Part shown: piece by piece, positions 1-64,000 of the stretch
Numbering within the stretch: the stretch's first letter is position 1
Layout of the letters: each line of letters opens with the position of its first letter
Assembly (NCBI GenBank): GCA_015064845.1
Contig: SVRL01000007.1
Location: 1,790-65,789 of the forward strand
From: Oscillospiraceae bacterium
GTDB lineage: Bacteria; Bacillota; Clostridia; Oscillospirales; CAG-272
Length of the DNA stretch: 64,000 nucleotides
Direction of reading: 5' to 3'
Notes under the pieces: model-generated
Database searches by the model: none
The model's input: only the letters and a program-made list of their open reading frames with translations
Told to the model about the DNA's origin: nothing
Program-made: the position numbers and the translations under genes

Positions 1-79
1 TGGAACCGCATCTGCCGTCGGAAAGAGCAGCGTAACCGCCGCCTGTGATGATGACTGTTTTATTTTGCAAAAAACCCAT
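1..79 (-). CDS. 5' end of a CDS that runs off the window (hypothetical; begins MGFLQNKTVIITGGG...)
   Basis: ATG at 79 on the minus strand follows AAAGGAGGA about 8 nt upstream. The frame is open to the window edge. Only 26 codons are visible, so no product can be assigned. Confidence 0.45.
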   Translation of the reverse strand, partial: MGFLQNKTVIITGGGYAALSDGRCGS

Positions 80-134
80 AGTGTAATCCTCCTTTGATTA
101 TAGATTTCAAAATATGAAAAATATTGTGCGTTTG

Positions 135-1946
135 TCAACGCGTGGGCGGAATCAATCCGAACCACACGCACATATTGCTTTCTCCTCTGTTGGCGAAAGC
201 GGCGTAGGGGATGAGCCGCAGAAGAAAAGGCTCAAACTCTCCGATCTTTTTGGAGTAAAGTGCTTTTTGTTCCTTTTTGCGGAACGCTTTGACGGAAACG
301 GTGTAACCGCAGAGCGCTTCGTTATATTTCCATGATGCCTCAAAATTGCCGTCAATGAAAAGAGCGTGCAGATTTTCGATATTGTCAATGGATTCGCCGG
401 CACAAACGTAAGGACCGCAACAAACGGCGGCTTTTCCGTTATTGGCGTAAATTTCGGGATTGCTTTCCACCAAAAAGGGACGGATTTCCAAATCCAGAAG
501 AATTTCTCCGTCGGGATTTTCAATGACGGCATATCCGTTTTCCACAGTATGGAATGCGTTCAGCGTGTAATTTTCGCACCAAGCGGGGATCCTTATGCAA
601 AGTCTGCCGACTTTTTCCGTTTTCAGAATGATTTTACCGCTTCTGGGGTAATCCGTTTGTTGAACGATTTTCATGTCGCCGATTTCGGCTTCCGAATCTG
701 CAAATTGGTTGACGTAAACGGTTTCGTTTTCATAACCGTAAATATAGTTTCCGAGTGAGGCAAGCACACGGTTGAGGTTTGGGGGACAGCAGGAGCAACC
801 GAAAAGCTCTGCGCGTGTGGGAATGGCGAATTTTTCTTTATAATCGGGGGAAGGGAATCGTTTGTAATTATTCAGGTTGATTTCCAACGGATTTTCGTAG
901 AAGAAGGATTTTCCGTCCAGAGAAAGTCCGCTGATCATGCCGTTATAAAGAATTCTTTCGATGAGATCCGCATACGCGGCGTTGTTTTCCGATTGCAGAA
1001 GTCTGTGAGCGAAAAACATGAGCGAGATGGCGGCGCAGGTTTCCGCATATGCTTTGTCGTTGAGAAGATCGTAACCGATGGTAAAGGTCTCCAAAAGTCT
1101 GGTGGAACCAATGCCTCCCGTGAGATACATTTTTTTCTCCGTGATATCCGCATAGAGCTTTTTGCAAACTTCCAAAAGTTCTTTGTCTTGTGTTTCAAAG
1201 GCAAGGTCTGCCATTGCGGAATACATATAGCAGGCGCGCACACAATGACCGACCGCTTCCGTTTGTTTTCGGACGGGCAAATGCGCCTGGGAGTGGGTGG
1301 CGGAAAATTCAAATCCGTCTTTCTCGTAGCCGCGTGCATCTAAAAAATGTTTGGCAAGGTTCAGATAACGTTTATTTCCCGTTGCACGGTACATGCGAAT
1401 CAAAGCAAGCTCAATTTCCTGATGTCCGGGTGCGGAAAATTTTGCCGTTTTTTCGGTAACGAAGGCTTTTTCAATACAGAGCGCATATTTTTCCATCAAT
1501 TTGAGAAATCTGTCCTTTCCCGTTGCCTCATAATAACCGACGGCGGCTTCCATCAGATGGCCTGCACAGTAAAGCTCGTGGCGTTCTCTGCCGGAAAAAC
1601 GGTTTTCCGGTTCGCATACCGTGAAATGGGTGTTGAAATAGCCGTCTTCCCATTGATTTTTTTCGATTTCGTCAATCAGGGATTCTAATTTTTCTTCTAA
1701 CGCGGGATCGGGTTTTTTATGAAGAATGTATGCTGCGGCTTCCATCCATTTGGCAACGTCGGAATCCCAGAAAATGTGGGGCCTATACGGTTCGCCTGTC
1801 TTCCAATCGCAACGGAAAGCGGAGATTCTGCCCGTATCATAAAATCTGTTGTAAACAGCTTGCATGGTAACAGCTTCGTTGAGCATTTGTTTTTCGTAAA
1901 GAAAACCGCCCTTTAACGTTACGTGATGATAAGGGAGCGTTATCAT
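135..1946 (-). CDS. Glycoside hydrolase family 127 (DUF1680-type beta-L-arabinofuranosidase-like)
   Basis: 603-aa ORF with a GGAGGA RBS. The N-terminus (LPYHHVTLKGGFL) and the Cys cluster (FGCSCCPPN) are typical of GH127 zinc/catalytic-Cys enzymes. Confidence 0.85.
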   Translation of the reverse strand: MITLPYHHVTLKGGFLYEKQMLNEAVTMQAVYNRFYDTGRISAFRCDWKTGEPYRPHIFWDSDVAKWMEAAAYILHKKPDPALEEKLESLIDEIEKNQWEDGYFNTHFTVCEPENRFSGRERHELYCAGHLMEAAVGYYEATGKDRFLKLMEKYALCIEKAFVTEKTAKFSAPGHQEIELALIRMYRATGNKRYLNLAKHFLDARGYEKDGFEFSATHSQAHLPVRKQTEAVGHCVRACYMYSAMADLAFETQDKELLEVCKKLYADITEKKMYLTGGIGSTRLLETFTIGYDLLNDKAYAETCAAISLMFFAHRLLQSENNAAYADLIERILYNGMISGLSLDGKSFFYENPLEINLNNYKRFPSPDYKEKFAIPTRAELFGCSCCPPNLNRVLASLGNYIYGYENETVYVNQFADSEAEIGDMKIVQQTDYPRSGKIILKTEKVGRLCIRIPAWCENYTLNAFHTVENGYAVIENPDGEILLDLEIRPFLVESNPEIYANNGKAAVCCGPYVCAGESIDNIENLHALFIDGNFEASWKYNEALCGYTVSVKAFRKKEQKALYSKKIGEFEPFLLRLIPYAAFANRGESNMCVWFGLIPPTR

Positions 1947-2080
1947 GACATGTCCTCCGTGCTAAAATCTTTGATTTTACTATAAATATTATAGCATTGA
2001 AAAAATAAAAAGTAAATCGGTATAAAAAATATTTTTGAAAAACGGCGATATGCCCAAAAGCGGAGAGTTTTTTTGTGAAA

Positions 2081-2115
2081 GCAAAATAAAAAGCTGTTGC
2101 CGAAACGGCAACAGC
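2081..2115 (-). terminator. Rho-independent terminator after rpsR
   Basis: Hairpin GCTGTTGCCG-AAA-CGGCAACAGC at 2093-2115, followed on the minus strand by a T-run. Confidence 0.8.
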
Positions 2116-2140
2116 CTGAATTATCAACTTCAAAAAAGAA

Positions 2141-2392
2141 TTATTCGCTGATGAAAGGAAGCAATGCTACGTGGCGTGCTCTCTTGATCGCATCAGTGAG
2201 TTCTCTCTGGTGTTTAGCGCAGGTACCGGTTACTCTGCGGGGAAGAATCTTAGAACGTTCGGAAACGAACTTTCTGAGTCTTGCAACATCTTTGTAGTCG
2301 ATTTTTTCAACTTTTTCTGCGCAGAAAACGCAAACTTTCTTTCTTCTGCGGTTTGCATTGTTCTGGCGTGCAGGTCTTTGTTCTCTATCCAT
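2141..2392 (-). CDS. rpsR: 30S ribosomal protein S18
   Basis: 83 aa. Contains [18 protein letters not shown]...[16 protein letters not shown], the canonical S18 sequence. GGAGG RBS. Confidence 0.97.
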
Positions 2393-2427
2393 GATTGAAA
2401 CCTCCTTCTGTTATAATCGTGATTCGT

Positions 2428-2859
2428 TTAGAACGGCAGATCGTCATCGCCCGCGATTTCCTCGAATTTCGGAGCTTCCGAAATGGGAGTATTGAAAGCG
2501 GGAGCGGAATAACTGTCTGTTCTGCCGACAGATTCGCTTTTGCGTTCAACGAAGCTTGCTTCATCGGCAACGACTTCGGTTGCGTAACGCTTGTTACCGT
2601 TGTTATCGGTCCACGTTCTGGTCTGCAAAGAACCGCAGATGCAGATAGCACTGCCTTTTCTGAAGTATCTTGCGATAAATTCGGCAGTCGTTCTCCAAGC
2701 AACGATGTTGATAAAATCGGTCTGAGACTGTTCGCCTCTGGTGTACTTACGGGTAACACCGATTGAGAAAGAACATACGTTGACACCGTTTGTGGTTTGC
2801 TTGAGCTCGGGATCTGCCGTCATGTGACCGATCAAAATTACTTTGTTAAGGCTTGCCAT
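2428..2859 (-). CDS. ssb: Single-stranded DNA-binding protein
   Basis: 143 aa. OB-fold N-terminus (NKVILIGHMTADPEL) and acidic C-terminal tip DDDLPF. Classic rpsF-ssb-rpsR order. Confidence 0.96.
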   Translation of the reverse strand: MASLNKVILIGHMTADPELKQTTNGVNVCSFSIGVTRKYTRGEQSQTDFINIVAWRTTAEFIARYFRKGSAICICGSLQTRTWTDNNGNKRYATEVVADEASFVERKSESVGRTDSYSAPAFNTPISEAPKFEEIAGDDDLPF

Positions 2860-2881
2860 TGATCACATCTCCTTTGCAAAA

Positions 2882-3172
2882 TCAAGCTTTGATTGTCATA
2901 GAACGCATAACACCTTCAGTGATGTTGAAAATACGTTCGAGTTCGGCAACGAAGCTGGGAGCCGCGGTGTAGTTAACGAGAACGTAGTAGCCCTCAGTCA
3001 TATCATTGATCGGATATGCGAGTTTGCGCTTGCCCCATTCATTGAAAGATTCAATGGTACCGTTTTCTTCGATAAGCGCTTTGAACTTATTTACGAGAGC
3101 GGCGGTAGCTTCCTCTGTGCCTGTAGATTCAACGATATACATTGTTTCATAGGATACGAGTTTGTTTTCCAT
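2882..3172 (-). CDS. rpsF: 30S ribosomal protein S6
   Basis: I place the start at the internal ATG (MENKLVSYETMYIV...), which follows GAAGGAGG. The ORF-track start at 3229 has no RBS. S6-like sequence and operon context. Confidence 0.93.
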   Translation of the reverse strand: MENKLVSYETMYIVESTGTEEATAALVNKFKALIEENGTIESFNEWGKRKLAYPINDMTEGYYVLVNYTAAPSFVAELERIFNITEGVMRSMTIKA

Positions 3173-3294
3173 CTGATTGCACCTCCTTCTGGACATAAGG
3201 CCGCGAACATCAAGATTTATTCGCAGCAAGGAGAAAAAACATAGAAAGTTTTTTCCATCCTTGCTATTATATCACGGGTTGTTTCATTTGTCAA
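3173..3294 (-). promoter_or_regulatory. rpsF promoter plus structured 5' leader (candidate S6:S18 autoregulatory leader)
   Basis: On the minus strand, TTGACA (3289-3294), a 17-nt spacer and TATAAT (3266-3271). The roughly 90-nt leader folds into a long hairpin: AGCAAGGA..GAAAAAAC / GTTTTTTC..CCTTGCT. Confidence 0.6.
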
Positions 3295-3422
3295 TCTCTT
3301 TTTTGAAAATTCTTAAAAAATTCATGAATAATTTGTGAAAACAGTTGATTTTTTTGCAGAGCGTGATATACTTTATTATTATATATAAAATCATTGTGAT
3401 TTTGCGAAAGGATTCGGACGTT

Positions 3423-4964
3423 ATGAAATCTTCAAAGAAACCGAAATGGTTCCGCGATCTTCTGAGAAGAAGGCTTTTCTTCTGTCTTTTGATTCTCGTG
3501 CAGCTTGCGGGTCTTCTTTTTTATATTTTTAACGGGAGCAGAACTTCTCTTGTGATCAGCCGCGCTTTGCAATTGATCAGCATAGCGGTGGCGATCCACA
3601 TCATTTCCCGAAGGGATAAAGAGGCTTATAAGCTGACGTGGGTATTTTTTATTCTGATATTTCCCATTTTCGGCGGATTGCTCTATCTTTTTTTCTTTTG
3701 CCAGACACATTCGAGAAAATTTTTGAAAAGAGACGAGAAAATCCGCGATCGGATGCAATCCGCACGGCTTCCCGAATCGGCTTTTGCCGAGGCGGCAGAA
3801 AGTGTGCCCGACCGCGCAAGACAAATCGAATATCTGGAAAAATACGCGGGATTTCCGATCTATGAAAATGAAAGCGCGGAATATTTCTCTCCGGGAGAAA
3901 AATTTTGGGAACGCCTGCTTTGTGATCTGGCGGAAGCAAAGAGATATATTTTCATCGAGTCATTTATCATCGAGGACGGCGAAATGTGGGACCCCATCCT
4001 TTCCATTCTGAAAAGAAAAGCGGCAGAGAGCGTTGACGTGCGTATCCTTTACGATGATATGGGATGTTTCCTTCGTTTGCCGAAAAACTTTGCCGCGGAA
4101 CTTCGTAAGCACGGCATTCGGTGCAAGGTATTTAACCGTTTCGTTCCTTTGCTTTCGGCGGTTCAGAATTTCAGGGATCACAGAAAGATCGTTGCGATTG
4201 ACGGGCGCGTTGCTTATACGGGCGGTTTGAATATTGCCGATGAATATATCAACAAAACACAACCGTTCGGGCATTGGAAAGATGCCGGCGTACGTATAGA
4301 AGGCGAAGGAGCGTTTTCTTTTTCGCTTATGTTTTTGAAAATGTGGATGCTGGCAGGCCAGGATGAAACCGATCTTTCTGCTTATCTTCCCGAAAAAACG
4401 GAGAAGAGAAAAGTGTCGGACGGTTTTGTTCAGCCGTATGCTTCGGAACCCCTGGCTTCCAAAAATGTCTCGGAAGAGGTCTATATGCAGATCATTTCCA
4501 GAGCAAAGAAATACGTCTATATTGAAACGCCGTATCTGATTATTGATAACAGCATGATCTCCGCTTTGACGGTTGCCGCCAAAAGCGGCGTGGATATCCG
4601 TATTATGACTCCTTTCCACTGGGATAAACGATTCGTACATTTCATGACGCGCTCCTATTACCGCGAATTGCTTCGCGCAGGCATTAAAATTTATGAATAC
4701 ACGCCGGGGTTTATCCATTCGAAAGTTTTTATCAGCGATGACGAGATTGCGACGGTGGGATCGGCAAATATGGATTTCCGCAGTCTTTATCTGCAATTTG
4801 AGTGCGGCGTTTTCTTTTGCAAAACGAAAATGATTTCCGAGGTGCGTGACGATTTTCTGCAAACCGTTTCCGTTTGCAAAGAAATGACGGAGGAGGACTG
4901 TAAAAGCAATGCTTTCGTGCGGTTTTTGCAAGACCTTTTCCGGTTGTTTGCGCCGTTGCTTTGA
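3423..4964 (+). CDS. cls: Cardiolipin synthase (PLD superfamily)
   Basis: Two HKD motifs (HRKIVAIDG... and IHSKVFISDDEIATVGSANMD) and two N-terminal TM helices. Start placed at MKSSKKPKW after AAAGGA. Confidence 0.93.
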   Translation: MKSSKKPKWFRDLLRRRLFFCLLILVQLAGLLFYIFNGSRTSLVISRALQLISIAVAIHIISRRDKEAYKLTWVFFILIFPIFGGLLYLFFFCQTHSRKFLKRDEKIRDRMQSARLPESAFAEAAESVPDRARQIEYLEKYAGFPIYENESAEYFSPGEKFWERLLCDLAEAKRYIFIESFIIEDGEMWDPILSILKRKAAESVDVRILYDDMGCFLRLPKNFAAELRKHGIRCKVFNRFVPLLSAVQNFRDHRKIVAIDGRVAYTGGLNIADEYINKTQPFGHWKDAGVRIEGEGAFSFSLMFLKMWMLAGQDETDLSAYLPEKTEKRKVSDGFVQPYASEPLASKNVSEEVYMQIISRAKKYVYIETPYLIIDNSMISALTVAAKSGVDIRIMTPFHWDKRFVHFMTRSYYRELLRAGIKIYEYTPGFIHSKVFISDDEIATVGSANMDFRSLYLQFECGVFFCKTKMISEVRDDFLQTVSVCKEMTEEDCKSNAFVRFLQDLFRLFAPLL

Positions 4965-5075
4965 TATTTTCGACAGGCACCTTTTTTCAAACCTTGCATA
5001 TATTGTTCATAGGATACCTGCTTTCGGAAGAAAGTATGTTTCCGAATGACGACGAAAGGATTTTTATGACGATAT

Positions 5076-5936
5076 ATGGCACAAATCACAAACCAGGCTA
5101 ATCTGACATTCCGTTACGGAAGCGCGGTTGGCAATGCCGTTTCCAATATTGCAACGGCAACGCTCTTGGACCCGCTTTCCGTGGAAAAAACTTCTGTTGA
5201 CGAAACCTACCGTGCCGATGACCGTCTGACTTACGTGCTTTCCGTTCAGAATAACGGAAACGCGACCGTTACGGGCATCAATCTCGTGGATGATCTTGGC
5301 ACGTTTACGCTGGCAAACGGTACGACCGTAACACCGCTGACTTACGGCGATGCGGCGGCACTTTATATCAACGGTGAATACGCCGGCCCCATTACGGGAA
5401 CGGAGACATTGAATAGTGTTACTTTTACAATTCCTTCGCTTGCGCCCGGAGCGAACGCTTTGATTATTTATCAGGCTGTCATCAATGAATACTCTCCTCT
5501 GCTTTCCGGCTCTTCCATTGTGAATACGGTTACCGTTACCGCGCCTTCCGTTGGAACACCGATTACGGATACCAATACGGTTACCGCAGAGGATTATGCG
5601 GATATTACGATTCAGAAGGAAATGTCTCCCGATCCCGTTTCCGACGGCGACCGTCTGACCTATACTTTTACGATTACCAATACGGGTAATACGCCCGCGA
5701 CGGGTGTGGTGCTGACCGACGCCTTTAATCCCGCTCCGACTAATATTACCGTTACTGTGAACGGTCAGCCCGTTCCCGCAACCGATTACACCTATGAAGG
5801 AGGACTTCTGACATTGCCGACGGGGCCTTCTTACGAAATCACGGTTCCTGCGGCAACCGTAACGGAAAATCCCGATACGGGTGAAATTACCGTTGTTCCC
5901 GGAACTTTGGTGATTACTGTGGAAGGAACACTTTGA
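5076..5936 (+). CDS. DUF11/TIGR01451-type repeat-domain protein with no signal peptide
   Basis: 286 aa. Two copies of the repeat signature: DRLTYVLSVQNNGNATVTGINLVDDLG and DRLTYTFTITNTGNTPATGVVLTDAF. Thr/Val/Asn-rich beta-sandwich composition. Confidence 0.75.
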   Translation: MAQITNQANLTFRYGSAVGNAVSNIATATLLDPLSVEKTSVDETYRADDRLTYVLSVQNNGNATVTGINLVDDLGTFTLANGTTVTPLTYGDAAALYINGEYAGPITGTETLNSVTFTIPSLAPGANALIIYQAVINEYSPLLSGSSIVNTVTVTAPSVGTPITDTNTVTAEDYADITIQKEMSPDPVSDGDRLTYTFTITNTGNTPATGVVLTDAFNPAPTNITVTVNGQPVPATDYTYEGGLLTLPTGPSYEITVPAATVTENPDTGEITVVPGTLVITVEGTL

Positions 5937-5961
5937 TTTTCGGTTTTTTCGGAAAAAACAC

Positions 5962-5990
5962 TTGACTTTTTATGCATTATCGTATAAAAT
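5962..5990 (+). promoter_or_regulatory. Sigma-A-type promoter for the fhs leader
   Basis: TTGACT (5962-5967), a 17-nt spacer and TAAAAT (5985-5990). Confidence 0.65.
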
Positions 5991-6008
5991 TATAAGTAAT
6001 AACAAGGT

Positions 6009-6080
6009 CTTTTGTAACTGACGGAAGCGGAAAGAACCGCAATGGAAGCAAAAGGCAATAAAAGCCGACCGTCTGGGCAG
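6009..6080 (+). promoter_or_regulatory. ZTP (pfl-motif) riboswitch aptamer
   Basis: P1 is CTTTTG/CAAAAG. Conserved ACTGACGGAA is present. P2 is GCGG-AAAGAA-CCGC, followed by an A-rich linker and the 3' sub-domain GCCGACCGTCTGGGCA. It lies upstream of fhs, a classic ZTP-regulated gene. Confidence 0.85.
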
Positions 6081-6109
6081 TCTTATATTCGTATAAGACT
6101 GCCTTTTTT
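6076..6109 (+). terminator. Riboswitch expression-platform terminator
   Basis: 12-bp stem GGCAGTCTTATA-TTCG-TATAAGACTGCC followed by TTTTTT. Its 5' arm overlaps the aptamer's CTGGGCA. Confidence 0.85.
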
Positions 6110-6192
6110 GAAACCATCGGATTTTCTTTGAAGAAAACCCGAAAGACGAAAAGCGAATCTTGAACTGTCATGATCAGAAAGGATGTTTAACT

Positions 6193-7860
6193 ATGAAAAC
6201 CGATATCGAAATTGCGCAATCGACAAAGCTCCGTCCGATTACCGAAATTGCGGAAATTGCGGGAATTCCCGATGAAAACCTGGAGCAGTACGGAAAGTAC
6301 AAAGCCAAAATCAATCTTTCTCTGTTGAATGAAGCCAAAAAGCCCGATGGAAAACTGATTCTCGTAACGGCGATCACGCCGACAGCCGCGGGCGAAGGAA
6401 AAACCACAACCACGGTCGGTCTTGCCGACGGTTTGCGAAGAATTGGCAAAAATGCCATCGTTGCGCTTCGTGAACCCTCTCTCGGACCTGTTTTCGGTAT
6501 CAAAGGCGGCGCGGCGGGCGGCGGTTACGCGCAGGTCGTTCCGATGGAGGACATCAACTTGCATTTTACAGGCGACTTTCACGCCATCGGCGCGGCGAAC
6601 AATCTGCTTGCCGCAATGATCGATAACCACATTCATCACGGAAACTCCCTCGGCATCGATCCCAGAAAGATTACCTGGAAGCGTTGCGTGGATATGAACG
6701 ACAGACAGCTTCGTTTCGTTGTGGACGGTCTTGGCGGCGCGGCAAACGGAACGCCCCGTGAGGACGGTTACGATATTACCGTTGCTTCCGAAATCATGGC
6801 TGTTCTTTGTCTGGCTTCTTCCATTTCCGATCTCCGCGAAAGACTTGCAAAAATTATCATCGGTTATAATTATAAGGGAGAACCCGTAACTGCGCACGAT
6901 CTCAAAGCAGAGGGCGCAATGACGGCTTTGCTCCGTGATGCACTCTCTCCCAATCTCGTTCAGACCTTGGAAGCAACCCCCGCACTCGTTCACGGCGGTC
7001 CTTTTGCCAATATTGCTCACGGCTGTAACTCCGTTCTTGCCACACGCATGGCAATGAAGCTCGGTGATTACGCCGTTACCGAAGCGGGATTCGGCGCAGA
7101 TCTCGGTGCGGAAAAGTTTTTGGATATCAAATGCAGAACGGCGGGACTTACCCCCTCTGCGGTTGTTATCGTTGCAACCGTTCGCGCGCTCAAGATGCAC
7201 GGCGGTCTTGAAAAAACAGAGCTTGCAACGGAAAATTTGGAAGCACTTGAAAAAGGTATTCCCAATCTTTTGCGACACGTTTCCAATATCAGAGACGTTT
7301 ATCAATTGCCTTCCGTTGTTGCCGTTAACCGTTTCCCGACGGATACCGATGCGGAAATTCAGCTCATCATTGAAAAATGCCGCGAACTTGGCGTAAACGT
7401 TGCGCTTTCCACCGTTTGGGCAGAAGGAGGCAAGGGCGGAGAAGCGCTTGCAAAAGAAGTTGTCCGTCTTTGTGAGCTTCCCAACAATTTCTCTTTTGCT
7501 TACGATGATGAAGATTCCATCGAAGAAAAGATTCGCAAGATCGTTACGCGCGTATACAGAGGCGCGGGTGTTTCCATTGAATCTGCCGCGAAAAAGCAGA
7601 TCGCTGCTTTGACGGCGCTCGGCTTCGATAAACTTCCCGTTTGTATGGCAAAAACACAGTACAGCTTCTCCGACGATCAGAAGCTTCTCGGTGCGCCCGA
7701 AGGCTTCAAGGTTACCGTTCGCAACGTGAAGATCGCCGCAGGCGCAGGCTTTATCGTCGTTTTGACGGGTAACATCATGACCATGCCCGGACTTCCCAAG
7801 GTTCCCGCCGCAGAACGCATTGACGTTGCGGAAGACGGACGCATTATCGGTCTGTTTTGA
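6193..7860 (+). CDS. fhs: Formate--tetrahydrofolate ligase
   Basis: N-terminus MKTDIEIAQ..., P-loop [17 protein letters not shown] and C-terminal DGRIIGLF. Start placed at the internal ATG at 6193. Confidence 0.97.
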
Positions 7861-7885
7861 TTCTGTTAAAATTGATATAAAATCA

Positions 7886-7928
7886 AACTCCCCCGCTCCG
7901 ATCAATATCGGTCTGCGAGGGAGTTTTT
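7886..7928 (+). terminator. fhs terminator
   Basis: AAACTCCC...GGGAGTTTTT hairpin followed by a T-run. Confidence 0.7.
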
Positions 7929-7940
7929 GTCATATTACCG

Positions 7941-8052
7941 GGAAATTGCTTGGCTTAGCTCCGCCGTCGAATTGAGTGCCAAGTCAGAACAAACTGCGAT
8001 ACGGGGGCACACAGATTGCAAGCAATCCGTTAGGGGGGCGGCAACCTGCCGC
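7941..8052 (+). repeat. Intergenic repeat-family copy U1
   Basis: Shares GAAATTG...CCGCCGT...AAACTGCGATACGGG...GGCGGCAAC(C/T)TGCCGC with 17801-17892, including an identical 15-mer (AAACTGCGATACGGG). Confidence 0.7.
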
Positions 8053-10521
8053 TTATTCGGTCAATTTGAATTGCTCAACCAAAGCATCGATCAAGCCTTG
8101 ATGTTCTGCGCTGTGAATCGCTCTGATGTTCAGCTCAACGATTTTTCTCGGAAGAGCCATATCGGGGTTAGCGATGGCTGCGTACAATCTTTCCTTGGTT
8201 TCCGTTGCGAGTTGCATTTGCTGTAACAGTTTTGCGCAACGGGGCAGAAGATCGCCGTTATCCGTAATGAGCGTTTCGCCCGTGATGATAAATTTGATTT
8301 CAGAGGATGTTTTCGCGGATACGGTTACGGTGACGGAGTTTGTTTTTGCATCGTATTTCGTTTTGATTTCCGTTTCACTGCCGTCAATGAATGCTTTTAT
8401 GCTGATATTTTTATCAAATCCTCTGAAAATGAAGCGATAATTTCTGACTTCGGGCAACAGTTCCGTAGCGCCTTGCGCGGGTTTTACGGTAAACGCGGGA
8501 CTTTCTTTCCAATCCAGAATCATTTCCGTCTGCGCAAATTCGCCGCGTGTGAATCCGTCGCCGTCGCCGGCATCTTCATAGAGCTTGAAAGCTCCCGACT
8601 TTCCGGGGAATACGCAAACGCAAAGGTCATTTCCCGCTTTCAGTTTGCTCGCGTCTTGCAAAGGCACGATTGCGCCTGCTTTTGCAAATACGGGCATATC
8701 ATTTATGCTTCTGTGAACGGATAACGTTCTTCCGTTTTTGCTCGTGTAATGCGTACCCTTGAAGAAGTCGAACCAATCTCCCTTGGGGAACCATACGTTC
8801 GTACTGCCGAGTTTTGTGATGCGGTTATTCGGGGCTGTGATCGGCGCGACCATCAATTCCGTTCCGTACATATACTGATTTTTCGCATCATACGCTCCGC
8901 TCGCTTTGGGATAAGAATAGTACATCGGCTGAATCAACGGTTCGAGCTCCGTATGGTTGCGGTAAGTCATGGTATAAATATAAGGGAAGAGCTTATGTCT
9001 GAAACGCAGCCATTCTTTCATAATGCCTTCGGTTTTTTCTTCGTAGCACCAAGGCTCTTTGCGGACGAATTCCGTATTGGAACTGTGCAAACGATTGATG
9101 GGAGAAAATACACCGAATTGCAGCCAGCGCACGTTAAGCTCGTCATCACGGTACCCCGACATATGTCCGCCGATATCATGGCTCCACCATCCGTATCCGG
9201 CGTTGGATGCCGTAGCGGTAAAATACGGCTGAAAGTTCAAGGATTCCCACGTAACGAACGCATCGCCTGAGAAGCCGACGGGATAACGCTGGGAGCCGGG
9301 GCCGCTGTAACGGGAGAAAAACATCGGTCTTTTTCCGTTGCGCTTGATATCTCCGATATGCAAATGGTTTAACATCCACAGCGGATCCAGAATTTCGCGC
9401 TCGTCATGTAAGTTGCCGTTGATGTTGGGTTCGTGGATCCACCAGTAGTTTCCGCCTTGCTGCCAGTCCATCCACCAGAAATCAACGCCGTCCTTTTCAT
9501 ACGGATGATGCAAAATATCAAAGTAATTTTCCATAAATTCAGGGGATAAGAGATCCAATTTCACACGCGCTTTGGTTTTGGGATCAATGCCGCACGCGAG
9601 CGCCATTTCCTCATACATATCCTCATGACAGCCGACACCTTGCGCGGGGTGGAGGTTCAGGGAAACCTTGAGATCGTGCGCTTTTAAGAATTTGAGAAAT
9701 TCTTTATAATCGGGAAACAGCTCTTTGTTCCATGAATATCCCGTCCAGCCGTTTGTGAATTTTCTCGGCTCGTCGCCCTTGCATTCGTCGGGAATTCTGG
9801 TAACGTGCCAGTCCATATCCACGACGCTGACGGAGAGCGGAACGTCCTCTTCCTCAAATTTTTCAACCAGCTCCTGATATTCTTCCTGCGTATAATCGTG
9901 ATATCTGCTCCACCAGTTACCCAGCGCGTAAGCGGGAAGCATGGGAGGAATGCCCGTCAGACGGAAAAGATCTTTGACGGCATCCGAATAACGGAATCCG
10001 TAGCCCCAGAAATAAAGGTCTTTCGTGTTCGGTACTCTGACTTCCACCCAGCCGATATCGTTCAGAAGCATGGATTTGCTGTCATCCATGACGGAAAAAC
10101 CGTTTCTGGAGCAAACGCCTCTGCCCAGAGGAACGGCGCCGTTTACGCTGTCTACGGTTCTTGCGGTTCCACCCAAGTCTTCAAAATCTTCTCCGAAATT
10201 CCATGAAGATGCAGGCTCGTTTTTTAATTTGAAGGTCAACGTATCTTCCGCAAAATCGGCGTTTTCCCGATACGTAACGATCAGATTTTCCGTTTCAATT
10301 CTCAGTAAGCCGTTTTCTGACTCAGCAGAGAATTTATTTTTGGGAAAATCTCTGAAAAATACGCTTTGGCTTGCTCTGTCTTCAAAAACACCTTGTTCGC
10401 TGTACTCCATTCGAATCAGCGAAGGCGTTAAAATACTGAAGCGGTATTTTTCGCCGCGTACAGTGTTCTCGGGCAAAGCAAGCGGTCTTGTTTCCCACAG
10501 GAATCTTGTTTTGTCTTTCAT
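8053..10521 (-). CDS. Glycoside hydrolase family 31
   Basis: 822 aa. DFWWMDWQQGG and FFSRYSGPGSQRYPVGFSGD are GH31 signature blocks. No signal peptide. AAGGAGG RBS. Confidence 0.88.
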   Translation of the reverse strand: MKDKTRFLWETRPLALPENTVRGEKYRFSILTPSLIRMEYSEQGVFEDRASQSVFFRDFPKNKFSAESENGLLRIETENLIVTYRENADFAEDTLTFKLKNEPASSWNFGEDFEDLGGTARTVDSVNGAVPLGRGVCSRNGFSVMDDSKSMLLNDIGWVEVRVPNTKDLYFWGYGFRYSDAVKDLFRLTGIPPMLPAYALGNWWSRYHDYTQEEYQELVEKFEEEDVPLSVSVVDMDWHVTRIPDECKGDEPRKFTNGWTGYSWNKELFPDYKEFLKFLKAHDLKVSLNLHPAQGVGCHEDMYEEMALACGIDPKTKARVKLDLLSPEFMENYFDILHHPYEKDGVDFWWMDWQQGGNYWWIHEPNINGNLHDEREILDPLWMLNHLHIGDIKRNGKRPMFFSRYSGPGSQRYPVGFSGDAFVTWESLNFQPYFTATASNAGYGWWSHDIGGHMSGYRDDELNVRWLQFGVFSPINRLHSSNTEFVRKEPWCYEEKTEGIMKEWLRFRHKLFPYIYTMTYRNHTELEPLIQPMYYSYPKASGAYDAKNQYMYGTELMVAPITAPNNRITKLGSTNVWFPKGDWFDFFKGTHYTSKNGRTLSVHRSINDMPVFAKAGAIVPLQDASKLKAGNDLCVCVFPGKSGAFKLYEDAGDGDGFTRGEFAQTEMILDWKESPAFTVKPAQGATELLPEVRNYRFIFRGFDKNISIKAFIDGSETEIKTKYDAKTNSVTVTVSAKTSSEIKFIITGETLITDNGDLLPRCAKLLQQMQLATETKERLYAAIANPDMALPRKIVELNIRAIHSAEHQGLIDALVEQFKLTE

Positions 10522-10627
10522 AAAATGCCTCCTTGTTTGATGATATAACGGAATTTCACTGCTTTTATTGTATCACGAAGCTTTTCATTTTTCAATAAAA
10601 CGGATGAAGAAAGAAGAAAAAATTATA

Positions 10628-12247
10628 TCAAGTGATGTTCGAGGAGATCATTTCCCCCCAAGAGGTAACGTAAGTGTCTTTGAACGGTAAAAGAGGTTCT
10701 TCCAATTCCGCGATTTCGGAAATTTTACCGTCGGCATAATCGAGCAAACGCTCTTTACAGCTTTCCAATCTGCGTTTCAAACCGCCGAGGCGCGCATCCT
10801 GAACTTCAAATCCGAAGGTTTTATTGATTTGATACCATTGATGGCGGAACGCTTTATAAAATTCATCCAACAGACGAACCGTTTCCGCATAATCGTTTTC
10901 CGCCAATGCGCGAAGTCCTTGCTTGTCGCCCGCTTCGTAAAGCGCGCGTGTTTTTTTCGCAAGCAATAATTTTTTGGAAAGTACACCGCAAAGAGCGGAC
11001 ATCGTTTCGTAAAGGCAGCCGTAACGTTCGCTTTTTTCGGCAAGCTTTTGCAAACGGGATGCATAAACGGAAAGCAGCGTATCGTCCCCCGCTTTCAGCG
11101 CGGCGCTCATCGTACCCATAAAGGGATCGTCATAGAGATGGGTTTTACAATAGTTGCAGGCGCTGTGTTGGAAATACGGAGATTCCACGGGAACGTTTTC
11201 TCCGAAAATATAATTGGGAAGATCGAGGTCGATAAAATCGTCAAAGCGCTCTCCCGTGATTTCTGAAAATTCGGCTTTCATTTCTTCTTCGGAAAGTCCC
11301 CTCGCAATCGCAGCGGCATGCATGAGCGCAGGGAGCGCCGCTTCATACGCGCATTCTCCGCCGTTATCGCCCCAAAGCGTGAAAAAGGCTTGGGTAACAC
11401 CGTTTTTCAAACAGCTTTGCAAAGCAATTTCATTGCGCTTCATGCTGTAACGGTTGTGAGGAGAAAAGGTATTCCACGTCCAGGCACCGCCCGAAAACCA
11501 AATGTTTTTGGAAAGCTTTTTCGTGGAAAGGAGCATGGCATCGTAACGCGAGGATTCCATGCCGAAATAATCCCAATGTACCATTTCACAGCCTTCGGGA
11601 ACGGCGTTTTTGATTTCGGGCGGAAAATCCCGCACTTCGTCGGAACAGAACACGCCCGGCGAGAGATTGAAGAAAAGATCGTTTGCCATCATCGTGGAAG
11701 TGAAGCCGTGCTTTTTCGCAATTTCACAAACGCGGTTCAAGTGTTTCATCAAAAGCGCGTAACGGTCGGTATGACCGTGAAGATCCAGATATTTTCCGAG
11801 ACCTACGTGATGCGCTTCATCCATGCCGAGATGAACGCGTCGGGAAGAAAAGGTTTTGGAAAGGGTTGAAAAAATATTTTCCAGAAGCTCGTAGGTGCGC
11901 GGCTCGTCGATTAAAAGAATATCGTCGATGTCAAAAATTTTATGACGGTATGCGCGCCAATATTTCAGCTGATTCAAATGCGCAAGCGTCTGAATAAAAG
12001 GAATCAGTTCAATGCCGAGCGAAGCCGCATAACGGTCGATCTCCTGAAGTTCTTCTGTGGAATAACGTCCGCGTCTGTAACCGAAATACGGTTCGTTTTC
12101 CACTTCATAAGTATCTTCGGTATACAGCATGACCGCGTTATATCCCATTTTGGCAATCGCATCCATAAAACGTTTCAATCCTTCCACGCAGGGAACGGCG
12201 TTACGGGAACAGTCGATCATTACGCCGAATTTTTCAAAATTTTTCAT
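10628..12247 (-). CDS. Glycoside hydrolase family 20 (beta-N-acetylhexosaminidase-like)
   Basis: GVMIDCSRN, and HLGMDEAHHVG, which holds the GH20 Asp-Glu pair context. Start placed at MKNFEKF (12247) after GGAGGAAAC. Confidence 0.82.
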   Translation of the reverse strand: MKNFEKFGVMIDCSRNAVPCVEGLKRFMDAIAKMGYNAVMLYTEDTYEVENEPYFGYRRGRYSTEELQEIDRYAASLGIELIPFIQTLAHLNQLKYWRAYRHKIFDIDDILLIDEPRTYELLENIFSTLSKTFSSRRVHLGMDEAHHVGLGKYLDLHGHTDRYALLMKHLNRVCEIAKKHGFTSTMMANDLFFNLSPGVFCSDEVRDFPPEIKNAVPEGCEMVHWDYFGMESSRYDAMLLSTKKLSKNIWFSGGAWTWNTFSPHNRYSMKRNEIALQSCLKNGVTQAFFTLWGDNGGECAYEAALPALMHAAAIARGLSEEEMKAEFSEITGERFDDFIDLDLPNYIFGENVPVESPYFQHSACNYCKTHLYDDPFMGTMSAALKAGDDTLLSVYASRLQKLAEKSERYGCLYETMSALCGVLSKKLLLAKKTRALYEAGDKQGLRALAENDYAETVRLLDEFYKAFRHQWYQINKTFGFEVQDARLGGLKRRLESCKERLLDYADGKISEIAELEEPLLPFKDTYVTSWGEMISSNIT

Positions 12248-12410
12248 GATGTTTCCTCCGAAACTATTTCTTTTTTTCAGTATAACAACTGTTTCTGTTC
12301 TTGTCAATGAGATTTTCTTTGACAAAAGAGAAAAGCCGTGTTATAATAATGAAATAAGCAATGCTTGTCCGAAGATGCTTTTTGAAATAAAACGAATTGA
12401 GGTAACGCTG

Positions 12411-13085
12411 ATGTTTCATATACTTGTGGTTGACGATGATAAAAACACGAGATTGCTTTTCCGCGCCGTTTTGGAGGATGCGGGCTATACCGTTACAACG
12501 GCGAATGACGGAGAACACGCTCTTGACATTATGGACAAAGAACACGTGGATCTTGTGGTTTTGGATATTATGATGCCGAATATGGACGGCTATGAATTTA
12601 CAAAGCTTTTGAGAGAATCGCAAAACAATTTGCCGATCCTGATGGTTTCCGCAAAACAGCTTCCTGCCGATAAACATAAAGGATTTTTGGCGGGGACGGA
12701 TGATTATATGACCAAACCGATCGACGATGAAGAAATGCTTTATCGGATCAAGGCGCTGTTGCGCCGAGCGAAGATTGCAAGCGAGCATAAAATTTATGTT
12801 GGAGACGTGGTTCTGGATTATGATTCCCTGACCGTGACGAAAGGTTCGGTTATTCAAGAGCTTCCGCAAAAGGAATTTATGCTGCTTTACAAATTGCTTT
12901 CCTATCCCGGAAAGATTTTTACGCGGATTCAGCTGATGGATGAGATTTGGGGCGCGGAAAGCAATACGGGTTGGGAAACGGTAACCGTACATATCGGCAG
13001 ATTGCGAAAACGATTTGAAGCATGGGATGAATTTGCCATCGAATCTGTGCGCGGACTCGGCTATAAGGCGGTGAAAAAGGTATGA
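12411..13085 (+). CDS. OmpR/PhoB-family response regulator
   Basis: Receiver domain (ILVVDDD...DLVVLDIMMPNMDG...SAK) plus a winged-helix output domain (VHIGRLRKRF...GLGYK). The ORF-track extension upstream of 12411 is a non-coding read-through. Confidence 0.93.
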   Translation: MFHILVVDDDKNTRLLFRAVLEDAGYTVTTANDGEHALDIMDKEHVDLVVLDIMMPNMDGYEFTKLLRESQNNLPILMVSAKQLPADKHKGFLAGTDDYMTKPIDDEEMLYRIKALLRRAKIASEHKIYVGDVVLDYDSLTVTKGSVIQELPQKEFMLLYKLLSYPGKIFTRIQLMDEIWGAESNTGWETVTVHIGRLRKRFEAWDEFAIESVRGLGYKAVKKV

Positions 13086-14173
13086 AAAAGCGTAAGGGGC
13101 TCAAAGCGGAATTGCAGGAGCAAACGCAACGGTTTTCTTTGGTTTTGATTTGGTCGATCGTTTGCTTTTTCGTTTTATTGATTGCCGTTTTTCTTGCGAT
13201 CGGATTGGTGTTTCTCTTGGTTCGTCTGAATGTTTTCAAAGGTGTCCCGCAGGAGATTCGCATGAGCAATTTCGTTTTGATTTTGATTCTGACCAGCGCA
13301 GTGATGGGATGGGCTCTTGTTTTATTGATCGGCAAAATTCCTTTGATCCCGATCAATCGCTTTGTCAACGGACTGAACAGCTTGGCTGCGGGAAATTTCA
13401 AAACGCGCATTTCTTATAAAGGGCTTCTCGGACATTCTCACACCTTTCAGGAGATTACGGAAAGCTTCAATAAACTTGCCAAAGAATTGGAAAGCACAGA
13501 AATGCTCCGTTCGGATTTTATCAATAATTTTTCTCATGAGTTCAAAACGCCGATCGTTTCCATTGCAGGGTTTGCGAAATTACTGAAAAAGGAAAATCTG
13601 ACCGATGAGCAGAGAAAACAGTATCTGGAAGCCATCGAAGAAGAATCTATGCGGCTTGCTTATATGGCAACCAATATTCTGAATCTGACAAAGATTGAAA
13701 ATCAAGAAATTCTGACGGATATCACGCAGTTCAATCTTTCCGAGCAGGTGCGGTTTGCGGTATTGCTTCTGGAAGAAAAATGGGTAAAAAAGAATATTGA
13801 TTTGCAATTGGATTTTGATGAATATATGGTTGAGGCAAACGAAGAGCTTTTGAAACAGGTCTGGATCAATCTTGTGGATAACGCCGTTAAGTTTTCTCCT
13901 CGGGGCGGAACGGTTTCTTTGGATATCCGTGAAATGGGCGGTTCGTTTCTTGTTTCTGTCAGCAATGGGGGGCAGGGGATTCCCGCGGATAAACAAAAGA
14001 TGATTTTTCGTAAATTTTATCAGGCAGATGAATCTCACGCGCAGGAAGGAAACGGCATTGGTCTTGCCATCGTGAAAAAAATCGTGGATTTACATGACGG
14101 AAAGGTCTCTTTTGCGAGTGAAAACGGCTTGACCGTTTTTACGGTGGAATTACCGAAAAAGCAGTGGTTTTGA
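13082..14173 (+). CDS. Sensor histidine kinase (two TM helices, HAMP, HisKA, HATPase)
   Basis: H-box FSHEFKTPI, N-box LVDNAVKF and G-box GNGIGLAIV. ATGA overlap with the regulator gene. Confidence 0.93.
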   Translation: MKKRKGLKAELQEQTQRFSLVLIWSIVCFFVLLIAVFLAIGLVFLLVRLNVFKGVPQEIRMSNFVLILILTSAVMGWALVLLIGKIPLIPINRFVNGLNSLAAGNFKTRISYKGLLGHSHTFQEITESFNKLAKELESTEMLRSDFINNFSHEFKTPIVSIAGFAKLLKKENLTDEQRKQYLEAIEEESMRLAYMATNILNLTKIENQEILTDITQFNLSEQVRFAVLLLEEKWVKKNIDLQLDFDEYMVEANEELLKQVWINLVDNAVKFSPRGGTVSLDIREMGGSFLVSVSNGGQGIPADKQKMIFRKFYQADESHAQEGNGIGLAIVKKIVDLHDGKVSFASENGLTVFTVELPKKQWF

Positions 14174-14224
14174 TATAGACGTGAAATAAATTTAGTATAT
14201 AAAATTAAGAAGAGGAAAACACTT

Positions 14225-15592
14225 ATGAAGATTGCGGCGGATTACGGTTTCAAAGCAGACAATGACGGTTTTGAAAATGCCCGTGCATTGCAAAATGCAG
14301 TGCTTGGCGGTGGTGAAATTTTGATCGACCGACCGGGTGTTTATGAAATCGCGGATACGGTCATGTTGGATGACGGCACGGACTTGCGTTTTTGTGAAGG
14401 TGCATATCTGAAAAGGATGAATAATCCCGATGAAAACGGTTATGTTTTTATTAACAGAGGCGCATATACGAAAACGTACAATGAAAATATTTCCGTTACG
14501 GGGCTCAAACTGATTTGCAATGACGTGATTGCTTCTCCGGAAACGAAGAATTCCGAAAAAGTTATTCTCGGTTTGATTGGACATTGCAGTTTCTTTTACG
14601 TGAAAAATCTGAAGATTCGGAATTTTGAATGTCTTGATCTGCCGAAAAAGAATTTTTGTATTCACATATGTACGTTTGAAAACGTGGAATTGGAAAATCT
14701 TCGCATCGAGGGTATGAAGGATGCCGTGCATTTCGGCAGAGGGAAGAATTTTTCGGTACGGCACGGAATATTCCGTACTTTCGACGATCCGATTGCACTC
14801 AACGGTCATGATTACGTGAATTCCAATCCCGAGCTCGGTTGGATTGAGAACGGTATCGTTGAGGATTGTTATGATCTCGACGCAGATTCCACTACGGGAT
14901 ATTTTTGCCGTATTTTAGCGGGAGCGTGGACGGATTGGCATGAGGGAATGCTCGTTCAGCGTTCGGATACCGTGGTTTCGGAAGGCCGTATGTACCGCGT
15001 ATGTATGCCGGGCGACGGGAAATCTTACCGTTCCGTTACCCGTCCGACACATAAGAGCGGAGAAAAGGAATATGACGGTTTTGTTTGGGCGGCGGTACAG
15101 GAAGATATTACTTATACCGCAGGCTGCCGTAACATTCATTTTAAGGATATTCATTTGCAAAAGAAACGTTCCGTCGCATTTTCCATTCATTTTGACAGAA
15201 ATGAATGGTCGCGCAGTTATTATCCGAATGCCGAGTCTCCCGTTCAGGAGAATATTACCTTTGAAAATATCATTTCGGAATCGGAGGATCTTCCCGTATT
15301 GCTTTGGACGCTTTCGCCTGTTGATCGCGTGCATTTTAAGGATTGTACGTTGAAAAATAATTTTATTCGTTTTGGATGTCTTCGCGCGGAAGGTATCGTG
15401 TATCAAACGACGGAGATCATGCTCGAAGGAACGAATTTCACGGAAGAAATACCTCTGTTGGTTCAATGTGCTCCCGGAAGAAGCATTGATCTGCATGTCG
15501 TAAACTCCAAAAATAAAAATTTTTCCTCTGAAATTATGGGCGATGTGCGGATTTGTGAATCGGATATTTCGCTTGGTAAAAGAGAGCGTTGA
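14225..15592 (+). CDS. Right-handed beta-helix protein (pectate-lyase-3/GH28-like), cytoplasmic
   Basis: The N-terminus (AADYGFKADNDGFENARALQNAV..GGEILIDRPGVYEI) matches the tailspike/rhamnogalacturonase-type start. Repeats of about 25 aa are hydrophobic/Asn-rich. No signal peptide. Confidence 0.6.
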   Translation: MKIAADYGFKADNDGFENARALQNAVLGGGEILIDRPGVYEIADTVMLDDGTDLRFCEGAYLKRMNNPDENGYVFINRGAYTKTYNENISVTGLKLICNDVIASPETKNSEKVILGLIGHCSFFYVKNLKIRNFECLDLPKKNFCIHICTFENVELENLRIEGMKDAVHFGRGKNFSVRHGIFRTFDDPIALNGHDYVNSNPELGWIENGIVEDCYDLDADSTTGYFCRILAGAWTDWHEGMLVQRSDTVVSEGRMYRVCMPGDGKSYRSVTRPTHKSGEKEYDGFVWAAVQEDITYTAGCRNIHFKDIHLQKKRSVAFSIHFDRNEWSRSYYPNAESPVQENITFENIISESEDLPVLLWTLSPVDRVHFKDCTLKNNFIRFGCLRAEGIVYQTTEIMLEGTNFTEEIPLLVQCAPGRSIDLHVVNSKNKNFSSEIMGDVRICESDISLGKRER

Positions 15593-15647
15593 TATTTATC
15601 GTTTGATACTTCATCGAACTCGCGTTAACACAGCATATAAAAGCAAA

Positions 15648-15684
15648 GAAAACCGCTGCAGATCAGACTCTGTGGCGGTTTTCT
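15648..15684. terminator. Bidirectional hairpin terminator between convergent genes
   Basis: AAAACCGCTGCAG-ATCAGACT-CTGTGGCGGTTTT, with A- and T-runs on either side. Confidence 0.7.
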
Positions 15685-15699
15685 TAAATCAGTTTAAGG

Positions 15700-17157
15700 T
15701 TAGAATTTCATATTCTGAAGCATTTTTTGAAGCATCTTTTGTATTTCAATAACATATTCAAAGCATTGCGTGGCTTTTATACGGTTGAATGATCCCGTAT
15801 GTGCAGCGGGGTTTCGAAAATCTACTCTCAAACGTTCGATGAAATTACAGTTGCGTTCGATTTCTTGCTTAACTTTTTCCGTTGGCATTCCTGTAAAAAG
15901 GATGTTTTTTGCGTAATCCAAAAAAATGGGAGAGATATTATAACGGTCGATTTTTGCGATATTTACAAAGCTTCCCAACGTGAATATTTCGGTCGGCTTT
16001 GTAATCCCTCGGTGCCTGTCTGTGTAAAGCATGACTTTCGGCCATTTTCCGTAGTCATCTCTAAATCTTTTTTGCAAATACTGCTGATATCCTATGAAAA
16101 AACGTTTTGATGCTTCCAGTTCGACTGTTTTTGTAATCAGAAGACATACGCCTGAATAATCCATGGAAAGGGAGGTATCAGTCTTCAACATACTTTCAAA
16201 TGTATACCGTGCTGTGATCAAATAGGATTTAGTGGATTCATCTAATTTGTTCCAGGTTGATTCGTCGATGCTTTCTTTTAAAATGTTTTCGCATGTGGAA
16301 ACTGCAAGGCGGTTGGCATATTTTTCCCGTATGTTTTGAAGAATTTTCGTGATTTCATTTTGAGAAAGTATCTCGCAGTTTTCTGTTTCATCGCCATAGG
16401 ATGAAAGGAGTTGTTTTTTTCGTTCGTCAATGGCTGCCATGCAGTTCAGAAGTTCGCTTTTGGGAATTCCTACGCAGTTCAGTATGTCATTCTGAAGGGC
16501 GACAATATTATTTAAACGGAGGATTTCCTTTGCTTTTTGCGTGTCGCTTTCACGCAATTGATTGTTGGCTGCTTCTAAAAAAGTGCATTTGTATTTCATA
16601 AGCTGGAAATCGATGACCATTTTTTCTGCTTCGCTTGCAAAAAGAGAATCCCGAATATCGATCAATTTTCCTGTGCGATACAAAAGATATGGAGAAGAAA
16701 ACAAAGCGGCAAGCGTGTTAAAATCTTTATCTGCATCGGAGAACAATTCTTGTCCGGCACGAATGAAAGAAATGATTCTCGTGTTTTCTCCGATGTATTT
16801 GTCCAATTTTCGTCGATCGCTGAAATTTACATTATGTAAGATGAGCAGTTCCGCATTTTTTAACGTCTCTCTTTTTTCGTTGATGATTGTGTTGACCGTA
16901 TCACATTCGCAGGGAAGAGAACGCAAGCGGAATTGTTCCTCGAATTGGAAGATGCGGTTACGCCAACTGCTTAAAAAAATGATTTTTCTGCTTTTTTGCT
17001 TTTCCGCGAAAATATATGACACTATCTTTGTTCCGTGTCCGACGGGGACAATGACGGAAAGATGGCCGGCGCCGTGATCTTTGAGCCATAGTGTGAGCTC
17101 TTCAAGAAGTTTACACTGTGTTTTGCTTAATTGATCTTCTTTGATAAGATTTATCAT
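15700..17157 (-). CDS. Orphan protein: degenerate P-loop/helicase-like N-domain, coiled coil and C-terminal HEPN-like (Rx4H) domain
   Basis: 485 aa with an AAGGAGA RBS, visibly AT-rich. GHGTK at residues 40-44, LLILHNV at 104-110, and RNPAAH at 448-453 (nt 15799-15816). Confidence 0.8.
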   Translation of the reverse strand: MINLIKEDQLSKTQCKLLEELTLWLKDHGAGHLSVIVPVGHGTKIVSYIFAEKQKSRKIIFLSSWRNRIFQFEEQFRLRSLPCECDTVNTIINEKRETLKNAELLILHNVNFSDRRKLDKYIGENTRIISFIRAGQELFSDADKDFNTLAALFSSPYLLYRTGKLIDIRDSLFASEAEKMVIDFQLMKYKCTFLEAANNQLRESDTQKAKEILRLNNIVALQNDILNCVGIPKSELLNCMAAIDERKKQLLSSYGDETENCEILSQNEITKILQNIREKYANRLAVSTCENILKESIDESTWNKLDESTKSYLITARYTFESMLKTDTSLSMDYSGVCLLITKTVELEASKRFFIGYQQYLQKRFRDDYGKWPKVMLYTDRHRGITKPTEIFTLGSFVNIAKIDRYNISPIFLDYAKNILFTGMPTEKVKQEIERNCNFIERLRVDFRNPAAHTGSFNRIKATQCFEYVIEIQKMLQKMLQNMKF

Positions 17158-17242
17158 TGTGCTTCTCCTTGTTGTTTTATGGTGTTGTTAAAAGATGAAA
17201 GTCGGCAGAAATTGTTCATAATAAAACGGTGCTGTGTCGATA

Positions 17243-17284
17243 CACAAAAATAACAGTGGCGGTTCCTGAATGGAATCGCCACTG
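17243..17284 (-). terminator. Terminator after tRNA-Pro
   Basis: On the minus strand, CAGTGGCG-loop-CGCCACTG followed by TTATTTTT. Confidence 0.7.
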
Positions 17285-17289
17285 AATGG

Positions 17290-17365
17290 TGGTCGGAGCG
17301 ACAGGACTCGAACCTGCGGCATTCTGCTCCCAAAGCAGACGCGCTACCAACTGCGCCACACCCCG
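17290..17365 (-). tRNA. tRNA-Pro (anticodon UGG)
   Basis: 76-nt cloverleaf folded by hand. Acceptor stem CGGGGTG/CGCTCCG, anticodon stem TCTGC/GCAGA with loop TTTGGGA, T-loop TTCGAGT, and an encoded CCA. Confidence 0.93.
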
Positions 17366-17601
17366 ATAAAATAATTAATTTTATAAAATAAACTTAATTA
17401 TATACTGAAACACAGGGTTACGGAATGCAGCTGTCCGCTTGCGCTTCCTGTTGCCACTCCTTATTCCCCAATCAATATAACGAGATGATTATGTGCATGG
17501 TTAAACACACATAACATATTTATTATATATGAAAAAAATCTTTTTGTCAAGAATAAAATGGTTTTTTATGAAAAAAATTTAAAAAACTTTTTAAAAAGGT
17601 A

Positions 17602-17630
17602 TTGACATTTTGAAAAAGATGGTATATAAT
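17602..17630 (+). promoter_or_regulatory. Consensus sigma-A promoter for tRNA-Leu
   Basis: TTGACA (17602-17607), a 17-nt spacer and TATAAT (17625-17630). Confidence 0.8.
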
Positions 17631-17681
17631 GATTAACGTCCGCAGGGGATGAGCTTGAATGCCTCCCGCTGTCAGTTAAAT

Positions 17682-17765
17682 GCGAGAGTGGCGGAACTGG
17701 TAGACGCGCACGTTTGAGGGGCGTGTGGATTCACCGTACGGGTTCAAGTCCCGTTTCTCGCACCA
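17682..17765 (+). tRNA. tRNA-Leu (anticodon GAG), type II with a long variable arm
   Basis: Acceptor stem GCGAGAG/TTCTCGC, anticodon stem CACGT/GCGTG with loop TTGAGGG, T-arm ACGGG-TTCAAGT-CCCGT, and an encoded CCA. Confidence 0.92.
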
Positions 17766-17795
17766 AAAAGACCGATTTTTAATCGGTCTTTTTTT
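17766..17795 (+). terminator. tRNA-Leu terminator
   Basis: AAGACCGATT-TTTAA-TCGGTCTT followed by TTTTT. Confidence 0.85.
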
Positions 17796-17800
17796 CCATA

Positions 17801-17892
17801 GAAAATTGTTCAAATCAGCCCCGCCGTTGAGTTAATCATCAAGTTTGAATAAACTGCGATACGGGCGGCAACCGGGAGCGGCAACTTGCCGC
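17801..17892 (+). repeat. Intergenic repeat-family copy U2
   Basis: Same 5' block (GAAAATTG...CCCCGCCGT), the same 15-mer (AAACTGCGATACGGG) and the same 3' hairpin (GCGGCAA..TTGCCGC) as copy U1 at 7941-8052. Confidence 0.7.
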
Positions 17893-18015
17893 TTTCTACT
17901 CTGTAAGGATTTATGTAAATCAACTCTTTCGTCGGACAAAGCGCAGAGTTGAGGACCATTTGAGATATAATGACAACTTCGTGCGGACATTGCCCGCTTT
18001 TTTCTTTTTTAGGCT

Positions 18016-18219
18016 ATAAGAAATTGTGCAATTTAAACCTCGCCGTTTGCATTATTTGGATACAAGCAAAACTTGGATAGGCGAGCAACTTCGAGTGGGC
18101 GTTGCTCACTTTTTTATACTATAGGAAATTACGCAATTTAAACCTCGCCGTTTGCATTATTTGGATACAAGCAAAGCTTGAATAGGCGAGCAACTTCGAG
18201 TGGGCGTTGCCCACTTTTT
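18016..18219 (+). repeat. Tandem direct repeat, 2 x about 105 bp (copies U3 and U4), each ending in a hairpin plus T-run
   Basis: Units at 18016-18115 and 18121-18219 are near-identical: ...GCAATTTAAACCTCGCCGTTTGCATTATTTGGATACAAGCAAA(A/G)CTTG(G/A)ATAGGCGAGCAACTTCGAGTGGGCGTTGC(T/C)CACTTTTT. Confidence 0.9.
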
Positions 18220-18331
18220 ATGTCATACTTGTATAACAATATGGAAGTTGGACAAAACTAATCGGGAAGACTTCTTGACATTTTGATTTTTGACATATAA
18301 AATCATTTCAAAATATTAAGGGAGAAAAATC

Positions 18332-19021
18332 ATGAAAAAAATTATTACGGTACTGCTTCTTGCGGGAATGATCTTATCATTTGCATCTTGCATAAACAGG
18401 GGTAAGGATTCTACGACCGAGTCTTCTTCGCAGGATTCCGCAAACAGCGGAAATATTTCTCCGGGGGCGGTTACTACGACGGCGGAAGGCGTACTTGAAA
18501 GCGCATTTGAGATGTTTTTAACCAATATGACGTCTGTTTACGGCGTGAATTCCGCAGAGGAAGTAAAATCTTATTTTGTCGGAACGGAAATGCAGACGGT
18601 AACGGAAAAAAATGAAGATACAGGCGAGGAATTTTCTTACGAAATGCCGAAAAATGAACCCGGTGCACTTTCATTGGCGGATCCGGATGAAGTACAGAAT
18701 CAAACGATGTTTCCTTTGGATTCCATAGATCGGATTCAAAATGCGGCAATTTTTTATAATTTGATGAATATGAATAACGGAACGTTTTCCGCTTTTAAGC
18801 TCAAAAACGCAGAGGATGTACCTGTGCTTGCTGACCGTGTTCAAAGCAATATCAAAAGCAATCAATGGATCTGCGGTTTTCCCGAACGCTTTTTGATTAT
18901 GCGCGTGGATGACGTTTTGGTTTGCGCGTACGGTCTGGAAACTGCCATGAATGCATGGAAAACCGCTGTTACTTCTGCATATACAAATGCGGAAACGCTC
19001 TATGAAGAATCCCTCAGATAA
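18332..19021 (+). CDS. Putative lipoprotein (possibly the DUF4358 type that accompanies MBOAT/DHHW pairs)
   Basis: Signal peptide with lipobox (LSFASC). AAGGGAG RBS. The family assignment is from memory of gene neighbourhoods only. Confidence 0.8.
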   Translation: MKKIITVLLLAGMILSFASCINRGKDSTTESSSQDSANSGNISPGAVTTTAEGVLESAFEMFLTNMTSVYGVNSAEEVKSYFVGTEMQTVTEKNEDTGEEFSYEMPKNEPGALSLADPDEVQNQTMFPLDSIDRIQNAAIFYNLMNMNNGTFSAFKLKNAEDVPVLADRVQSNIKSNQWICGFPERFLIMRVDDVLVCAYGLETAMNAWKTAVTSAYTNAETLYEESLR

Positions 19022-19152
19022 AAAGTTTATCCTCATGTTTTGAGTGATATTCAACTTTAAGCTTTGATTTATAATATTGTTCAAAACCGAAGGATAATTC
19101 AAAACGGATTTCCGTAAAATGAAAATTTTTGAATGATGGGAGGCTGCGGGGC

Positions 19153-20553
19153 GTGCTTTTCTCAAGTGTTCCTTTTTTATACTATTTTTTGCCGTCTGTG
19201 CTGTTGTTGTATCTGATTGCGCCGCGATGTCTGAAAAATACGGTTCTGCTTTTGGCCAGTCTTGTTTTTTATGCGTGGGGGGAGCCGCGTTACGTTGCCG
19301 TGATGCTCGTTTCCGTAGCGCTCGGATATTTGTTCGGTCTGCTGATCGAACGATTTCGCGGGAAAACGGCGGCAAAGTTTTTTCTCGTGCTATCGGTCAT
19401 ATCTTCGCTTTCTTTTCTGATTTATTTCAAGTACGCAGATTTCTTTATCTCGAATTTCAATGCGGCAACGGGACTTTCTGTTCCTCTTTTGGAAATTGCG
19501 CTTCCCGTTGGTATCAGCTTTTATACGTTTCAGATACTCAGTTATACGGTTGACGTTTACAGGGGCGAAGTGAATGCGCAGAAAAATCCCATCAATCTTG
19601 CGGCGTATATCACGCTGTTTCCGCAGTTGATCGCGGGACCGATTGTACGATATTCAGACGTTGCCAAGCAATTGGAAAGCAGGACGCACAGCTTTGAAAA
19701 AACGGCGCAGGGAATTCGGCGCTTCATCATTGGTCTGGGTAAGAAAATTTTGATTGCCGATGCGTTGGCGGTTTTTTGCTCTGCTTTTACGGAATCCGAC
19801 GATAAATCCGTTTTGTTTTTCTGGCTGTATGCCGTTGCATTTTCTTTACAGATCTATTTTGATTTTTCGGGTTACAGCGATATGGCGATCGGTTTGGGTA
19901 AGATCTTCGGTTTTGATTTTCTTGAAAATTTCAATTATCCGTTTATTTCGGGAAGTATAACCGAATTCTGGCGCAGATGGCATATGTCTCTCGGAACGTG
20001 GTTCCGCGATTACGTCTATATTCCGCTCGGAGGAAACCGCGTTTCCAGATGGCGCGGACTTTTTAATATTTTTGTCGTTTGGATGTTAACGGGTTTCTGG
20101 CACGGCGCCGCATGGAATTTCATTTTCTGGGGACTTTTCTTTGCTGTGTGCTTGCTGGTTGAAAAATTGTGGTTGCTTCCGTATCTGAAAAAAGCAAAAG
20201 TTTGGAATCATGCTTACGTTCTGATTTTGATTTTACTCAGCTTCACTTTGTTTGCTTCCGAGGATATGAAAATGCTGGCTTTCCAGCTCAAAGGAATGTT
20301 CGGTTTATCGGGTGCGCCGCTGATTTCCGCGCAAACGGTTTATTATTTGCGCAGTTACGCCGTTATCTTTATCATTGCGATACTTGGTTCCACGCCTTTG
20401 ATAAAAAATACGTTTCTTTCCTTGCAAAAACGCGCCGTCGGAGAAAAAATTCTCGGTGCGGCGGAACCGATTGCTCTGGTTGCGTTGCTCGCTGTTATGA
20501 CGGGATATCTGGTTGACGGTTCGTTCAGTCCGTTTCTGTATTTTCGCTTTTAA
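19153..20553 (+). CDS. MBOAT-family membrane O-acyltransferase (AlgI/DltB-like)
   Basis: Multi-TM protein. The N-terminus (LFSSVPFLYYFLP) is typical of AlgI. FWRRWHMSLGTWFRDYVYIPLGG holds the catalytic His block. I prefer the GTG at 19153, 11 nt after GGGAGG, over the TTG at 19129. Confidence 0.9.
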   Translation: MLFSSVPFLYYFLPSVLLLYLIAPRCLKNTVLLLASLVFYAWGEPRYVAVMLVSVALGYLFGLLIERFRGKTAAKFFLVLSVISSLSFLIYFKYADFFISNFNAATGLSVPLLEIALPVGISFYTFQILSYTVDVYRGEVNAQKNPINLAAYITLFPQLIAGPIVRYSDVAKQLESRTHSFEKTAQGIRRFIIGLGKKILIADALAVFCSAFTESDDKSVLFFWLYAVAFSLQIYFDFSGYSDMAIGLGKIFGFDFLENFNYPFISGSITEFWRRWHMSLGTWFRDYVYIPLGGNRVSRWRGLFNIFVVWMLTGFWHGAAWNFIFWGLFFAVCLLVEKLWLLPYLKKAKVWNHAYVLILILLSFTLFASEDMKMLAFQLKGMFGLSGAPLISAQTVYYLRSYAVIFIIAILGSTPLIKNTFLSLQKRAVGEKILGAAEPIALVALLAVMTGYLVDGSFSPFLYFRF

Positions 20554-20564
20554 GGAGGCTTCTT

Positions 20565-21707
20565 ATGTCAACGAAATTCAAAAATATCACATTGGTTTGC
20601 CTTGCCTCCCTCTTTCTTTTCGGTTTTGCTTTTTGGTCGTGGTTCAAGCCTGCGGATCCTTTTTCCGAAAGCGAACGCAGAGCGCTTGCCGAAAAACCGA
20701 AGCTTTCCTTGGAGTCGGTTTTTCACGAAGATTCGGAAAAACGGTTTATGACTTTATTTGAATCGTATTCTTTGGATCAATTTCCCTTGCGCGATCTGTT
20801 TCGTACGGTAAAATCGTTTGCTTCCTTTTATATTTTTCAAAATATGGATAATAACGGTATTTACGTGCAGGACGGTTATGCGGCGCAGTTGGAATATCCC
20901 ATCAATGAAGACTCTCTTTCCTATGCGGCGGGGAAGTTCAAAGGCATTTACGACCGTTTTCTGAACGGCGGAAACGCAAAGGTATACAGCGCCGTGATTC
21001 CCGACAAAGGCTATTTTCTGGCAGAAAAAAACGGTTATCTTTCCATGGATTACGAACGCTTTTTTGAACTCTACCGTGAAAAAACGGCGTTTGCGGAATA
21101 TATTGATATCACGGGCGCGCTTTCTTTGGAGGATTATTATAAAACGGACACGCATTGGCGGCAGGAAAAAATTTCAGACGTTGCCAAAATGCTTGCGGAC
21201 GGCATGGAGATTCCGTATTCCTCCGAATACACGGAAAACGTGCTGGAGAATCCCTTTTGCGGTGTATATTACGGACAGAGCGCGCTTCCTTTGCCTGCTG
21301 AAGAAATGCGTTATATGACGGCTGCATTCATGGAAGACTGTACGGTTTACGATCATCAGAACGGAAAAGAAATTTCGTTTTACGATATGGAAAAGGCATT
21401 TGGAAAAGATCCTTATGAGATGTATCTTTCGGGAAATCTTTCCGTGGTAACGATTGAAAATCCCAATGCTTCGACAGAGCGTGAATTGATCGTGTTCCGC
21501 GATTCCTTCGGCGCGAGCTTGCTTCCGCTTCTTGCGCAGAGTTATCGGAAAATTACCGTTGTGGATATCCGTTACGTGCCGAGCGCAAATCTCGGAATAC
21601 TCCGAGACGGACGTACGAGCAAACCGTTGATTGACTTCAGAAATGCCGATGACGTCCTTTTTCTTTACAGTACGCTCGTTTTGAATAACAGCAGCGCTTT
21701 GAGATAA
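20565..21707 (+). CDS. DHHW-family protein (AlgJ/AlgX-like SGNH-type partner of MBOAT)
   Basis: N-terminal TM anchor, YYKTDTHWRQE (the DHHW-type motif) and FRDSFG. It sits immediately downstream of the MBOAT gene. Confidence 0.8.
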   Translation: MSTKFKNITLVCLASLFLFGFAFWSWFKPADPFSESERRALAEKPKLSLESVFHEDSEKRFMTLFESYSLDQFPLRDLFRTVKSFASFYIFQNMDNNGIYVQDGYAAQLEYPINEDSLSYAAGKFKGIYDRFLNGGNAKVYSAVIPDKGYFLAEKNGYLSMDYERFFELYREKTAFAEYIDITGALSLEDYYKTDTHWRQEKISDVAKMLADGMEIPYSSEYTENVLENPFCGVYYGQSALPLPAEEMRYMTAAFMEDCTVYDHQNGKEISFYDMEKAFGKDPYEMYLSGNLSVVTIENPNASTERELIVFRDSFGASLLPLLAQSYRKITVVDIRYVPSANLGILRDGRTSKPLIDFRNADDVLFLYSTLVLNNSSALR

Positions 21708-21724
21708 TACTTTTAAGGCGCGAA

Positions 21725-21759
21725 AAACCCCCGTGTTTCCGGACGCGGGGGTTTCTTTT
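21725..21759 (+). terminator. Terminator after the DHHW gene
   Basis: AAACCCCCGTG-TTTCCGGA-CGCGGGGGTTT followed by CTTTT. Confidence 0.75.
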
Positions 21760-21818
21760 CAGAGGAGTAAAAAAGCCAAAATCCTCTTGTTATCGACAAG
21801 AGGATGGCAAAAATTTGA

Positions 21819-22250
21819 TTATATTTTTTTTCTTTTGCGGTTATATTCCGATTTCGGATTCCAGATTTCGCGCCAATCCAGATCGCCTCTGTCAAGCGCG
21901 GTAATGATGGCTTCTGCGGTTGCGATATTTGTTGCGGTAGGAACGTTGCTTCTGTCACATTCCTGTATCAAAGCAGCATCCTTGAGCATGGCATCGGGAT
22001 CATCGGTTTTTTCTCTGAAATAGAGAAGAACGTCAATTTCGTTATAAGCGATACGGGAAGCAATTTGCTGAACGCCGCCTTGGCTTCCGGGCAAAAGTTG
22101 TTCGATTTCCAAACCGGTAGCTTCGGAAACGTTTTTACCCGTCATTTTGGTGGCGCAAATATTGTGTTTTGCAAGTACACCGCAGTAAGCGATACAGAAT
22201 TGTATCATGAGTTCTCTTTTGGTTTCGGAAGATATGAGTGCAATTTCCAT
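21819..22250 (-). CDS. Methylglyoxal synthase-like protein with the catalytic residues replaced
   Basis: 143 aa, colinear with MgsA. However AHD is now SSE, GGDQQ is now GGVQQ, and PHDPD is now TDDPD. Confidence 0.85.
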   Translation of the reverse strand: MEIALISSETKRELMIQFCIAYCGVLAKHNICATKMTGKNVSEATGLEIEQLLPGSQGGVQQIASRIAYNEIDVLLYFREKTDDPDAMLKDAALIQECDRSNVPTATNIATAEAIITALDRGDLDWREIWNPKSEYNRKRKKI

Positions 22251-22297
22251 GAGCGAAATCCGGCATTACCAAAGAAGGCAACGCAATCCTTTCTTTA

Positions 22298-23182
22298 TTA
22301 TTTTAATTTACGGAGTTTTTTGATATTGGCGAAAAGCTTTCTGCCTTCGCCGAGAGTTCTTGCGGCGAGATTATCAAAGGCGTTTGTGACGTTGGAACTT
22401 AAAATTTCATCAACGAGAATGCCTCTGTTACCCGCAAAGATCAGTTCGGGGTCATAGGGAATTACGCCATGTAATTTGACGGAAGTGGTGTCTATAATGG
22501 AAATGATTTCCTTTTTGGCTTTTCGAACAGAACCGCCTGCAAGCTTGTTAACGATGAGTCTTCTTTTTCCGATGCCTTTCAGCGCAAGGTAATCGGAAGT
22601 TCTTTCCGCGGCGCGGACGGCGGCTTTTGTGGGTTCTACGACGATATAAGCGGTATCTGCGACAGCGGCGGCGAATCGCAAAGGTTCGCCGATTCCGCCG
22701 GGAGTGTCGATGAAAACGAAATCAAAATTTTCTGCTTCGGTCAGCTTTCTGACTGCTTGACGGAACGCGGAAAGTTCCATGCTGTGATTGAAGCCGCGAG
22801 GCGCGGCAAGGAAATACAGGTATTCACACCGTTTATCTTGCAGAATTGCGCGTTTGTGGTCAATTCTGTTGAAAATAACATCGCTAATGTCGTAAACCAC
22901 TGCTTCGGAAAATCCTGCCACCAGATCAAGACAGCGATTTCCGAAATCGCAGTCAATCAGCAAAACGCGGCGGTTTTGTTTTGCTACAGACATGGCAAGA
23001 TTTGCGCATACCGTGGATTTCCCAACACCGCCTTTACAGGATGTAAAAAGAATGATCTTTGTTTTCAGGCAGGGGGAAACTGCGTTGGTATTTCCGTTTG
23101 GTTTGTTATCCATTCCAAAGGGCATCCTTTCCAAAATAAAGTTCTTACAGTTTATTTTACCATTTTTTATATCGTTTGTCAA
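22298..23182 (-). CDS. MinD/ParA-family P-loop ATPase (MinD paralogue)
   Basis: Deviant Walker A (SCKGGVGKST), LIDCDFGNRCLDL and FIDTPGG, plus a C-terminal amphipathic tail (KLFANIKKLRKLK). The start is uncertain: TTG at 23182 overlaps the upstream stop, and internal ATGs are possible. Confidence 0.85.
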   Translation of the reverse strand: MTNDIKNGKINCKNFILERMPFGMDNKPNGNTNAVSPCLKTKIILFTSCKGGVGKSTVCANLAMSVAKQNRRVLLIDCDFGNRCLDLVAGFSEAVVYDISDVIFNRIDHKRAILQDKRCEYLYFLAAPRGFNHSMELSAFRQAVRKLTEAENFDFVFIDTPGGIGEPLRFAAAVADTAYIVVEPTKAAVRAAERTSDYLALKGIGKRRLIVNKLAGGSVRKAKKEIISIIDTTSVKLHGVIPYDPELIFAGNRGILVDEILSSNVTNAFDNLAARTLGEGRKLFANIKKLRKLK

Positions 23183-24027
23183 TCATATTTTTTGGAATTT
23201 GCTTTTGCCGTCCGATTTTTGATATAAAAGGGAATATAAGGCAAAGCGTGAATCAGCAGATATAATACGTAAACGATCAAAACGGAAAGCCAATCGGGGG
23301 TTGCGGCTCCGATGGGCGCAAAGAAAAAGGAATTCAGCTTGAAAAACATATAATCCGAATTGATTTTTGAAAAATTTACAATGTTTGCAACAATGGAAAC
23401 CGCAAGAGCGGGAACTGCCGGTACCAGAAGTTGAAAGGCTTTGGTTGCGTTTTTGTAGGAGTGATATCCGGATTTCAGCATGACCAGAGCGCAGAAAAAG
23501 ATTGCGCCGTGATACAGAAACGTGTGAAAACCGGCGAAGGATATGCAGGAATAATTACCTAAAATATTGGCGGGGTAGAAAAAATTGACCGCGCCTCCCA
23601 AAAGACCGAGTGTGCAGACGTATCCGCAACCCATGTCGCGGATATATTTCTTTCCCCATATGGCGAGAGGCATTGCGTACATGAAAATACTGCACGGATA
23701 TAACGGTAAGATGCCGCCGAGTTCAAACTGAACGGTTTTTCCGGAATAAGTTTCCCAGAAAATTTTAACAATTTCAAGACAGGTTACCGTGATCCAGATT
23801 GCAAGAAACGTAAGTCGTATTGTTTTTTCGCTTTTCTTTGATAGTTTTAATCCGAAAAAGACGATTGCAAGCAGTACAGTCGCTGAGAATACAAAATGAA
23901 GAGGTGTGAAAAGAGAACCGGGAAGATCGGATGCGGGAGGAAGAAAATCTTTATGGGTGAAAAAATTTTTGAGGAGAAAAATAAAATCGTCCATAGTTTT
24001 TACGGAAATATCCGTTCCTTTCTGCAT
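23179..24027 (-). CDS. Polytopic integral membrane protein (YwaF/TIGR02206-like, from memory)
   Basis: 282 aa with about 7 predicted TM helices. No weak RBS is evident at either candidate start. Same operon as the MinD-like and MGS-like genes. Confidence 0.65.
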   Translation of the reverse strand: MQKGTDISVKTMDDFIFLLKNFFTHKDFLPPASDLPGSLFTPLHFVFSATVLLAIVFFGLKLSKKSEKTIRLTFLAIWITVTCLEIVKIFWETYSGKTVQFELGGILPLYPCSIFMYAMPLAIWGKKYIRDMGCGYVCTLGLLGGAVNFFYPANILGNYSCISFAGFHTFLYHGAIFFCALVMLKSGYHSYKNATKAFQLLVPAVPALAVSIVANIVNFSKINSDYMFFKLNSFFFAPIGAATPDWLSVLIVYVLYLLIHALPYIPFYIKNRTAKANSKKYD

Positions 24028-24102
24028 GCTTTTCGAAATTTCAAAGGGCTCTCGTACCCTTGTTTGATTCGCGGAAAATCCGGGGAGGCTTCGGGAATTA
24101 TT

Positions 24103-25281
24103 TTATCTGCGTCCGACGACGATGGTTTCCAAGGTTGCGAAAGCGGCATCTTCAAGCTCCTGTACGTCAACCTTTGCTTCTTCGCGTTCGACCTTGAAAA
24201 GCTCGGGGCGCGTTCTGGGGTGTCGGGGTGTGAATACGGTGCAGCAATCCTCGTAGGGAAGGATGGATGTTTCGAAGGTGTCGATCTCACGGGAAATACG
24301 GATGATCTCTTCCTTATCCATACCGATCAAAGGACGGAAAACGGGGCATTCCACAACGCTGTTGGTAACGCCGAGCGCCTGCATGGTCTGGCTTGCCACC
24401 TGACCGAGGCTTTCGCCTGTGATCAAAGCATCGCAACCGAAGGTTTTTGCGGTTCTTTCGGAAAGACGCATCATGAAACGGCGGAGCAGGAGTGTGAAAT
24501 AATCTTCTTCGCAATTATCGCGCAGAACTTCCTGAATTTCCGTGACGGAAATGATATGTACGTGGATTTCGCCCGTGAATTCGGTCAGCTTTTCCGCAAG
24601 TTCAAGAACCTTTTCTTTTGCGCGTTCACTGGTATAAGGGAAGCTTTCAAAGTGCATGGCATCGAGCTTGACACCGCGCTTTGCAATCATGAATCCCGCG
24701 ACGGGGCTGTCAATACCGCCGGAAAGGAGAAGGAGTCCTTTTCCGTTGGAACCGACGGGCATACCGCCGATGGCGCGTTCCTGGCCTGCGCAGATATAAG
24801 CGGCGTAATCACGGATCTCCACGCGGACGGTTACTTCGGGATGGTGGACGTCTACGCGTTTTCTGCCGTGGGATTCTTCCAAAATGACACCGCCGACTTC
24901 CGCGGAGATTTCGGGGGATGTGAGCGGGAACTTTTTGTCGGAACGCTTTGCTTCCACTTTGAAAGTTCTTGCATCTTCGATGTAGGGCATGAACTGCGTT
25001 CTGACGGTGTTCAGAATGGCATCCATATTTTTTTCGGTTTCGATGGCGCGGTTGATGGCGGAAATGCCGAACGTGTTTTTGGCGATGCGGTAAGCGCTGT
25101 CGATATCGGCTTCTTCGTCAAGCGGTTCGATGTAAACGGTGCTTTGCATGGAATAGATCTTGAAATTGCCGTAGGGGGCGGTTCTGCGCTTCAGAATATC
25201 ACGAAGCATTTTTTCGAAATATGAACGGTTGGCTCCCTTGAGGGAGATTTCGCCGTATTTACAAAGAATGATTTCTTTCAT
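24103..25281 (-). CDS. thiI: tRNA 4-thiouridine(8) synthase ThiI
   Basis: N-terminal ferredoxin-like/THUMP region (ILCKYGEISLKGANR) and PP-loop LLLSGGIDSPVA. Start placed at MKEII after GAAAGGA. Confidence 0.93.
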   Translation of the reverse strand: MKEIILCKYGEISLKGANRSYFEKMLRDILKRRTAPYGNFKIYSMQSTVYIEPLDEEADIDSAYRIAKNTFGISAINRAIETEKNMDAILNTVRTQFMPYIEDARTFKVEAKRSDKKFPLTSPEISAEVGGVILEESHGRKRVDVHHPEVTVRVEIRDYAAYICAGQERAIGGMPVGSNGKGLLLLSGGIDSPVAGFMIAKRGVKLDAMHFESFPYTSERAKEKVLELAEKLTEFTGEIHVHIISVTEIQEVLRDNCEEDYFTLLLRRFMMRLSERTAKTFGCDALITGESLGQVASQTMQALGVTNSVVECPVFRPLIGMDKEEIIRISREIDTFETSILPYEDCCTVFTPRHPRTRPELFKVEREEAKVDVQELEDAAFATLETIVVGRR

Positions 25282-25502
25282 TGATATTGATAATCCTTTC
25301 AAAAATAAAATTAGCAGGAAAAAACGGAAATGGCTTGCGAAGACTCCCTTTTTGTATTATAATGGAATCAATGAGAATCCGCGAAAGCCGTATATTGTTT
25401 ATTATACGCTTTCTTATTTGTAAATTCAATGCTTAATTTTAATTTTTTGATAGGAAAGGCAGAAAAAATCGGTTTTTCTCCGAGATATTTCTGATTTTTG
25501 AT

Positions 25503-27557
25503 ATGAAACCGGAACTTCTTTCTCCGGCAGGTTCTCCTGCTGCGCTGGAAGCGGCTGTTTGCGCGGGCGCAGATGCCGTTTATTTCGGCGCGCAGAGCTT
25601 CAATGCCAGAAAAAATGCGAGCAATTTTACCGATGAGGAATTGCAAAAAGCGGTGGCGCTTTGCCGTCTTTACGGCGTAAAAACCAATATCGTTCTTAAT
25701 ACGCAGCTTTACGGAGGAGAGCTTTCTCCCGCAATCACGCTTGCTGAAAAACTGCTCTCTTTCGGCGCAGATGCGTTTATCGTGGCGGATATCGGACTTG
25801 CAAAGGAGCTGATCCGTCTTTTCCCCGGGATTTCTCTGCATGCAAGCACCCAATGCTCGGGGCAGAACGTTCTTTCTGCCGAAGCGCTTGCTTCCATCGG
25901 ATTTCAGAGGATGGTGGCACCGAGGGAGCTTCCTTTGTGCGATATTCAAACGCTTTGCAAAAACTCTCCCATCGAAACGGAAATTTTTATTCACGGCGCG
26001 CTTTGCGTAAGCCATTCGGGGCAATGCCTGATGAGTTCGATGATCGGAGGAAGAAGCGGTAACAGGGGGGAATGCGCGCAACCGTGCCGTCTGCCGTATC
26101 AGACGAAAGACCCTTATGCGCTTTCGCTCAAGGACCTTTGCCTTGCCGCTTACGTTCCCGCGCTGATGGAGGCGGGAGTGGCATCCTTCAAGATCGAGGG
26201 CAGAATGAAAACCCCCGATTACGTTTTCGGCGTGATTTCCGCTTACCGCAAATTGATTGATGAGCGCCGCGGCGCAACGCCCGAGGAGATCAAAGAGCTC
26301 GCCGCGCTCTTTTCCCGTTCGGGTTTTACGGACGGTTATTATTGTGAAAATATTTCAAAATCCATGCTCGGCATTCGCACGGATGCCGATAAACGTTCCA
26401 CGGCGGCTGCCGAAACGAAAAAACAAACGAAATTCGAGTTTCCGCGCATGCCTCTTTCTCTTTGTGCGGAATTCAAAGAGGGAAAACCTGCCGTTCTCAA
26501 AGGAACGGTTCAACGAAAAGGTGAAATTTTTTCCGCAGAGGTTTTCGCAGAGGTTTGTGAGCCTGCGCAAAAAACACCGCTTACCGAGCAGAGAATCGCG
26601 GAAAATCTCGGAAAACTCGGCTCCACTCCTTTTTATGCCGAAAATATCGGTGTGAGCGCCGATGCGGTCGAACTTTCGATTGCCTCCGTGAACGCTTTGC
26701 GCCGTTCACTTTGCGGAGAGCTGAACCGAAAGCTGATGGGTGAGATTCCCGCGTATCCGCATTTTGACGGGAAATTGCCGCGCCGTACGGGTTCTGTGTT
26801 TGCAAAGGAGAAAAGCGCGTATTTCTGTTTTTATGATGCGCTGACTCCGAAGGCGCTTGTGTATTTTGACCGTATTTTTCTCCCTTTGACCGAATACTGC
26901 GCGCATATGCAAGCGCTGAAAGTGCATGAAAACGTCGGTATTGCTTTTCCGCCCGTGGCGTTTGACCATGAATTACCGACCGTGCGTGAAATGGCACAAA
27001 AGGCGTATGCAAACGGCGCGAGGGTGGCGCTGATTCCGGGTTTTTGGCAGTCGGAAATGGCGGATGCAATCGGCTTTGAAAAGCACGGCGATCTGCGCTT
27101 GAATCTCTATAATTCCGAAAGTGCTTCCGTTTATGCCGAAAAGCGTTTTGCTTCCGTGATCGTTTCTCCCGAAGTCGGTGCTTCGGTTGCTTCTGCGCTT
27201 GCTTCGGAAATTCCGAAAGGATATATTGCGTACGGTAGATTGCCTTTGATGACGCTCGAAAAATGTGCGATCCGAGATGCATTTTCTGCGAAAGACGACC
27301 GTGCTTCCTGCCGTTACTGTGAAACGCACAAAATCTCGAAACTGACGGATAGAACGGGCGCTGTTTTCCCGATTGTCAGGGAGTTTCAGCACAGAAACGT
27401 TCTTTATAACAGCGTGCCGACTTATATGGCGGACAAACCTCTTTCGGGCTTGTTCGCGCATGCGATTTTCACGGATGAATCGAAAGCGGTTGTGGACGGA
27501 ATCATCGAACGTATGGAAAAACGCTTGCCTTCCAAAACGAAATTCAGGAGGATTTGA
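25503..27557 (+). CDS. Peptidase U32 family protein (long form; RlhA/TrhP-type RNA hydroxylation family)
   Basis: N-terminus MKPELLSPAGS...AGADAVYFG, FKIEGRMK, and ECAQPCR in the Cys cluster. Confidence 0.88.
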   Translation: MKPELLSPAGSPAALEAAVCAGADAVYFGAQSFNARKNASNFTDEELQKAVALCRLYGVKTNIVLNTQLYGGELSPAITLAEKLLSFGADAFIVADIGLAKELIRLFPGISLHASTQCSGQNVLSAEALASIGFQRMVAPRELPLCDIQTLCKNSPIETEIFIHGALCVSHSGQCLMSSMIGGRSGNRGECAQPCRLPYQTKDPYALSLKDLCLAAYVPALMEAGVASFKIEGRMKTPDYVFGVISAYRKLIDERRGATPEEIKELAALFSRSGFTDGYYCENISKSMLGIRTDADKRSTAAAETKKQTKFEFPRMPLSLCAEFKEGKPAVLKGTVQRKGEIFSAEVFAEVCEPAQKTPLTEQRIAENLGKLGSTPFYAENIGVSADAVELSIASVNALRRSLCGELNRKLMGEIPAYPHFDGKLPRRTGSVFAKEKSAYFCFYDALTPKALVYFDRIFLPLTEYCAHMQALKVHENVGIAFPPVAFDHELPTVREMAQKAYANGARVALIPGFWQSEMADAIGFEKHGDLRLNLYNSESASVYAEKRFASVIVSPEVGASVASALASEIPKGYIAYGRLPLMTLEKCAIRDAFSAKDDRASCRYCETHKISKLTDRTGAVFPIVREFQHRNVLYNSVPTYMADKPLSGLFAHAIFTDESKAVVDGIIERMEKRLPSKTKFRRI

Positions 27558-27580
27558 ATAATATTCAAAAAGAAGATTTT

Positions 27581-28219
27581 ATGAAAAAGAAAAAAATAGA
27601 AATGATTCTGGCGTCCTCCTCTCCGCGCAGGAAAGAAATTCTGGAATCTGTCGGCGCGGATTTCCGCATCGTTACCTCTGAGGCGGACGAAAGCGTGGAA
27701 GATACGCTTCCGCATGACGAAGCGGTTTGCAAAATTGCGAAACGGAAGTGCGAAGCGGTTCTGGAAAAACTGAAAAAAGAAAATGAATTGCACGAAAGAA
27801 CCTTGATTCTTGCTTGTGATACCGTTGTTGTTTATGCGGGGATGCGCATTGGAAAACCCGAATCCGATATGCATGCGTCTTTGACGCTGGGGCTTCTTTC
27901 GGATTCCTGGCACAGTGTTTATTCGGGGCTTGCTGTATATTATAAAGGAAAAACCGTTTGCAGGGCCGCTCGTACGGACGTAAAATTCAGAGAACTTTCC
28001 GAAGCGGAAATTGCGGCGTACGTTGCCTCCGGAGAGCCGAGAGGGAAGGCTGGTTCGTACGCGATTCAAATGAAGGGTGCCGCTTTTACGGAACGCATCG
28101 AAGGGGAATTCAATAACGTGGTCGGACTTCCCTTGGTAACGCTCCTTGCTTTGCTTCGTGAAGAATTCGGAATTGTGCCGACGGAAATTCTGGACTTTAC
28201 AAATTTATATTCAAAATAA
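27581..28219 (+). CDS. maf: Maf-like nucleoside triphosphate pyrophosphatase
   Basis: ILASSSPRRKEIL, KAGSYAIQ and NVVGLP. Start ambiguous (ATG at 27581 or 27602; the ORF-track TTG at 27554 is unlikely). Confidence 0.9.
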   Translation: MKKKKIEMILASSSPRRKEILESVGADFRIVTSEADESVEDTLPHDEAVCKIAKRKCEAVLEKLKKENELHERTLILACDTVVVYAGMRIGKPESDMHASLTLGLLSDSWHSVYSGLAVYYKGKTVCRAARTDVKFRELSEAEIAAYVASGEPRGKAGSYAIQMKGAAFTERIEGEFNNVVGLPLVTLLALLREEFGIVPTEILDFTNLYSK

Positions 28220-28231
28220 AGGAAAAGACTT

Positions 28232-28900
28232 ATGCTTTCAAAAAAAGAAAAAAAGATCCGCGCGAAAAAAGCGGTGGAGATTCTGAAAGAAAAATATCCC
28301 TCTGCGGAATGCGCGCTTCAATACGACGGCGATCCGTGGAGGCTTCTCGTGATGGGGCGGCTTTCTGCGCAATGCACGGATGCGCGTGTCAATATCGTTT
28401 GTGAGGAGCTTTTTCGCCGTTTTCCCGATATGGAAAGTATGGCGAACGCTCCTGTCGGAGAAATCGAAAAGCTCGTATATTCCTGCGGTTTTTATAAAGT
28501 GAAAGCGCAGAATTTGAAAGATTTTTCCGCGATCATCCTGGAACGCTTTGGAGGACGCGTGCCCGATACGATGGAAGACCTTCTTACCTTGCCCGGTGTC
28601 GGCAGAAAGATTGCGAATTTGATTTTGGGCGATATTTATAAAAAACCCGCAATCGTTGCGGATACGCATTGCATCCGTATTTCAAACAGACTTGGTTTGT
28701 GTGAAAATAAGACGCCCGAAAAAGTGGAAATGGCGCTCATTCCTTTGGTTGAACCCCAAGAACAGGCGGATTTTTGCCATCGGCTCGTTTGGTTTGGCAG
28801 GGACGTTTGCGACGCGAAAAAACCGAAGTGCGCGGAATGTCCGCTTCGAGATGATTGCGAAGAGGTGAAGCTGCGCGGGAAGGGGGAAAAGAAATGCTGA
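28232..28900 (+). CDS. nth: Endonuclease III
   Basis: HhH-GPD block (LPGVGRKIANLIL) and a C-terminal 4Fe-4S cluster (C-x6-C-x2-C-x5-C: CDAKKPKCAECPLRDDC). Confidence 0.93.
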   Translation: MLSKKEKKIRAKKAVEILKEKYPSAECALQYDGDPWRLLVMGRLSAQCTDARVNIVCEELFRRFPDMESMANAPVGEIEKLVYSCGFYKVKAQNLKDFSAIILERFGGRVPDTMEDLLTLPGVGRKIANLILGDIYKKPAIVADTHCIRISNRLGLCENKTPEKVEMALIPLVEPQEQADFCHRLVWFGRDVCDAKKPKCAECPLRDDCEEVKLRGKGEKKC

Positions 28901-30153
28901 AACAGCCGCTTGCGGACAGAATCCGTCCGAAAAGCTTTGAAAACATGGTTGGCGATCCCAAGCTTTTCGGAAAGAACGGAATTTTTCCGAGAATGATTGC
29001 GCAAAATCATATTCCGAATATGATTTTATACGGTCCTTCGGGGACGGGAAAAACGACGGCTGCCAATATTCTGGCGTCTTCCTCGGGAAAAACACTTTAT
29101 AAACTCAATGCTACAACGGCAGGGCTTGCGGATGTTAAGCAGGTAATTGCCGAAAGCGGTTCTTTGTTGGGAATGGGAGGTGTTTTACTGTATTTGGACG
29201 AAATTCAGTATTTTAACAAAAAGCAACAGCAATCTCTTCTGGAATACATTGAAAACGGAAAGATTACACTGATTGCCTCCACGACGGAAAATCCGTATTT
29301 CTACGTTTACCCCGCTATTATTTCCCGATGCGCGGTTTTTGAATTCAAATCCGTTGCGAGAGATCAATTGAAACTTGCCGTTTCCGCGGCGGTCTCGCTC
29401 TTGGAGGAAGAATCGGGAAAGAAAATCTCTTTGACGGACGGCGCGCTTTCCATGATTGCTTCTGCGGCGGCGGGCGACGTGCGGCGCGCGCTCGGTCTTT
29501 TGGAAAACCTCTGCTCCGTTTATGAAAAAATTACGGAAGAAACGGTTAAGGGCTTTTTGCCCGAGGTGATGGGAATCGGCGGTTTTGACAAAGACGGCGA
29601 CGGGCATTACGATCTTCTTTCCGCTTTACAGAAATCTATCCGAGGCTCCGATCCCGATGCGGCGCTCTTTTATCTTGCAAAATTGCTTGCGGGGGGTGAT
29701 CTGATCTCCGTTTGCAGAAGATTGCAGGTCATTGCAAGTGAAGATATCGGGCTTGCTTATCCGATAGCGGCGGTCGTTGTGCGTTCCTGCGTGGAAAGCG
29801 CAAGGGAGCTTGGTTTACCCGAAGCGAGAATTCCGCTTGCGAACGCGGCGCTTTTGCTTGCCACTTCGCCGAAATCCAATTCTGCGGAAATGGGTATCAT
29901 TGCGGCAACGGAGGCGGTTGCTTCGGGAAAGGGCGCAGACTTTCCGCGGTGTTTGCAAAACGTTCATTTTGACGGAGAAAATGTAAGAGAAAAGGGACAG
30001 AATTATAAATATCCTCATGATTATCCGAACCATTACGTTTCTCAGCAATATCTGCCCGACGATCTGAAAAACGCACGTTTTTATACATACGGCGAAAATA
30101 AGACCGAGCAGGCGGCGAAAATGTATTGGGATAAAATCAAACATAAACCGTAA
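28894..30153 (+). CDS. rarA: Replication-associated recombination protein A (AAA+ ATPase)
   Basis: [16 protein letters not shown], Walker A (GPSGTGKTT), Walker B ([11 protein letters not shown]) and a C-terminal MgsA_C-like region. The start overlaps the nth stop. Confidence 0.92.
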
Positions 30154-30164
30154 GGAGAAATGAA

Positions 30165-31649
30165 ATGAATATTGTTCAAATCGGTGGGGTGGGTCATTAT
30201 GCTTATGCGCTCCCCACGGCGAAAAAATACGGAATGGAGATGACGGGTGTTTGCTGCCCCGATCCGGAGGACCGTCTTGCACGGGTAATGAAACATTTGG
30301 AAACATTCGGCTACGCGCCTCGGGTATATGAAAACGCCGAAGAAATGCTGGACGGGGAAAAGCCGGACATCGCAATCATCAATACCGTGATGTACGAAAA
30401 CGCGCGTTACGCGATGATGGCGTTGAAAAAGGGGATTTCCGTTTTTTGCGAAAAGCCCGTTGCCACAACCTTGGAAACGCTGAACGAATTGGAAACCGTA
30501 TACAGAGAGGCAAAGGTTCAATATAAAGACCTTTGCTTTTGCGGAATGTTCGGGATTGATTATCTTCCGCATTTTGAAACGGCTTACCGATTTGTGAAAA
30601 ACGGCGGTATCGGGGAGGTTTTGTTGGCAAATGCGCAAAAATCCTATCGTATGGGGAATCGCGCTCGTTTTTATTCCGACCGTGAAAAATACGGAGGTAC
30701 GATTCCGTGGGTGGCGATTCACGGAATTGAATGGATCACGCGCATTGGCGGATTGAAGCCTGTTTCGGCGGCGGCGCTCGGCAATACCGCGTTTAATGCC
30801 GGAAACGGCACGATGGAAGCTTCTGCGCTTTGTCAATTTGCTTGTGAGGGCGGCAAAATGGCTTCCGTTTCGGCAGACGTTCTCCGTCCTGCAAATGCGC
30901 CGACGCACGATGACGACCGCTTGCGCCTCGTCGGCTCCAAAGGGATTCTGGAAGTGCGCGCGGGACGCGTTTTTGTTATAGACGAAGACGGAGAAAGGGA
31001 ACTTTCTCTTGTGCAGGCGGAAACGGAACTTTTTGAAGAATTCGTTCTGGAAATTCAGGGCAGGGGAAAATGCCGCGTTTCGGCGGAAGATTCTTTTTTT
31101 GCCACGAGGGTTGCGCTTTCTGCGAGAGAATCTCAGGATACGGGAAACATCGTTCCGATCAAGATGCCGACTCCTGTTGCGCTGAAAAGCGAAAAAAGCT
31201 CCGCCTTCAAAGGCGGAAAGGTTAAAATTTATACGGACGGCGCTTGCAAGGGCAATCCGGGTCCCGGCGGTTGGGGATGCATTTTGGTTTACGGAGATAT
31301 AGAGAAGGAGCTTTCGGGCGGAGAAAAGCAAACAACCAACAATCGTATGGAACTTTCTGCGGCGATTGCCGGGCTGGAGGTGCTGAAAACGCCTTGTGAT
31401 GTGGAACTTTGGTCCGATTCCAAATATCTCATTGACGCCATTACAAAAGGCTGGGTGCGCTCGTGGAAAGCTAAGGGTTGGAAAAAGAGTGACGGAAAGC
31501 CTGCGCTCAATTCCGATCTCTGGGAAAAACTACTCGCTTTGCTGGAGGTTCATACCGTGAAGTTTGTTTGGGTGCGCGGTCATAACGGACATGAATATAA
31601 TGAACGCTGCGACAGACTTGCGGTTTCGGCTGCGGAACGTTGTCGCTGA
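30165..31649 (+). CDS. Fusion protein: Gfo/Idh/MocA-type oxidoreductase (about residues 1-340) plus RNase HI (residues 351-494)
   Basis: Single uninterrupted 494-codon frame. EKP motif ([11 protein letters not shown]) in the N-terminal part. Complete RNase HI DEDD set (YTDGAC, NNRMEL, SDSKY, NERCD) in the C-terminal part. Confidence 0.85.
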
Positions 31650-31677
31650 AATATATAATTAAAGGATAATATAAATT

Positions 31678-32712
31678 ATGGAAGAGAAAAAGATTTTGCT
31701 TGGCATGAGCGGCGGCATCGACAGCACGTACGCCGTTACTGAACTCCGCAAACTGGGTTATGAAGTTTTCGGCGCGTTTTTGAAAATGACGGAAGAGAGC
31801 GAAACGGAATCCGCCGTTCGCGCGGCGGAGGTTCTGGGTGTGCCTTTGACGGTTGTGGATTGCACAGAGCGTTTTCGGGATATCGTCATTGAAAATTTTC
31901 TTTCGGAGTATGCGAAAGCGAGAACCCCGAACCCTTGCATTGTCTGCAATCGGTTTGTAAAAATTGCCGCGCTTTGTGAAACGGCGAAGGCGATGGGTAT
32001 TGAAAAAGTGGCGACGGGTCATTACGCCAAAATCGGTTTTGACGAAGAATCCGGCAGATACTGCGTTTGCAAAGCGGCGGATCCGAGAAAGGATCAGAGT
32101 TATATGCTCTGGCGTTTGACGCAGGAACAGCTTTCCATGCTGGAATTTCCGCTGGGCTCGCTTCTGAAATCCGAAATCAAGGAAAAGGCGCAGGAAATGG
32201 CGCTTCCCAATGCCGATGCGCCTGAAAGCCAGGAAATTTGTTTCATTCCTTCCGACGATTACGTTTCTTATATTGAGGAAAGGAAAGGGAAGTTTCCGGA
32301 GGGTGATTTTAAGGATGAAAACGGTAAAACGCTCGGCAGACATGGAGGGATTATTCGTTATACGGTCGGACAGCGCAAGGGATTGGGCGTTTCTTTGGGG
32401 AAACCTGCTTTTGTCATGGCAATTGATCCCGCGCTCCACACGGTAACGCTTACTTCTGATGAAAGTAAGATTTTTACCGATTCTCTGACGTGTAATGAAT
32501 TGAATTTTATGTTGCTTGCACCGGGGGAGTATGAAACGGTTTTGGGAGAAGGTAAAATTCGCTATGCGGCGAAACCGGAAACGGCGGAGGCTTGTATCCG
32601 AAACGGGACTGCGGAGATTTCTTTTGTCCGTCGGGTGCGCGCGGTTACACCGGGACAATCGGTTGTTTTTTATCGGGAGGGAAAGATTCTTTTTGGTGGA
32701 ATGATTGAATGA
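31678..32712 (+). CDS. mnmA: tRNA 2-thiouridine(34) synthase MnmA
   Basis: PP-loop (GMSGGIDST), catalytic Cys contexts (NPCIVCN and ESQEICF), and RYTVGQRKGLG. Confidence 0.94.
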   Translation: MEEKKILLGMSGGIDSTYAVTELRKLGYEVFGAFLKMTEESETESAVRAAEVLGVPLTVVDCTERFRDIVIENFLSEYAKARTPNPCIVCNRFVKIAALCETAKAMGIEKVATGHYAKIGFDEESGRYCVCKAADPRKDQSYMLWRLTQEQLSMLEFPLGSLLKSEIKEKAQEMALPNADAPESQEICFIPSDDYVSYIEERKGKFPEGDFKDENGKTLGRHGGIIRYTVGQRKGLGVSLGKPAFVMAIDPALHTVTLTSDESKIFTDSLTCNELNFMLLAPGEYETVLGEGKIRYAAKPETAEACIRNGTAEISFVRRVRAVTPGQSVVFYREGKILFGGMIE

Positions 32713-33312
32713 AATACTATGTTTTCTAATGTATATAGGTTTTATTAATATAAAAAAATATTATTATTAGAAAAAAATGTGTTTTTTTCTCAAAAAAACA
32801 ATCGAAGGATATTTTTTGGCAAGATGCCCACAAAGTCAAAAATGTATTTTTGTGTTTGTTGGATATGCACAAATGGGAAAACGCCTTTCTCCGTCTTCTC
32901 TTAGCCGTTCGGAGAAAGGATGTTAAATGTGATTTACCATTTTCGGTTATTGCTGAACAGTTTTGTTAAAACGGACGAAAAATCAAGCAAAATGCTGAGT
33001 TTTTCGTCCTTTTAATGTTTGGGTTAGTAAATGTGAATCACACGAAAAATGTTTCTTTTTCATTCGGCTCGAGCGCTGATTTTATCCTTATATATATACC
33101 GTGCGTGTAAGCTTGGGGAAGCGGTTGTTTTTTAAGAAATTTTTGCAAAATTAAGAATGAATTGTTAAAAAGAGAAAAAAAGTGGCTTGCAAACTTATTG
33201 ATTTTTTGTGAATGAAGTGGTAAGATATTAAAGTAATAAGCGCTATGTGCCGTTCGAAGACGGTACGAGTTTTAGTCTGCACATTGCAAATTCCGTTAAG
33301 GAGGAAAAATCT

Positions 33313-36300
33313 ATGGAAAACTCAAAGCTGAAAAGAGTTGTCGCGCTGGTGCTCAGTGCCATCATGGTTTTCTGTCTTTTTGTGACAGCAAATCCCGCTT
33401 CTCTCGTTGCTGCAAGCGCAGCTGCCGAGAAGGACACTTCGACGACCGACGAGGCCCTTGAAATTCTCGATGACGATAAGTGGCTCGAGTACAAGGCAAA
33501 GAACTCTAAGTATCCGAATTACAAAGGTGAAAACATCGTGATTGATTCGGATGACCTTGCCTCTCCCGAAAAGGTTGAGGTTGTTGAATATGACGGAAAA
33601 CAAAACGTTGTATTCGTTCCTGATACCGGTTCTGTTTCCTGGAAAGTGAACATTACCGAATCCGGTCTCTACGCAATGGACATTCTTTACAACTATCTCG
33701 GTTCCGACGATACAAGAGCGAAGGCGACCGACATTGAAAGAACGCTCCGCATTGACGACGAAGTTCCTTACACCGAACTCCGTAATCTGGTCTTCACAAA
33801 GAAATGGGTAGACCAACTGAACAAATACGTTCTCAAAGACGGCGAAATGGTTAAAGAAAAGAGCAACAAAAACCTTTCTGCTACCATTTACGATGCAAAC
33901 GGCAATGCTGTGAAGACCTTCGCGGATGAAGAACTTCCCATGGCTGTTTACGATGCAAACGGCAATATTGTAACCATTTTCTATGAAAAAGACGGCGCTG
34001 ATAACGAACGCCGCCCGGTTAAGGTTCTTGAACCCGAATGGACGGAATACACGCTGAACGACCCGACGGGTAACTACAGCGGCGAATTCTACATCTATCT
34101 TGAACAAGGCGAACACGTTATCACTTTGGAAGCGCAGAAAGAATATATGTACGTAGCTTCCATTACCTTGCGCGCAAGAGAATCCTTGATGTCTTATGAA
34201 GAATATAAGAATATGTACAAGGATAAACCGAAAGCTACAACTTCTGTCAGATTGGAAGCAGAATACTTTACTTCCACTTCTTCCCGTACCATTTACGGTC
34301 AGAACGACAGATCTTCCGCAATCACTTCTCCTCAGCACCCCAGCTATTCCTGGATCAACGACGTCGGCGGACGTAACGGAAGCTACAACTGGGCAAGTAT
34401 AGGTCAGTGGATCGAATGGACTTTCACGGTTCCCGAAAGCGGTATGTACGTTATCAGTACCAGATTCCTTCAGGACGCTCTCGAAGGTTTGTACGTATCC
34501 CGCCGTATTTACATTGACGGCGAAGTTCCTTTTGAAGAAGCAAACAATCTTCAGTTCTTGTTTGACAAATCCTGGCAGGGCGATACGCTCAACGCGGGCG
34601 GCGAAGACCTGGAGTTCTATTTTGAAAAAGGTGAACACACCTTCAGACTTGAAGTTAACTACGGCGGTCTCGGCGACATGGTTGCCGAACTTCGTGACTG
34701 CGTAACCAGAATCAATGCGATTTACGTTAAGATTCTTACCATTTCCGGTAGCAGCCCCGACCCGTACATGGACTATTTCTACTATCAGAGAATGCCTGAA
34801 GAAATTCAGGAAATGGGTCAGCTCGCTAAGAGACTCACTGCTGTTTCCGAACAGATGAAGGCGATCAGCGGCGGCGAAAGCAGCTCCAGTACCGCGACTG
34901 TTGAAAACGTGGCGCGTGTGCTTGAAAAAATGTCCAAAGACTCCGAACGTCAGATTGCTAAGAACTTTGCTCAGCTCAAATCTTACATCGGTAACCTTGG
35001 TACATGGATCAATAACATCGGTCAGCAGGCTTTGATCGTTGACTATTTTGAAATTAAACCCGCAGGCGGCGAAGACCCCAAGGGCGAAGGCAACTTCTTT
35101 GTAAACGCTTGGTATGAAATCTGTATGTTCTGGTACAGCTTCATCCGTGATAATTCCTCCTATGGTTCTGCCGAAGGTCAGGAAGGCGTTACAACTGTAG
35201 ACGTATGGACAACGGTTTCCCGTGAATATACACAGATCATCCGTACCATCATCGACCAGGATTTCGCTAAAGAATATCCCAACATCGCAATCAACCTCAA
35301 ACTCGTTACAATGGGTACACTCCTTCCCGCAACGCTTTCCGGCGTAGGTCCCGACGTTATGATGGACGTTACCTCTTCCGACTGTATCAACTATGCGGTT
35401 CGTGGCGCGGTTCTTGACCTCAGCAAATATGAAGGCTTCAATGAAATGCGTTACGGCAACCCCGAAACAGGTGTGGAAGCTTACTTCCATGAATCTTCCT
35501 GGACTCCCTTTACCGTAGCTCTCGACTCTTCCGAAGGTGAACAGGCGGTTTTCGGTATTCCGGAAAAACAGAGCTTCAACGTTATGTTCTACCGTAAAGA
35601 CATCTTTGCGGACCTCGGTCTCAAAGTTCCCAATACATGGGATGAATTTAACGCGATCATGCCGATCCTCGTTTCTCAGAACTATGATATCGGTATGTCT
35701 CACGATATCGGTGTTTTCAATACTTTCGTATATCAGCACGGCGGTGAATTGTACACCAACGGCGGTACCACAATCTCCTTTGACGAAGACGTAACGCTCG
35801 ATGCATTTACTGAACTTTGCAAATTCTTCACAACTTACAACTTCCCGTTGAAGTTTGACGCTGCGAACCGTTTCCGTTCCGGCGAAATGCCGATGTTCAT
35901 CGGTGACTATATCACATACTACAACCAGTTTACCGTATTCGCTCCTGAATTGAAGGGCTTGTGGGGCTTCACAACCGTTCCCGGTACCGTTCAGGAAGAC
36001 GGAACAGTTAACAAATCTATCGTTACGACCATGAACTCCATCGTTATCATGATGGATGCTGCTGACAGAGGCAAAGATCAGCTCGGCTTCAACTTCATCA
36101 AGTGGTGGATGAGTGGCGACATTCAGGGTCAGTATGCAAATGAACTCGTTGCACTTCTCGGTCCTGCCGGTAAGTACGCAACAGCTAACATCCATGCATT
36201 CGGCGATATGTCTTGGACAGCAAACGAACTCGCGGAAATCGAAAATCAGTTCGCTAACCTCAAGGGTGTTCCGGAAATGCCGGGTAGTTACATTATTGCC

Positions 36301-36450
36301 CGTAACATCGAATTTGCATTCCTTGATGTTTACAACAACGACGCAGTTCCCAGCGAAGCGCTTCAGGACTATACCAATACAATCAACGCGGAATTTACAA
36401 GAAAGCGTGAAGAGCTCGATCGTAAATTCTTCATTCCTGCAAAGAAATAA
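33313..36450 (+). CDS. Giant extracellular solute-binding protein: signal/anchor, two CBM6/35-like beta-sandwich modules and a CUT1-type sugar-binding domain
   Basis: AAGGAGG RBS and ATG at 33313. Hydrophobic N-terminus. Duplicated module: SVSWKVNITESGLYAMDILY...GEHVITLEA and WIEWTFTVPESGMYVISTRF...GEHTFRLEV. The C-terminal 450 aa are SBP_bac_1-like (PNTWDEFNAIMPIL). Confidence 0.85.
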   Translation: MENSKLKRVVALVLSAIMVFCLFVTANPASLVAASAAAEKDTSTTDEALEILDDDKWLEYKAKNSKYPNYKGENIVIDSDDLASPEKVEVVEYDGKQNVVFVPDTGSVSWKVNITESGLYAMDILYNYLGSDDTRAKATDIERTLRIDDEVPYTELRNLVFTKKWVDQLNKYVLKDGEMVKEKSNKNLSATIYDANGNAVKTFADEELPMAVYDANGNIVTIFYEKDGADNERRPVKVLEPEWTEYTLNDPTGNYSGEFYIYLEQGEHVITLEAQKEYMYVASITLRARESLMSYEEYKNMYKDKPKATTSVRLEAEYFTSTSSRTIYGQNDRSSAITSPQHPSYSWINDVGGRNGSYNWASIGQWIEWTFTVPESGMYVISTRFLQDALEGLYVSRRIYIDGEVPFEEANNLQFLFDKSWQGDTLNAGGEDLEFYFEKGEHTFRLEVNYGGLGDMVAELRDCVTRINAIYVKILTISGSSPDPYMDYFYYQRMPEEIQEMGQLAKRLTAVSEQMKAISGGESSSSTATVENVARVLEKMSKDSERQIAKNFAQLKSYIGNLGTWINNIGQQALIVDYFEIKPAGGEDPKGEGNFFVNAWYEICMFWYSFIRDNSSYGSAEGQEGVTTVDVWTTVSREYTQIIRTIIDQDFAKEYPNIAINLKLVTMGTLLPATLSGVGPDVMMDVTSSDCINYAVRGAVLDLSKYEGFNEMRYGNPETGVEAYFHESSWTPFTVALDSSEGEQAVFGIPEKQSFNVMFYRKDIFADLGLKVPNTWDEFNAIMPILVSQNYDIGMSHDIGVFNTFVYQHGGELYTNGGTTISFDEDVTLDAFTELCKFFTTYNFPLKFDAANRFRSGEMPMFIGDYITYYNQFTVFAPELKGLWGFTTVPGTVQEDGTVNKSIVTTMNSIVIMMDAADRGKDQLGFNFIKWWMSGDIQGQYANELVALLGPAGKYATANIHAFGDMSWTANELAEIENQFANLKGVPEMPGSYIIARNIEFAFLDVYNNDAVPSEALQDYTNTINAEFTRKREELDRKFFIPAKK

Positions 36451-36474
36451 AATTTAGCAAAGGAGAATACGGAC

Positions 36475-37437
36475 ATGTCAGAAAATGCTGTTGGAAAAAC
36501 CCAAAAAGCGCCGAAACCCGTGGCGCGTAAAGAAATGACCAAGTGGCAATGGACATGGAAAGAAATGAAACGTAACTATGCCGCATATCTTATGTGCGCA
36601 CCGTACTTCCTCATTTTCTTCACATTTACCGTTTTGCCTGTTATTCTTTCGGTATTTTTCAGTTTCACAGTTTTTAATATGATTGAGCCTCCGAAGTGGT
36701 ACGGCTTGGGTAACTACATGCGTCTCTTCCTGGATGACGAAATCTTCATTCAGGCGATCATGAACACACTCGTGTTCGCCGTTATGACGGGACCTGTTTC
36801 TTACCTTCTCTCGTTGTTTACCGCTTGGTTCATCAACGAACTTCCTCCGAAGATCAGAGCGGTTGTAACCTTGATCTTCTACGCACCTTCTCTTTCCACA
36901 GGTATGACATTTATCTGGAAGATCCTCTTCGACGGTGACTCCTATGGTTATGCCAACTCCATCCTTATGCGTTTGGATATTATTCAGGCGCCGATTCAGT
37001 TCTTCCAGAACGAAACTTACGTAATGCCTCTTTGTATCGTTGTTGCCCTCTGGACATCTTTGGGTGTATCCTTCCTTTCCTTTATCGGTGGTTTGCAGAC
37101 AGTTCCGAAGGACCAGTTCGAAGCTGCTGCGGTTGACGGTATCAAGAACAGATGGCAGGAACTTTGGTACGTAACCCTTCCGAACATGAAGCAGCAGATG
37201 CTCTTCGGTGCGGTTATGGCGATTACACAGTCCTTTAACTTCGGTACGGTTGTAAACGACCTTGCCGGCTTCCCCAGCGTAAACTATTGCGCACATACAA
37301 TCATGCACCATCTTCAGGACTACGGCGGCCAGCGTTTCGAGGTTGGTTATTCTTCCGCGATCGCGGTTGTGCTCTTCATCATGATGATCGGCTCCAACAT
37401 GCTTGTAAATAAAATTTTGAACAAGGTGGGACAATGA
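36475..37437 (+). CDS. Sugar ABC transporter permease (MalF-type), pair 1
   Basis: 6 TM helices and an EAA loop (FEAAAVDGIKNRWQELWYVTLP). Confidence 0.92.
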   Translation: MSENAVGKTQKAPKPVARKEMTKWQWTWKEMKRNYAAYLMCAPYFLIFFTFTVLPVILSVFFSFTVFNMIEPPKWYGLGNYMRLFLDDEIFIQAIMNTLVFAVMTGPVSYLLSLFTAWFINELPPKIRAVVTLIFYAPSLSTGMTFIWKILFDGDSYGYANSILMRLDIIQAPIQFFQNETYVMPLCIVVALWTSLGVSFLSFIGGLQTVPKDQFEAAAVDGIKNRWQELWYVTLPNMKQQMLFGAVMAITQSFNFGTVVNDLAGFPSVNYCAHTIMHHLQDYGGQRFEVGYSSAIAVVLFIMMIGSNMLVNKILNKVGQ

Positions 37438-37438
37438 T

Positions 37439-38314
37439 ATGTCAAAGAAATTAAGAACAAGAAATCATAAAGTTGTCCTCAACCGTTCCGCGGGAGGCGA
37501 CTTCGGAATTACAGTATTCCTGGTAATTTTCGGCGCGTTCATGTTTATTCCGCTGTACTACGCAATCGTACAGTCTCTCAAACCGCTTGATGAACTTTGG
37601 AACTATCCTCCGAAATTCTACGTTGTAAAACCCACGTTCAGCAACTTCGGTGATATGTTTAAGAGTATGTCTTCTTCTTGGGTTCCGTTCTCTCGTTACA
37701 TTTTTAACACCGTCCTCATTTCCGTAGGCGGTACGTTCGGTAACTTGTTCCTCGGTTCTCTTGCAGCTTACGTTGTATCCAAAATCAAATTCCCCGGCCG
37801 TAATATGTTGTTCGGCGCAGTTCGTCTTTCTCTTATGTTTACGGCTACCGTTACCGCGATCGTAAACTATATGACAATGAGTGCGCTCGGCCTCGTTGAT
37901 ACTTATTGGGCATTGATCATCCCCGCATGGGGCGCAACGCTCGGTATGTTCCTTATGCGTCAGTTCATGGTTTCCGGTATTTCCGACGCCGTTCTGGAAT
38001 CTGCCCGTCTTGATGGTTCCAGCGAACTTCGTACCTACTGGACCATTGCAATGCCGATGGTAAAACCCGCATGGCTGACACTTATCGTGTACTCCTTCAA
38101 GGATTTGTGGAACACCGGTGCTTCCACTTATATCCAGAGTGAACAGCTCAAAACCTTCAACTATGCAATTTCTCAGATCGTATCCGGCGGTATCGCCCGT
38201 GCGGGTGTCGGCGCGGCTGCTGCGGTTGTTATGTTGATCGTTCCCGTAACCGTATTCGTAATCAGCCAGAGTAATATCGTTGAAACGATGTCTACTTCCG
38301 GTATGAAAGACTAA
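37439..38314 (+). CDS. Sugar ABC transporter permease (MalG-type), pair 1
   Basis: EAA loop (LESARLDGSSELRTYWTIAMP). 1-nt gap to the upstream gene. Confidence 0.92.
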   Translation: MSKKLRTRNHKVVLNRSAGGDFGITVFLVIFGAFMFIPLYYAIVQSLKPLDELWNYPPKFYVVKPTFSNFGDMFKSMSSSWVPFSRYIFNTVLISVGGTFGNLFLGSLAAYVVSKIKFPGRNMLFGAVRLSLMFTATVTAIVNYMTMSALGLVDTYWALIIPAWGATLGMFLMRQFMVSGISDAVLESARLDGSSELRTYWTIAMPMVKPAWLTLIVYSFKDLWNTGASTYIQSEQLKTFNYAISQIVSGGIARAGVGAAAAVVMLIVPVTVFVISQSNIVETMSTSGMKD

Positions 38315-38334
38315 TTATAAGGGAGGAAGCAATT

Positions 38335-40488
38335 TTGAAAAAATTAACAAGAATAGTTGTGTTGCTGTTGAGCTTCGTCCTCCTTGCCGGTGGCGTAGCT
38401 TGCCAGGCGGCAGAAGCTATGTACTACACCTATACCTACTCCATTAACGGCGAAGTTCTCACTTCTCCTCATGCTTATACTCCGGATAAATCCGTTAACT
38501 CCTATACGATGAATTTGTCCGAACCTTTGAATGATCCCAAGGATATTTTCGTTGACGAAAAAGGCAACGGCTATATCTACATTTCCGATGTTGATGCAAA
38601 CGGCAACGGTCGCGTTGTCGTTTGCGACCCCAACTTCATTTATCAGTACACCATCAGCGAATTCACAAACGCGCAGGGCGTACCGGATAAACTGAAATCT
38701 CCCGAGGGTCTCTTCATTTATGAAACTTCTCTTTACGTTTGCGATAAAGAGAATGCGCGTATCGTTATTTTCGATACACAGACGAAGGAATTCAAGTCTA
38801 TCATTGAAGCTCCCGAAGCAGGCGTTATGGGTTCGGATACCGTATTCCGTCCCGTTGCTGTCGGCGTAAACGCTTCCGGAACCACTTATATCGTTTCCGA
38901 CCAGACTTATTCCGGTATTATTGCTTTGAACCCCGACGGTTCTTTCCAGGCATTCCTCGGCGCACAGAAGACATCCGTTTCCTTGGCTGTCCGTATCCGC
39001 CGTATGATTTTCCCCACCATTACAACAGAATCCTATATCTCTACTCCTTATAAGAATTTGACCATGGACGACGAAGGTCAGATGTGGGCAACCATCATCT
39101 TTGGTCCGGATGAAGAAAAATCTTTGACCACTGCCATCCAGTCTCTTTCCACCGATGCAACCTACGCACCGATCAAGAGATTGAACGCAAAAGGTGATGA
39201 TATCATGGTTCGTAACGGCTTCGCAATGCCTGCCGGCGAAATCATGTTCAGCGACATTAAGGATATGACCAAAGAAGTTGGTCCTTCCGAACTCGTTGAT
39301 ATTGCAATGGGTCCCAACGGTATGTGGTCTGTTGTTGACTCCAAACGCGGTAAGATTTATACCTACGATATGGAAGGTAACCTCTTGTTTGCGTTCGGTG
39401 ACAAAGGTCAGCAGCTCGGACACCTTTTCACTCCCGTTGCTATCACATATCGCGGCAGCGATATCATGGTTCTTGACAGTAACCTTGATGCTGTTATCGT
39501 TTATAAGAGAACAGACTACGGCGACGTTATCGACCAGGCCCTCATGCACAATGAAAAACGTGAATATTCCGCAGCATTTGCTGACTGGCAGGATATTCTC
39601 AGAAGAAACCAGAACTTCGACGCTGCTTACGTTGGTATCGGTAAAAACCTGTACCGTCAGGGCGATTACGAAAACGCAATGCAGTATTACAAAGACGCAC
39701 ACGAAACCGAAAACTATTCCGTTGCTTTCCAGGCTTACAGAAAACAGTCCACAGAAAAGTCTATCGGTTGGATTGCTTTGATTGCTGTTGTTGTAATCAT
39801 TGCGCTCAGCAAAGCTTTCGGTTATATCGGCAGAAAGAACAAAGCCGGTGTGGTTAAAGTCGGCAAACGTACCCTTTGGGAAGAATTCCTTTACGGCTTC
39901 TATGTAATCCTTCATCCGTTTGACGGTTTCTGGGATTTGAAACACGAAAAACGCGGCTCCGTTCGCGGCGGTCTCTGCATTTTGCTCCTTACCGTTCTTT
40001 CCGTTGTTTATAATAATATCGGCTCCGCTTATCTCTTTGGCGGCGGCGACAAAGTAAACGTAGCAGGTCCGATGATCTCTGTTTTGGTTCTCGTTGCTCT
40101 TTGGGTCATTGCAAACTGGTGTCTTACCACTTTGTTTGACGGCGAAGGCAGCTTGAAGGACATCTTCATTGCAACATGCTACTCTCTCATGCCGATTCCG
40201 ATCATCATGATCCCCGCAACCATCGCAACCAATTTCTGCTCTCTCGCAGAAGCTGAATTTATTACTCTTGCTCTCGGCATTGCGTATGTATGGACCGGTA
40301 TGCTCATCGTCTTCGGTTCCATGACAACTCACGGCTACGGCATGGGACGTAATATCGCAATCTGCTTCTTTACCATTATCGGTATGGTATTTATCACGTT
40401 CTTGGCAGTATTGTTCTGGAACTTGATTACCCGAATGGTTTCCTTTGTTTCCGATATTATCACGGAAATTTCGTATCGCACAGATTAA
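38335..40488 (+). CDS. Signal peptide, NHL-repeat beta-propeller, TPR and C-terminal Yip1-like multi-TM domain
   Basis: TTG start 8 nt after GGGAGG. At least five NHL-like blades (e.g. PKDIFVDEKGNGYIYISD, PEGLFIYETSLYVCDKENARIVIFD, PVAITYRGSDIMVLDSNLDAVIVY). TPR (YRQGDYENAMQYYKDA). Yip1-like segment (ILHPFDGFWDLK) followed by 5 TM helices. Confidence 0.8.
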   Translation: MKKLTRIVVLLLSFVLLAGGVACQAAEAMYYTYTYSINGEVLTSPHAYTPDKSVNSYTMNLSEPLNDPKDIFVDEKGNGYIYISDVDANGNGRVVVCDPNFIYQYTISEFTNAQGVPDKLKSPEGLFIYETSLYVCDKENARIVIFDTQTKEFKSIIEAPEAGVMGSDTVFRPVAVGVNASGTTYIVSDQTYSGIIALNPDGSFQAFLGAQKTSVSLAVRIRRMIFPTITTESYISTPYKNLTMDDEGQMWATIIFGPDEEKSLTTAIQSLSTDATYAPIKRLNAKGDDIMVRNGFAMPAGEIMFSDIKDMTKEVGPSELVDIAMGPNGMWSVVDSKRGKIYTYDMEGNLLFAFGDKGQQLGHLFTPVAITYRGSDIMVLDSNLDAVIVYKRTDYGDVIDQALMHNEKREYSAAFADWQDILRRNQNFDAAYVGIGKNLYRQGDYENAMQYYKDAHETENYSVAFQAYRKQSTEKSIGWIALIAVVVIIALSKAFGYIGRKNKAGVVKVGKRTLWEEFLYGFYVILHPFDGFWDLKHEKRGSVRGGLCILLLTVLSVVYNNIGSAYLFGGGDKVNVAGPMISVLVLVALWVIANWCLTTLFDGEGSLKDIFIATCYSLMPIPIIMIPATIATNFCSLAEAEFITLALGIAYVWTGMLIVFGSMTTHGYGMGRNIAICFFTIIGMVFITFLAVLFWNLITRMVSFVSDIITEISYRTD

Positions 40489-40504
40489 AACAGGAGGTTA
40501 ATCT

Positions 40505-43500
40505 ATGAAAAAAATCAGAATTCTTTCAGCGGTTCTGGCAATTCTGCTTGCTTTTTCGGCAATAAGCCTGCCTGTTTTTGGGGCAGATATTGAAAATTAT
40601 CCTTCGACTGAAGACTGGGAATCCCAACAGTTGAAGGTTGCCGAAATGACTTGCATGTATGAAGATGACAACTGGAGAATGTATTTCGATGAAAAGTCTG
40701 CAGAATTTGCTTTGCAGAACAAAAAAACCGGCGAATATACTTTCTCTAACCCTTATGACATTGATTTGATTTCCACTGCATTGTCCAATGATGATCTTGC
40801 AAATGCAGACCCCATCAGACAGGCATTGCTTTCTCAGATTATCTTGACTTATGAAGATATTGAGACAGCTGTAACTTACACCATGAAGAGCTATACTGAC
40901 GCGGTTCTTGCCGGCGGTCAGGTTGCTTTCACTCCTATTTCTGACGGTGTTCGTGTAGAATATGCGATCGGTACGTTGGAAACCAAGCGTCTGTTCCCTA
41001 TGTGGGTTGACCAGACCAGCTTTGAAAATCAGATCCTCAGCAAATTCCAGGAAAATACCGCAAGCTTTACTTCCGTAGAAAAAAATATCTATAACTTGCT
41101 TATGGATAAGAAAAACGGTTCGGTTTACAAATTGGTTGACCCCGTTAAACCCGGCTCTACCTATGACCCTCAGTCTGTACCGAACCCCAACGTTCCCGAA
41201 ACTTACGAATATCTCGTAAACAATCCGGATAAGCAAATGTACGTTTTGATTACGAACTCTGCTCGTACCAAAAAGACATTGGAAAGCATGATCCGTAAAT
41301 ATTGCCCCGAATATACCTTTGACAAATTGGAAGAAGACCATGAACTCACAGGCTATGAAGGCAATGAAAAAGAACCTCCGCTTTTCCGTATGGCTCTTGA
41401 ATACAGAGTTGATAAGAAAGGCTTGACGGTTACAATCCCCGCAAAATCCATTCGTTTCAATGAAACAAACTACCGCCTCAGCACCATTGCCGTTCTTCCT
41501 TACTTCGGCTGCTCTGCTACAGGTAAGACTACCGGTGACGTTGGTGACGAAGACGGTTCCATGACCAGAGAAGACGGTTATATTTTCATTCCTGACGGCA
41601 GCGGTACGCTCCTCAGCTTCTATAATGAAGACGGCACGTTGAAGACGGACGTTAACTTGACCGGTTCTCTTTATGGCAACGACTATACGTTCGAAACCAT
41701 CGATGCAGTAAATGCGAATGAAAAAACATACCGTGTTCCCGTATTCGGTTTGGTAGAAGAATATTCCATTACCAAGGTCGTTCAGGGTAATACCAGAGGT
41801 TCCGTTGGTGGTGAAACAGCTCCTTCCTATAATAAGAAGACTGATTACACTCGCGGTTTCTTAGCAATTATCGAAGAAGGCGATTCCTTTGCTTCCATTC
41901 GTGCCGACCTTAAGAAGGCACCTTGGGCAGGCGCTTCCGGTAGCGTTGTTTACAATACTGTATACACGAACTTTACCGTTAAACGTAACGACTCTGTTAA
42001 CGTAGGTTCTTCTATTGGCGGAGGCAACTCTTCCATGACTGCAACCGATGATACCAAGTACATTGGTAACTATTCCGTTCGTTATATTATGCTTTCCGAT
42101 CCCGAAGTTGCTGCACAGAACAACTATTCTTCCTTTGAACCTTCCTACATCGGTATGGCTAAGGCTTACCGCAACTACTTGATCGAAAACGGCAGCATTG
42201 ACGAACTTCAGAAACAGGAAACTGAATCTAAACTTCCTCTTTATATCCACGCTTTCGGTGCTTTGAATGCACAGGATACCTTCCTTTCCATTCCGATTAC
42301 CGTGGAAAAACCCTTGACAACATTTGCTGACGTTATTACCATGAGCGAAGACCTCAAAAAGGAAAACATCACAAACGTGAACTTCATTCTTGAAGGCTTT
42401 GCAAACGGCAATATGTCCAAACCTTACTATCCCACTTATGTAAAATGGGGTAAAAAGGTTGGCGGCGAAGATGGCTTGAATGAACTTCTCCTTTATGCTG
42501 ATCAGAACGGCATCGGCGTATATCCCGAATTCGATTTCTCCACAGCTTATTGGGTAAAAACATTCTCCGGCTTCTCTTACCGTAAACACGCTGCAAGAGC
42601 GATGAGCGGACGTTACACAACAAAACGTGACTACGACTACGTATTCCAGGTAGTTAAAAAGTTCGGTATGGGTAACGTTGTTTCCTCCGGCGCATACTTG
42701 AATCTCTTTGAAAAGTTTGCAAAAGATTATGACAAATATGCAATCGGCGGTATCTCCGTTCTTTCTCTCGGTACAGATTTGAACTCTGACTTCAACGAAG
42801 ATTATCCTATTACCCGCGAAGATTCCAAAGTGAATACACAGGATCTTTTGGCTAAGATTTCCGAGAAATACGGCAATGTTATCGTCGAAGGCGGTAACGC
42901 ATATTCCTGGGCTTACGCAACGGATATCGTTAATATTCCTCTCGGCAACAGCCGTTACCAGAAGGCTCCCGATTCCATTCCTTTCATCGGTATGGTTCTC
43001 CACGGTTACATGAATTACACCGGCGGTGTTATCAATACATCCGGCGACATTCAGTACGAAATTCTGAAATCCTTGGAAAACGGCGCTTCTCTCTATTTCT
43101 TGCTTTCTTACCAGAACTCCAATGAATTCAAGAACTCTTTCGCAATGGGCTTGAATGAAAACTATTCCGTAAACTATCAGACATGGCGCGATGACGTTGT
43201 GAAGTATTATAACCAGCTCAACTCTGCGATCGGTTCTCTCCAGACAGCAACCATCACAGATCATGGTTTCATCGATGCTTACAACGCAAACGCAGAAACG
43301 GCAAACTATCTCTTCGGTCAGTACAATGCTTCTAAGAATGCATATTTCGGTTTGAAAGCTGATTACGAAGCTGCCATCAAGAACACTGATTTGATGATTG
43401 CTCAGAACAGAGTTTCCGAAGCAAAAGATTCTTTCCAGAGAGAAAGAGAATTGCTTCCTCTTATGAACAAAGCGCTTGCTCAGTATGAAGCTTGCCTTGC

Positions 43501-44011
43501 TTTCGTAGAAAAGGAATCTGCTTCCGACGTTGTTTACGTAACTTATACCGACGATAACGGAAATGAATCCACATTCTATATCAACTACAACAGCCATGAC
43601 GTTGCGGTTGAATATGAAGGCGGCATCTATATTCTTAAAGCAGAATCCTTTGTTAACGTAGAGGATATCACTTCTGCAGAACTTGTGTCTTTGACTTCTG
43701 AAGTTGTTACCAACGCTCTTAAACCTACCGCAGGTCAGCTTAAGAACTATCAGAACGCGAAAGAAAAGTATGATGAAGCGGTTCTTACCGGTAACCAGAA
43801 CTTGATTAACAAAGCGAAAGAATCTTTGAATAATACAATCAAGGCAATCGGAACAAAAACAGCAGAAAACGTTTTGAAGATGACTTCCGCAGACGGCAAG
43901 ACCGTTGCATACTTCAACTACGAAACCTCTACCGTTCTCGTTCCCGTTTCTGAAACGGAATATAAGATTATTGCTTCTCAGTCTTATGTAATCTATAATA
44001 CAGCTGATTGA
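40505..44011 (+). CDS. 1168-aa secreted protein of unknown function (possibly DUF5696-like, from memory)
   Basis: AGGAGG RBS and signal peptide (MKKIRILSAVLAILLAFSAISLPVFGA). No catalytic motif I can name. The central region is compatible with a TIM-barrel-like fold (NVNFILEGFANGNM...GIGVYPEFDF). Confidence 0.8.
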   Translation: MKKIRILSAVLAILLAFSAISLPVFGADIENYPSTEDWESQQLKVAEMTCMYEDDNWRMYFDEKSAEFALQNKKTGEYTFSNPYDIDLISTALSNDDLANADPIRQALLSQIILTYEDIETAVTYTMKSYTDAVLAGGQVAFTPISDGVRVEYAIGTLETKRLFPMWVDQTSFENQILSKFQENTASFTSVEKNIYNLLMDKKNGSVYKLVDPVKPGSTYDPQSVPNPNVPETYEYLVNNPDKQMYVLITNSARTKKTLESMIRKYCPEYTFDKLEEDHELTGYEGNEKEPPLFRMALEYRVDKKGLTVTIPAKSIRFNETNYRLSTIAVLPYFGCSATGKTTGDVGDEDGSMTREDGYIFIPDGSGTLLSFYNEDGTLKTDVNLTGSLYGNDYTFETIDAVNANEKTYRVPVFGLVEEYSITKVVQGNTRGSVGGETAPSYNKKTDYTRGFLAIIEEGDSFASIRADLKKAPWAGASGSVVYNTVYTNFTVKRNDSVNVGSSIGGGNSSMTATDDTKYIGNYSVRYIMLSDPEVAAQNNYSSFEPSYIGMAKAYRNYLIENGSIDELQKQETESKLPLYIHAFGALNAQDTFLSIPITVEKPLTTFADVITMSEDLKKENITNVNFILEGFANGNMSKPYYPTYVKWGKKVGGEDGLNELLLYADQNGIGVYPEFDFSTAYWVKTFSGFSYRKHAARAMSGRYTTKRDYDYVFQVVKKFGMGNVVSSGAYLNLFEKFAKDYDKYAIGGISVLSLGTDLNSDFNEDYPITREDSKVNTQDLLAKISEKYGNVIVEGGNAYSWAYATDIVNIPLGNSRYQKAPDSIPFIGMVLHGYMNYTGGVINTSGDIQYEILKSLENGASLYFLLSYQNSNEFKNSFAMGLNENYSVNYQTWRDDVVKYYNQLNSAIGSLQTATITDHGFIDAYNANAETANYLFGQYNASKNAYFGLKADYEAAIKNTDLMIAQNRVSEAKDSFQRERELLPLMNKALAQYEACLAFVEKESASDVVYVTYTDDNGNESTFYINYNSHDVAVEYEGGIYILKAESFVNVEDITSAELVSLTSEVVTNALKPTAGQLKNYQNAKEKYDEAVLTGNQNLINKAKESLNNTIKAIGTKTAENVLKMTSADGKTVAYFNYETSTVLVPVSETEYKIIASQSYVIYNTAD

Positions 44012-44029
44012 GGAAAGGAGAGCTGAAAA

Positions 44030-45028
44030 ATGACAAATGAAATTACTTCGAAAAAGAAGAAACGCAAAAGCTCTTCGTTGATCGAAAGAAGAGACCGACT
44101 CGGTTGGGTTTTCATTCTTCCGTTCCTTATTGGTTTGGTTTTCCTTTACGCAAGTGTAATTTGGGAATCCTTTACCTACAGCTTTGCGCAGTACAATGTT
44201 ATTCCCGCAATCAAAGGCGGCGGTTATTCCCTTACTTTTGTTAAATTTGACAACTTTTCTGAAATTCTTTTGAAAGTTGTTGAAGGCGACACAGAAGGTA
44301 AAACCTATATTGAAATGATCTTTACAAGCTTTGCTTCTCAGATCGTTGAAATTGTTATTATCGTTATGTTCTCTTTGTTCATCGCGGTTCTTTTGAACCA
44401 GAAGATGATCGGCCGTACCGCATTCCGCGCAATTTTCTTCATTCCTGTCGTAGTTGGCGCAGGTATCATTGCAAAGATTGACGCAACGGCAAGCGAAATT
44501 TTGGATTCCATGGCAAGTCTTGACGGTATCGATATGGGTACTGCAAACGGCGGCGAAGGTTCCTCCGGACTTGTTAGTGCTATGGACGTTAATATGTTGC
44601 TCGGTAGCCTCGGGTTACCGACAACATTCACCGATATGATTGTCGGCCTTGTTGAAAGTATTTATTCCATCGTAAACCGCGCGGGTGTTCAGATGTTGAT
44701 CTTCCTTTCCGGTTTGCAGTCCATTTCTCCTGCGATTTATGAATCTTGCTCCATCGACGGTGCTTCCGGTTGGGAATCTTTCTGGAAGATCACGTTCCCG
44801 ATGCTCAGCCCCATGATTCTCGTAAATGCTTTCTACACCATTATCGACTCCTTTACGGCAGAATCCAACGAAGTTATGCAGGCCATCATCGCAATTTCCC
44901 CGAACGGCGTTCCCAGCGGCACACAGTCCGCATTGGCTTGGACATATTTCGGTATCGTTATCGTAGCGCTCTTGCTTGTAGCGCTCCTCTTCAAGAACTT
45001 CGTGTTCTATAACCGCAGAAATGACTAA
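44030..45028 (+). CDS. Sugar ABC transporter permease (MalF-type), pair 2
   Basis: Basic N-terminus, 6 TM helices, a large extracytoplasmic loop and an EAA loop (YESCSIDGASGWESFWKITFP). Confidence 0.9.
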   Translation: MTNEITSKKKKRKSSSLIERRDRLGWVFILPFLIGLVFLYASVIWESFTYSFAQYNVIPAIKGGGYSLTFVKFDNFSEILLKVVEGDTEGKTYIEMIFTSFASQIVEIVIIVMFSLFIAVLLNQKMIGRTAFRAIFFIPVVVGAGIIAKIDATASEILDSMASLDGIDMGTANGGEGSSGLVSAMDVNMLLGSLGLPTTFTDMIVGLVESIYSIVNRAGVQMLIFLSGLQSISPAIYESCSIDGASGWESFWKITFPMLSPMILVNAFYTIIDSFTAESNEVMQAIIAISPNGVPSGTQSALAWTYFGIVIVALLLVALLFKNFVFYNRRND

Positions 45029-45048
45029 GAAGGGAGGAATAAAATAAT

Positions 45049-46107
45049 ATGAATAATAACCAAGAAACCACGCCCCGCGTGCTGAAAAGCTCTAAAAACA
45101 AAATTCGCGTTGAATTTGAGAGAACCTCCCTTAAAGAGAGAATGAAAGCGAAATATTTGAACAGCCTTTTCTATAAGAAATTGCTTGTTGCGGTTTTCCG
45201 TTTCATCCTTCTCCTCGGTATTTCCTATATCATTTTGTTCCCGTTTTTCTCGAAGATTTCGGCTTCCTTTATGAGCCCTCAGGACTTCCTGCAGAGTGAC
45301 GTTAAGATGATTCCGAAATATCCGACGTTGAACACTTACAAATATTTGATTACGGAAAACCAGTATTTCAAGGCAATGATCAACTCGTTCCTTCTTTCCG
45401 GTATCTGTGCATTGATCCAGATGTTCGTTGCAGCGTTTGTTGGTTACGGTTTTGCGAAATTTAAATTCAAAGGACGCAACCTCATCTTTATCTTCGTAAT
45501 GCTCACGATGATCGTTCCGCACCAGATTCTTGCTTCTTCTTTCGTTCAGAAGTTTATCTATTTCGATATCTTCGGACTTCTTGAAAAAACAGGTTTATAC
45601 AGTGCGTTGGGTATGTCACAAGGTATTTATAACACCTATGTTCCGTTGATCCTTCTCTCGCTGACGGGTCTTGCGTTCAAGAACGGTCTCTTTATCTTCT
45701 TGATGCGTAGCTACTACCGCGGCGTTCCGGATGAACTTGAAGAATCCTCTTTCATCGACGGTTACGGCGTATTCAAGACATTCTTTAAGATCATTCTTCC
45801 GATTTCCGGTCCGATGTTGATCACAGTATTTATCCTTGCTTTCTCTTGGCAGTGGACTGACATTTTCTATGTCAACACATTCCTTCCCAATGCGGAAAGC
45901 TTCCTCTTGACGAGCAATCAGTTCTGGGCTACCATGCCTGACACCTTGGAACTCCTTGGTCAGGCTGCCGGCACAAGCCTCCAGACTTTCGAAGTTGCTG
46001 TTAAGAATGCTGCAGGTCTTCTCGTTGTTCTTCCCTTGATTATCATGTATATCTTCTGTCAGAGATTCTTGGTTCAGGGTATTGAATCTTCCGGTCTTGC
46101 AAACTAA
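45049..46107 (+). CDS. Sugar ABC transporter permease (MalG-type), pair 2
   Basis: EAA loop (LEESSFIDGYGVFKTFFKIILP). Last gene before the terminator. Confidence 0.9.
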   Translation: MNNNQETTPRVLKSSKNKIRVEFERTSLKERMKAKYLNSLFYKKLLVAVFRFILLLGISYIILFPFFSKISASFMSPQDFLQSDVKMIPKYPTLNTYKYLITENQYFKAMINSFLLSGICALIQMFVAAFVGYGFAKFKFKGRNLIFIFVMLTMIVPHQILASSFVQKFIYFDIFGLLEKTGLYSALGMSQGIYNTYVPLILLSLTGLAFKNGLFIFLMRSYYRGVPDELEESSFIDGYGVFKTFFKIILPISGPMLITVFILAFSWQWTDIFYVNTFLPNAESFLLTSNQFWATMPDTLELLGQAAGTSLQTFEVAVKNAAGLLVVLPLIIMYIFCQRFLVQGIESSGLAN

Positions 46108-46117
46108 TTTCCAAAAT

Positions 46118-46150
46118 AAAAGAGCTTTCGCTTAGGCGAAGGCTCTTTTT
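46118..46150 (+). terminator. Terminator closing the seven-gene operon
   Basis: AAAAGAGCTTTCGC-TTAG-GCGAAGGCTCTTTTT. Confidence 0.85.
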
Positions 46151-46183
46151 GACATAAAATCCGAAAATTTTTATATAACCCCC

Positions 46184-46212
46184 TTGACAAATTCCTTATG
46201 TTAATGTATAAT
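46184..46212 (+). promoter_or_regulatory. Consensus sigma-A promoter for the acidic small protein gene
   Basis: TTGACA (46184-46189), a 17-nt spacer and TATAAT (46207-46212), with TG immediately upstream. Confidence 0.8.
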
Positions 46213-46247
46213 ATATCGGTATTTTATAGAAAAGGGGAATTTTATCA

Positions 46248-46556
46248 ATGAACGAAAACATGAAAGACTTTGGAATGCCTTACCCTCATTTTCCGGAAGG
46301 AGTGGAAAATGACGAAGTATTGGAACAGAGAGAAATGGACGTCAAAGAGACCGAAGATGAAATTTTGGGAGAACAGGATTTTATCATAAACGGAGGCGAT
46401 TTTGGCACTGTATCGGTAGAAAAAGAATTTTCCGTTAATATGGATGAATATTTTGAAGAAGAATTCGAAGAAGAATGTGCGTTTGTGCCTGTGGAAGAAA
46501 CAGACGATTACGAATTTATGCCCGATATCAATTTTGATATCTATAATGCAGAATAA
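46248..46556 (+). CDS. Small, extremely acidic protein of unknown function
   Basis: 102 aa with a GGGGAA RBS. Roughly one residue in three is Asp or Glu, with very few basic residues. It has its own promoter and terminator. Confidence 0.7.
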   Translation: MNENMKDFGMPYPHFPEGVENDEVLEQREMDVKETEDEILGEQDFIINGGDFGTVSVEKEFSVNMDEYFEEEFEEECAFVPVEETDDYEFMPDINFDIYNAE

Positions 46557-46572
46557 AAACAGCCAATGTCTA

Positions 46573-46602
46573 ACGACAGCGATCTCACGCTGTCGCTTTT
46601 TT
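46573..46602 (+). terminator. Terminator of the acidic-protein gene
   Basis: CGACAGCG-ATCTCA-CGCTGTCG followed by CTTTTTT. Confidence 0.85.
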
Positions 46603-46653
46603 GTATGGTTTGTGTTATACTGATTCCAAAATCATACGAAAGGAAAAACGTCT

Positions 46654-48057
46654 ATGAAAAAAATTGCTATTGTATATCCGAGAAATCTGAATGAACTTCG
46701 CAAACGCGCGTTAGAGATTCTTTCTTCCACCGTTCTTGATTATACGAAAGAATATCCTGTTTGTGTTTCGGATGATCGCGCGGAAGGACTTTCGGATTTT
46801 CGCCGTATTTATATCGGAACGAAAGAAAGCAATGCTTATATTGCCGAAAACAGTAAAGGTACGTTGACTGCTTCGGAAGAATATTTTATTTTGGTGGAAA
46901 ACGATACCGTTATCATTGAAGGTTTTGACGATGCGGGCGCATTGTACGGCGCGGTTGATTTTTATGATCGGTATATTTTGTCCAATGAATATCCGGATAA
47001 TCCCGATATTTACCGTATCAACTTTTTTGAGAGAGCAAACTTGCCTAATTTTGAATTTCGGTCAAAACCGTCGGTGGCAGAGCGCGGACTCTGGACTTGG
47101 GGGCATGTGATCTATGATTATAAAGGTTATCTTGATCATATGATGATGCTCAAGATGAATCGTGTGATTATCTGGAATGATTTTCTGCCTGTGAATGCCC
47201 GTGAAATTACGGAATATGCCCATGCAAGAAATATCAAGGTAATATGGGGTTTTGCATGGCTTTGGGATACCGATTGCGCGAAGTTTGATATGACTGCTCT
47301 GCGCGGCGAATCGGTAAAAGTTTTTGAAAAATTTGAAAAGGAATTCGGCGACACGGAACTTGACGGCATCTATTTCCAAACGTTCACGGAACTGAACAGG
47401 GAACATATTGACGGCGTTCTGATTGCCGAGGCTGCCGCTGACTTTGTCAATCGCACGGCGAAACTCTTTTATGAAAAATATCCGAACATTGAATTGGAGT
47501 TTGGTTTGCATGCCAACTCCGTGAAAAAAAGACTGGAATTTATCAGCGCGGTGGATTCCCGTATTCGAATCGTTTGGGAAAATTGCGGCTCCTTTCCATT
47601 TTCTTATATTCCGAATGACGTTAAGGATTTTGATGAAACCATGGAATTTGTCCGAAAAATTGCTTCTTTGCGCGGCAGTAACGACCGTTTCGGCGTTGTT
47701 ACCAAAGGCTTGGTTAAATTGGATTGGAGTTGCTTTGAACATTGCGCGGGCGCGCAGTATATCGGTGTCAGCACGGGCCGCATGAAACATGACCGCGTGG
47801 ACCGCAAAGCGCCGATCTGGAAATATATTCAGGCGAATTGGATCGCTTATGCGCATAAGGCACTGGAAGCCGTTCGGGTCATGCGTGATTGCAAACAAGG
47901 AGATCTCATCGTATATGCTCTTGTTGAGGACGGTATGTTTGAAGAAAATCTGATGTGGCCTGTTGCTTTATATGCGCAAATGCTTTGGGATTGTGATGAG
48001 GCACTGCCCTCTTTGATGAGCCGTGTTGCCTTGAGAAGCAACGTGGCGTTTGCCTGA
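46654..48057 (+). CDS. Putative glycosidase-like protein (GH20/GH67-type N-terminal alpha/beta domain plus a TIM-barrel-like core); family unassigned
   Basis: 467 aa, no signal peptide. EEYFILVENDTVIIEGFDDAGALYGAVDF resembles the non-catalytic N-domain of GH20/67/84/115 enzymes. This is followed by GLWTWGHVI...NRVIIWNDF. Confidence 0.55.
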   Translation: MKKIAIVYPRNLNELRKRALEILSSTVLDYTKEYPVCVSDDRAEGLSDFRRIYIGTKESNAYIAENSKGTLTASEEYFILVENDTVIIEGFDDAGALYGAVDFYDRYILSNEYPDNPDIYRINFFERANLPNFEFRSKPSVAERGLWTWGHVIYDYKGYLDHMMMLKMNRVIIWNDFLPVNAREITEYAHARNIKVIWGFAWLWDTDCAKFDMTALRGESVKVFEKFEKEFGDTELDGIYFQTFTELNREHIDGVLIAEAAADFVNRTAKLFYEKYPNIELEFGLHANSVKKRLEFISAVDSRIRIVWENCGSFPFSYIPNDVKDFDETMEFVRKIASLRGSNDRFGVVTKGLVKLDWSCFEHCAGAQYIGVSTGRMKHDRVDRKAPIWKYIQANWIAYAHKALEAVRVMRDCKQGDLIVYALVEDGMFEENLMWPVALYAQMLWDCDEALPSLMSRVALRSNVAFA

Positions 48058-48184
48058 GTGATATCAATTCCGAGGTATTTTGATAACGGTATTGAAAAAA
48101 TGCCTGATTTATGATATACTATATATGACCGATTGTTTTTGCCGAGAGCAAAAAAAGAAAAGGATGAATGAAAGGAAGTCTACA

Positions 48185-48952
48185 ATGATAGCCAATTACC
48201 ATACGCATACTTCCCGTTGCAACCATGCGACGGGAACGGACCGTGAATATGTGGAAGCCGCCATCCGCGCGGGTGTAAAAATTCTCGGTTTTTCGGACCA
48301 TTCTCCATATTGGTTCCCGAACGGATACTATTCCACGCACAGAATGAAACCGAATGAAATTGAAGATTACGTGAATTCCGTTCTTTCTCTGAAAAAGGAA
48401 TATCAAAACGATATCCGCATTTATCTTGGTTTTGAAGCGGAATACTATCCTCTTTACTTTGATAAAATGCTGGAAATGATTGCGCCTTATCCCTATGATT
48501 ATCTCATTTTGGGTCAGCATTATTTGAAGGATGAAAGCTCCGAATCTCATATTGCGCGCTTGGCAAACAGTTATGAGTCTCTCGTTCAGTATGTCAACGA
48601 GTGTACGGAAGCTTTGGCAACGGGGAAATTTTTCTGTTTTGCGCATCCCGATATTGTGAATTTCAAGGGAGATCCCCGTTTGTACCGAAGTGAAATGATA
48701 CGCCTTTGTAAAGCGGCAAAATCCGCAAACGTTCCCTTGGAGATCAATTTGCTCGGATTGAGAGAAAACAGAAATTATCCGAGAATTGATTTTTGGCAAA
48801 TTGCCGCCGATATCGGAAACGATGTCATTCTGGGTTCCGATTCCCATGAACCCGGCGTAACCGCAAGAGATGCGGATATCCGCGCCGCTATGGAGATCGT
48901 CAATGGATTCGGTTTGCATTTGATCGAGCCGATCGAACCGAAAATCGTCTGA
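48185..48952 (+). CDS. PHP-family histidinol-phosphatase (HisJ/HisK type)
   Basis: NYHTHTSRCNHA, GFSDHSP, FAHPD and SDSHEP metal-ligand blocks. Start placed at the ATG at 48185, 7 nt after AAGGAAG (alternative at 48164). Confidence 0.85.
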   Translation: MIANYHTHTSRCNHATGTDREYVEAAIRAGVKILGFSDHSPYWFPNGYYSTHRMKPNEIEDYVNSVLSLKKEYQNDIRIYLGFEAEYYPLYFDKMLEMIAPYPYDYLILGQHYLKDESSESHIARLANSYESLVQYVNECTEALATGKFFCFAHPDIVNFKGDPRLYRSEMIRLCKAAKSANVPLEINLLGLRENRNYPRIDFWQIAADIGNDVILGSDSHEPGVTARDADIRAAMEIVNGFGLHLIEPIEPKIV

Positions 48953-48975
48953 AAATTTTTATTTTTGAAAAAAGA

Positions 48976-49007
48976 AAACCGCTTGTGAAGAATACAGGCG
49001 GTTTTTT
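48976..49007 (+). terminator. Terminator after the PHP phosphatase gene
   Basis: AACCGCTTGT-GAAGAAT-ACAGGCGGTT followed by TTTT. Confidence 0.8.
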
Positions 49008-49159
49008 CGTTTGTACGAATCAAATTGACAATTGTTATTGACTTTTTATAATAAAAATAGTATAATATTATTGTTAACGATGATTTGTTTACGGTTTTTA
49101 GAAATAAATTGGACAAAAAGCCGTTTGTTTTTCGCAAACGGCGGAAAGAGGTTTGAGAT

Positions 49160-50593
49160 ATGGCTGATATCAGATACGATGCGGTTATCATCGGCGGCGG
49201 CGTTATCGGTTGTGCGATTGCAAGAGAACTTTCCCGTTATGCAATGTCTGTATGTCTTGTGGAAAAGACGGAAGACGTTTGCTCGGGTACTTCCAAAGCA
49301 AACAGCGCAATCGTTCACGCAGGTTACGATGCAAAACCGGGTAGCAAAAAAGCAAAATTGAACGTAAAAGGAAACGCAATGATGGGTGATCTCGCGCGTG
49401 ATCTTGAATTTGAATTCAAACGCAACGGCTCGCTCGTTCTTTGCTTTGCGGATGAGGATATGCCAAAGCTCGGCGAACTTTATCAAAGAGGTTTGAAAAA
49501 CGGCGTGGACGTTAAGATCCTCAGCGGCGACGAAGTGCGCCGTATGGAACCGAATATTACAAACGAAGTGGTAGCAGCGCTTTGGGCTCCTACGGGCGGT
49601 ATCGTTTGTCCCTTCGGCTTGACCATCGCGCTTGCCGAAAACGCTTGCGATAACGGCGTGGAATTCCGTTTCCATACCGAAGTAAAAAATATTGAAAAAG
49701 CAGAAGACGGCTATGTGCTGAAAACCAATCAAGGCGATATCGCTGCGAAGACCGTCATCAACGCCGCAGGCGTATATTCCGATGTGATTCATAATATGGT
49801 AAGCGAAACCAAGCTCCATATTACACCCAGAAAAGGCGACTACTGCCTGCTCGATAAAGAGGCTGGAACGCACGTCAGTGCAACGGTGTTCCAGCTTCCG
49901 GGTAAATACGGCAAGGGAATTCTCGTTTCTCCCACGGTTCACGGTAACCTCTTGCTCGGTCCGACCGCTGTGGATCTGAACGATAAAGAAAATACCGCAA
50001 CGACTGCGGCTGAGCTTGCAGACGTCGTTAAGAAATCCGCTGTCAGCGTAAAGGATATCCCTTACCGTCTGACCATCACTTCTTTCTCCGGCTTGCGCGC
50101 GCATGAAGACGGCGATGATTTCGTTCTCGGAGAAGTTTCCGATGCGCCCGGCTTTTTTGATGCCGCAGGCATTGAATCTCCCGGCCTTTCCTCCGCCCCC
50201 GCCATCGGTGTTGAAATCGCGGAAGCGGTTGCCGCAAAGCTCGGCGCTTCCAAAAAGGGAAACTTCATCGCCACAAGAAAAGGCTTTGTGAAGCTTGCTG
50301 AAAAATCTTTCGAAGAACGCGCCGCAAAGATCAAGGAAAATCCTCTTTACGGTGTCATTGTCTGCCGTTGCATGGAAATCAGCGAAGGCGAAATTGTGGA
50401 CGCAATCAACAGAACGCTCGGCGCAAAATCTCTTGACGGTATCAAGAGACGCGTGCATCAGGGCATGGGACGTTGTCAGGCAGGTTTCTGTACGTCCAAG
50501 ACCATGGAAATTCTTTCACGCGAAACGGGTATTCCCATGGAAAAAATTTGTAAAAACAGTGACGGCTCCGAGATGCTGTCGCATAAGATGTGA
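49160..50593 (+). CDS. FAD-dependent oxidoreductase (GlpA/GlpO-like glycerol-3-phosphate dehydrogenase family) with a BFD-like [2Fe-2S] domain
   Basis: YDAVIIGGGVIGCAIAREL dinucleotide fold. The C-terminal VCRCMEISEGEI...GRCQAGFC is a BFD-like cluster. Confidence 0.85.
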   Translation: MADIRYDAVIIGGGVIGCAIARELSRYAMSVCLVEKTEDVCSGTSKANSAIVHAGYDAKPGSKKAKLNVKGNAMMGDLARDLEFEFKRNGSLVLCFADEDMPKLGELYQRGLKNGVDVKILSGDEVRRMEPNITNEVVAALWAPTGGIVCPFGLTIALAENACDNGVEFRFHTEVKNIEKAEDGYVLKTNQGDIAAKTVINAAGVYSDVIHNMVSETKLHITPRKGDYCLLDKEAGTHVSATVFQLPGKYGKGILVSPTVHGNLLLGPTAVDLNDKENTATTAAELADVVKKSAVSVKDIPYRLTITSFSGLRAHEDGDDFVLGEVSDAPGFFDAAGIESPGLSSAPAIGVEIAEAVAAKLGASKKGNFIATRKGFVKLAEKSFEERAAKIKENPLYGVIVCRCMEISEGEIVDAINRTLGAKSLDGIKRRVHQGMGRCQAGFCTSKTMEILSRETGIPMEKICKNSDGSEMLSHKM

Positions 50594-50607
50594 GTGAGGT
50601 GACGGAA

Positions 50608-51873
50608 ATGAAACAGTATGATATCGTTGTCATCGGCGGCGGTCCCGCAGGACTTGCGGCGGCAATTTCCGCAAAAAAAGCAGGCGTTACCAATCTTTTG
50701 ATTCTGGAACGTGATTCCACACTCGGCGGTATTCTGAATCAGTGTATCCATAACGGTTTCGGCTTGCACACCTTCAAGGAAGAATTGACAGGTCCCGAAT
50801 ATGCTTCCCGTTTTATTGCCGAAGCAAAAGAAATGGAAATTCCTTATCAGCTCGGCGCGATGGTTCTCTCTGTTTCTCCCGAAAAGGTCATTACATATAT
50901 GAGCAAAGCGGAAGGTCTGGTTCAGATCTCCGCAAAAGCCATTATTCTTGCCATGGGCTGCCGCGAACGTCCGAGAGGCGCTTTGAATATCCCCGGCTTC
51001 CGTCCGGCAGGTATTTATTCCGCGGGAACCGCGCAGCGTTTGATGAATATTGAAGGCTACAGCGTTGGTAAAGAAGTTGTGATTCTCGGTTCGGGTGATA
51101 TCGGCTTGATCATGGCGAGAAGAATGACACTGGAAGGCGCAAAGGTTAAAGTTGTTGCGGAGCTTATGCCTTATTCGGGCGGCTTGAAGCGTAATATCGT
51201 TCAGTGCCTGAACGACTTTGATATTCCGCTTTTGCTCAGCCATACCGTTGTCGGCATTGATGGCAAAGACCGTTTGACGGGTGTTACCATTGCGAAAGTG
51301 GATGCAAACCGTCAGCCGATTCCCGGAACGGAAATTCATTACGATTGTGATACGCTTCTTCTTTCCTGCGGTTTGATTCCTGAAAACGAACTGACAAAAG
51401 AAATCGGTGTCGGCATGAACCGCGTAACCTCCGGTCCCAACGTTGACGACCGTTTGCAGACGGACGTTCCCGGCGTATTTGCTTGCGGAAACGTTCTTCA
51501 CGTGCATGACCTTGTTGACTATGTTTCTTCCGAAGCCGCTCTTGCAGGCGCCAATGCCGCAAAATACGTTTTGGATGAATCGGAAAAAGCGAATGCGCAT
51601 AAGGTTGTTATCAAAGCGGAAAACGGTGTCCGATATACCGTTCCTCAGACCATTGATATCGCTAATATGAGCGATTCCGTTACGGTTCGTTTCCGTGTCG
51701 GAGATATTTATCAAAACCGCGCGGTTTGCGTATATTACGACGGCAAGAAGATTTCGAGCCGTAAAAAACGCGTATTGGCACCGGGCGAAATGGAGCAGGT
51801 TATTCTGAAAAAGAACAGCTTTGCTGACTGTCCCGAGTTGTCCGAAATCGTTATTTGCACGGAGGAGGCGTAA
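50608..51873 (+). CDS. NAD(P)/FAD-dependent pyridine nucleotide-disulfide-type oxidoreductase
   Basis: YDIVVIGGGPAGLAAA and VILGSGDIGL (second Rossmann fold), plus ACGNVLHVHD. Start placed at the ATG at 50608 after GAGGTG. Confidence 0.85.
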   Translation: MKQYDIVVIGGGPAGLAAAISAKKAGVTNLLILERDSTLGGILNQCIHNGFGLHTFKEELTGPEYASRFIAEAKEMEIPYQLGAMVLSVSPEKVITYMSKAEGLVQISAKAIILAMGCRERPRGALNIPGFRPAGIYSAGTAQRLMNIEGYSVGKEVVILGSGDIGLIMARRMTLEGAKVKVVAELMPYSGGLKRNIVQCLNDFDIPLLLSHTVVGIDGKDRLTGVTIAKVDANRQPIPGTEIHYDCDTLLLSCGLIPENELTKEIGVGMNRVTSGPNVDDRLQTDVPGVFACGNVLHVHDLVDYVSSEAALAGANAAKYVLDESEKANAHKVVIKAENGVRYTVPQTIDIANMSDSVTVRFRVGDIYQNRAVCVYYDGKKISSRKKRVLAPGEMEQVILKKNSFADCPELSEIVICTEEA

Positions 51874-51876
51874 GTC

Positions 51877-52242
51877 ATGGAAGTAAAGAATTTGACTTGT
51901 ATCGGTTGCCCGATGGGTTGTTCTCTCACGGTAACCATTGAATGCGATAACATCGGTGTGGAAGGCAATACCTGTCCTCGCGGCGCGGACTATGCAAAGA
52001 AAGAGGTTACCAATCCCACGAGAATCGTAACGTCTTCCGTTCGTGTCATCGGTGCGGATATTGCAAGAGTTTCCGTAAAAACCGCAAGCGATATTCCGAA
52101 AGGAAAAATTTTCGCTTGTATGGAAGAAATTTGCAAGGCGGAGATGCAGGCTCCCGTTGCCATTGGCGACGTGGTGATCGAGAATTGCGCAGGAACCGGC
52201 GTCAATGTCATTGCAACCAAAAACGTATCGCTAAAAAAATAA
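51877..52242 (+). CDS. DUF1667 domain protein (Cys-rich partner of the two oxidoreductases)
   Basis: 121 aa with CIGCPMGCSL and GNTCPRG. Conserved three-gene arrangement. Confidence 0.8.
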   Translation: MEVKNLTCIGCPMGCSLTVTIECDNIGVEGNTCPRGADYAKKEVTNPTRIVTSSVRVIGADIARVSVKTASDIPKGKIFACMEEICKAEMQAPVAIGDVVIENCAGTGVNVIATKNVSLKK

Positions 52243-52344
52243 ATTTTTTGAAAATTACCCCCTGAACCGTACCGCCCTCTCGTTTTCCGGGAAATCGGAG
52301 CGAGCGGACGGTAGTTTTCTATTACAATAAAAGGAGGAATTCCC

Positions 52345-53052
52345 ATGTTTATTGTGGATGCATGGAATTGGCTTTTGGATGCCGCTTCTTCATGGAGTCT
52401 TTTGGCGATTACCATTCGTCTTTTGTTTGCTTTGGTTGTCGGTCTGATTATTGGCATTGACCGAGAACGCAAACGCCGCGTGGCGGGAATTAAAACACAT
52501 ATTCTTGTTTGTCTCGGTTCTGCGCTCGTGATGATTACCAGCCAATATATGATGGTGGAATTCGGAGATATGGCAGATATTTCCCGTATGGGCGCTCAGG
52601 TTATCAGCGGCGTCGGTTTTTTGGGCGTAGGTACGATCATCGTTACGGGACGTAATCAGGTCAAAGGATTGACGACGGCGGCGAGCATTTGGGTTTGCGC
52701 TTGTGTCGGTCTTGCATCGGGTATCGGATTCATTGAAGGTGTAGTCATTACGCTTTTATTGCTTGTTTTTACATTAAAGGTTCTCGGAAAATTGGATACC
52801 ATCGTCAGAAAGGGTGCCAAGGAAGTAGATCTTTATATCGAATTTGTTGATAATAAAGGATTGCTCAGTTTTTGTGATAAAATGAAAACGGATGGACATA
52901 AGATCGTGAAAATGCAGATTGGAAAATGCGAAAGTGAAAACGATTTTCCGAATGCGCTTTTCAGTATTCGTACGAAAGACCGTGATCACATTGCCAAACT
53001 TGCAGTGGAGTTGCGCCGTTTGAAATACGTCAAATCGGTGGAAGAACTCTGA
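52345..53052 (+). CDS. MgtC/SapB-family membrane protein
   Basis: LLFALVVGLIIGIDRE..AGIKTHILVCLGSAL, four to five TM helices and a C-terminal ACT-like soluble domain. Confidence 0.88.
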   Translation: MFIVDAWNWLLDAASSWSLLAITIRLLFALVVGLIIGIDRERKRRVAGIKTHILVCLGSALVMITSQYMMVEFGDMADISRMGAQVISGVGFLGVGTIIVTGRNQVKGLTTAASIWVCACVGLASGIGFIEGVVITLLLLVFTLKVLGKLDTIVRKGAKEVDLYIEFVDNKGLLSFCDKMKTDGHKIVKMQIGKCESENDFPNALFSIRTKDRDHIAKLAVELRRLKYVKSVEEL

Positions 53053-53096
53053 TTGCATATATTTTAACTTTTTGGAAAATCAAGGAAATTTTTACT

Positions 53097-53867
53097 ATGC
53101 GAATTGTTGTTAAAGTCGGAACCTCTACGCTTGCCTATCCGACGGGACTTTTGAATATCCGACGCGTGGAGGAGCTTTGCCGTGTGCTCAGCGATTTGAA
53201 AAATGAGGGAAATGAAGTCGTGCTGATTTCTTCCGGTGCGATCGGTATGGGTGTCGGCAAATTGGGACTTGGAAAACGCCCCTCCGATATTCCGACCAAG
53301 CAGGCTGCCGCAGCCGTCGGTCAATGTGAATTGATGTATACTTACGATAAACTTTTCGGAGAATACAATCATACCGTGGCGCAGATCCTGTTGACGGGCG
53401 AAGATGTGGAAAACGAAAAAAGAAGGACGAATTTTCATAACACCATGTACCGTCTTCTGGAGCTCGGCACATTGCCGATCATCAATGAAAACGATACGGT
53501 GGCAACCGATGAAATCGTTATCGGCGATAACGATACCTTGGCGGCAATTGTGGCTGCCGAAATTTCCGCCGATCTCCTCGTTTTACTCTCCGATATTGAC
53601 GGACTGTATACGAAAGATCCCCATAAATATGCCGATGCCACTCTGATTCCCGTCGTGGAAGAACTGACTCCCGAAATTCTTGCTTTGGCGGAAGGAAAGG
53701 GTTCAGAGCTTGGAACGGGCGGCATGAAAACAAAATTGCGCGCGGCACAGATTGCCATGAATGCAAAAATGGATATGATCATTGCCAACGGCGCAGACCC
53801 GATGATTCTTTATAAGATTTCGGACGGAGAATCGTTCGGAACGAAGTTTATCGGAAACCGTGGTTGA
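53097..53867 (+). CDS. proB: Glutamate 5-kinase (short form without a PUA domain)
   Basis: IVVKVGTSTL, VVLISSGAIGMG, INENDTVA and GTGGMKTKL. Confidence 0.94.
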   Translation: MRIVVKVGTSTLAYPTGLLNIRRVEELCRVLSDLKNEGNEVVLISSGAIGMGVGKLGLGKRPSDIPTKQAAAAVGQCELMYTYDKLFGEYNHTVAQILLTGEDVENEKRRTNFHNTMYRLLELGTLPIINENDTVATDEIVIGDNDTLAAIVAAEISADLLVLLSDIDGLYTKDPHKYADATLIPVVEELTPEILALAEGKGSELGTGGMKTKLRAAQIAMNAKMDMIIANGADPMILYKISDGESFGTKFIGNRG

Positions 53868-53934
53868 AGAGAATTTTTACAGTTAAATACAAAGCGGGGC
53901 GGAACGTCCCGAATATCGAAAGGATTTCGTCTTT

Positions 53935-55191
53935 ATGACAACTGCTGAAATATTAAAAGGCGCGAAGGAGGCGAAAGCATTGCTTTCGTCTCTTTCGGCA
54001 TCTGAAAAAAATAAAGCGCTTCTTGCGATGGCGGAAGCGTTGATGAATGAAAAAGAAGCCATCCTTTGCGCAAACGCGCGCGACGTGGAAGCGGCAAAAG
54101 GTATGGTTTCCGATGTGATGATTGACCGTCTGCGCTTGACGGAGGAACGTTTGGCGGGTATGGCAAAGGGAATTCGGTATGTTACCGAACTTGCTGACCC
54201 CGTTGGAAGAATTCTTGACAGAAAGGTTCGCCCGAACGGTCTTATCATCGAAAAAGTTTCCGTTCCGCTCGGCGTGGTGGCAATCATTTATGAAAGCCGT
54301 CCGAACGTAACCTCCGATGCGGCGGCGCTTTGTCTGAAAAGTGGAAACGTTTGCGTGTTGAGAAGCGGTAAAGAGGCGTATGCTTCCGCGCACGCCATCG
54401 TGGAAGCGCTGAGACACGGTCTTGCTTCCGTGGGACTTCCCGAAAATCTGATCAACATTCTGGACGATACCTCCAGAGAAGGCGCAAACGCGCTGATGAA
54501 GGCAAGGGGCTTTGTGGATATGCTGATTCCGAGAGGCGGCGCGGGACTGATTCGCGCTTGCGTGGAAAACGCGACGGTTCCTTGTATTGAAACGGGAACG
54601 GGAATTTGCCACATCTACGTGGATAAGAGCGCGGATCTGCAAAAAGCGCTGGATATTCTCGTAAATGCCAAAACGAGCCGCCCTTCCGTATGCAATGCGG
54701 CAGAGGTTTGCTTGGTACATTCGGAAATTGCCGAAACGTTTTTGCCTCTTTTGAAAAAGGCGCTTTGCGATGACCGCATCGCAAACGGAAAAGAACCCGT
54801 TGAACTTCGTTTGGATGCGCGCGCATTGGAAATGATAAACGGTACACCCGCAGGTCCGAGAGATTTTGATACGGAATTTTTGGATTATATTCTTGCCGTT
54901 GCCGTCGTGGACGACGTGAAAGAAGCGGTAAATCATATTCTTTGTCATTCCACGGGACACAGTGAAGCCATCATTGCAGAGGATACCGAAGCACAGAACG
55001 TTTTTGTTTCGACGGTGGAAAGCGCGGCGGTCTACGTCAATGCTTCCACACGTTTTACGGATGGCGGAGAGTTTGGTCTGGGTTGTGAAATGGGTATTTC
55101 CACGCAGAAGCTTCATGCAAGAGGTCCGATGGGACTGGAAGAAATGACCTCGTATCAATACCGTATTACGGGTAACGGTCAAATTCGTTGA
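53935..55191 (+). CDS. proA: Glutamate-5-semialdehyde dehydrogenase
   Basis: 418 aa. IYESRPNVT, catalytic Cys context (SVCNAAE) and HSTGHSEAI. Confidence 0.95.
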   Translation: MTTAEILKGAKEAKALLSSLSASEKNKALLAMAEALMNEKEAILCANARDVEAAKGMVSDVMIDRLRLTEERLAGMAKGIRYVTELADPVGRILDRKVRPNGLIIEKVSVPLGVVAIIYESRPNVTSDAAALCLKSGNVCVLRSGKEAYASAHAIVEALRHGLASVGLPENLINILDDTSREGANALMKARGFVDMLIPRGGAGLIRACVENATVPCIETGTGICHIYVDKSADLQKALDILVNAKTSRPSVCNAAEVCLVHSEIAETFLPLLKKALCDDRIANGKEPVELRLDARALEMINGTPAGPRDFDTEFLDYILAVAVVDDVKEAVNHILCHSTGHSEAIIAEDTEAQNVFVSTVESAAVYVNASTRFTDGGEFGLGCEMGISTQKLHARGPMGLEEMTSYQYRITGNGQIR

Positions 55192-55214
55192 AATTGAATA
55201 TTGGAGAAAAGAAA

Positions 55215-56027
55215 ATGGCATTATTTGGATTTATAGGCGTTGGCAATATGGGAGGCGCGCTTGCGCGCGCAGTCTGCCAATGTGTCGGTGCGGAAAATAT
55301 TACGGTCTCCGATTATTCCGCGGAAAAAGCGGAAGCGTTTGCCAAAGAACTCGGCTGTCGGTCGGCAGATAACAATACCGTTGCCGAAACGGCAAAATGG
55401 ATTTTTCTCGGTGTCAAACCTCAGGTGCTTCCCGCTGTGATGGAGTCTTTGCGCCCTGTTTTGAACAAAAGAAAAAAAGGCGATTTTATTCTGGTTACCA
55501 TGGCGGCAGGCATTTCGATTGCCGCGTTGGAGGAAATGCTGGGTGCTTCCGCTTCCGTGGTTCGTATCATGCCCAATACCCCCGTTTCGGTCGGAAAGGG
55601 AATGATTCTTTATACGGCGAACGCCGATGTTTCCGAAGAAAATCTTTCGGAATTCGTGAAGGCTCTTTCCTTTGCGGGTAAAACGGATTACATCAAAGAA
55701 GAGGACATCGATGCCGCAAGCGTGATTTCGGGTTGCGGTCCCGCATTTATGTATATGTTCCTGGAAGCTATGCAGGAAACGGGAGTCCGTCTCGGCTTGG
55801 ATGCTGAAAAAGCAAGACTTTATGCAGAGCAGACCATGCTCGGTGCGGCTTCTCTTGCGATGGTTTCGGAAGAATCACTGGAAACACTCCGTGTTCGCGT
55901 TTGCAGTCCCGGCGGTTCCACGATTGAGGGCGTGAAAGTATTTCAGAACCGTGAACTTTATGAAACGGTTTCGGAAGCGCTCGGCGCATCGTACAAAAGG
56001 ACGAAAGAGCTGGGAGCGAAAAAATGA
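55215..56027 (+). CDS. proC: Pyrroline-5-carboxylate reductase
   Basis: FGFIGVGNMGGAL and SPGGSTIEG. Start placed at the ATG at 55215 after GGAGA. Confidence 0.93.
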   Translation: MALFGFIGVGNMGGALARAVCQCVGAENITVSDYSAEKAEAFAKELGCRSADNNTVAETAKWIFLGVKPQVLPAVMESLRPVLNKRKKGDFILVTMAAGISIAALEEMLGASASVVRIMPNTPVSVGKGMILYTANADVSEENLSEFVKALSFAGKTDYIKEEDIDAASVISGCGPAFMYMFLEAMQETGVRLGLDAEKARLYAEQTMLGAASLAMVSEESLETLRVRVCSPGGSTIEGVKVFQNRELYETVSEALGASYKRTKELGAKK

Positions 56028-56527
56028 CGGAATATACGGTCAGACGGTTTCAAAACGGTGATGCGGTTGAAATTTCGGAGCTGATCATTCGTACATTGAG
56101 AACCTCCAATATCAAGGATTATTCAGCGGAATATATTGAGAACGATGTGAAGATGTTTACACCTGAGAGTGTGGTGCAAAGAGCTTCATGGACACATTTT
56201 TACGTGGTTCTTCACAGTAAAAAAATCGTTGGGTGCGGTGCGATCGGTCCGTATTGGGGAAAAGAAGACGAAAGCAGTTTGTTCAATATTTTCGTTTTAC
56301 CCGAATATCAGGGCAAGGGTGTTGGAAAAAGAATCATGGAAACCTTGGAACAGGACGAATTCTTTTTGAAAGCCAAACGAATCGAAATTCCGTCTTCCAT
56401 CACGGCGTGTGAATTTTATAAAAAATTCGGTTATACGTATAAAAACGGTGTTACCGTTCCCGATGAGGAAGGACTCTTCCGATTGGAAAAACGGAGAGGC
56501 GGGTTGTATGATGAGCCGAAAAAATAA
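56024..56527 (+). CDS. GNAT-family N-acetyltransferase
   Basis: Acetyl-CoA loop (QGKGVGKRIM). ATGA overlap with proC. Confidence 0.85.
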   Translation: MTEYTVRRFQNGDAVEISELIIRTLRTSNIKDYSAEYIENDVKMFTPESVVQRASWTHFYVVLHSKKIVGCGAIGPYWGKEDESSLFNIFVLPEYQGKGVGKRIMETLEQDEFFLKAKRIEIPSSITACEFYKKFGYTYKNGVTVPDEEGLFRLEKRRGGLYDEPKK

Positions 56528-57074
56528 ATATATTTCTTTTATTGATAAAAGGATAACGTTAGCGACGTCTTTGGTATGCTTTGTTATCTCGGTGTTGATG
56601 ATATGTTTTTCTGTTACCAATTGGAGCGATCTTTGGAAAGAGGATCCGCTGATGGCGGTGCTTGTTCCGATTGCGGGCGTAATTGTTTTTGTGGCATCTA
56701 TTCTTATGCCGTTGAGCGGAATGATGATTACGAAAAAAGGAAATATTGTCTTTTTACCTGATTTCAGATTGAAAAAATTTAAAATGAATGAATTGAAAAG
56801 AGTTGCATTGAATTTTAATGAATGTAAAAATAAAAAATATGCCGTTACGGTTAAAATGATACCAAAAAATGGAAATGTTTTTAAGGTGAATTATTCGGTG
56901 AATTTCAGAAACCGTATCAAAGGCGAAAAGCTTGCTATGGCAATGTATACGATCAGCAAGAAAAATGTTGACAGCATTGTCGCAAAAACGGCAGATTTGG
57001 ATATTTTTTCTATTACAATCATAGATCAAAATCAGGAAATTGTGTATCAGTCTTTGCCAACAGATTTGTATTGA
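56508..57074 (+). CDS. Hypothetical membrane protein (2 TM helices plus a soluble C-domain), AT-rich
   Basis: ATG at 56508, 9 nt after GGAGAGG. It overlaps the GNAT 3' end by 20 nt. TM segments LATSLVCFVISVLMICF and AVLVPIAGVIVFVASILMPL. Confidence 0.6.
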   Translation: MMSRKNKYISFIDKRITLATSLVCFVISVLMICFSVTNWSDLWKEDPLMAVLVPIAGVIVFVASILMPLSGMMITKKGNIVFLPDFRLKKFKMNELKRVALNFNECKNKKYAVTVKMIPKNGNVFKVNYSVNFRNRIKGEKLAMAMYTISKKNVDSIVAKTADLDIFSITIIDQNQEIVYQSLPTDLY

Positions 57075-57089
57075 ATGATATTGTATAAC

Positions 57090-57129
57090 AAAAATCCCGA
57101 CGGATTCAAGTCCGTCGGGATAATTTTTT
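57090..57129. terminator. Bidirectional terminator between convergent operons
   Basis: TCCCGACGGA-TTCAAG-TCCGTCGGGA, flanked by an A-run and a T-run. Confidence 0.85.
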
Positions 57130-57322
57130 AGGGTGTGTTTTTTGTTTTCTGTTCGTTTTGCGAATGACACATATCTTTCATTGCGCAAGTGGAACAGCCG
57201 CAGCCGCAAGAGGATTTTCCCTGTTTTTTATTGCGGCGCATTCTGAAAATGATGAGCGCGCACACGGCAATCAGAACGAGGGAAATCAGGATGGTTGCGA
57301 GGTTTTGAGAAAGCCAAAGCAT
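57128..57322 (-). CDS. FeoB-associated Cys-rich membrane protein
   Basis: 64 aa. One TM helix followed by SSCGCGCSTC. Lies immediately downstream of feoB. Confidence 0.8.
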   Translation of the reverse strand: MLWLSQNLATILISLVLIAVCALIIFRMRRNKKQGKSSCGCGCSTCAMKDMCHSQNEQKTKNTP

Positions 57323-57348
57323 GGGAATACCTCCTTTTCAAATGTAAA

Positions 57349-59457
57349 TTAAATCTTTCCGGTCAGTTTCGTTGCTTCTTTGTAAGGTCTGAAAATGAGG
57401 AAAAGCGCAAGCGCGATGAAAATGAGAGAAACAACAAGACCGATGATATTCAGATTGCCCGTGAACGCGGAGCCGATCTGATAAATGCAAAGAGAAACGA
57501 TGTAAGCGAAGGCTGTCTGATAGCCGATGGCAAACCAAGTCCATTTTGCGCTGTTCATTTCACGTCTGATGGCACCGATTGCGGCAAAGCAAGGTGCGCA
57601 AAGCAGATTGAATACGAGGAAGGAATATCCTGCAAGAGCGGTAAGCTCACCCGTACTGTCAATACCGAACAGAACGCTGAAGGTTGCAACGACGTTTTCT
57701 TTTGCAATCAATCCGGTTACCACGGCAACGGCGTATTGCCAACCTCCAAAGCCAAGGGGCGCAAACATCCAGGAAATGGCGCTTCCGATGATGGCAAGAA
57801 TGGAGTGATCCAGTTCTTCTTCGCCAACCATGACGAATTTGCCGTCCACCACGCCGAATCCTTGCAAGAACCAGAGGATGACGGAGGAAAGAAGAATAAC
57901 CGTACCCGCTTTTTTGATGAAGGACCAACCGCGTTCCCACATGGAGGAAAGTACGCTCTTGGGCGTGGGCATATGGTAAGCGGGAAGCTCCATGACGAAA
58001 GGAGCGGGATCGCCTGTGAACATTTTTGTTTTCTTGAGAATGATACCCGAAAGAATGATGGCGGCAATACCGATGAAATACGCGCTGGCGGCAACCCACC
58101 ACGCGTTGTCAAAGAGTGCGCCTGCAATCAGACCGACGATGGGAAGCTTTGCGCCGCAGGGAATAAACGTGGTTGTGATGATGGTCATACGGCGGTCGTG
58201 TTCATTTTCGATGGTACGGGAAGCCATAATGCCGGGAACACCGCAGCCCGTTCCGACAAGAATCGGAATGAAGGATTTACCGGAAAGACCGAATTTGCGG
58301 AAAACCTTATCCATGAGAAATGCGATACGGGACATATATCCGCACGCTTCCAGAAAAGCAAGGAAGAGGAAGAGCACGAGCATTTGAGGTACGAAGCCGA
58401 GAACCGCACCGACACCGCTGATGATGCCGTCGATAATCAGGCTTTGGAGCCAGGGCGCGCAATTGACGGAAGTGAGGAAGTTTTCAACGGCGGGAGGAAT
58501 GATCTCACCGAAAAGTACGTCGTTTGTCCAGTCGGTTACCCATGTGCCGACGGTGGTAACGGAGATGTAATAAATACCAAACATGATGGCGGCGAAAATG
58601 GGGAGCGCAAGCCAACGGTTTGTCAGAACTTTATCAATCTTATCAGAGGTGGTCAGACCGCCTTTGTTTTTCTTTTTATAGCAGCGGCCGATGATAGACG
58701 TGATATAATTGTAACGGTCGTTGATGATAATACTGTCTGCTTCATCGTCAAGCTCTTTTTCGGCGGCAACGATATCTTCTTCGATGTGCGTACGCAAATC
58801 TTCGGGAAGCTTCATCAATTCAAGCACTTTTTCATCACGTTCGAAAATTTTGATGGCATACCAGCGTTGCTGTTCTGCCGGAAGCTCGTGAACAACTGCT
58901 TCTTCAATGTGCGCGATAGCGTGTTCGGCAGCACCCGAAAAAATGTGGCGGGGAATGTTATATTTTTTGTTTTTTGCAGCTTCGATTGCTTTTTCTGCGG
59001 CTTCTGTGATTCCTGTACCTTTTAATGCGGAGATTTCGACAACCTCACAGCCGAGAATTTTGGAGAGTGCTTCAATATGAATCATATCGCCGTTTTTTCT
59101 GACGATATCCATCATATTGATGGCGATGACAACGGGAATGCCGAGTTCGATCAGCTGCGTTGTGAGGTAAAGGTTTCTTTCAAGGTTTGTACCGTCAACG
59201 AGGTTGATGATGGCATCGGGACGTTCTCCGACGAGATAATTTCTGGCAACCACCTCTTCTAAACTGTAAGGAGAAAGAGAATAGATGCCGGGGAGATCCG
59301 TGATGATCACGCCGTCTTGCTTTTTGAGCTTGCCTTCTTTTTTTTCAACGGTTACGCCGGGCCAGTTTCCGACGAATTGGTTGGAGCCTGTCAAGGCGTT
59401 GAACAATGTTGTTTTACCGGAGTTGGGGTTGCCTGCGAGGGCGATTCGCAAATCCAT
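57349..59457 (-). CDS. feoB: Ferrous iron transporter FeoB
   Basis: N-terminal G-domain (ALAGNPNSGKTTLFNALTG, DLPGIYS) and a polytopic C-terminal permease domain. Confidence 0.96.
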   Translation of the reverse strand: MDLRIALAGNPNSGKTTLFNALTGSNQFVGNWPGVTVEKKEGKLKKQDGVIITDLPGIYSLSPYSLEEVVARNYLVGERPDAIINLVDGTNLERNLYLTTQLIELGIPVVIAINMMDIVRKNGDMIHIEALSKILGCEVVEISALKGTGITEAAEKAIEAAKNKKYNIPRHIFSGAAEHAIAHIEEAVVHELPAEQQRWYAIKIFERDEKVLELMKLPEDLRTHIEEDIVAAEKELDDEADSIIINDRYNYITSIIGRCYKKKNKGGLTTSDKIDKVLTNRWLALPIFAAIMFGIYYISVTTVGTWVTDWTNDVLFGEIIPPAVENFLTSVNCAPWLQSLIIDGIISGVGAVLGFVPQMLVLFLFLAFLEACGYMSRIAFLMDKVFRKFGLSGKSFIPILVGTGCGVPGIMASRTIENEHDRRMTIITTTFIPCGAKLPIVGLIAGALFDNAWWVAASAYFIGIAAIILSGIILKKTKMFTGDPAPFVMELPAYHMPTPKSVLSSMWERGWSFIKKAGTVILLSSVILWFLQGFGVVDGKFVMVGEEELDHSILAIIGSAISWMFAPLGFGGWQYAVAVVTGLIAKENVVATFSVLFGIDSTGELTALAGYSFLVFNLLCAPCFAAIGAIRREMNSAKWTWFAIGYQTAFAYIVSLCIYQIGSAFTGNLNIIGLVVSLIFIALALFLIFRPYKEATKLTGKI

Positions 59458-59555
59458 GTTGAAAATCCTTTCTGAAAGTGATAGATTTTGGTAAGTTTAG
59501 ACTAACTTACATGTAAAAATTAATTTCTGCTATTATATCGGAGTTTTCCGGTCCG

Positions 59556-59777
59556 TTATTCCACTTCGATCATTTCCGCATCTTCTTTGCGGAGCGAAAG
59601 CTCGTATCCGCGGACGGTAATTTCCAGAGGGTCTCCCAGAGGGGCAACCTTGCGCACGGAAATTTCAACGCCTTTTGTGATACCCATATCCATGATTCTT
59701 CTTTTGAGAGCGCCTTCTCCATGAACCTTGACTACCTTAGCGGATTTTCCGATTTTGACCTGCTTCAAAGTTTTCAT
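59556..59777 (-). CDS. feoA: FeoA family protein
   Basis: 73-aa SH3-like protein (GITKGVEISVRKVAPLGDPLEI). Lies upstream of feoB. Confidence 0.92.
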   Translation of the reverse strand: MKTLKQVKIGKSAKVVKVHGEGALKRRIMDMGITKGVEISVRKVAPLGDPLEITVRGYELSLRKEDAEMIEVE

Positions 59778-59824
59778 ATGGTGTGCATGTTCCTTTCTAT
59801 CAGAATAAATGGCATAATTCGGGA

Positions 59825-59876
59825 GTTAGCCTTGGCTAACCATGATTATTCTACATAAAAATTAGGGATTTGTCAA
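59825..59876 (-). promoter_or_regulatory. feoA promoter with an overlapping palindromic operator candidate
   Basis: On the minus strand, TTGACA (59871-59876), a 17-nt spacer and TAGAAT (59848-59853). The perfect inverted repeat GTTAGCC-NN-GGCTAAC (59825-59840) sits just downstream of the -10 element. Confidence 0.6.
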
Positions 59877-60213
59877 TAGTTTTTTTGAATTTTTTGAAAT
59901 TTTTTCAAGTGTTGGGTTGCCGACGGCATTTTTCTGATTTGTGGTTTTATCTGTGAAGATGGAGGAAAAACTTCATTCATATGAATAAAAAGCGGCTTCC
60001 GAGGGTTCGTTCGGCGCCCGTAGCTTGTGTTTTTCTCGGATTTCCTTTGGTTGAAAGAGATGGAAATATTTAGAAAGTAAAAAAATAATATGACAAAATG
60101 CACAAAAAGGACGATGTGGTTGGTTTTATTTTGTTTTTATTGGAAACAAAAACTGTGCAAAACATAAAAATCTTTGCTTTTGTTTGTTTTTTTTGTTTTT
60201 TGGCGATTTCTTG

Positions 60214-60242
60214 TTGACATTTATGCGAAAATGATGTAAAAT
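60214..60242 (+). promoter_or_regulatory. Sigma-A-type promoter for the glycyl-radical enzyme locus
   Basis: TTGACA (60214-60219), a 17-nt spacer and TAAAAT (60237-60242). Confidence 0.65.
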
Positions 60243-60273
60243 AAAAGGAGATTAGTATCCGGAGGTGTATTGT

Positions 60274-62802
60274 TTGAAAACATTCTATACTGAAGATATC
60301 AAAAAAACCGACCGAATCGGTCGGCTTGTCGAAAACCTTTACAAAAAAATGCCGGAAATCGAAGCGGATCGCGCAGTTTTACTGACGGAATCATACCGCG
60401 AAACGGAAGGAGAACCGATCATTCTTCGCCGCGCAAAAGCGTTTGCGCATATTCTGAAGAATATTCCGATTACCATCCGTGACGAGGAACTGATCGTCGG
60501 AAGCGCAACACAGGCGCCGCGCGGCTGTCAGACTTTTCCGGAATATTCTTTTGAATGGTTGGAGGCGGAATTCGATACTGTCGAAACCCGTTTGGCGGAT
60601 CCTTTCTATATTTCCGAGGAAACGAAAGCTGCTTTGCGCGAGGTGCATCAATATTGGAAGGGAAAAACCACGAGCGATCTTGCAACCTCTTATATGGCGC
60701 CCGAAGCCCTTACCGCGATTGAACATAACATTTTCACAACGGGCAACTATTTTTATAACGGCATCGGCCATGTTACCGTTGATTACGGAAAGGTTCTGAA
60801 AATCGGTTACAGCGGTATCATTGAAGAAGCAAAGGCTGCGCTTGCAAAACTGAATTTCGGCGACGGAGATTACGCAAAACGCCATCATTTCCTGAATGCC
60901 GTTATCATCAGCTGTGAAGCTGTTATCGGTTACGCAAAGCGTTACGCGAAGCTTGCGGACACGATGGCTGACGGTTGTCAGGATTTTGAAAGAAAGGCTG
61001 AACTCCGCCGTATTGCCATTAACTGCGAACGCGTTCCCGAATTCGGCGCGAGAAACTTCTATGAGGCTTGTCAGTCTTTCTGGTTCATCCAGATGCTTTT
61101 GCAGATGGAATCCAGCGGACATTCGATTTCTCCCGGTCGTTTTGACCAGTACATGAATCCTTATTTCGAAAAGGATCTGAAGGAAGGGGCAATTACCCGT
61201 GAATTCGCACAGGAACTGATGGACTGCATTTGGGTTAAACTCAATGATCTCAATAAGTGCAGAGATGCCGCTTCCGCGGAAGGCTTTGCGGGTTACAGTC
61301 TTTTCCAGAATCTGATTGCGGGCGGTCAGGATGCAAACGGCATCGATGCCACGAATGACGTTTCGTTCATGTGTATCAACGCCACCATGCACGTATTTCT
61401 TCCCGCTCCCTCGTTCTCCATTCGCGTATGGAACGGCTCTCCGCACGAATTTCTTCTCCGCGCGGCGGCGCTTACGAGAACAGGTATCGGTCTTCCCGCT
61501 TATTACAACGATGAAGTGATCATTCCCGCGCTTCTTTCCAGAGGTGTCAGCCTTGCGGATGCGCGTAATTACAACATCATCGGTTGCGTAGAACCGCAGG
61601 CACCCCATAAGACGGACGGTTGGCACGATGCCGCGTTCTTCAATATGTGCCGTCCTCTTGAACTCGTCTTCACAAGAGGTAAGGATGCAGGGGAACAGAT
61701 CGGACCCGATACGGGCGAATTCAAAAATATGAAGACCTTTGACGACTTCTTTAACGCATACAAGACGCAGATGAATTATTTCATCGAGCTTCTCGTCAAC
61801 TCGGATAACGCGATTGACCAGGCTCACGCCGACAGATGTCCGCTTCCGTTCCAGTCCTGCATGGTTGAGGATTGTATCGGCAGAGGTAAGAGTATGCAGG
61901 AGGGCGGCGCGATCTATAACTTCACGGGTCCTCAGGGATTCGGTATCGCCAATATGGCAGACGCGCTTTACGTCATCAAAACCTTGGTATACGAACAGAA
62001 GAAGTATACCCTTTGCGACTTTGCGGATGCATTGGAAAATAACTACGGTAAGGATATGGAAATCCACTACGCCGAAAAGGTAACGAAAAACGTGGTTGCC
62101 GACCTTACGGCTTCGGGCAAAACGCTTTCCAGAGACGACGTTGCCGCCATTTTCGCTGCGGTTTCCAAAAATCCCTGCTCCGATGCACAGAAAGAAAAAT
62201 ACGACCGTATGCTTGCGGATATCGAAGCCGTTCCGAAATTCGGTAACGACCTCGACGAAGTGGACGCTTTCGCAAGAGAAGTAGCGTACACTTACACAAG
62301 ACCGATGGAAAAATACAAGAATCCCAGAGGCGGTCAGTATCAGGCGGGATTGTATCCCGTTTCCGCAAACGTTCCGCTCGGCGCGCAGACGGGTGCAACT
62401 CCCGACGGAAGACTTGCGCGCACTCCCGTGGCAGACGGCGTTTCTCCCGCAGCGGGCAGAGACGTAAACGGTCCCACTGCGGCGGCAAACTCCGTTGCGA
62501 AGCTTGACCACTATATCGCTTCCAACGGTACGCTTTTCAATATGAAATTCCATCCCACTGCGCTGGCGGGAAGCCACGGACTTGAAAACTTCGTTTCTCT
62601 GGTTCGCGGTTACTTCGATCAGAAGGGCGCGCATATTCAGTTTAACGTTGTCAGCCGTGAAACACTCCGCGACGCACAGGCACATCCCGAAAATTATAAA
62701 TCTCTTGTCGTTCGCGTAGCGGGCTACAGCGCTCTCTTTACGACGCTTTCCAGAAGCTTGCAAAACGACATCATTGCCCGTACTGAGCAAGGAGGATTCT
62801 GA
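60274..62802 (+). CDS. Glycyl radical enzyme of the PFL2/diol-dehydratase clade (probably a B12-independent 1,2-propanediol dehydratase)
   Basis: Glycine loop (VVRVAGYSALF), Cys loop (IIGCVEPQ) and GIGHVTVDY, which carries a His. I prefer the TTG at 60274 (8 nt after GGAGG) over the ORF-track GTG at 60265. BMC shell gene downstream. Confidence 0.9.
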   Translation: MKTFYTEDIKKTDRIGRLVENLYKKMPEIEADRAVLLTESYRETEGEPIILRRAKAFAHILKNIPITIRDEELIVGSATQAPRGCQTFPEYSFEWLEAEFDTVETRLADPFYISEETKAALREVHQYWKGKTTSDLATSYMAPEALTAIEHNIFTTGNYFYNGIGHVTVDYGKVLKIGYSGIIEEAKAALAKLNFGDGDYAKRHHFLNAVIISCEAVIGYAKRYAKLADTMADGCQDFERKAELRRIAINCERVPEFGARNFYEACQSFWFIQMLLQMESSGHSISPGRFDQYMNPYFEKDLKEGAITREFAQELMDCIWVKLNDLNKCRDAASAEGFAGYSLFQNLIAGGQDANGIDATNDVSFMCINATMHVFLPAPSFSIRVWNGSPHEFLLRAAALTRTGIGLPAYYNDEVIIPALLSRGVSLADARNYNIIGCVEPQAPHKTDGWHDAAFFNMCRPLELVFTRGKDAGEQIGPDTGEFKNMKTFDDFFNAYKTQMNYFIELLVNSDNAIDQAHADRCPLPFQSCMVEDCIGRGKSMQEGGAIYNFTGPQGFGIANMADALYVIKTLVYEQKKYTLCDFADALENNYGKDMEIHYAEKVTKNVVADLTASGKTLSRDDVAAIFAAVSKNPCSDAQKEKYDRMLADIEAVPKFGNDLDEVDAFAREVAYTYTRPMEKYKNPRGGQYQAGLYPVSANVPLGAQTGATPDGRLARTPVADGVSPAAGRDVNGPTAAANSVAKLDHYIASNGTLFNMKFHPTALAGSHGLENFVSLVRGYFDQKGAHIQFNVVSRETLRDAQAHPENYKSLVVRVAGYSALFTTLSRSLQNDIIARTEQGGF

Positions 62803-63599
62803 TGAGCGAAAACAAGGATTATCTGAAAACGAAAGGCAGAATTTTCGATATTCAGCGTTTTTCGGTTCATGACGGTCCGGGAATTCGCACGATCGTTTTT
62901 CTGAAAGGCTGTGCGCTCCGCTGCAAATGGTGTTGCAATCCCGAATCCCAGAGTTATGAGATTCAGCAAATGACCCTCGGCGGCGAAACCAAAATCGTCG
63001 GCAGAGACGTTACGGTGGAAGAGGTGATGAACTCCCTTCGAGGTGATCTTCCTTATTACAGAAGATCCGGCGGAGGAGTTACGATTTCGGGCGGCGAGGC
63101 TCTTTGCCAACCCGATTTTGCTTCAGCGCTTCTCCGTGCTTGCAAAGCGCAGGGGATTGATACCGCTATGGAATCTACGGGCTTTGCCGATTACGAAGTC
63201 ATCAAACGCTATTTGCCCTATCTTGACCATTATCTGATGGATATCAAGCATATGGACAGCAAAAAGCACGAGGCATTCACGGGCAGACCCAATGAGAAAA
63301 TCCTTGAAAATGCAGGCAGAATTGCAAGAGACGCCCATCATCTGATCATCCGCACCCCCGTGATCCCCACGTTTAACGATACGCCTGAGGAGATCGGCGC
63401 CATTGCGAATTTTGCAAGATCGCTTCCGAGCGTCAGTGAAATGCATATTCTTCCGTATCACAAGATGGGTACGGATAAATATAAGGGGCTCGGCAGAGAA
63501 TATCTGCTTCCCGATTTGGAACCGCCATCCAAAGAACATATGCAAAGACTCCTTGAGGTTGTGCGTTCCAAAGGTCTTTACGGCCAGATCGGCGGTTGA
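62802..63599 (+). CDS. Glycyl-radical enzyme activating protein (radical SAM)
   Basis: CALRCKWCCNPES is the CX3CX2C cluster motif, and GGVTISGGE is present. TGATG overlap with the GRE gene. Confidence 0.94.
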   Translation: MSENKDYLKTKGRIFDIQRFSVHDGPGIRTIVFLKGCALRCKWCCNPESQSYEIQQMTLGGETKIVGRDVTVEEVMNSLRGDLPYYRRSGGGVTISGGEALCQPDFASALLRACKAQGIDTAMESTGFADYEVIKRYLPYLDHYLMDIKHMDSKKHEAFTGRPNEKILENAGRIARDAHHLIIRTPVIPTFNDTPEEIGAIANFARSLPSVSEMHILPYHKMGTDKYKGLGREYLLPDLEPPSKEHMQRLLEVVRSKGLYGQIGG

Positions 63600-63653
63600 T
63601 CGACTGTTGCCGCAAACGAAAATCACATGTTTTGAAAGAAAGGAATGATGTCA

Positions 63654-64000
63654 ATGAACAATTCCTATATCGGCGGGGATGAGAAAACGAGAATTATTCA
63701 GGAGCTCGTTCCCGGTAAACAAATTACGCTTGCGCACGTGATCGCAAATCCCGATAAAATCCTTTACCGCAAACTGGGTCTGGACCCCGCAGTGGATTAC
63801 AGTAAATCCGCCATCGGTATTCTGACGGTCAGCCCCAGCGAAACGGCAATCATCGCGGCGGACATTGCCTTGAAATCCTCGGGCGCGGAGCTTGGATTCG
63901 TTGACCGCTTCAGCGGAACCGTGATCGTAACGGGAACGGTTTCCGAAGTGGAAGCTTCCATGGAAGCGATTACCGAATACGCGAAAAACAAGCTTGGCTT
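63654..64000 (+). CDS. BMC shell protein, PduU/EutS type (3' end off the window)
   Basis: My own translation is [34 protein letters not shown]...[22 protein letters not shown]...[15 protein letters not shown]. This is the permuted BMC-domain signature. It is not in the ORF track because no stop lies inside the window. Confidence 0.85.

What the first reader, a model, noticed from the sequence alone, without database searches (positions are those of the whole stretch)
15700..17157. AT-rich orphan gene next to tRNA-Pro: inactivated helicase/P-loop-like domain, coiled coil and HEPN-like Rx4H motif (candidate stand-alone defence or toxin protein)
Context:
- The 485-codon ORF is visibly more AT-rich than both flanks and has its own AAGGAGA RBS.
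- It starts 133 nt from the 3' end of tRNA-Pro (17290), a classic landing site for acquired DNA.
- A bidirectional terminator closes it on the other side.

Domains:
- N-terminal domain: about 130 aa that read like a decayed SF2/RecA-type NTPase. GHGTK (residues 40-44) stands where GxGKT is expected, and LLILHNV (104-110) stands where DExH is expected.
- Middle: Leu/Glu/Lys/Asn-rich and heptad-like.
- C-terminal domain: about 170 aa carrying LRVDFRNPAAHTG. RNPAAH (residues 448-453, nt 15799-15816) is an Rx4H motif, the hallmark of HEPN RNases. It is preceded by helices with a conserved acidic residue (TKTVELEASKRF), as in DUF4145/Abi-type HEPN domains.

An inactive NTPase-like sensor fused to a HEPN effector is a typical abortive-infection architecture. 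I do not recognise this exact arrangement as a named system.
Basis: partly seen in the sequence, partly recalled or inferred. Interest (0 to 1): 0.65.

Follow-up and report, generated by a model that had tools for sequence, protein, structure and literature searches.

The report
Dead helicase lobe fused to HEPN-like RNase
This gut-bacterium gene encodes a stand-alone protein built from a burnt-out half of a helicase, a long helical stalk and a probable HEPN-type RNA-cutting domain, and it belongs to a large, unnamed family whose relatives sit among anti-phage and restriction genes.

Summary

It is not an orphan. A profile search finds 1,249 cluster representatives.

- N-terminal domain: a decayed SF2/ResIII-type first RecA lobe. 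Relatives keep GxGKT, and one keeps DEAH, at the positions of GHGTK and LLILHNV. There is no second lobe.
- C-terminal domain: a confident model (pLDDT 88.7) whose helix order matches the published HEPN layout. H2 carries invariant E348, a 60-aa insert follows, and R448-N-P-x-x-H453 sits at the end of H3. The motif is present in 156 of 162 relatives.
- Limits: no HEPN profile reaches significance, and Foldseek finds no solved or viral structure. HEPN is probable (about 0.75), not proven.
- Context: relatives lie beside McrBC, Dcm/Vsr, EcoRII, GmrSD, ResIII-Eco57I and WYL regulators, with no conserved partner gene. The window copy is solitary and AT-rich (z about -2.2). It has no integrase, no att repeat and no empty site.

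Most likely it is a single-gene defence or toxin RNase with a pseudo-ATPase sensor. This is a new variant of a known kind, and the function is untested.

The parts
15700..17157 (-). Complete CDS, 485 aa plus stop codon
   Evidence: The identical protein is found on 23 metagenomic contigs in the same context.
17164..17170 (-). Ribosome-binding site AAGGAGA, 6 nt upstream of the ATG
   Evidence: Read directly.
17211..17240 (-). Weak sigma-70-like promoter candidate (TCGACA-18-AACAAT, 9 of 12 matches)
   Evidence: This is a consensus match only. It is needed because the upstream tRNA is terminated.
17254..17284 (-). Terminator hairpin of tRNA-Pro, followed by UUAUUUUU. It separates the tRNA from the gene.
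   Evidence: -23.8 kcal/mol, z -5.4.
17290..17365 (-). tRNA-Pro(tgg), 132 nt upstream of the gene on the same strand
16663..17157 (-). N-terminal domain (residues 1-165): degenerate SF2/ResIII-type first RecA lobe. There is no second lobe.
17026..17040 (-). GHGTK (residues 40-44), a decayed Walker A. It aligns with GAGKT/GSGKT/GCGKT of relatives.
   Evidence: 15 of 63 helicase-type members keep GxG[KR][ST].
16828..16848 (-). LLILHNV (residues 104-110), a decayed motif II. It aligns with IIDEAHE of P0052 and with the DE of Dda.
16270..16632 (-). Helical stalk (residues 176-296): three long helices, 176-228, 233-254 and 258-296
   Evidence: L/E/K/N fraction is 43%. Heptad periodicity is not significant.
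15703..16269 (-). C-terminal HEPN-like domain (residues 297-485): H1 307-326, H2 335-365, a 60-aa insert with a beta-hairpin, H3 426-447, motif loop, H4 462-481
   Evidence: pLDDT 88.7, pTM 0.84. Layout criteria come from PMC3710099.
16114..16116 (-). E348, the invariant acidic residue in helix 2 (with K343 and R352)
15799..15816 (-). [quoted passage not shown]
   Evidence: present in 156 of 162 proteins. The loop has pLDDT below 50.
16144..16146 (-). C338, an invariant cysteine at the start of helix 2 (in DYSGVCLL)
   Evidence: Its role is unexplained.
15763..15765 (-). C465, an invariant cysteine in helix 4
   Evidence: both cysteines present in 146 of 162 proteins. Its role is unexplained.
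15646..15685 (.). Bidirectional intrinsic terminator shared with the convergent gene 14225-15592
   Evidence: z -5.0 and -4.8, with an A-run and a U-run flanking the stem.

Best explanation
The gene encodes a stand-alone conflict protein, meaning a defence or toxin effector, made of three parts. (1) The N-terminal domain descends from the first RecA lobe of a ResIII-type SF2 helicase. It has lost Walker A and motif II and never had a second lobe, so it cannot hydrolyse NTP or translocate. It most likely serves as a sensor, adaptor or autoinhibitory domain. (2) A roughly 120-residue helical stalk probably mediates dimerisation or transmits a conformational change. (3) The C-terminal domain is a divergent HEPN-type RNase whose active site would be formed by R448, N449 and H453 together with E348 of helix 2. 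By analogy with characterised HEPN effectors, two C-domains must come together to build a composite site. A trigger sensed through the N-domain or stalk, such as a phage or mobile-element component or the loss of a partner, would switch on RNA cleavage and stop growth of the infected cell.

Shown here: the ORF and its signals; the ancestry and decay of the N-domain; the invariance and placement of the R-N-x-x-x-H and E residues; the modularity of the family; the defence-island context of relatives; the patchy distribution.

Inferred: the HEPN fold in three dimensions, RNase activity, dimerisation, the trigger, and the defence phenotype.
For: N-domain. ResIII is found in 8 of 16 aligned members. 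The family profile matches the first lobe of Dda (7.9e-6) and UvrB. Foldseek on the full model returns XPB, Snf2/BRM and Dda lobes. P0052 keeps GCGKT and IIDEAHE at the aligned positions, only 15 of 63 members keep Walker A, and R115, S130 and Q14 remain conserved.

C-domain. R448, P450, H453, E348 and R352 are invariant. RNx3H is present in 156 of 162 family proteins. The confident model has the order H1, H2 (with E348), 60-aa insert, H3, motif, H4, which matches the HEPN definition in PMC3710099. The only Pfam families that recur across several members are HEPN ones, Hypoth_Ymh and Cas_Csm6_HEPN, with single weak hits to HEPN_Swt1, DUF4145, and PADLOC CARF_HEPN and Csm6. hhalign against the family's own N-terminal DUF4145-type domains gives P 7.8e-5, with DYS..E and then RNxxAH in the same order.

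Module. The stalk plus C-domain is fused to DUF4145 HEPN domains, zinc ribbons, a Schlafen/AbiO-type helicase, MrcB_N and an Eco57I methylase.

Distribution and composition. The family is patchy and crosses phyla within gut and rumen habitats. The window copy has atypical composition.

Precedents. RAZR is a DUF4145 HEPN single-gene abortive-infection RNase in which substituting the R and H residues abolishes defence (PMC13017515). CnuE has an adaptor, coiled-coil, HEPN layout (PMC11090510).
Against: No HEPN model reaches a curated or significant score on the C-domain. Foldseek finds nothing at E <= 0.001 in the PDB or BFVD, and the HEPN entries 8y7f and 7ae9 appear only at E > 2. The hhalign match is carried by 26 columns around the motif. 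The motif loop itself is modelled with pLDDT below 50. Two invariant cysteines are not a HEPN feature. The window copy is flanked by housekeeping genes, with no neighbouring defence gene, integrase or att repeat. No empty site was found. No RNA data exist. PADLOC gives no hit on the window protein. No experiment exists for any family member that I could find.
Confidence: 0.55

Rival explanations
1. The effector chemistry is the same (HEPN-type RNase) but the biological role is different. The protein would be an addiction or stabilisation toxin, or an anti-plasmid or R-M back-up nuclease (like PrrC or Ishtar), rather than an anti-phage abortive-infection protein.
For: P0017 lies on an ICE-like element beside ParA, SSB, Lar, ParB and RelB. 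Several relatives directly adjoin R-M enzymes. The HEPN census proposes PrrC-like coupling of R-M-linked HEPN domains (PMC3710099). Ishtar HEPN proteins clear plasmids.
Against: No conserved antitoxin-like or R-M partner accompanies the family. The window copy has no R-M or mobile-element neighbour. No relatives were found on phage records and only one on a plasmid.
Confidence: 0.15
2. The C-terminal domain is not a nuclease. It would be a helical ligand-binding, nucleic-acid-binding or protein-binding domain whose R, N, H and E residues bind rather than catalyse, and the protein would be a regulator or scaffold.
For: No significant sequence or structure match to any HEPN was found. HEPN-like domains with non-catalytic roles exist (PMC3710099). 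The two invariant cysteines could indicate metal or redox chemistry unrelated to RNA cleavage.
Against: [quoted passage not shown] These residues are retained almost universally, in 156 of 162 proteins, whereas inactive HEPN lineages usually lose them. Fusion partners are nucleases, helicases and methylases typical of effector modules.
Confidence: 0.15
3. The window copy is a decaying remnant of a once-active helicase-HEPN protein and no longer has a function in this genome.
For: Walker A and motif II are lost. The copy is solitary, with only a weak promoter-like site. Split and IS-disrupted copies exist elsewhere.
Against: The ORF is intact over 485 codons with a strong RBS and terminator. 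Every family-invariant residue of the C-domain is kept. The same ATPase decay is shared by a whole clade at 39-55% identity that still conserves R115, S130 and the C-domain, which indicates purifying selection. The protein is identical on 23 contigs from several samples.
Confidence: 0.07
4. It is a housekeeping RNA-processing enzyme linked to the adjacent tRNA genes.
For: The gene lies 132 nt downstream of tRNA-Pro and near tRNA-Leu. HEPN enzymes such as Las1 process RNA.
Against: The tRNA has its own terminator. Homologues are rare and patchy, with 28 loci in 185,579 species genomes using the family's signature peptide, and none shares this synteny. Composition is atypical. Relatives lie in defence islands.
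Confidence: 0.04

Closest known systems
HEPN superfamily RNases, especially the DUF4145-like and Abi2/Swt1-like groups (Anantharaman et al. 2013, PMC3710099)
   Same: R-[polar]-x3-H motif at the end of helix 3. Acidic residue in helix 2. [quoted passage not shown] Frequent fusion to SF-II helicase or R-M modules. Defence-island context. Weak profile hits go only to HEPN families.
   Different: No HEPN Pfam, NCBIfam or PADLOC model reaches threshold. The insert is long (60 aa) and contains a beta-hairpin. Two invariant cysteines (C338, C465). An invariant Pro after R-N. No significant structural neighbour.
CoCoNuT CnuE effectors (Bell et al. 2024, PMC11090510)
   Same: The layout is an N-terminal adaptor, then a coiled-coil or helical region, then C-terminal HEPN domain(s). 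There is a functional link to helicases and Type IV restriction. One relative, P0013, lies next to McrBC.
   Different: The CnuE N-terminus is an elongated wHTH, not a RecA lobe. CnuE is encoded in an operon with the CnuH helicase and McrBC homologues, whereas the window gene is solitary. Sequence relatedness could not be tested because the sequences are not held.
RAZR / PD-T7-4 (Nature 2026, PMC13017515), with BxaP and Ishtar as other single-gene DUF4145/HEPN defence proteins
   Same: These are single-gene systems with a small sensor domain plus a HEPN RNase. In RAZR the R and H residues are essential and activation works through oligomerisation. Some relatives of the window protein carry a zinc ribbon plus DUF4145 ahead of the shared module.
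   Different: RAZR is a zinc finger plus DUF4145, with its last cited residue at position 184, and the paper's text never mentions a coiled coil or a second HEPN-like domain. The window protein has a dead helicase lobe instead, and PADLOC gives no hit for it.
Caenorhabditis HEPN-T fused to an inactive LAF-1/Vasa-like helicase N-terminal ATPase domain (PMC3710099)
   Same: It is a precedent for an inactive first helicase lobe fused to a HEPN domain.
   Different: It is eukaryotic, belongs to an unrelated HEPN family (paREP1/8), lacks the R of the motif, and is an independent fusion.
Hhe (the helicase, HEPN and Vsr single-gene system of Gao et al. 2020; named from my own knowledge) and AbiO (PD-(D/E)xK plus SF1B helicase, PMC13064643)
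   Same: Both are single-polypeptide helicase plus nuclease defence proteins. One relative (P0138) carries an AbiO/Schlafen-type helicase in front of the shared module.
   Different: Both have complete, active-type helicases. No PADLOC model of any kind hits the window protein, and no AbiO or Hhe hit appears among the 40 sampled C-domains.

Membership tests
HEPN superfamily | Conserved Rx4-6H motif | tested here: met
   R448-N-P-A-A-H453. R and H are invariant in A1, and RNx3H is present in 156 of 162 family proteins.
HEPN superfamily | [quoted passage not shown] | tested here: met
   The model has H3 at 426-447, the motif at 448-453 in a loop with pLDDT below 50, and H4 at 462-481. The criterion is from PMC3710099.
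HEPN superfamily | Conserved acidic residue in helix 2 | tested here: met
   E348 is invariant and lies within H2 (335-365). Its spatial proximity to the motif could not be measured because no coordinates are available.
HEPN superfamily | Four-helix up-down bundle of two alpha-hairpins with an insert between H2 and H3, resembling solved HEPN structures | tested here: inconclusive
   The helix order and the 60-aa H2-H3 insert fit. Foldseek gives no match at E <= 0.001 in the PDB or BFVD, and HEPN entries 8y7f and 7ae9 appear only at E > 2.
HEPN superfamily | Significant profile match to a curated HEPN family | tested here: not met
   Best hits are HEPN_Swt1 E 0.19, 0.002-0.07 in relatives, Hypoth_Ymh 0.016 and Cas_Csm6_HEPN 0.02. 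All are below the gathering scores. hhalign against the family's own DUF4145-type domains gives 62% probability.
HEPN superfamily | Metal-independent endoribonuclease activity, acting as a dimer | not testable with these tools
   This needs biochemistry or a multimer model.
SF2 helicase / ResIII (PF04851) | Homology to the first RecA lobe | tested here: met
   ResIII is found in 8 of 16 aligned homologues. The profile matches Dda and UvrB. Foldseek returns XPB, Snf2 and Dda. The window protein alone does not reach the Pfam threshold.
SF2 helicase / ResIII (PF04851) | Walker A GxGK[ST] | tested here: not met
   The window protein has GHGTK. Only 15 of 63 family members keep the motif.
SF2 helicase / ResIII (PF04851) | Motif II DExH/D | tested here: not met
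   LLILHNV aligns with IIDEAHE of P0052 and with the DE of Dda.
SF2 helicase / ResIII (PF04851) | Second RecA lobe (helicase C-terminal domain) | tested here: not met
   After residue 165 the model is all-helical stalk plus C-domain. There is no Helicase_C hit.
CoCoNuT CnuE | N-terminal elongated wHTH and an operon with the CnuH helicase and McrBC homologues | tested here: not met
   The N-domain is RecA-like. The window neighbours are a GH28-like protein, a two-component system, tRNAs and MBOAT.
Known defence systems in PADLOC v2 (including RAZR/PD-T7-4, Hhe, AbiO) | Match to a system HMM | tested here: not met
   There are 0 hits for the window protein. Hits in relatives (AbiO, PDC-M16A, mad2, R-M parts) do not appear when 40 sampled C-domains are scanned alone.
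tRNA-integrated genomic island | Integrase, att direct repeat of the tRNA 3' end, and an empty site in relatives | tested here: not met
   No integrase is present in the flanks. No tRNA-derived repeat was found. The empty-site search was uninformative. Only the composition is atypical.

The most novel reading that the evidence does not exclude
The helical stalk plus C-terminal RNPxAH domain is an undescribed, widely exchanged effector cassette of prokaryotic immunity, used by bacteria and by rumen archaea. In the window's clade the catalytically dead ResIII lobe would act as a decoy. It would mimic the helicase lobe of restriction enzymes, so that phage or plasmid anti-restriction proteins bind it and thereby switch on the RNase. 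That would be a guard or decoy mechanism. The invariant C338/C465 pair would add a redox or metal switch unknown in other HEPN enzymes.
Probability: 0.12. Interest if true: 0.8.

Novelty: new variant of a known kind. Interest (0 to 1): 0.55.

Why it matters
If the C-domain is an active RNase, it defines a large HEPN-like family that the Pfam, NCBIfam and PADLOC copies searched here do not identify: at least 1,249 clusters at 50% identity, and 330 at E <= 1e-30. The family is concentrated in gut and rumen Firmicutes and has spread to Fibrobacter and Methanobrevibacter. Its modular build, with variable N-terminal sensor or enzyme domains on a constant stalk-plus-effector cassette, would give a natural series for studying how different inputs switch on one RNase. 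The repeated decay of the helicase lobe into a pseudo-ATPase, with Walker A kept in only 15 of 63 members, is a clean example of an enzyme domain repurposed as a sensor or adaptor. In practical terms, it would add a single-gene candidate to defence-system catalogues for anaerobes, which are under-represented among tested systems.

Tried and rejected
1. Structure-based identification of the C-domain failed. Foldseek against the PDB and BFVD gave no significant hit.
2. The C-domain profile against PDB sequences found nothing.
3. Pfam and PADLOC scans on 40 C-domains alone gave only sub-threshold HEPN hits.
4. The empty-site test did not work. Orthologues of the neighbouring gene 14225-15592 in metagenomes are at most 73% identical and not syntenic. 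Contigs from four partly matching runs show no joint that skips the gene.
5. Expression could not be checked, because no RNA run holds the gene.
6. No att-like repeat of tRNA-Pro was found, so the integrated-island reading was dropped.
7. The AbiO hits in relatives looked like a possible family name. AbiO is PD-(D/E)xK plus an SF1B/Schlafen helicase. No AbiO hit appears on the 40 sampled C-domains, and P0138 carries a Schlafen-type helicase in front of the module, so these hits most likely come from that N-terminal helicase. AbiO was rejected as the family's identity.
8. The idea that the half-helicase is a paralogue of the adjacent ResIII-Eco57I enzyme in P0016's locus was rejected (BLASTP E > 1).
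9. The idea that the downstream 461-aa gene there is a related partner was rejected (hhalign probability 1.5%).
10. No conserved neighbour emerged from clustering 481 flanking ORFs across 33 loci.
11. The window protein has no phage or plasmid homologue. P0082 finds one Priestia plasmid gene annotated as hypothetical.
12. Direct comparison with CnuE was not possible because the sequences are not held.
13. Heptad periodicity of the stalk is not significant.
Full report
OBSERVATION. The ORF at 15700-17157 on the minus strand encodes 485 aa.
- An AAGGAGA ribosome-binding site lies 6 nt before the ATG (17170-17164, read).
- tRNA-Pro(tgg) occupies 17290-17365 on the same strand, 132 nt upstream. 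It ends in its own hairpin plus U-tract terminator (17254-17284, z -5.4). The gene is therefore an independent transcription unit, and the only promoter-like site is weak (TCGACA-18-AACAAT).
- Downstream, a stem-loop at 15646-15685 is flanked by an A-run and a U-run and folds strongly on both strands (z -5.0 and -4.8). It closes both this gene and the convergent gene 14225-15592.
- GC is 0.386 and GC3 is 0.407, the second lowest of 40 ORFs in the window (z about -2.2). That is atypical but not extreme.

NOT AN ORPHAN. A word-indexed search found 20 homologues besides the query itself. A profile search of 1.84 billion cluster representatives found 1,249 at E <= 1e-3 and 330 at E <= 1e-30. Many of them match only profile positions of about 175-491, that is the stalk plus C-domain, behind a different N-terminus.

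N-TERMINAL DOMAIN.
- Full-length homologues at 26-28% identity carry Pfam ResIII, and 8 of 16 aligned members hit it (best 1.4e-12).
- The family profile matches the first RecA lobe of T4 Dda (7.9e-6) and of UvrB.
- The AlphaFold model (pLDDT 82.9) has an alternating beta-alpha domain over residues 1-165. Its best Foldseek matches are SF2/SF1 lobes: BRM/Snf2, XPB and Dda.
- In an alignment of 63 helicase-type members, GHGTK aligns with GAGKT/GSGKT/GCGKT, and LLILHNV aligns with IIDEAHE of P0052. Only 15 of 63 members keep Walker A, and very few keep an acidic motif II. Q14, R115 and S130 stay conserved (43, 56 and 53 of 63).
- No member has a second RecA lobe.
- The domain is therefore a helicase half that has repeatedly become a pseudo-ATPase. 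The window's whole clade (39-55% identity) shares that state.

MIDDLE REGION. The model shows three long helices: 176-228, 233-254 and 258-296. L/E/K/N make up 43% of this region against 28-35% elsewhere. A 3.5-residue hydrophobic periodicity is not significant (P about 0.08). I call it a helical stalk.

C-TERMINAL DOMAIN.
- Modelled alone with 14 sequences it is confident (pLDDT 88.7, pTM 0.84).
- Its elements, in full-length numbering, are H1 307-326, H2 335-365, an insert of about 60 residues with a beta-hairpin and two short helices, H3 426-447, a low-confidence loop, and H4 462-481.
[quoted passage not shown] - The model fits point for point: R448 directly follows H3, H453 lies in the flexible loop, and the invariant E348 (with K343 and R352) lies in H2.
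- R448, P450 and H453 are invariant and N449 is at least 90% conserved. RNx3H occurs at the same distance from the C-terminus in 156 of 162 collected proteins.
- The limits are clear. No curated HEPN model reaches threshold. The window protein gives HEPN_Swt1 at E 0.19, right on residues 429-466. Relatives give HEPN_Swt1, Hypoth_Ymh, Cas_Csm6_HEPN, DUF4145 and RnlA-DBD at E 0.002-0.07, and PADLOC CARF_HEPN and Csm6 at about 0.002-0.005.
- These are the only families that recur, and the hits with reported positions lie in register on the motif, but each is individually weak.
- hhalign of 154 C-domains against 24 N-terminal DUF4145-type domains from the same family gives 62% probability (P 7.8e-5) over 26 motif columns. 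A permissive alignment extends co-linearly, pairing 'DYS...E' of helix 2 in both.
- Foldseek finds nothing significant in the PDB or BFVD. Two HEPN entries (8y7f, 7ae9) appear only at E > 2. All-helical bundles with large inserts are hard for this method, so I read the result as uninformative rather than negative.
- I put the HEPN assignment at about 0.75.
- Two cysteines are unusual for HEPN. C338 at the start of H2 and C465 in H4 are as conserved as the catalytic residues (146 of 162 proteins), and I cannot explain them.

FAMILY ARCHITECTURE. Among the 162 proteins collected:
- 63 have the helicase-lobe N-terminus;
- 31 have a second RNx3H upstream (double-HEPN type);
- 50 have other N-termini;
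- 18 are short or fragments.

Pfam on 72 members that are not of the helicase-lobe type finds DUF4145 (8), zinc ribbons, and single cases of a Schlafen-group-3 helicase, MrcB_N, ResIII/DEAD, Eco57I methylase and even TFIIB. PADLOC hits in those proteins (AbiO, PDC-M16A, mad2, R-M subunits) do not appear when 40 sampled C-domains are scanned alone. AbiO is PD-(D/E)xK plus an SF1B/Schlafen helicase (PMC13064643), which most likely explains the AbiO hits as matches to the N-terminal helicase of members such as P0138. The constant unit is therefore the stalk plus C-domain, and the N-terminus is swapped. That is the pattern expected of an effector cassette with exchangeable sensor or enzyme heads.

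GENOMIC CONTEXT.
- In the window, and on 23 contigs carrying the identical protein, the neighbours are ordinary: a GH28-like protein, a two-component system, tRNA-Pro and tRNA-Leu, a lipoprotein-like ORF, MBOAT and a DHHW protein.
- There is no integrase, no att-type repeat of the tRNA end and no neighbouring defence gene.
- Relatives are different. P0016 follows a 1,371-aa ResIII+Eco57I enzyme.
- P0015 lies with Dcm, EcoRII, DUF6339, Vsr and GmrSD.
- P0012 lies with Dcm and DUF6339.
- P0004 is followed by WYL and WCX regulators and AAA_21/AAA_15 ATPases.
- P0017 is split, and in one contig IS-disrupted, on an ICE-like element.
- A Priestia plasmid homologue lies between an AAA+UvrD pair, an HNH nuclease, and a DEAD helicase plus methyltransferase.
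- Clustering 481 flanking ORFs from 33 loci finds no conserved partner.
- A signature-peptide scan of one genome per species finds only 28 loci. Most are rumen or gut Clostridia, but Fibrobacter, Methanobrevibacter, Anaeroplasmataceae and Trichococcus are also represented.

WAS THE WINDOW COPY ACQUIRED? The composition says possibly. The direct test failed, because the nearest orthologues of the flanking gene are at most 73% identical and not syntenic. Contigs from four partly matching bovine-gut runs show no form lacking the gene. No RNA runs are available.

MECHANISM. The best-supported reading is a single-gene effector with three elements:
- a pseudo-ATPase helicase lobe acting as sensor, adaptor or autoinhibitor;
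- a stalk that dimerises or transmits the signal;
- a HEPN-type RNase that becomes active when two C-domains form a composite site, leading to RNA cleavage and growth arrest.

This rests on established HEPN biology. RAZR needs dimerisation and higher-order assembly, and substituting its R and H residues abolishes defence (PMC13017515). R-M-linked HEPN domains have been proposed to act as PrrC-like back-ups (PMC3710099). CnuE has an adaptor, coiled-coil, HEPN layout (PMC11090510). The catalytic activity, the dimer, the trigger and the phenotype are all inferred.

COMPARISON AND NOVELTY.
- HEPN domains fused to SF-II helicases, and even to an inactive helicase N-lobe in Caenorhabditis, are documented.
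- Single-gene DUF4145/HEPN defence proteins exist: RAZR, BxaP and Ishtar.
- The new element is the particular combination: a half-helicase pseudo-enzyme, a stalk, and a C-terminal RNPxAH domain with a 60-aa insert and two invariant cysteines.
- The C-domain family is large, and none of Pfam, NCBIfam or PADLOC identifies it at a significant score.
- I found no paper that describes it.
- I rate it a new variant of a known kind. Interest is moderate (0.55), because the kind is familiar and no function has been tested.

Noticed in passing
window 56463-57074 (+): A 203-aa ORF with the lowest GC in the window (0.346, z -3.3; GC3 0.387) and no Pfam hit. It is another candidate for foreign DNA.
   Followed up: partly
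window 17522-17550 (-) and 17602-17630 (+): Two perfect 12/12 sigma-70 consensus promoters (TTGACA-17-TATAAT) lie back to back. They point at tRNA-Pro and tRNA-Leu respectively. The tRNA-Pro promoter sits about 150 nt upstream of the mature 5' end.
   Followed up: no
window residues C338 (16144-16146) and C465 (15763-15765); family-wide: Two cysteines, one at the start of helix 2 and one in helix 4 of the C-domain, are as conserved as the R and H of the motif (both present in 146 of 162 proteins). This is not a known HEPN feature. It may reflect packing, a metal site or a redox role.
   Followed up: partly
L041/L042 9232-10939; L040 9502-10939: Relative P0017 is a split gene: a 258-aa ResIII ORF overlaps a 312-aa stalk plus C-domain ORF by 8 nt. 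It lies on an ICE-like element with ParA, SSB, Lar, ParB, sortase and RelB. In L040 the upstream half is replaced by an InsA-type IS. The split form is common (listed in 117 blocks of the collection).
   Followed up: partly
P0128 (1,053 aa): The stalk plus C-domain module is fused behind a TFIIB zinc ribbon and TFIIB cyclin repeats, with an extra upstream RNKGIH motif. This looks like an archaeal-type transcription factor joined to HEPN-like domains.
   Followed up: partly
P0013, P0014, P0022, P0046 (residues about 196-215): A subclade of helicase-type relatives, three of which keep Walker A (P0013 reads GAGET), carries a second RNxxAH-like motif (RNELAH, RNRMAH, RNKLAH, RDRIAH) in the first stalk helix just after the helicase lobe. 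The window protein lacks it. Its meaning is unknown.
   Followed up: no
L030 (Methanobrevibacter), L021 (Fibrobacter succinogenes): Family members occur in a rumen methanogen and in Fibrobacter as well as in Clostridia. This suggests transfer between domains and phyla within the rumen and gut habitat.
   Followed up: no
[not shown]
   Followed up: no

Follow-up and report, generated by a model that had tools for sequence, protein, structure and literature searches.

Seven co-directional genes (positions 33313 to 46107, plus strand) lie in a 64-kb stretch of Oscillospiraceae DNA, referred to here as the window. They encode one large binding protein and two pairs of sugar importer permeases, with genes for two further large proteins between the pairs. 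This arrangement raises the question of whether the seven products work as one system and, if so, what that system does. The first-pass annotation proposed a machine for the capture, processing, and import of surface glycans or, alternatively, for their recycling or export. No paper on the function of this cassette was found in the searched literature.

Organization of the operon

The previously listed open reading frames were reproduced exactly, and the intergenic gaps from gene 1 to gene 7 are, in order, 24, 1, 20, 16, 18, and 20 nt (Table 1). The reading frame of gene 1 opens upstream at a GTG (position 33247), and the ATG at 33313, which is preceded by AAGGAGG, is the start that is kept in relatives of the gene. 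Gene 4 starts with TTG. The ∼600-bp leader (32713 to 33312; GC content, 38 to 40%) contains conserved palindromes that resemble operator sites. It also contains an element that probably acts as a promoter; its −10-like hexamer is TAGTAT in most relatives, and the element scores below the threshold of a consensus promoter scanner. In an alignment fold of 7 relatives, 3 of the 8 pairs of the hairpin in the 5′ untranslated region stay paired despite two-sided changes. The terminator behind gene 7 was missed by a simple scanner and has a z score of −4.5 relative to shuffled sequences. The short gaps, the leader in front, and the strong hairpin behind bear out the initial view that the genes form a single operon. 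A perfect TTGACA-17-TATAAT promoter of the next gene was seen past the terminator, at 46184 to 46212.

Table 1. Features of the seven-gene cassette and its borders, in window positions
Feature	Start	End	Strand	Evidence
Promoter-like element (TTGATT, 17-nt spacer, TAAGAT)	33198	33226	+	Near-invariant in 7 aligned leaders of relatives
5′-UTR hairpin	33246	33267	+	Hairpin scan
Gene 1, 1,045-aa binding protein	33313	36450	+	SBP_bac_1, Pfam E 4e-14
Gene 2, MalF/UgpA-type permease, pair 1, orthogroup A1	36475	37437	+	BPD_transp_1, E 1.5e-9
Gene 3, MalG/UgpE-type permease, pair 1, orthogroup B1	37439	38314	+	BPD_transp_1, E 6e-10
Gene 4, 717-aa NHL/TPR/Yip1 membrane protein	38335	40488	+	Yip1, Pfam E 7e-14
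Gene 5, 1,168-aa secreted DUF5696 protein	40505	44011	+	DUF5696, Pfam E 1e-133
Gene 6, MalF-type permease, pair 2, orthogroup A2	44030	45028	+	NCBIfam UgpA and MalF matches
Gene 7, MalG-type permease, pair 2, orthogroup B2	45049	46107	+	BPD_transp_1, E 4e-11
Intrinsic terminator, operon end	46118	46150	+	14-bp stem, −21 kcal/mol, then T run

One enlarged binding protein and two permease pairs

Gene 1 encodes an oligosaccharide-type binding protein that is enlarged by two CBM-like modules and a helical spacer. A signal or anchor sequence without a lipobox (aa 1 to 37) is followed by two CBM35/6-like beta-sandwich modules (about aa 70 to 290 and 300 to 450), the helical spacer (aa 451 to 570), and a CUT1 solute-binding domain (aa 574 to 1045; SBP_bac_1 match, aa 642 to 907). 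The AlphaFold model (pLDDT, 81.5) resembles the oligosaccharide binding proteins 5yse, 3uor, and 3jzj (Foldseek TM-score on the target, 0.75 to 0.80). The binding protein assignment of the first-pass annotation was upheld, and its two CBM-like modules received weaker support: weak matches to CBM_35, Golvesin_C, and CBM_6 in 15, 22, and 4 of 30 homologues, respectively, and an internal-repeat signal with an E value of 4e-5. The architecture is retained in Paenibacillus (30% identity over 839 aa).

The two permease pairs that had been proposed, encoded by genes 2 and 3 and genes 6 and 7, are distinct, anciently diverged heterodimers. BPD_transp_1 was detected in all four proteins, in that of gene 6 under the Pfam cutoff (E 1e-3); the gene 6 product aligns with the other three permeases and has a longer extracytoplasmic loop than that of gene 2, due to an insertion. 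The nearest NCBIfam models are UgpA for gene 2 and UgpE for gene 3, and gene 7 matches MalG (E 4e-19). The EAA loop, the docking site of the ABC ATPase, is intact in all four (FEAAAVDG, LESARLDG, YESCSIDG, and EESSFIDG in genes 2, 3, 6, and 7). Median identity across 62 genomes is 69% for gene 2 and 70% for gene 3. Positional counterparts score 134 to 320 bits, versus 16 to 77 bits between the paralogous pairs, and the permeases form four orthogroups that predate the split between Clostridia and Bacilli. The export alternative is disfavored by the type I importer fold of the permeases and by the binding protein that accompanies them.

No ABC ATPase gene was found in the operon or elsewhere in the 64-kb window. 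That part of the initial description stood, but its reading as an oddity of the system did not, since in three Bacilli a MalK/MsmK-type ATPase gene is located directly upstream as the first gene of the cassette. Unlinked, multitask ATPases are usual for CUT1 importers of Firmicutes (PMC7658222), and the missing gene is not peculiar to this system.

CUT1 importers (Escherichia coli MalEFGK2; MsmEFGK or MsmX-dependent systems of Firmicutes; TC 3.A.1.1) share with the cassette the SBP_bac_1 domain, the oligosaccharide-binding-protein fold, MalF/MalG-type BPD_transp_1 permeases with EAA loops, and an ATPase that may likewise be unlinked. In contrast to these importers, the cassette has two nonidentical permease pairs per binding protein, a binding protein of ∼1,000 aa with the additional modules and spacer described above and without a lipobox, and two obligate extra proteins, NHL/Yip1 and DUF5696, encoded between the pairs.

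A Yip1-domain protein with an extracellular propeller

All domains that had been assigned to gene 4 were recovered. Its Yip1 membrane domain (aa 523 to 690; several predicted transmembrane helices) carries an NHL propeller and a TPR outside the membrane. The signal peptide is followed by the NHL-repeat region (∼aa 40 to 400; ScyF-type model, E 1e-8, plus NHL domains in the PDB), the TPR (∼aa 400 to 470; weak Pfam matches), and a transmembrane helix identified by hydropathy (aa 477 to 495). The alignment revealed a conserved cytoplasmic motif, HPFDGFWDLKHEKRGS, between this helix and the Yip1 domain. In Butyrivibrio, Cohnella luojiensis, and three further loci (L092, L094, and L095), the gene is split into two, NHL-TM and Yip1.

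YknW of Bacillus subtilis, a Yip1-domain protein that is encoded and works with the ABC transporter YknWXYZ as its accessory subunit (PMC4887032), provides a precedent for a Yip1-domain protein as a component of an ABC transporter. YknYZ belongs to the MacB-type exporters and has a membrane fusion protein as partner, whereas the cassette has type I importer permeases, and, unlike YknW, the Yip1 domain of the cassette is fused to or partnered by an extracellular NHL propeller and TPR.

A DUF5696 protein with a predicted glycosidase-like fold

The 1,168-aa protein, for which no motif could initially be named, is a DUF5696 protein, a family that had been suggested as possible content of the cluster. 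Neither "DUF5696" nor "PF18952" was found in the searched literature. About 4,800 cluster representatives belong to the family, whose members are 700 to 2,545 aa long. A signal peptide and N-terminal region precede a beta-sandwich (∼aa 290 to 530), a (beta/alpha)8 barrel (∼aa 575 to 925), and a helical/beta-sandwich C-terminal extension (aa 930 to 1168) that differs between lineages.

The AlphaFold model (pLDDT, 80; pTM, 0.78) indicates that the protein is structurally related, though distantly, to known enzymes, with the predicted beta-sandwich, TIM-barrel, beta-sandwich fold of GH129-like/GH101 retaining glycosidases. Among GH101 enzymes are the endo-alpha-N-acetylgalactosaminidases. The best Foldseek match was the GH129-like 3,6-anhydro-D-galactosidase DagB (5opq/8rzk; E 6e-24 for 5opq), followed by GH129 NagBb (5wzp; E 9e-17), GH101 (2zxq, 3ecq; E 1e-11 to 1e-13), and then GH31 and GH36; the TM-score was 0.64 to 0.66 on GH129-type targets. 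The domain order of the model agrees with that described for DagB (PMC5698469). There is no detectable sequence similarity to these enzymes (∼10% identity in structural alignments), and DUF5696 had no sequence-level match to glycoside hydrolase families. Therefore, the earlier statement that the operon has no recognizable glycoside hydrolase holds for sequence but not for fold. DUF5696 also differs from the matched enzymes in being a separate Pfam family, in having an additional region at the N terminus and C-terminal extensions that vary, in lacking an identifiable acid/base, and in being encoded within the transporter cassette in every context examined.

D364, D393, D762, and E858 are each kept in at least 226 of 230 family members and, together with R771, H833, and H920, in at least 221 of 230. 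D762 is a barrel Asp at the end of predicted strand 4, and D364 and D393 lie in the preceding beta-sandwich. In GH129 and GH129-like enzymes, the nucleophile Asp is the sole catalytic residue in common, and an Asp of the N-terminal domain participates in catalysis (PMC5698469). As judged from the alignment, the conservation of D762 with D364/D393 shows this same pattern.

It is also possible, although unlikely, that DUF5696 is catalytically dead and binds glycans, serving with the NHL propeller as a surrogate receptor for pair 2; the cassette would then comprise two importers whose receptors differ greatly and would lack a processing step. Consistent with such a role, genes 4 and 5 occupy the usual place of a binding-protein gene directly ahead of pair 2, the canonical Asp/Glu pair could not be assigned, and D814, the candidate acid/base at the end of predicted strand 6, is Gly here and in the two closest relatives and is replaced in 16% of the family. 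The lack of a match to active glycoside hydrolase families points the same way. However, the retention of seven residues over very large distances fits an active site better than a binding surface. Since the nearest structural relatives share only the nucleophile between subfamilies (PMC5698469), variation at the acid/base position need not mean an inactive protein, and additional ordinary binding-protein genes lie beside the cassette in several lineages.

Conservation and gene neighborhoods

All seven genes are colinear in 62 of 80 species-level genomes; the remaining 18 were not scored as complete, yet none has a demonstrable gene loss. Cultured Butyrivibrio, Paenibacillus (P. cellulosilyticus and P. 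mucilaginosus), Neobacillus, and Cohnella show this order too, as do four further lineages, so that the cassette occurs in gut Clostridia and soil Bacilli. Gene order and orientation were identical in every locus examined in these two classes, and every DUF5696 context examined was a whole cassette. In two of three Bacilli loci with a fused-type gene 4, there are 4-nt overlaps between the genes for Yip1, DUF5696, and permease A2. This conservation is far beyond chance, and the seven genes travel together.

These results bear on whether the locus is simply two ordinary, independent sugar importers that are adjacent by chance, with two unrelated passenger genes between them. Each permease pair alone is a normal MalFG-type heterodimer, and an absent ATPase gene is normal in Firmicutes. 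Nevertheless, one binding-protein gene for two pairs, the invariant order in two classes, the constant company of DUF5696, overlaps that span the supposed boundary, and the ancient permease orthogroups make this explanation very unlikely already, in line with the original suggestion of more than two ordinary importers.

In the clade of the window, the operon is located among housekeeping genes, after mnmA or iscS-nifU in many species, without a regulator; inducible sugar loci typically look different. Essentially every sampled member of this uncultured lineage has the cassette. Such a constitutive-looking, near-universal operon could instead recycle or remodel the cell's own envelope glycan (wall polysaccharide, capsule, or exopolysaccharide fragments) rather than acquire foreign nutrients, with the enzyme trimming the polymer and the two importers retrieving the pieces. 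This seems quite improbable in view of the neighbors elsewhere. The adjoining genes vary by lineage: hydrolases of plant or host glycans and sugar-type regulators border the cassette in Butyrivibrio, Cohnella, Neobacillus, and others (GH43 with a histidine kinase and response regulator; GH26/GH113/GH9 with LacI; GH2/GH38; GH30/GH35 with LacI). Some large Paenibacillus genomes have two copies (P0300 and P0306; P0287 and P0292), as expected of substrate-diversified nutrient systems, and the operator-like palindromes in the leader also argue against recycling.

A proposed composite glycan importer

We consider it reasonably probable that the seven products make up a single composite system for glycan acquisition, which faces the extracytoplasmic side and has a CUT1 (MalEFGK-type) ABC importer as its basis. 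The proposed capture, processing, and import machine was partly supported, in its conserved unit and, through the GH129-like/GH101 fold, in its processing component. On the best reading, DUF5696 would be a dedicated extracytoplasmic glycosidase-like subunit and the Yip1/NHL protein a membrane scaffold; association of the products is suggested by synteny and the gene overlaps.

In this composite system, the CBM modules of gene 1 would keep a large or polymeric glycan bound at the surface of the cell, and DUF5696 would cut it; D762 would probably be the nucleophile, and D364/D393 would form part of the active site. The gene 1 binding domain would hand products to pair 1, and pair 2 would import a second product, which it could receive from gene 1, from an ordinary binding protein encoded elsewhere, or straight from the enzyme and propeller. 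Because ordinary-sized binding-protein genes adjoin the cassette in several lineages, pair 2 may simply be another importer of the conventional kind that has a binding protein of its own. The gene 1 and gene 5 products lack a lipobox and thus need another tether; the Yip1/NHL protein could keep these nonlipidated parts at the transporters. A shared ATPase of the MalK/MsmK type, encoded at another place in the genome, would supply the energy.

As in Gram-positive polysaccharide utilization loci and, by functional analogy, the Sus-like systems of Bacteroidota, binding, cleavage, and import would be encoded together, and in larger genomes the cassette likewise stands beside further glycoside hydrolases and regulators of the LacI or two-component type. 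Unlike those loci, it has a fixed seven-gene core that is constant whatever enzymes surround it, and the operon of the window has neither a regulator nor a classified CAZyme; unlike Sus-like systems, it has no TonB-dependent transporter, and its carriers are monoderm. Substrate specificity probably varies between lineages.

Organization of the operon

An ORF map reproduced exactly the coordinates that the first-pass annotation had read for seven co-directional genes (table below), which are separated, from gene 1 to gene 7, by 24, 1, 20, 16, 18, and 20 nt. The mechanical ORF start of gene 1 is a GTG at 33247; the ATG at 33313 has AAGGAGG on its 5' side and is conserved as the start in relatives. 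The GC content of the 600-bp leader was 38-40%, compared with ∼46% within the operon, and its palindromes and promoter-like element belonged to blocks that were near-invariant in seven relatives. Judged by sequence, the two palindromes look like operator sites of some regulator. A scan of the leader against Rfam detected no RNA family. At the other end of the operon, none of 200 shuffled sequences folded as well as the terminator hairpin. Because this hairpin carries a T run and is followed by the perfect promoter of the next gene, the boundaries of the operon are sound.

The next gene is a 102-aa, very acidic ORF, which thus has its own sigma-70-type promoter and also its own terminator. It is followed by the gene for a 467-aa protein that has no Pfam match and that was found by tblastn among the examined loci only in the two nearest, L001 and L009.

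Features of the window. Gene coordinates are from the ORF map; median identities are those among the relatives examined
Feature	Position	Strand	Description	Median identity
GH127 gene	135-1946	-	beta-L-arabinofuranosidase type	
ZMP/ZTP riboswitch	6004-6085		57.5 bits	
Formate-tetrahydrofolate ligase gene	6160-7860			
GH31 gene	8053-10521	-		
GH20 gene	10628-12325	-		
Fusion ORF	30165-31649		494 aa; GFO/IDH/MocA oxidoreductase (aa 17-330), RNase H (aa 352-490)	
Leader	32713-33312		600 bp	
Leader palindrome	32855-32873		TTTGT-N9-ACAAA	
Leader palindrome	32924-32936		TAAAT-GTG-ATTTA	
Leader promoter-like element	33198-33226		TTGATT-17-TAAGAT	
Gene 1	33313-36450	+	giant binding protein	38%
Gene 2	36475-37437	+	permease pair 1	69%
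Gene 3	37439-38314	+	permease pair 1	70%
Gene 4	38335-40488	+	717-aa NHL/TPR/Yip1 protein	46%
Gene 4 linker motif	39880-39930		∼aa 516-532	
Gene 5	40505-44011	+	1168-aa DUF5696 protein	38%
Gene 5 codon 814	42944-42946			
Gene 6	44030-45028	+	permease pair 2	50%
Gene 7	45049-46107	+	permease pair 2	54%
Terminator hairpin	46118-46150		14-bp stem, -21 kcal/mol; T run 3'	
Promoter of next gene	46184-46212		TTGACA-17-TATAAT	
Acidic ORF	46248-46556		102 aa	
Terminator of acidic ORF	46574-46595			
Gene without Pfam match	46654-48057		467 aa	

The operon is flanked by housekeeping genes (upstream, U32 peptidase, Maf, Nth, MgsA, a GFO/RNase H fusion, and MnmA; downstream, PHP phosphoesterase and GlpA-like dehydrogenases), and in the clade of the window the cassette stands alone amid such genes. 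Domain searches detected no regulator in the operon, as had been noted at first pass, nor in its flanks in the window. The GFO/RNase H fusion is one ORF in the window and two separate genes in the relative L002. Elsewhere in the window, a ZMP/ZTP riboswitch lies ahead of the formate-tetrahydrofolate ligase gene, a textbook arrangement. GH127, GH31, and GH20 genes are located 20 to 30 kb upstream of the operon; thus, the organism has other glycan-degrading enzymes, and no link between these genes and the cassette was found.

Conservation of the cassette

Gene 5 had 210 relatives in a scan of one genome per GTDB species; of these, the best 80 were examined. All 80 loci were from uncultured gut or rumen Clostridia, among them Oscillospiraceae, Acutalibacteraceae, “Ca. 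Apopatosoma,” “Ca. Avispirillum,” and Eubacterium sp. CAG:841. A tblastn search of these loci with the proteins of the window recovered all seven genes, colinear and in one orientation, in 62 of the 80. Eighteen loci did not count as complete, in most cases owing to a match near a contig end; two loci were below threshold, for gene 4 coverage (L051) or gene 5 identity (L085). No gene was demonstrably absent from any of the 80 loci, the genes that were found were all in the expected order, and this order was unchanged with gene 5 identities down to ∼30%. Metagenome contigs gave a concordant picture.

The cassette was also present in cultured Clostridia and Bacilli. In Butyrivibrio fibrisolvens pNP243, NHL and Yip1 are encoded by separate genes, and GH43 and two extra binding proteins are encoded in the flanks. 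GH2 and GH38 genes lie downstream of the cassette in Neobacillus kokaensis, and GH26, GH113, and GH9 genes flank it in Cohnella luojiensis. In further lineages, the seven genes were found in loci L092, L093, and L095, with GH30 and GH35 in the flanks of L092 and L095. The genes for Yip1, DUF5696, and the first permease of pair 2 overlap by 4 nt in both Paenibacillus cellulosilyticus and P. mucilaginosus and abut or overlap by 1 nt in Neobacillus. A Gram-positive PUL comprises a transporter, a degrading enzyme, and a regulator, of which the window lacks the regulator; a histidine kinase and response regulator are encoded beside the cassette in Butyrivibrio, and LacI is encoded beside it in Cohnella and upstream of it in L092.

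In every context examined, DUF5696 was located inside the same seven- or eight-gene cassette. The first-pass annotation had staked its proposal of a joint glycan machine on the seven genes traveling together, and across the loci examined they did so. The parts of the cassette are obligately co-inherited.

Permease pairs and the ATPase

Genes 2, 3, 6, and 7 all gave BPD_transp_1 or NCBIfam hits, with a UgpA/MalF-like protein paired with a UgpE/MalG-like protein in either pair. The EAA loop was recognizable in all four permeases as E-x4-DG with a Pro ∼20 residues downstream, and so the two MalF/MalG-type subunits with an EAA coupling loop that are expected of a CUT1 importer are present twice. 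Since the coupling loop is kept in all four, both pairs should dock an ABC ATPase.

When window, Butyrivibrio, and Paenibacillus permeases were compared by BLASTP, they fell into four orthogroups, with bit scores of 134 to 320 between positional counterparts versus 16 to 77 between paralogous pairs. Because the four orthogroups are common to the window, Butyrivibrio, and Paenibacillus, the two-pair design is older than the split between Clostridia and Bacilli, and the possibility that the pairs were recently duplicated was rejected. The locus might instead be two ordinary importers that happen to be adjacent. This is very unlikely, because the cassette is conserved as a unit, in an order that is fixed across lineages, and its four permease orthogroups are ancient.

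The operon had been reported to encode no ABC ATPase, and none was found anywhere in the 64-kb window with a scan for Walker A and LSGGQ motifs or by tblastn with the cassette-linked MalK-type ATPase; the MalK/MsmK-type ATPase with a C-terminal TOBE/OB domain that is expected of a CUT1 importer is thus not encoded within these 64 kb. Across 86 Clostridia loci, the tblastn search turned up no MsmK-type ATPase within 10 kb; the only hits were weak ones (23 to 27% identity), in L080 and L086, to other ABC ATPases. In three Bacilli loci, a MalK/MsmK-type ATPase gene is located directly upstream of the cassette (ugpC type in P. cellulosilyticus, MalK type in P. mucilaginosus, and an ATPase gene upstream in N. 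kokaensis). With the gene in cis in these Bacilli and found neither in the window nor within 10 kb in the 86 Clostridia loci, the ATPase is expected to be supplied in trans. CUT1 importers in Firmicutes are known to share “multitask” ATPases (PMC7658222), and therefore the absence of an ATPase gene from the window is ordinary rather than, as first thought, a departure from the standard CUT1 layout. Export, which had been offered as an alternative function, was rejected as the main reading because the permeases are of the type I importer kind, a binding protein accompanies them, and the MalK-type ATPase is encoded in cis in Bacilli.

Predicted fold and conserved residues of the DUF5696 protein

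The domains foreseen from the sequence (SBP_bac_1, four BPD_transp_1, NHL, TPR, Yip1, and DUF5696) were all found by Pfam/NCBIfam, and gene 5 matched DUF5696 (PF18952) at an E value of 1e-133. The first-pass annotation had also stated that the operon contained no recognizable glycoside hydrolase, which held for sequence and not for fold. Searches of PDB sequences, by phmmer with gene 5 as a single sequence and with a 32-sequence profile, returned no GH, and Pfam scans of 32 DUF5696 members at E values up to 10 returned no GH catalytic family. When the AlphaFold model of gene 5 (pLDDT 80, pTM 0.78) was searched with Foldseek, the best match was the GH129-like 3,6-anhydro-D-galactosidase DagB (5opq, 8rzk; E value, 6e-24; TM-score [target], 0.64 to 0.66), and GH129 NagBb (5wzp) matched at 9e-17; the TM-score (target) was ∼0.65 for 5opq and 5wzp. 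GH101 endo-alpha-GalNAc-ases followed at 1e-11 to 1e-13, and GH31 and GH36 ranked lower. The predicted order of domains, a beta-sandwich (∼aa 290-530), a (beta/alpha)8 barrel (∼aa 575-925), and a C-terminal beta-sandwich, is the order given for DagB (PMC5698469). The model thus has the fold of GH129, GH129-like, and GH101 enzymes without the sequence similarity that CAZy applies; by that measure gene 5 falls outside both GH129 and GH101, and as modeled it is a fold-level relative.

The acidic residues kept in at least 226 of 230 DUF5696 members from Clostridia and Bacilli were D364 and D393, in the beta-sandwich, D762 (226 of 230), just after predicted barrel strand 4, and E858. R556, R771, H833, and H920 were conserved in at least 96% of the 230. 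GH129 and GH129-like enzymes have only the nucleophile Asp in common, and the catalytic machinery includes an Asp of the N-terminal domain (PMC5698469). DUF5696 parallels this pattern, with an invariant barrel Asp and invariant beta-sandwich Asp residues. Among the catalytic candidates, D762 alone is convincing, given its conservation and the predicted strand ends. By its position after predicted barrel strand 6, D814 would be the best candidate for the acid/base. Of 32 close homologues, 29 have Asp at position 814, and 84% of the 230 members have Asp or Glu there; the window and its two nearest relatives have Gly, which reflects either a lineage-specific change of the active site or a residue that is non-catalytic. 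We infer from the model that the gene 5 protein may be catalytically competent.

In public data, clustering at 50% identity gave 4,824 DUF5696 representatives at E values up to 1e-3 and 2,618 at E values up to 1e-30. The proteins range from ∼700 to 2,545 aa in length. The gene 5 orthologue of locus L063 (L063 positions 9974-15844) has 1,956 aa, and its C-terminal extension of ∼1,000 aa had no match in Pfam. The helical/beta-sandwich tail of gene 5 (aa 930-1168) is missing from the Bacilli and Butyrivibrio versions.

The giant binding protein and the NHL/Yip1 protein

Gene 1 encodes the family 1 solute-binding protein of a CUT1 importer (SBP_bac_1 at aa 642-907; E value, 4e-14 [Pfam]). Its AlphaFold model (pLDDT 81.5) consists of a beta-rich region (aa 75-450), a long helical spacer (aa 451-570), and a C-terminal binding-protein fold that Foldseek matched to sophoro-oligosaccharide, cycloalternan, MalE, and GacH binding proteins with TM-scores (target) of 0.70 to 0.80 (0.75 to 0.80 for the MalE, GacH, and sophoro-oligosaccharide proteins). 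The binding-protein domain dominated these matches, so that they were uninformative for the N-terminal modules. Two CBM-like modules had been proposed there. All hits in this region were below the family thresholds (CBM_35 in 15 of 30 homologues, best E value 4e-5; CBM_6 in 4 of 30; Golvesin_C in 22 of 30), and the two modules were homologous to one another (E value, 4e-5). The term “CBM-like” is therefore plausible but not proven, as the CBM hits are subthreshold yet recurrent and the modules are mutually homologous. Paenibacillus retains the entire architecture of gene 1 (30% identity across 839 aa).

The products of genes 1, 4, and 5 each start with a hydrophobic signal or anchor. No lipobox was found in the giant binding protein or in the gene 5 protein in the window and ten other lineages, except in the DUF5696 protein of P. 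mucilaginosus. Lack of a lipobox is atypical of monoderm binding proteins, and some other tether is thus implied for both proteins.

The Yip1 domain (PF04893) of gene 4 scored 52.5 bits against a Pfam gathering cutoff of 28.6 and spans five hydrophobic segments (aa 523-690). NHL repeats were detectable by profile: gene 4 matched the ScyF NHL model at an E value of 1e-8 and the PDB NHL domains of Thin, TRIM3, and TRIM71 at 1e-8 to 1e-5, and the Butyrivibrio orthologue matched Pfam NHL at 2e-13 as well as a 6-bladed-propeller model. The TPR was found by Pfam/NCBIfam and supported by PDB TPR matches. Alignment of distant orthologues and split versions defined the layout as a signal peptide, NHL propeller, TPR, one transmembrane helix, cytoplasmic linker, and Yip1 membrane domain; in split versions, the break falls after the single transmembrane helix. 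The motif HPFDGFWDLKHEKRGS, in the linker directly ahead of the Yip1 helices and on the predicted cytoplasmic side, is near-invariant in Clostridia and Bacilli alike and, in loci with a split gene 4, stands at the beginning of the stand-alone Yip1 protein. A cytoplasmic partner may make contact at this motif. In Bacillus, the Yip1-domain protein YknW serves as an accessory subunit of an ABC transporter, which is an exporter (PMC4887032), unlike the importer-type permeases of the cassette.

Proposed working and significance of the cassette

In the proposed mechanism, the binding protein with its CBM-like modules would catch a glycan at the surface, DUF5696 would cut it, and the two dedicated permease pairs would take in the products with power from a shared MalK-type ATPase, and the NHL/Yip1 protein would organize, at the membrane, those extracellular components that are not lipidated. 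Genes 4 and 5 precede pair 2 as the binding-protein gene precedes pair 1, which suggests that they serve pair 2. Pair 2 may also have a conventional receptor, because binding-protein genes of ordinary size (450 to 540 aa) adjoin the cassette in several lineages (L087 16507-19937; L090 17-1369; L091 1555-2931; and L094 10096-11511, a 471-aa gene directly after pair 2 on a contig that ends inside the first gene). Such a gene immediately follows pair 2 in two cases, and the operon of the window has none. These proteins may be the pair 2 receptors in those organisms.

It is possible, though on balance doubtful, that the parts form an obligate surface supercomplex, an enzyme-coupled ABC importer in which the GH129-like DUF5696 protein and the NHL/Yip1 scaffold replace the binding protein of the second translocator, so that glycan captured by gene 1 is cut and two products are fed directly into two dedicated channels. 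If so, monoderm bacteria would have a counterpart to the SusCD “utilisome” of Bacteroidota. Specificity probably varies, since gene 1 and DUF5696 are the least conserved parts of the cassette, the surrounding glycoside hydrolases differ by lineage, and some Paenibacillus genomes have two copies of the cassette.

The components all come from known superfamilies, with a CUT1 importer as the core. The novelty lies in the fixed architecture, which joins a giant binding protein fused to CBM-like modules, two permease pairs of ancient origin, an NHL/Yip1 protein, and a protein of an uncharacterized family with a predicted GH129/GH101 fold. Full-text literature searches found no paper with “DUF5696” or “PF18952,” and searches on the cassette (YIP1 family protein with solute-binding protein; NHL/Yip1/permease/PUL) found nothing relevant. 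Abundant uncultured Clostridia of the gut and rumen carry the cassette, as do cultured Paenibacillus, Cohnella, Neobacillus, and Butyrivibrio, in which the system is directly testable. If DUF5696 is an enzyme, it would found a new glycoside hydrolase family with ∼4,800 cluster representatives, fold kin of GH129 and GH101. If the parts form a complex, it would represent a new link, in monoderm bacteria, between the processing of glycans outside the cell and ABC import, and would give bacterial Yip1 and NHL domains a role.
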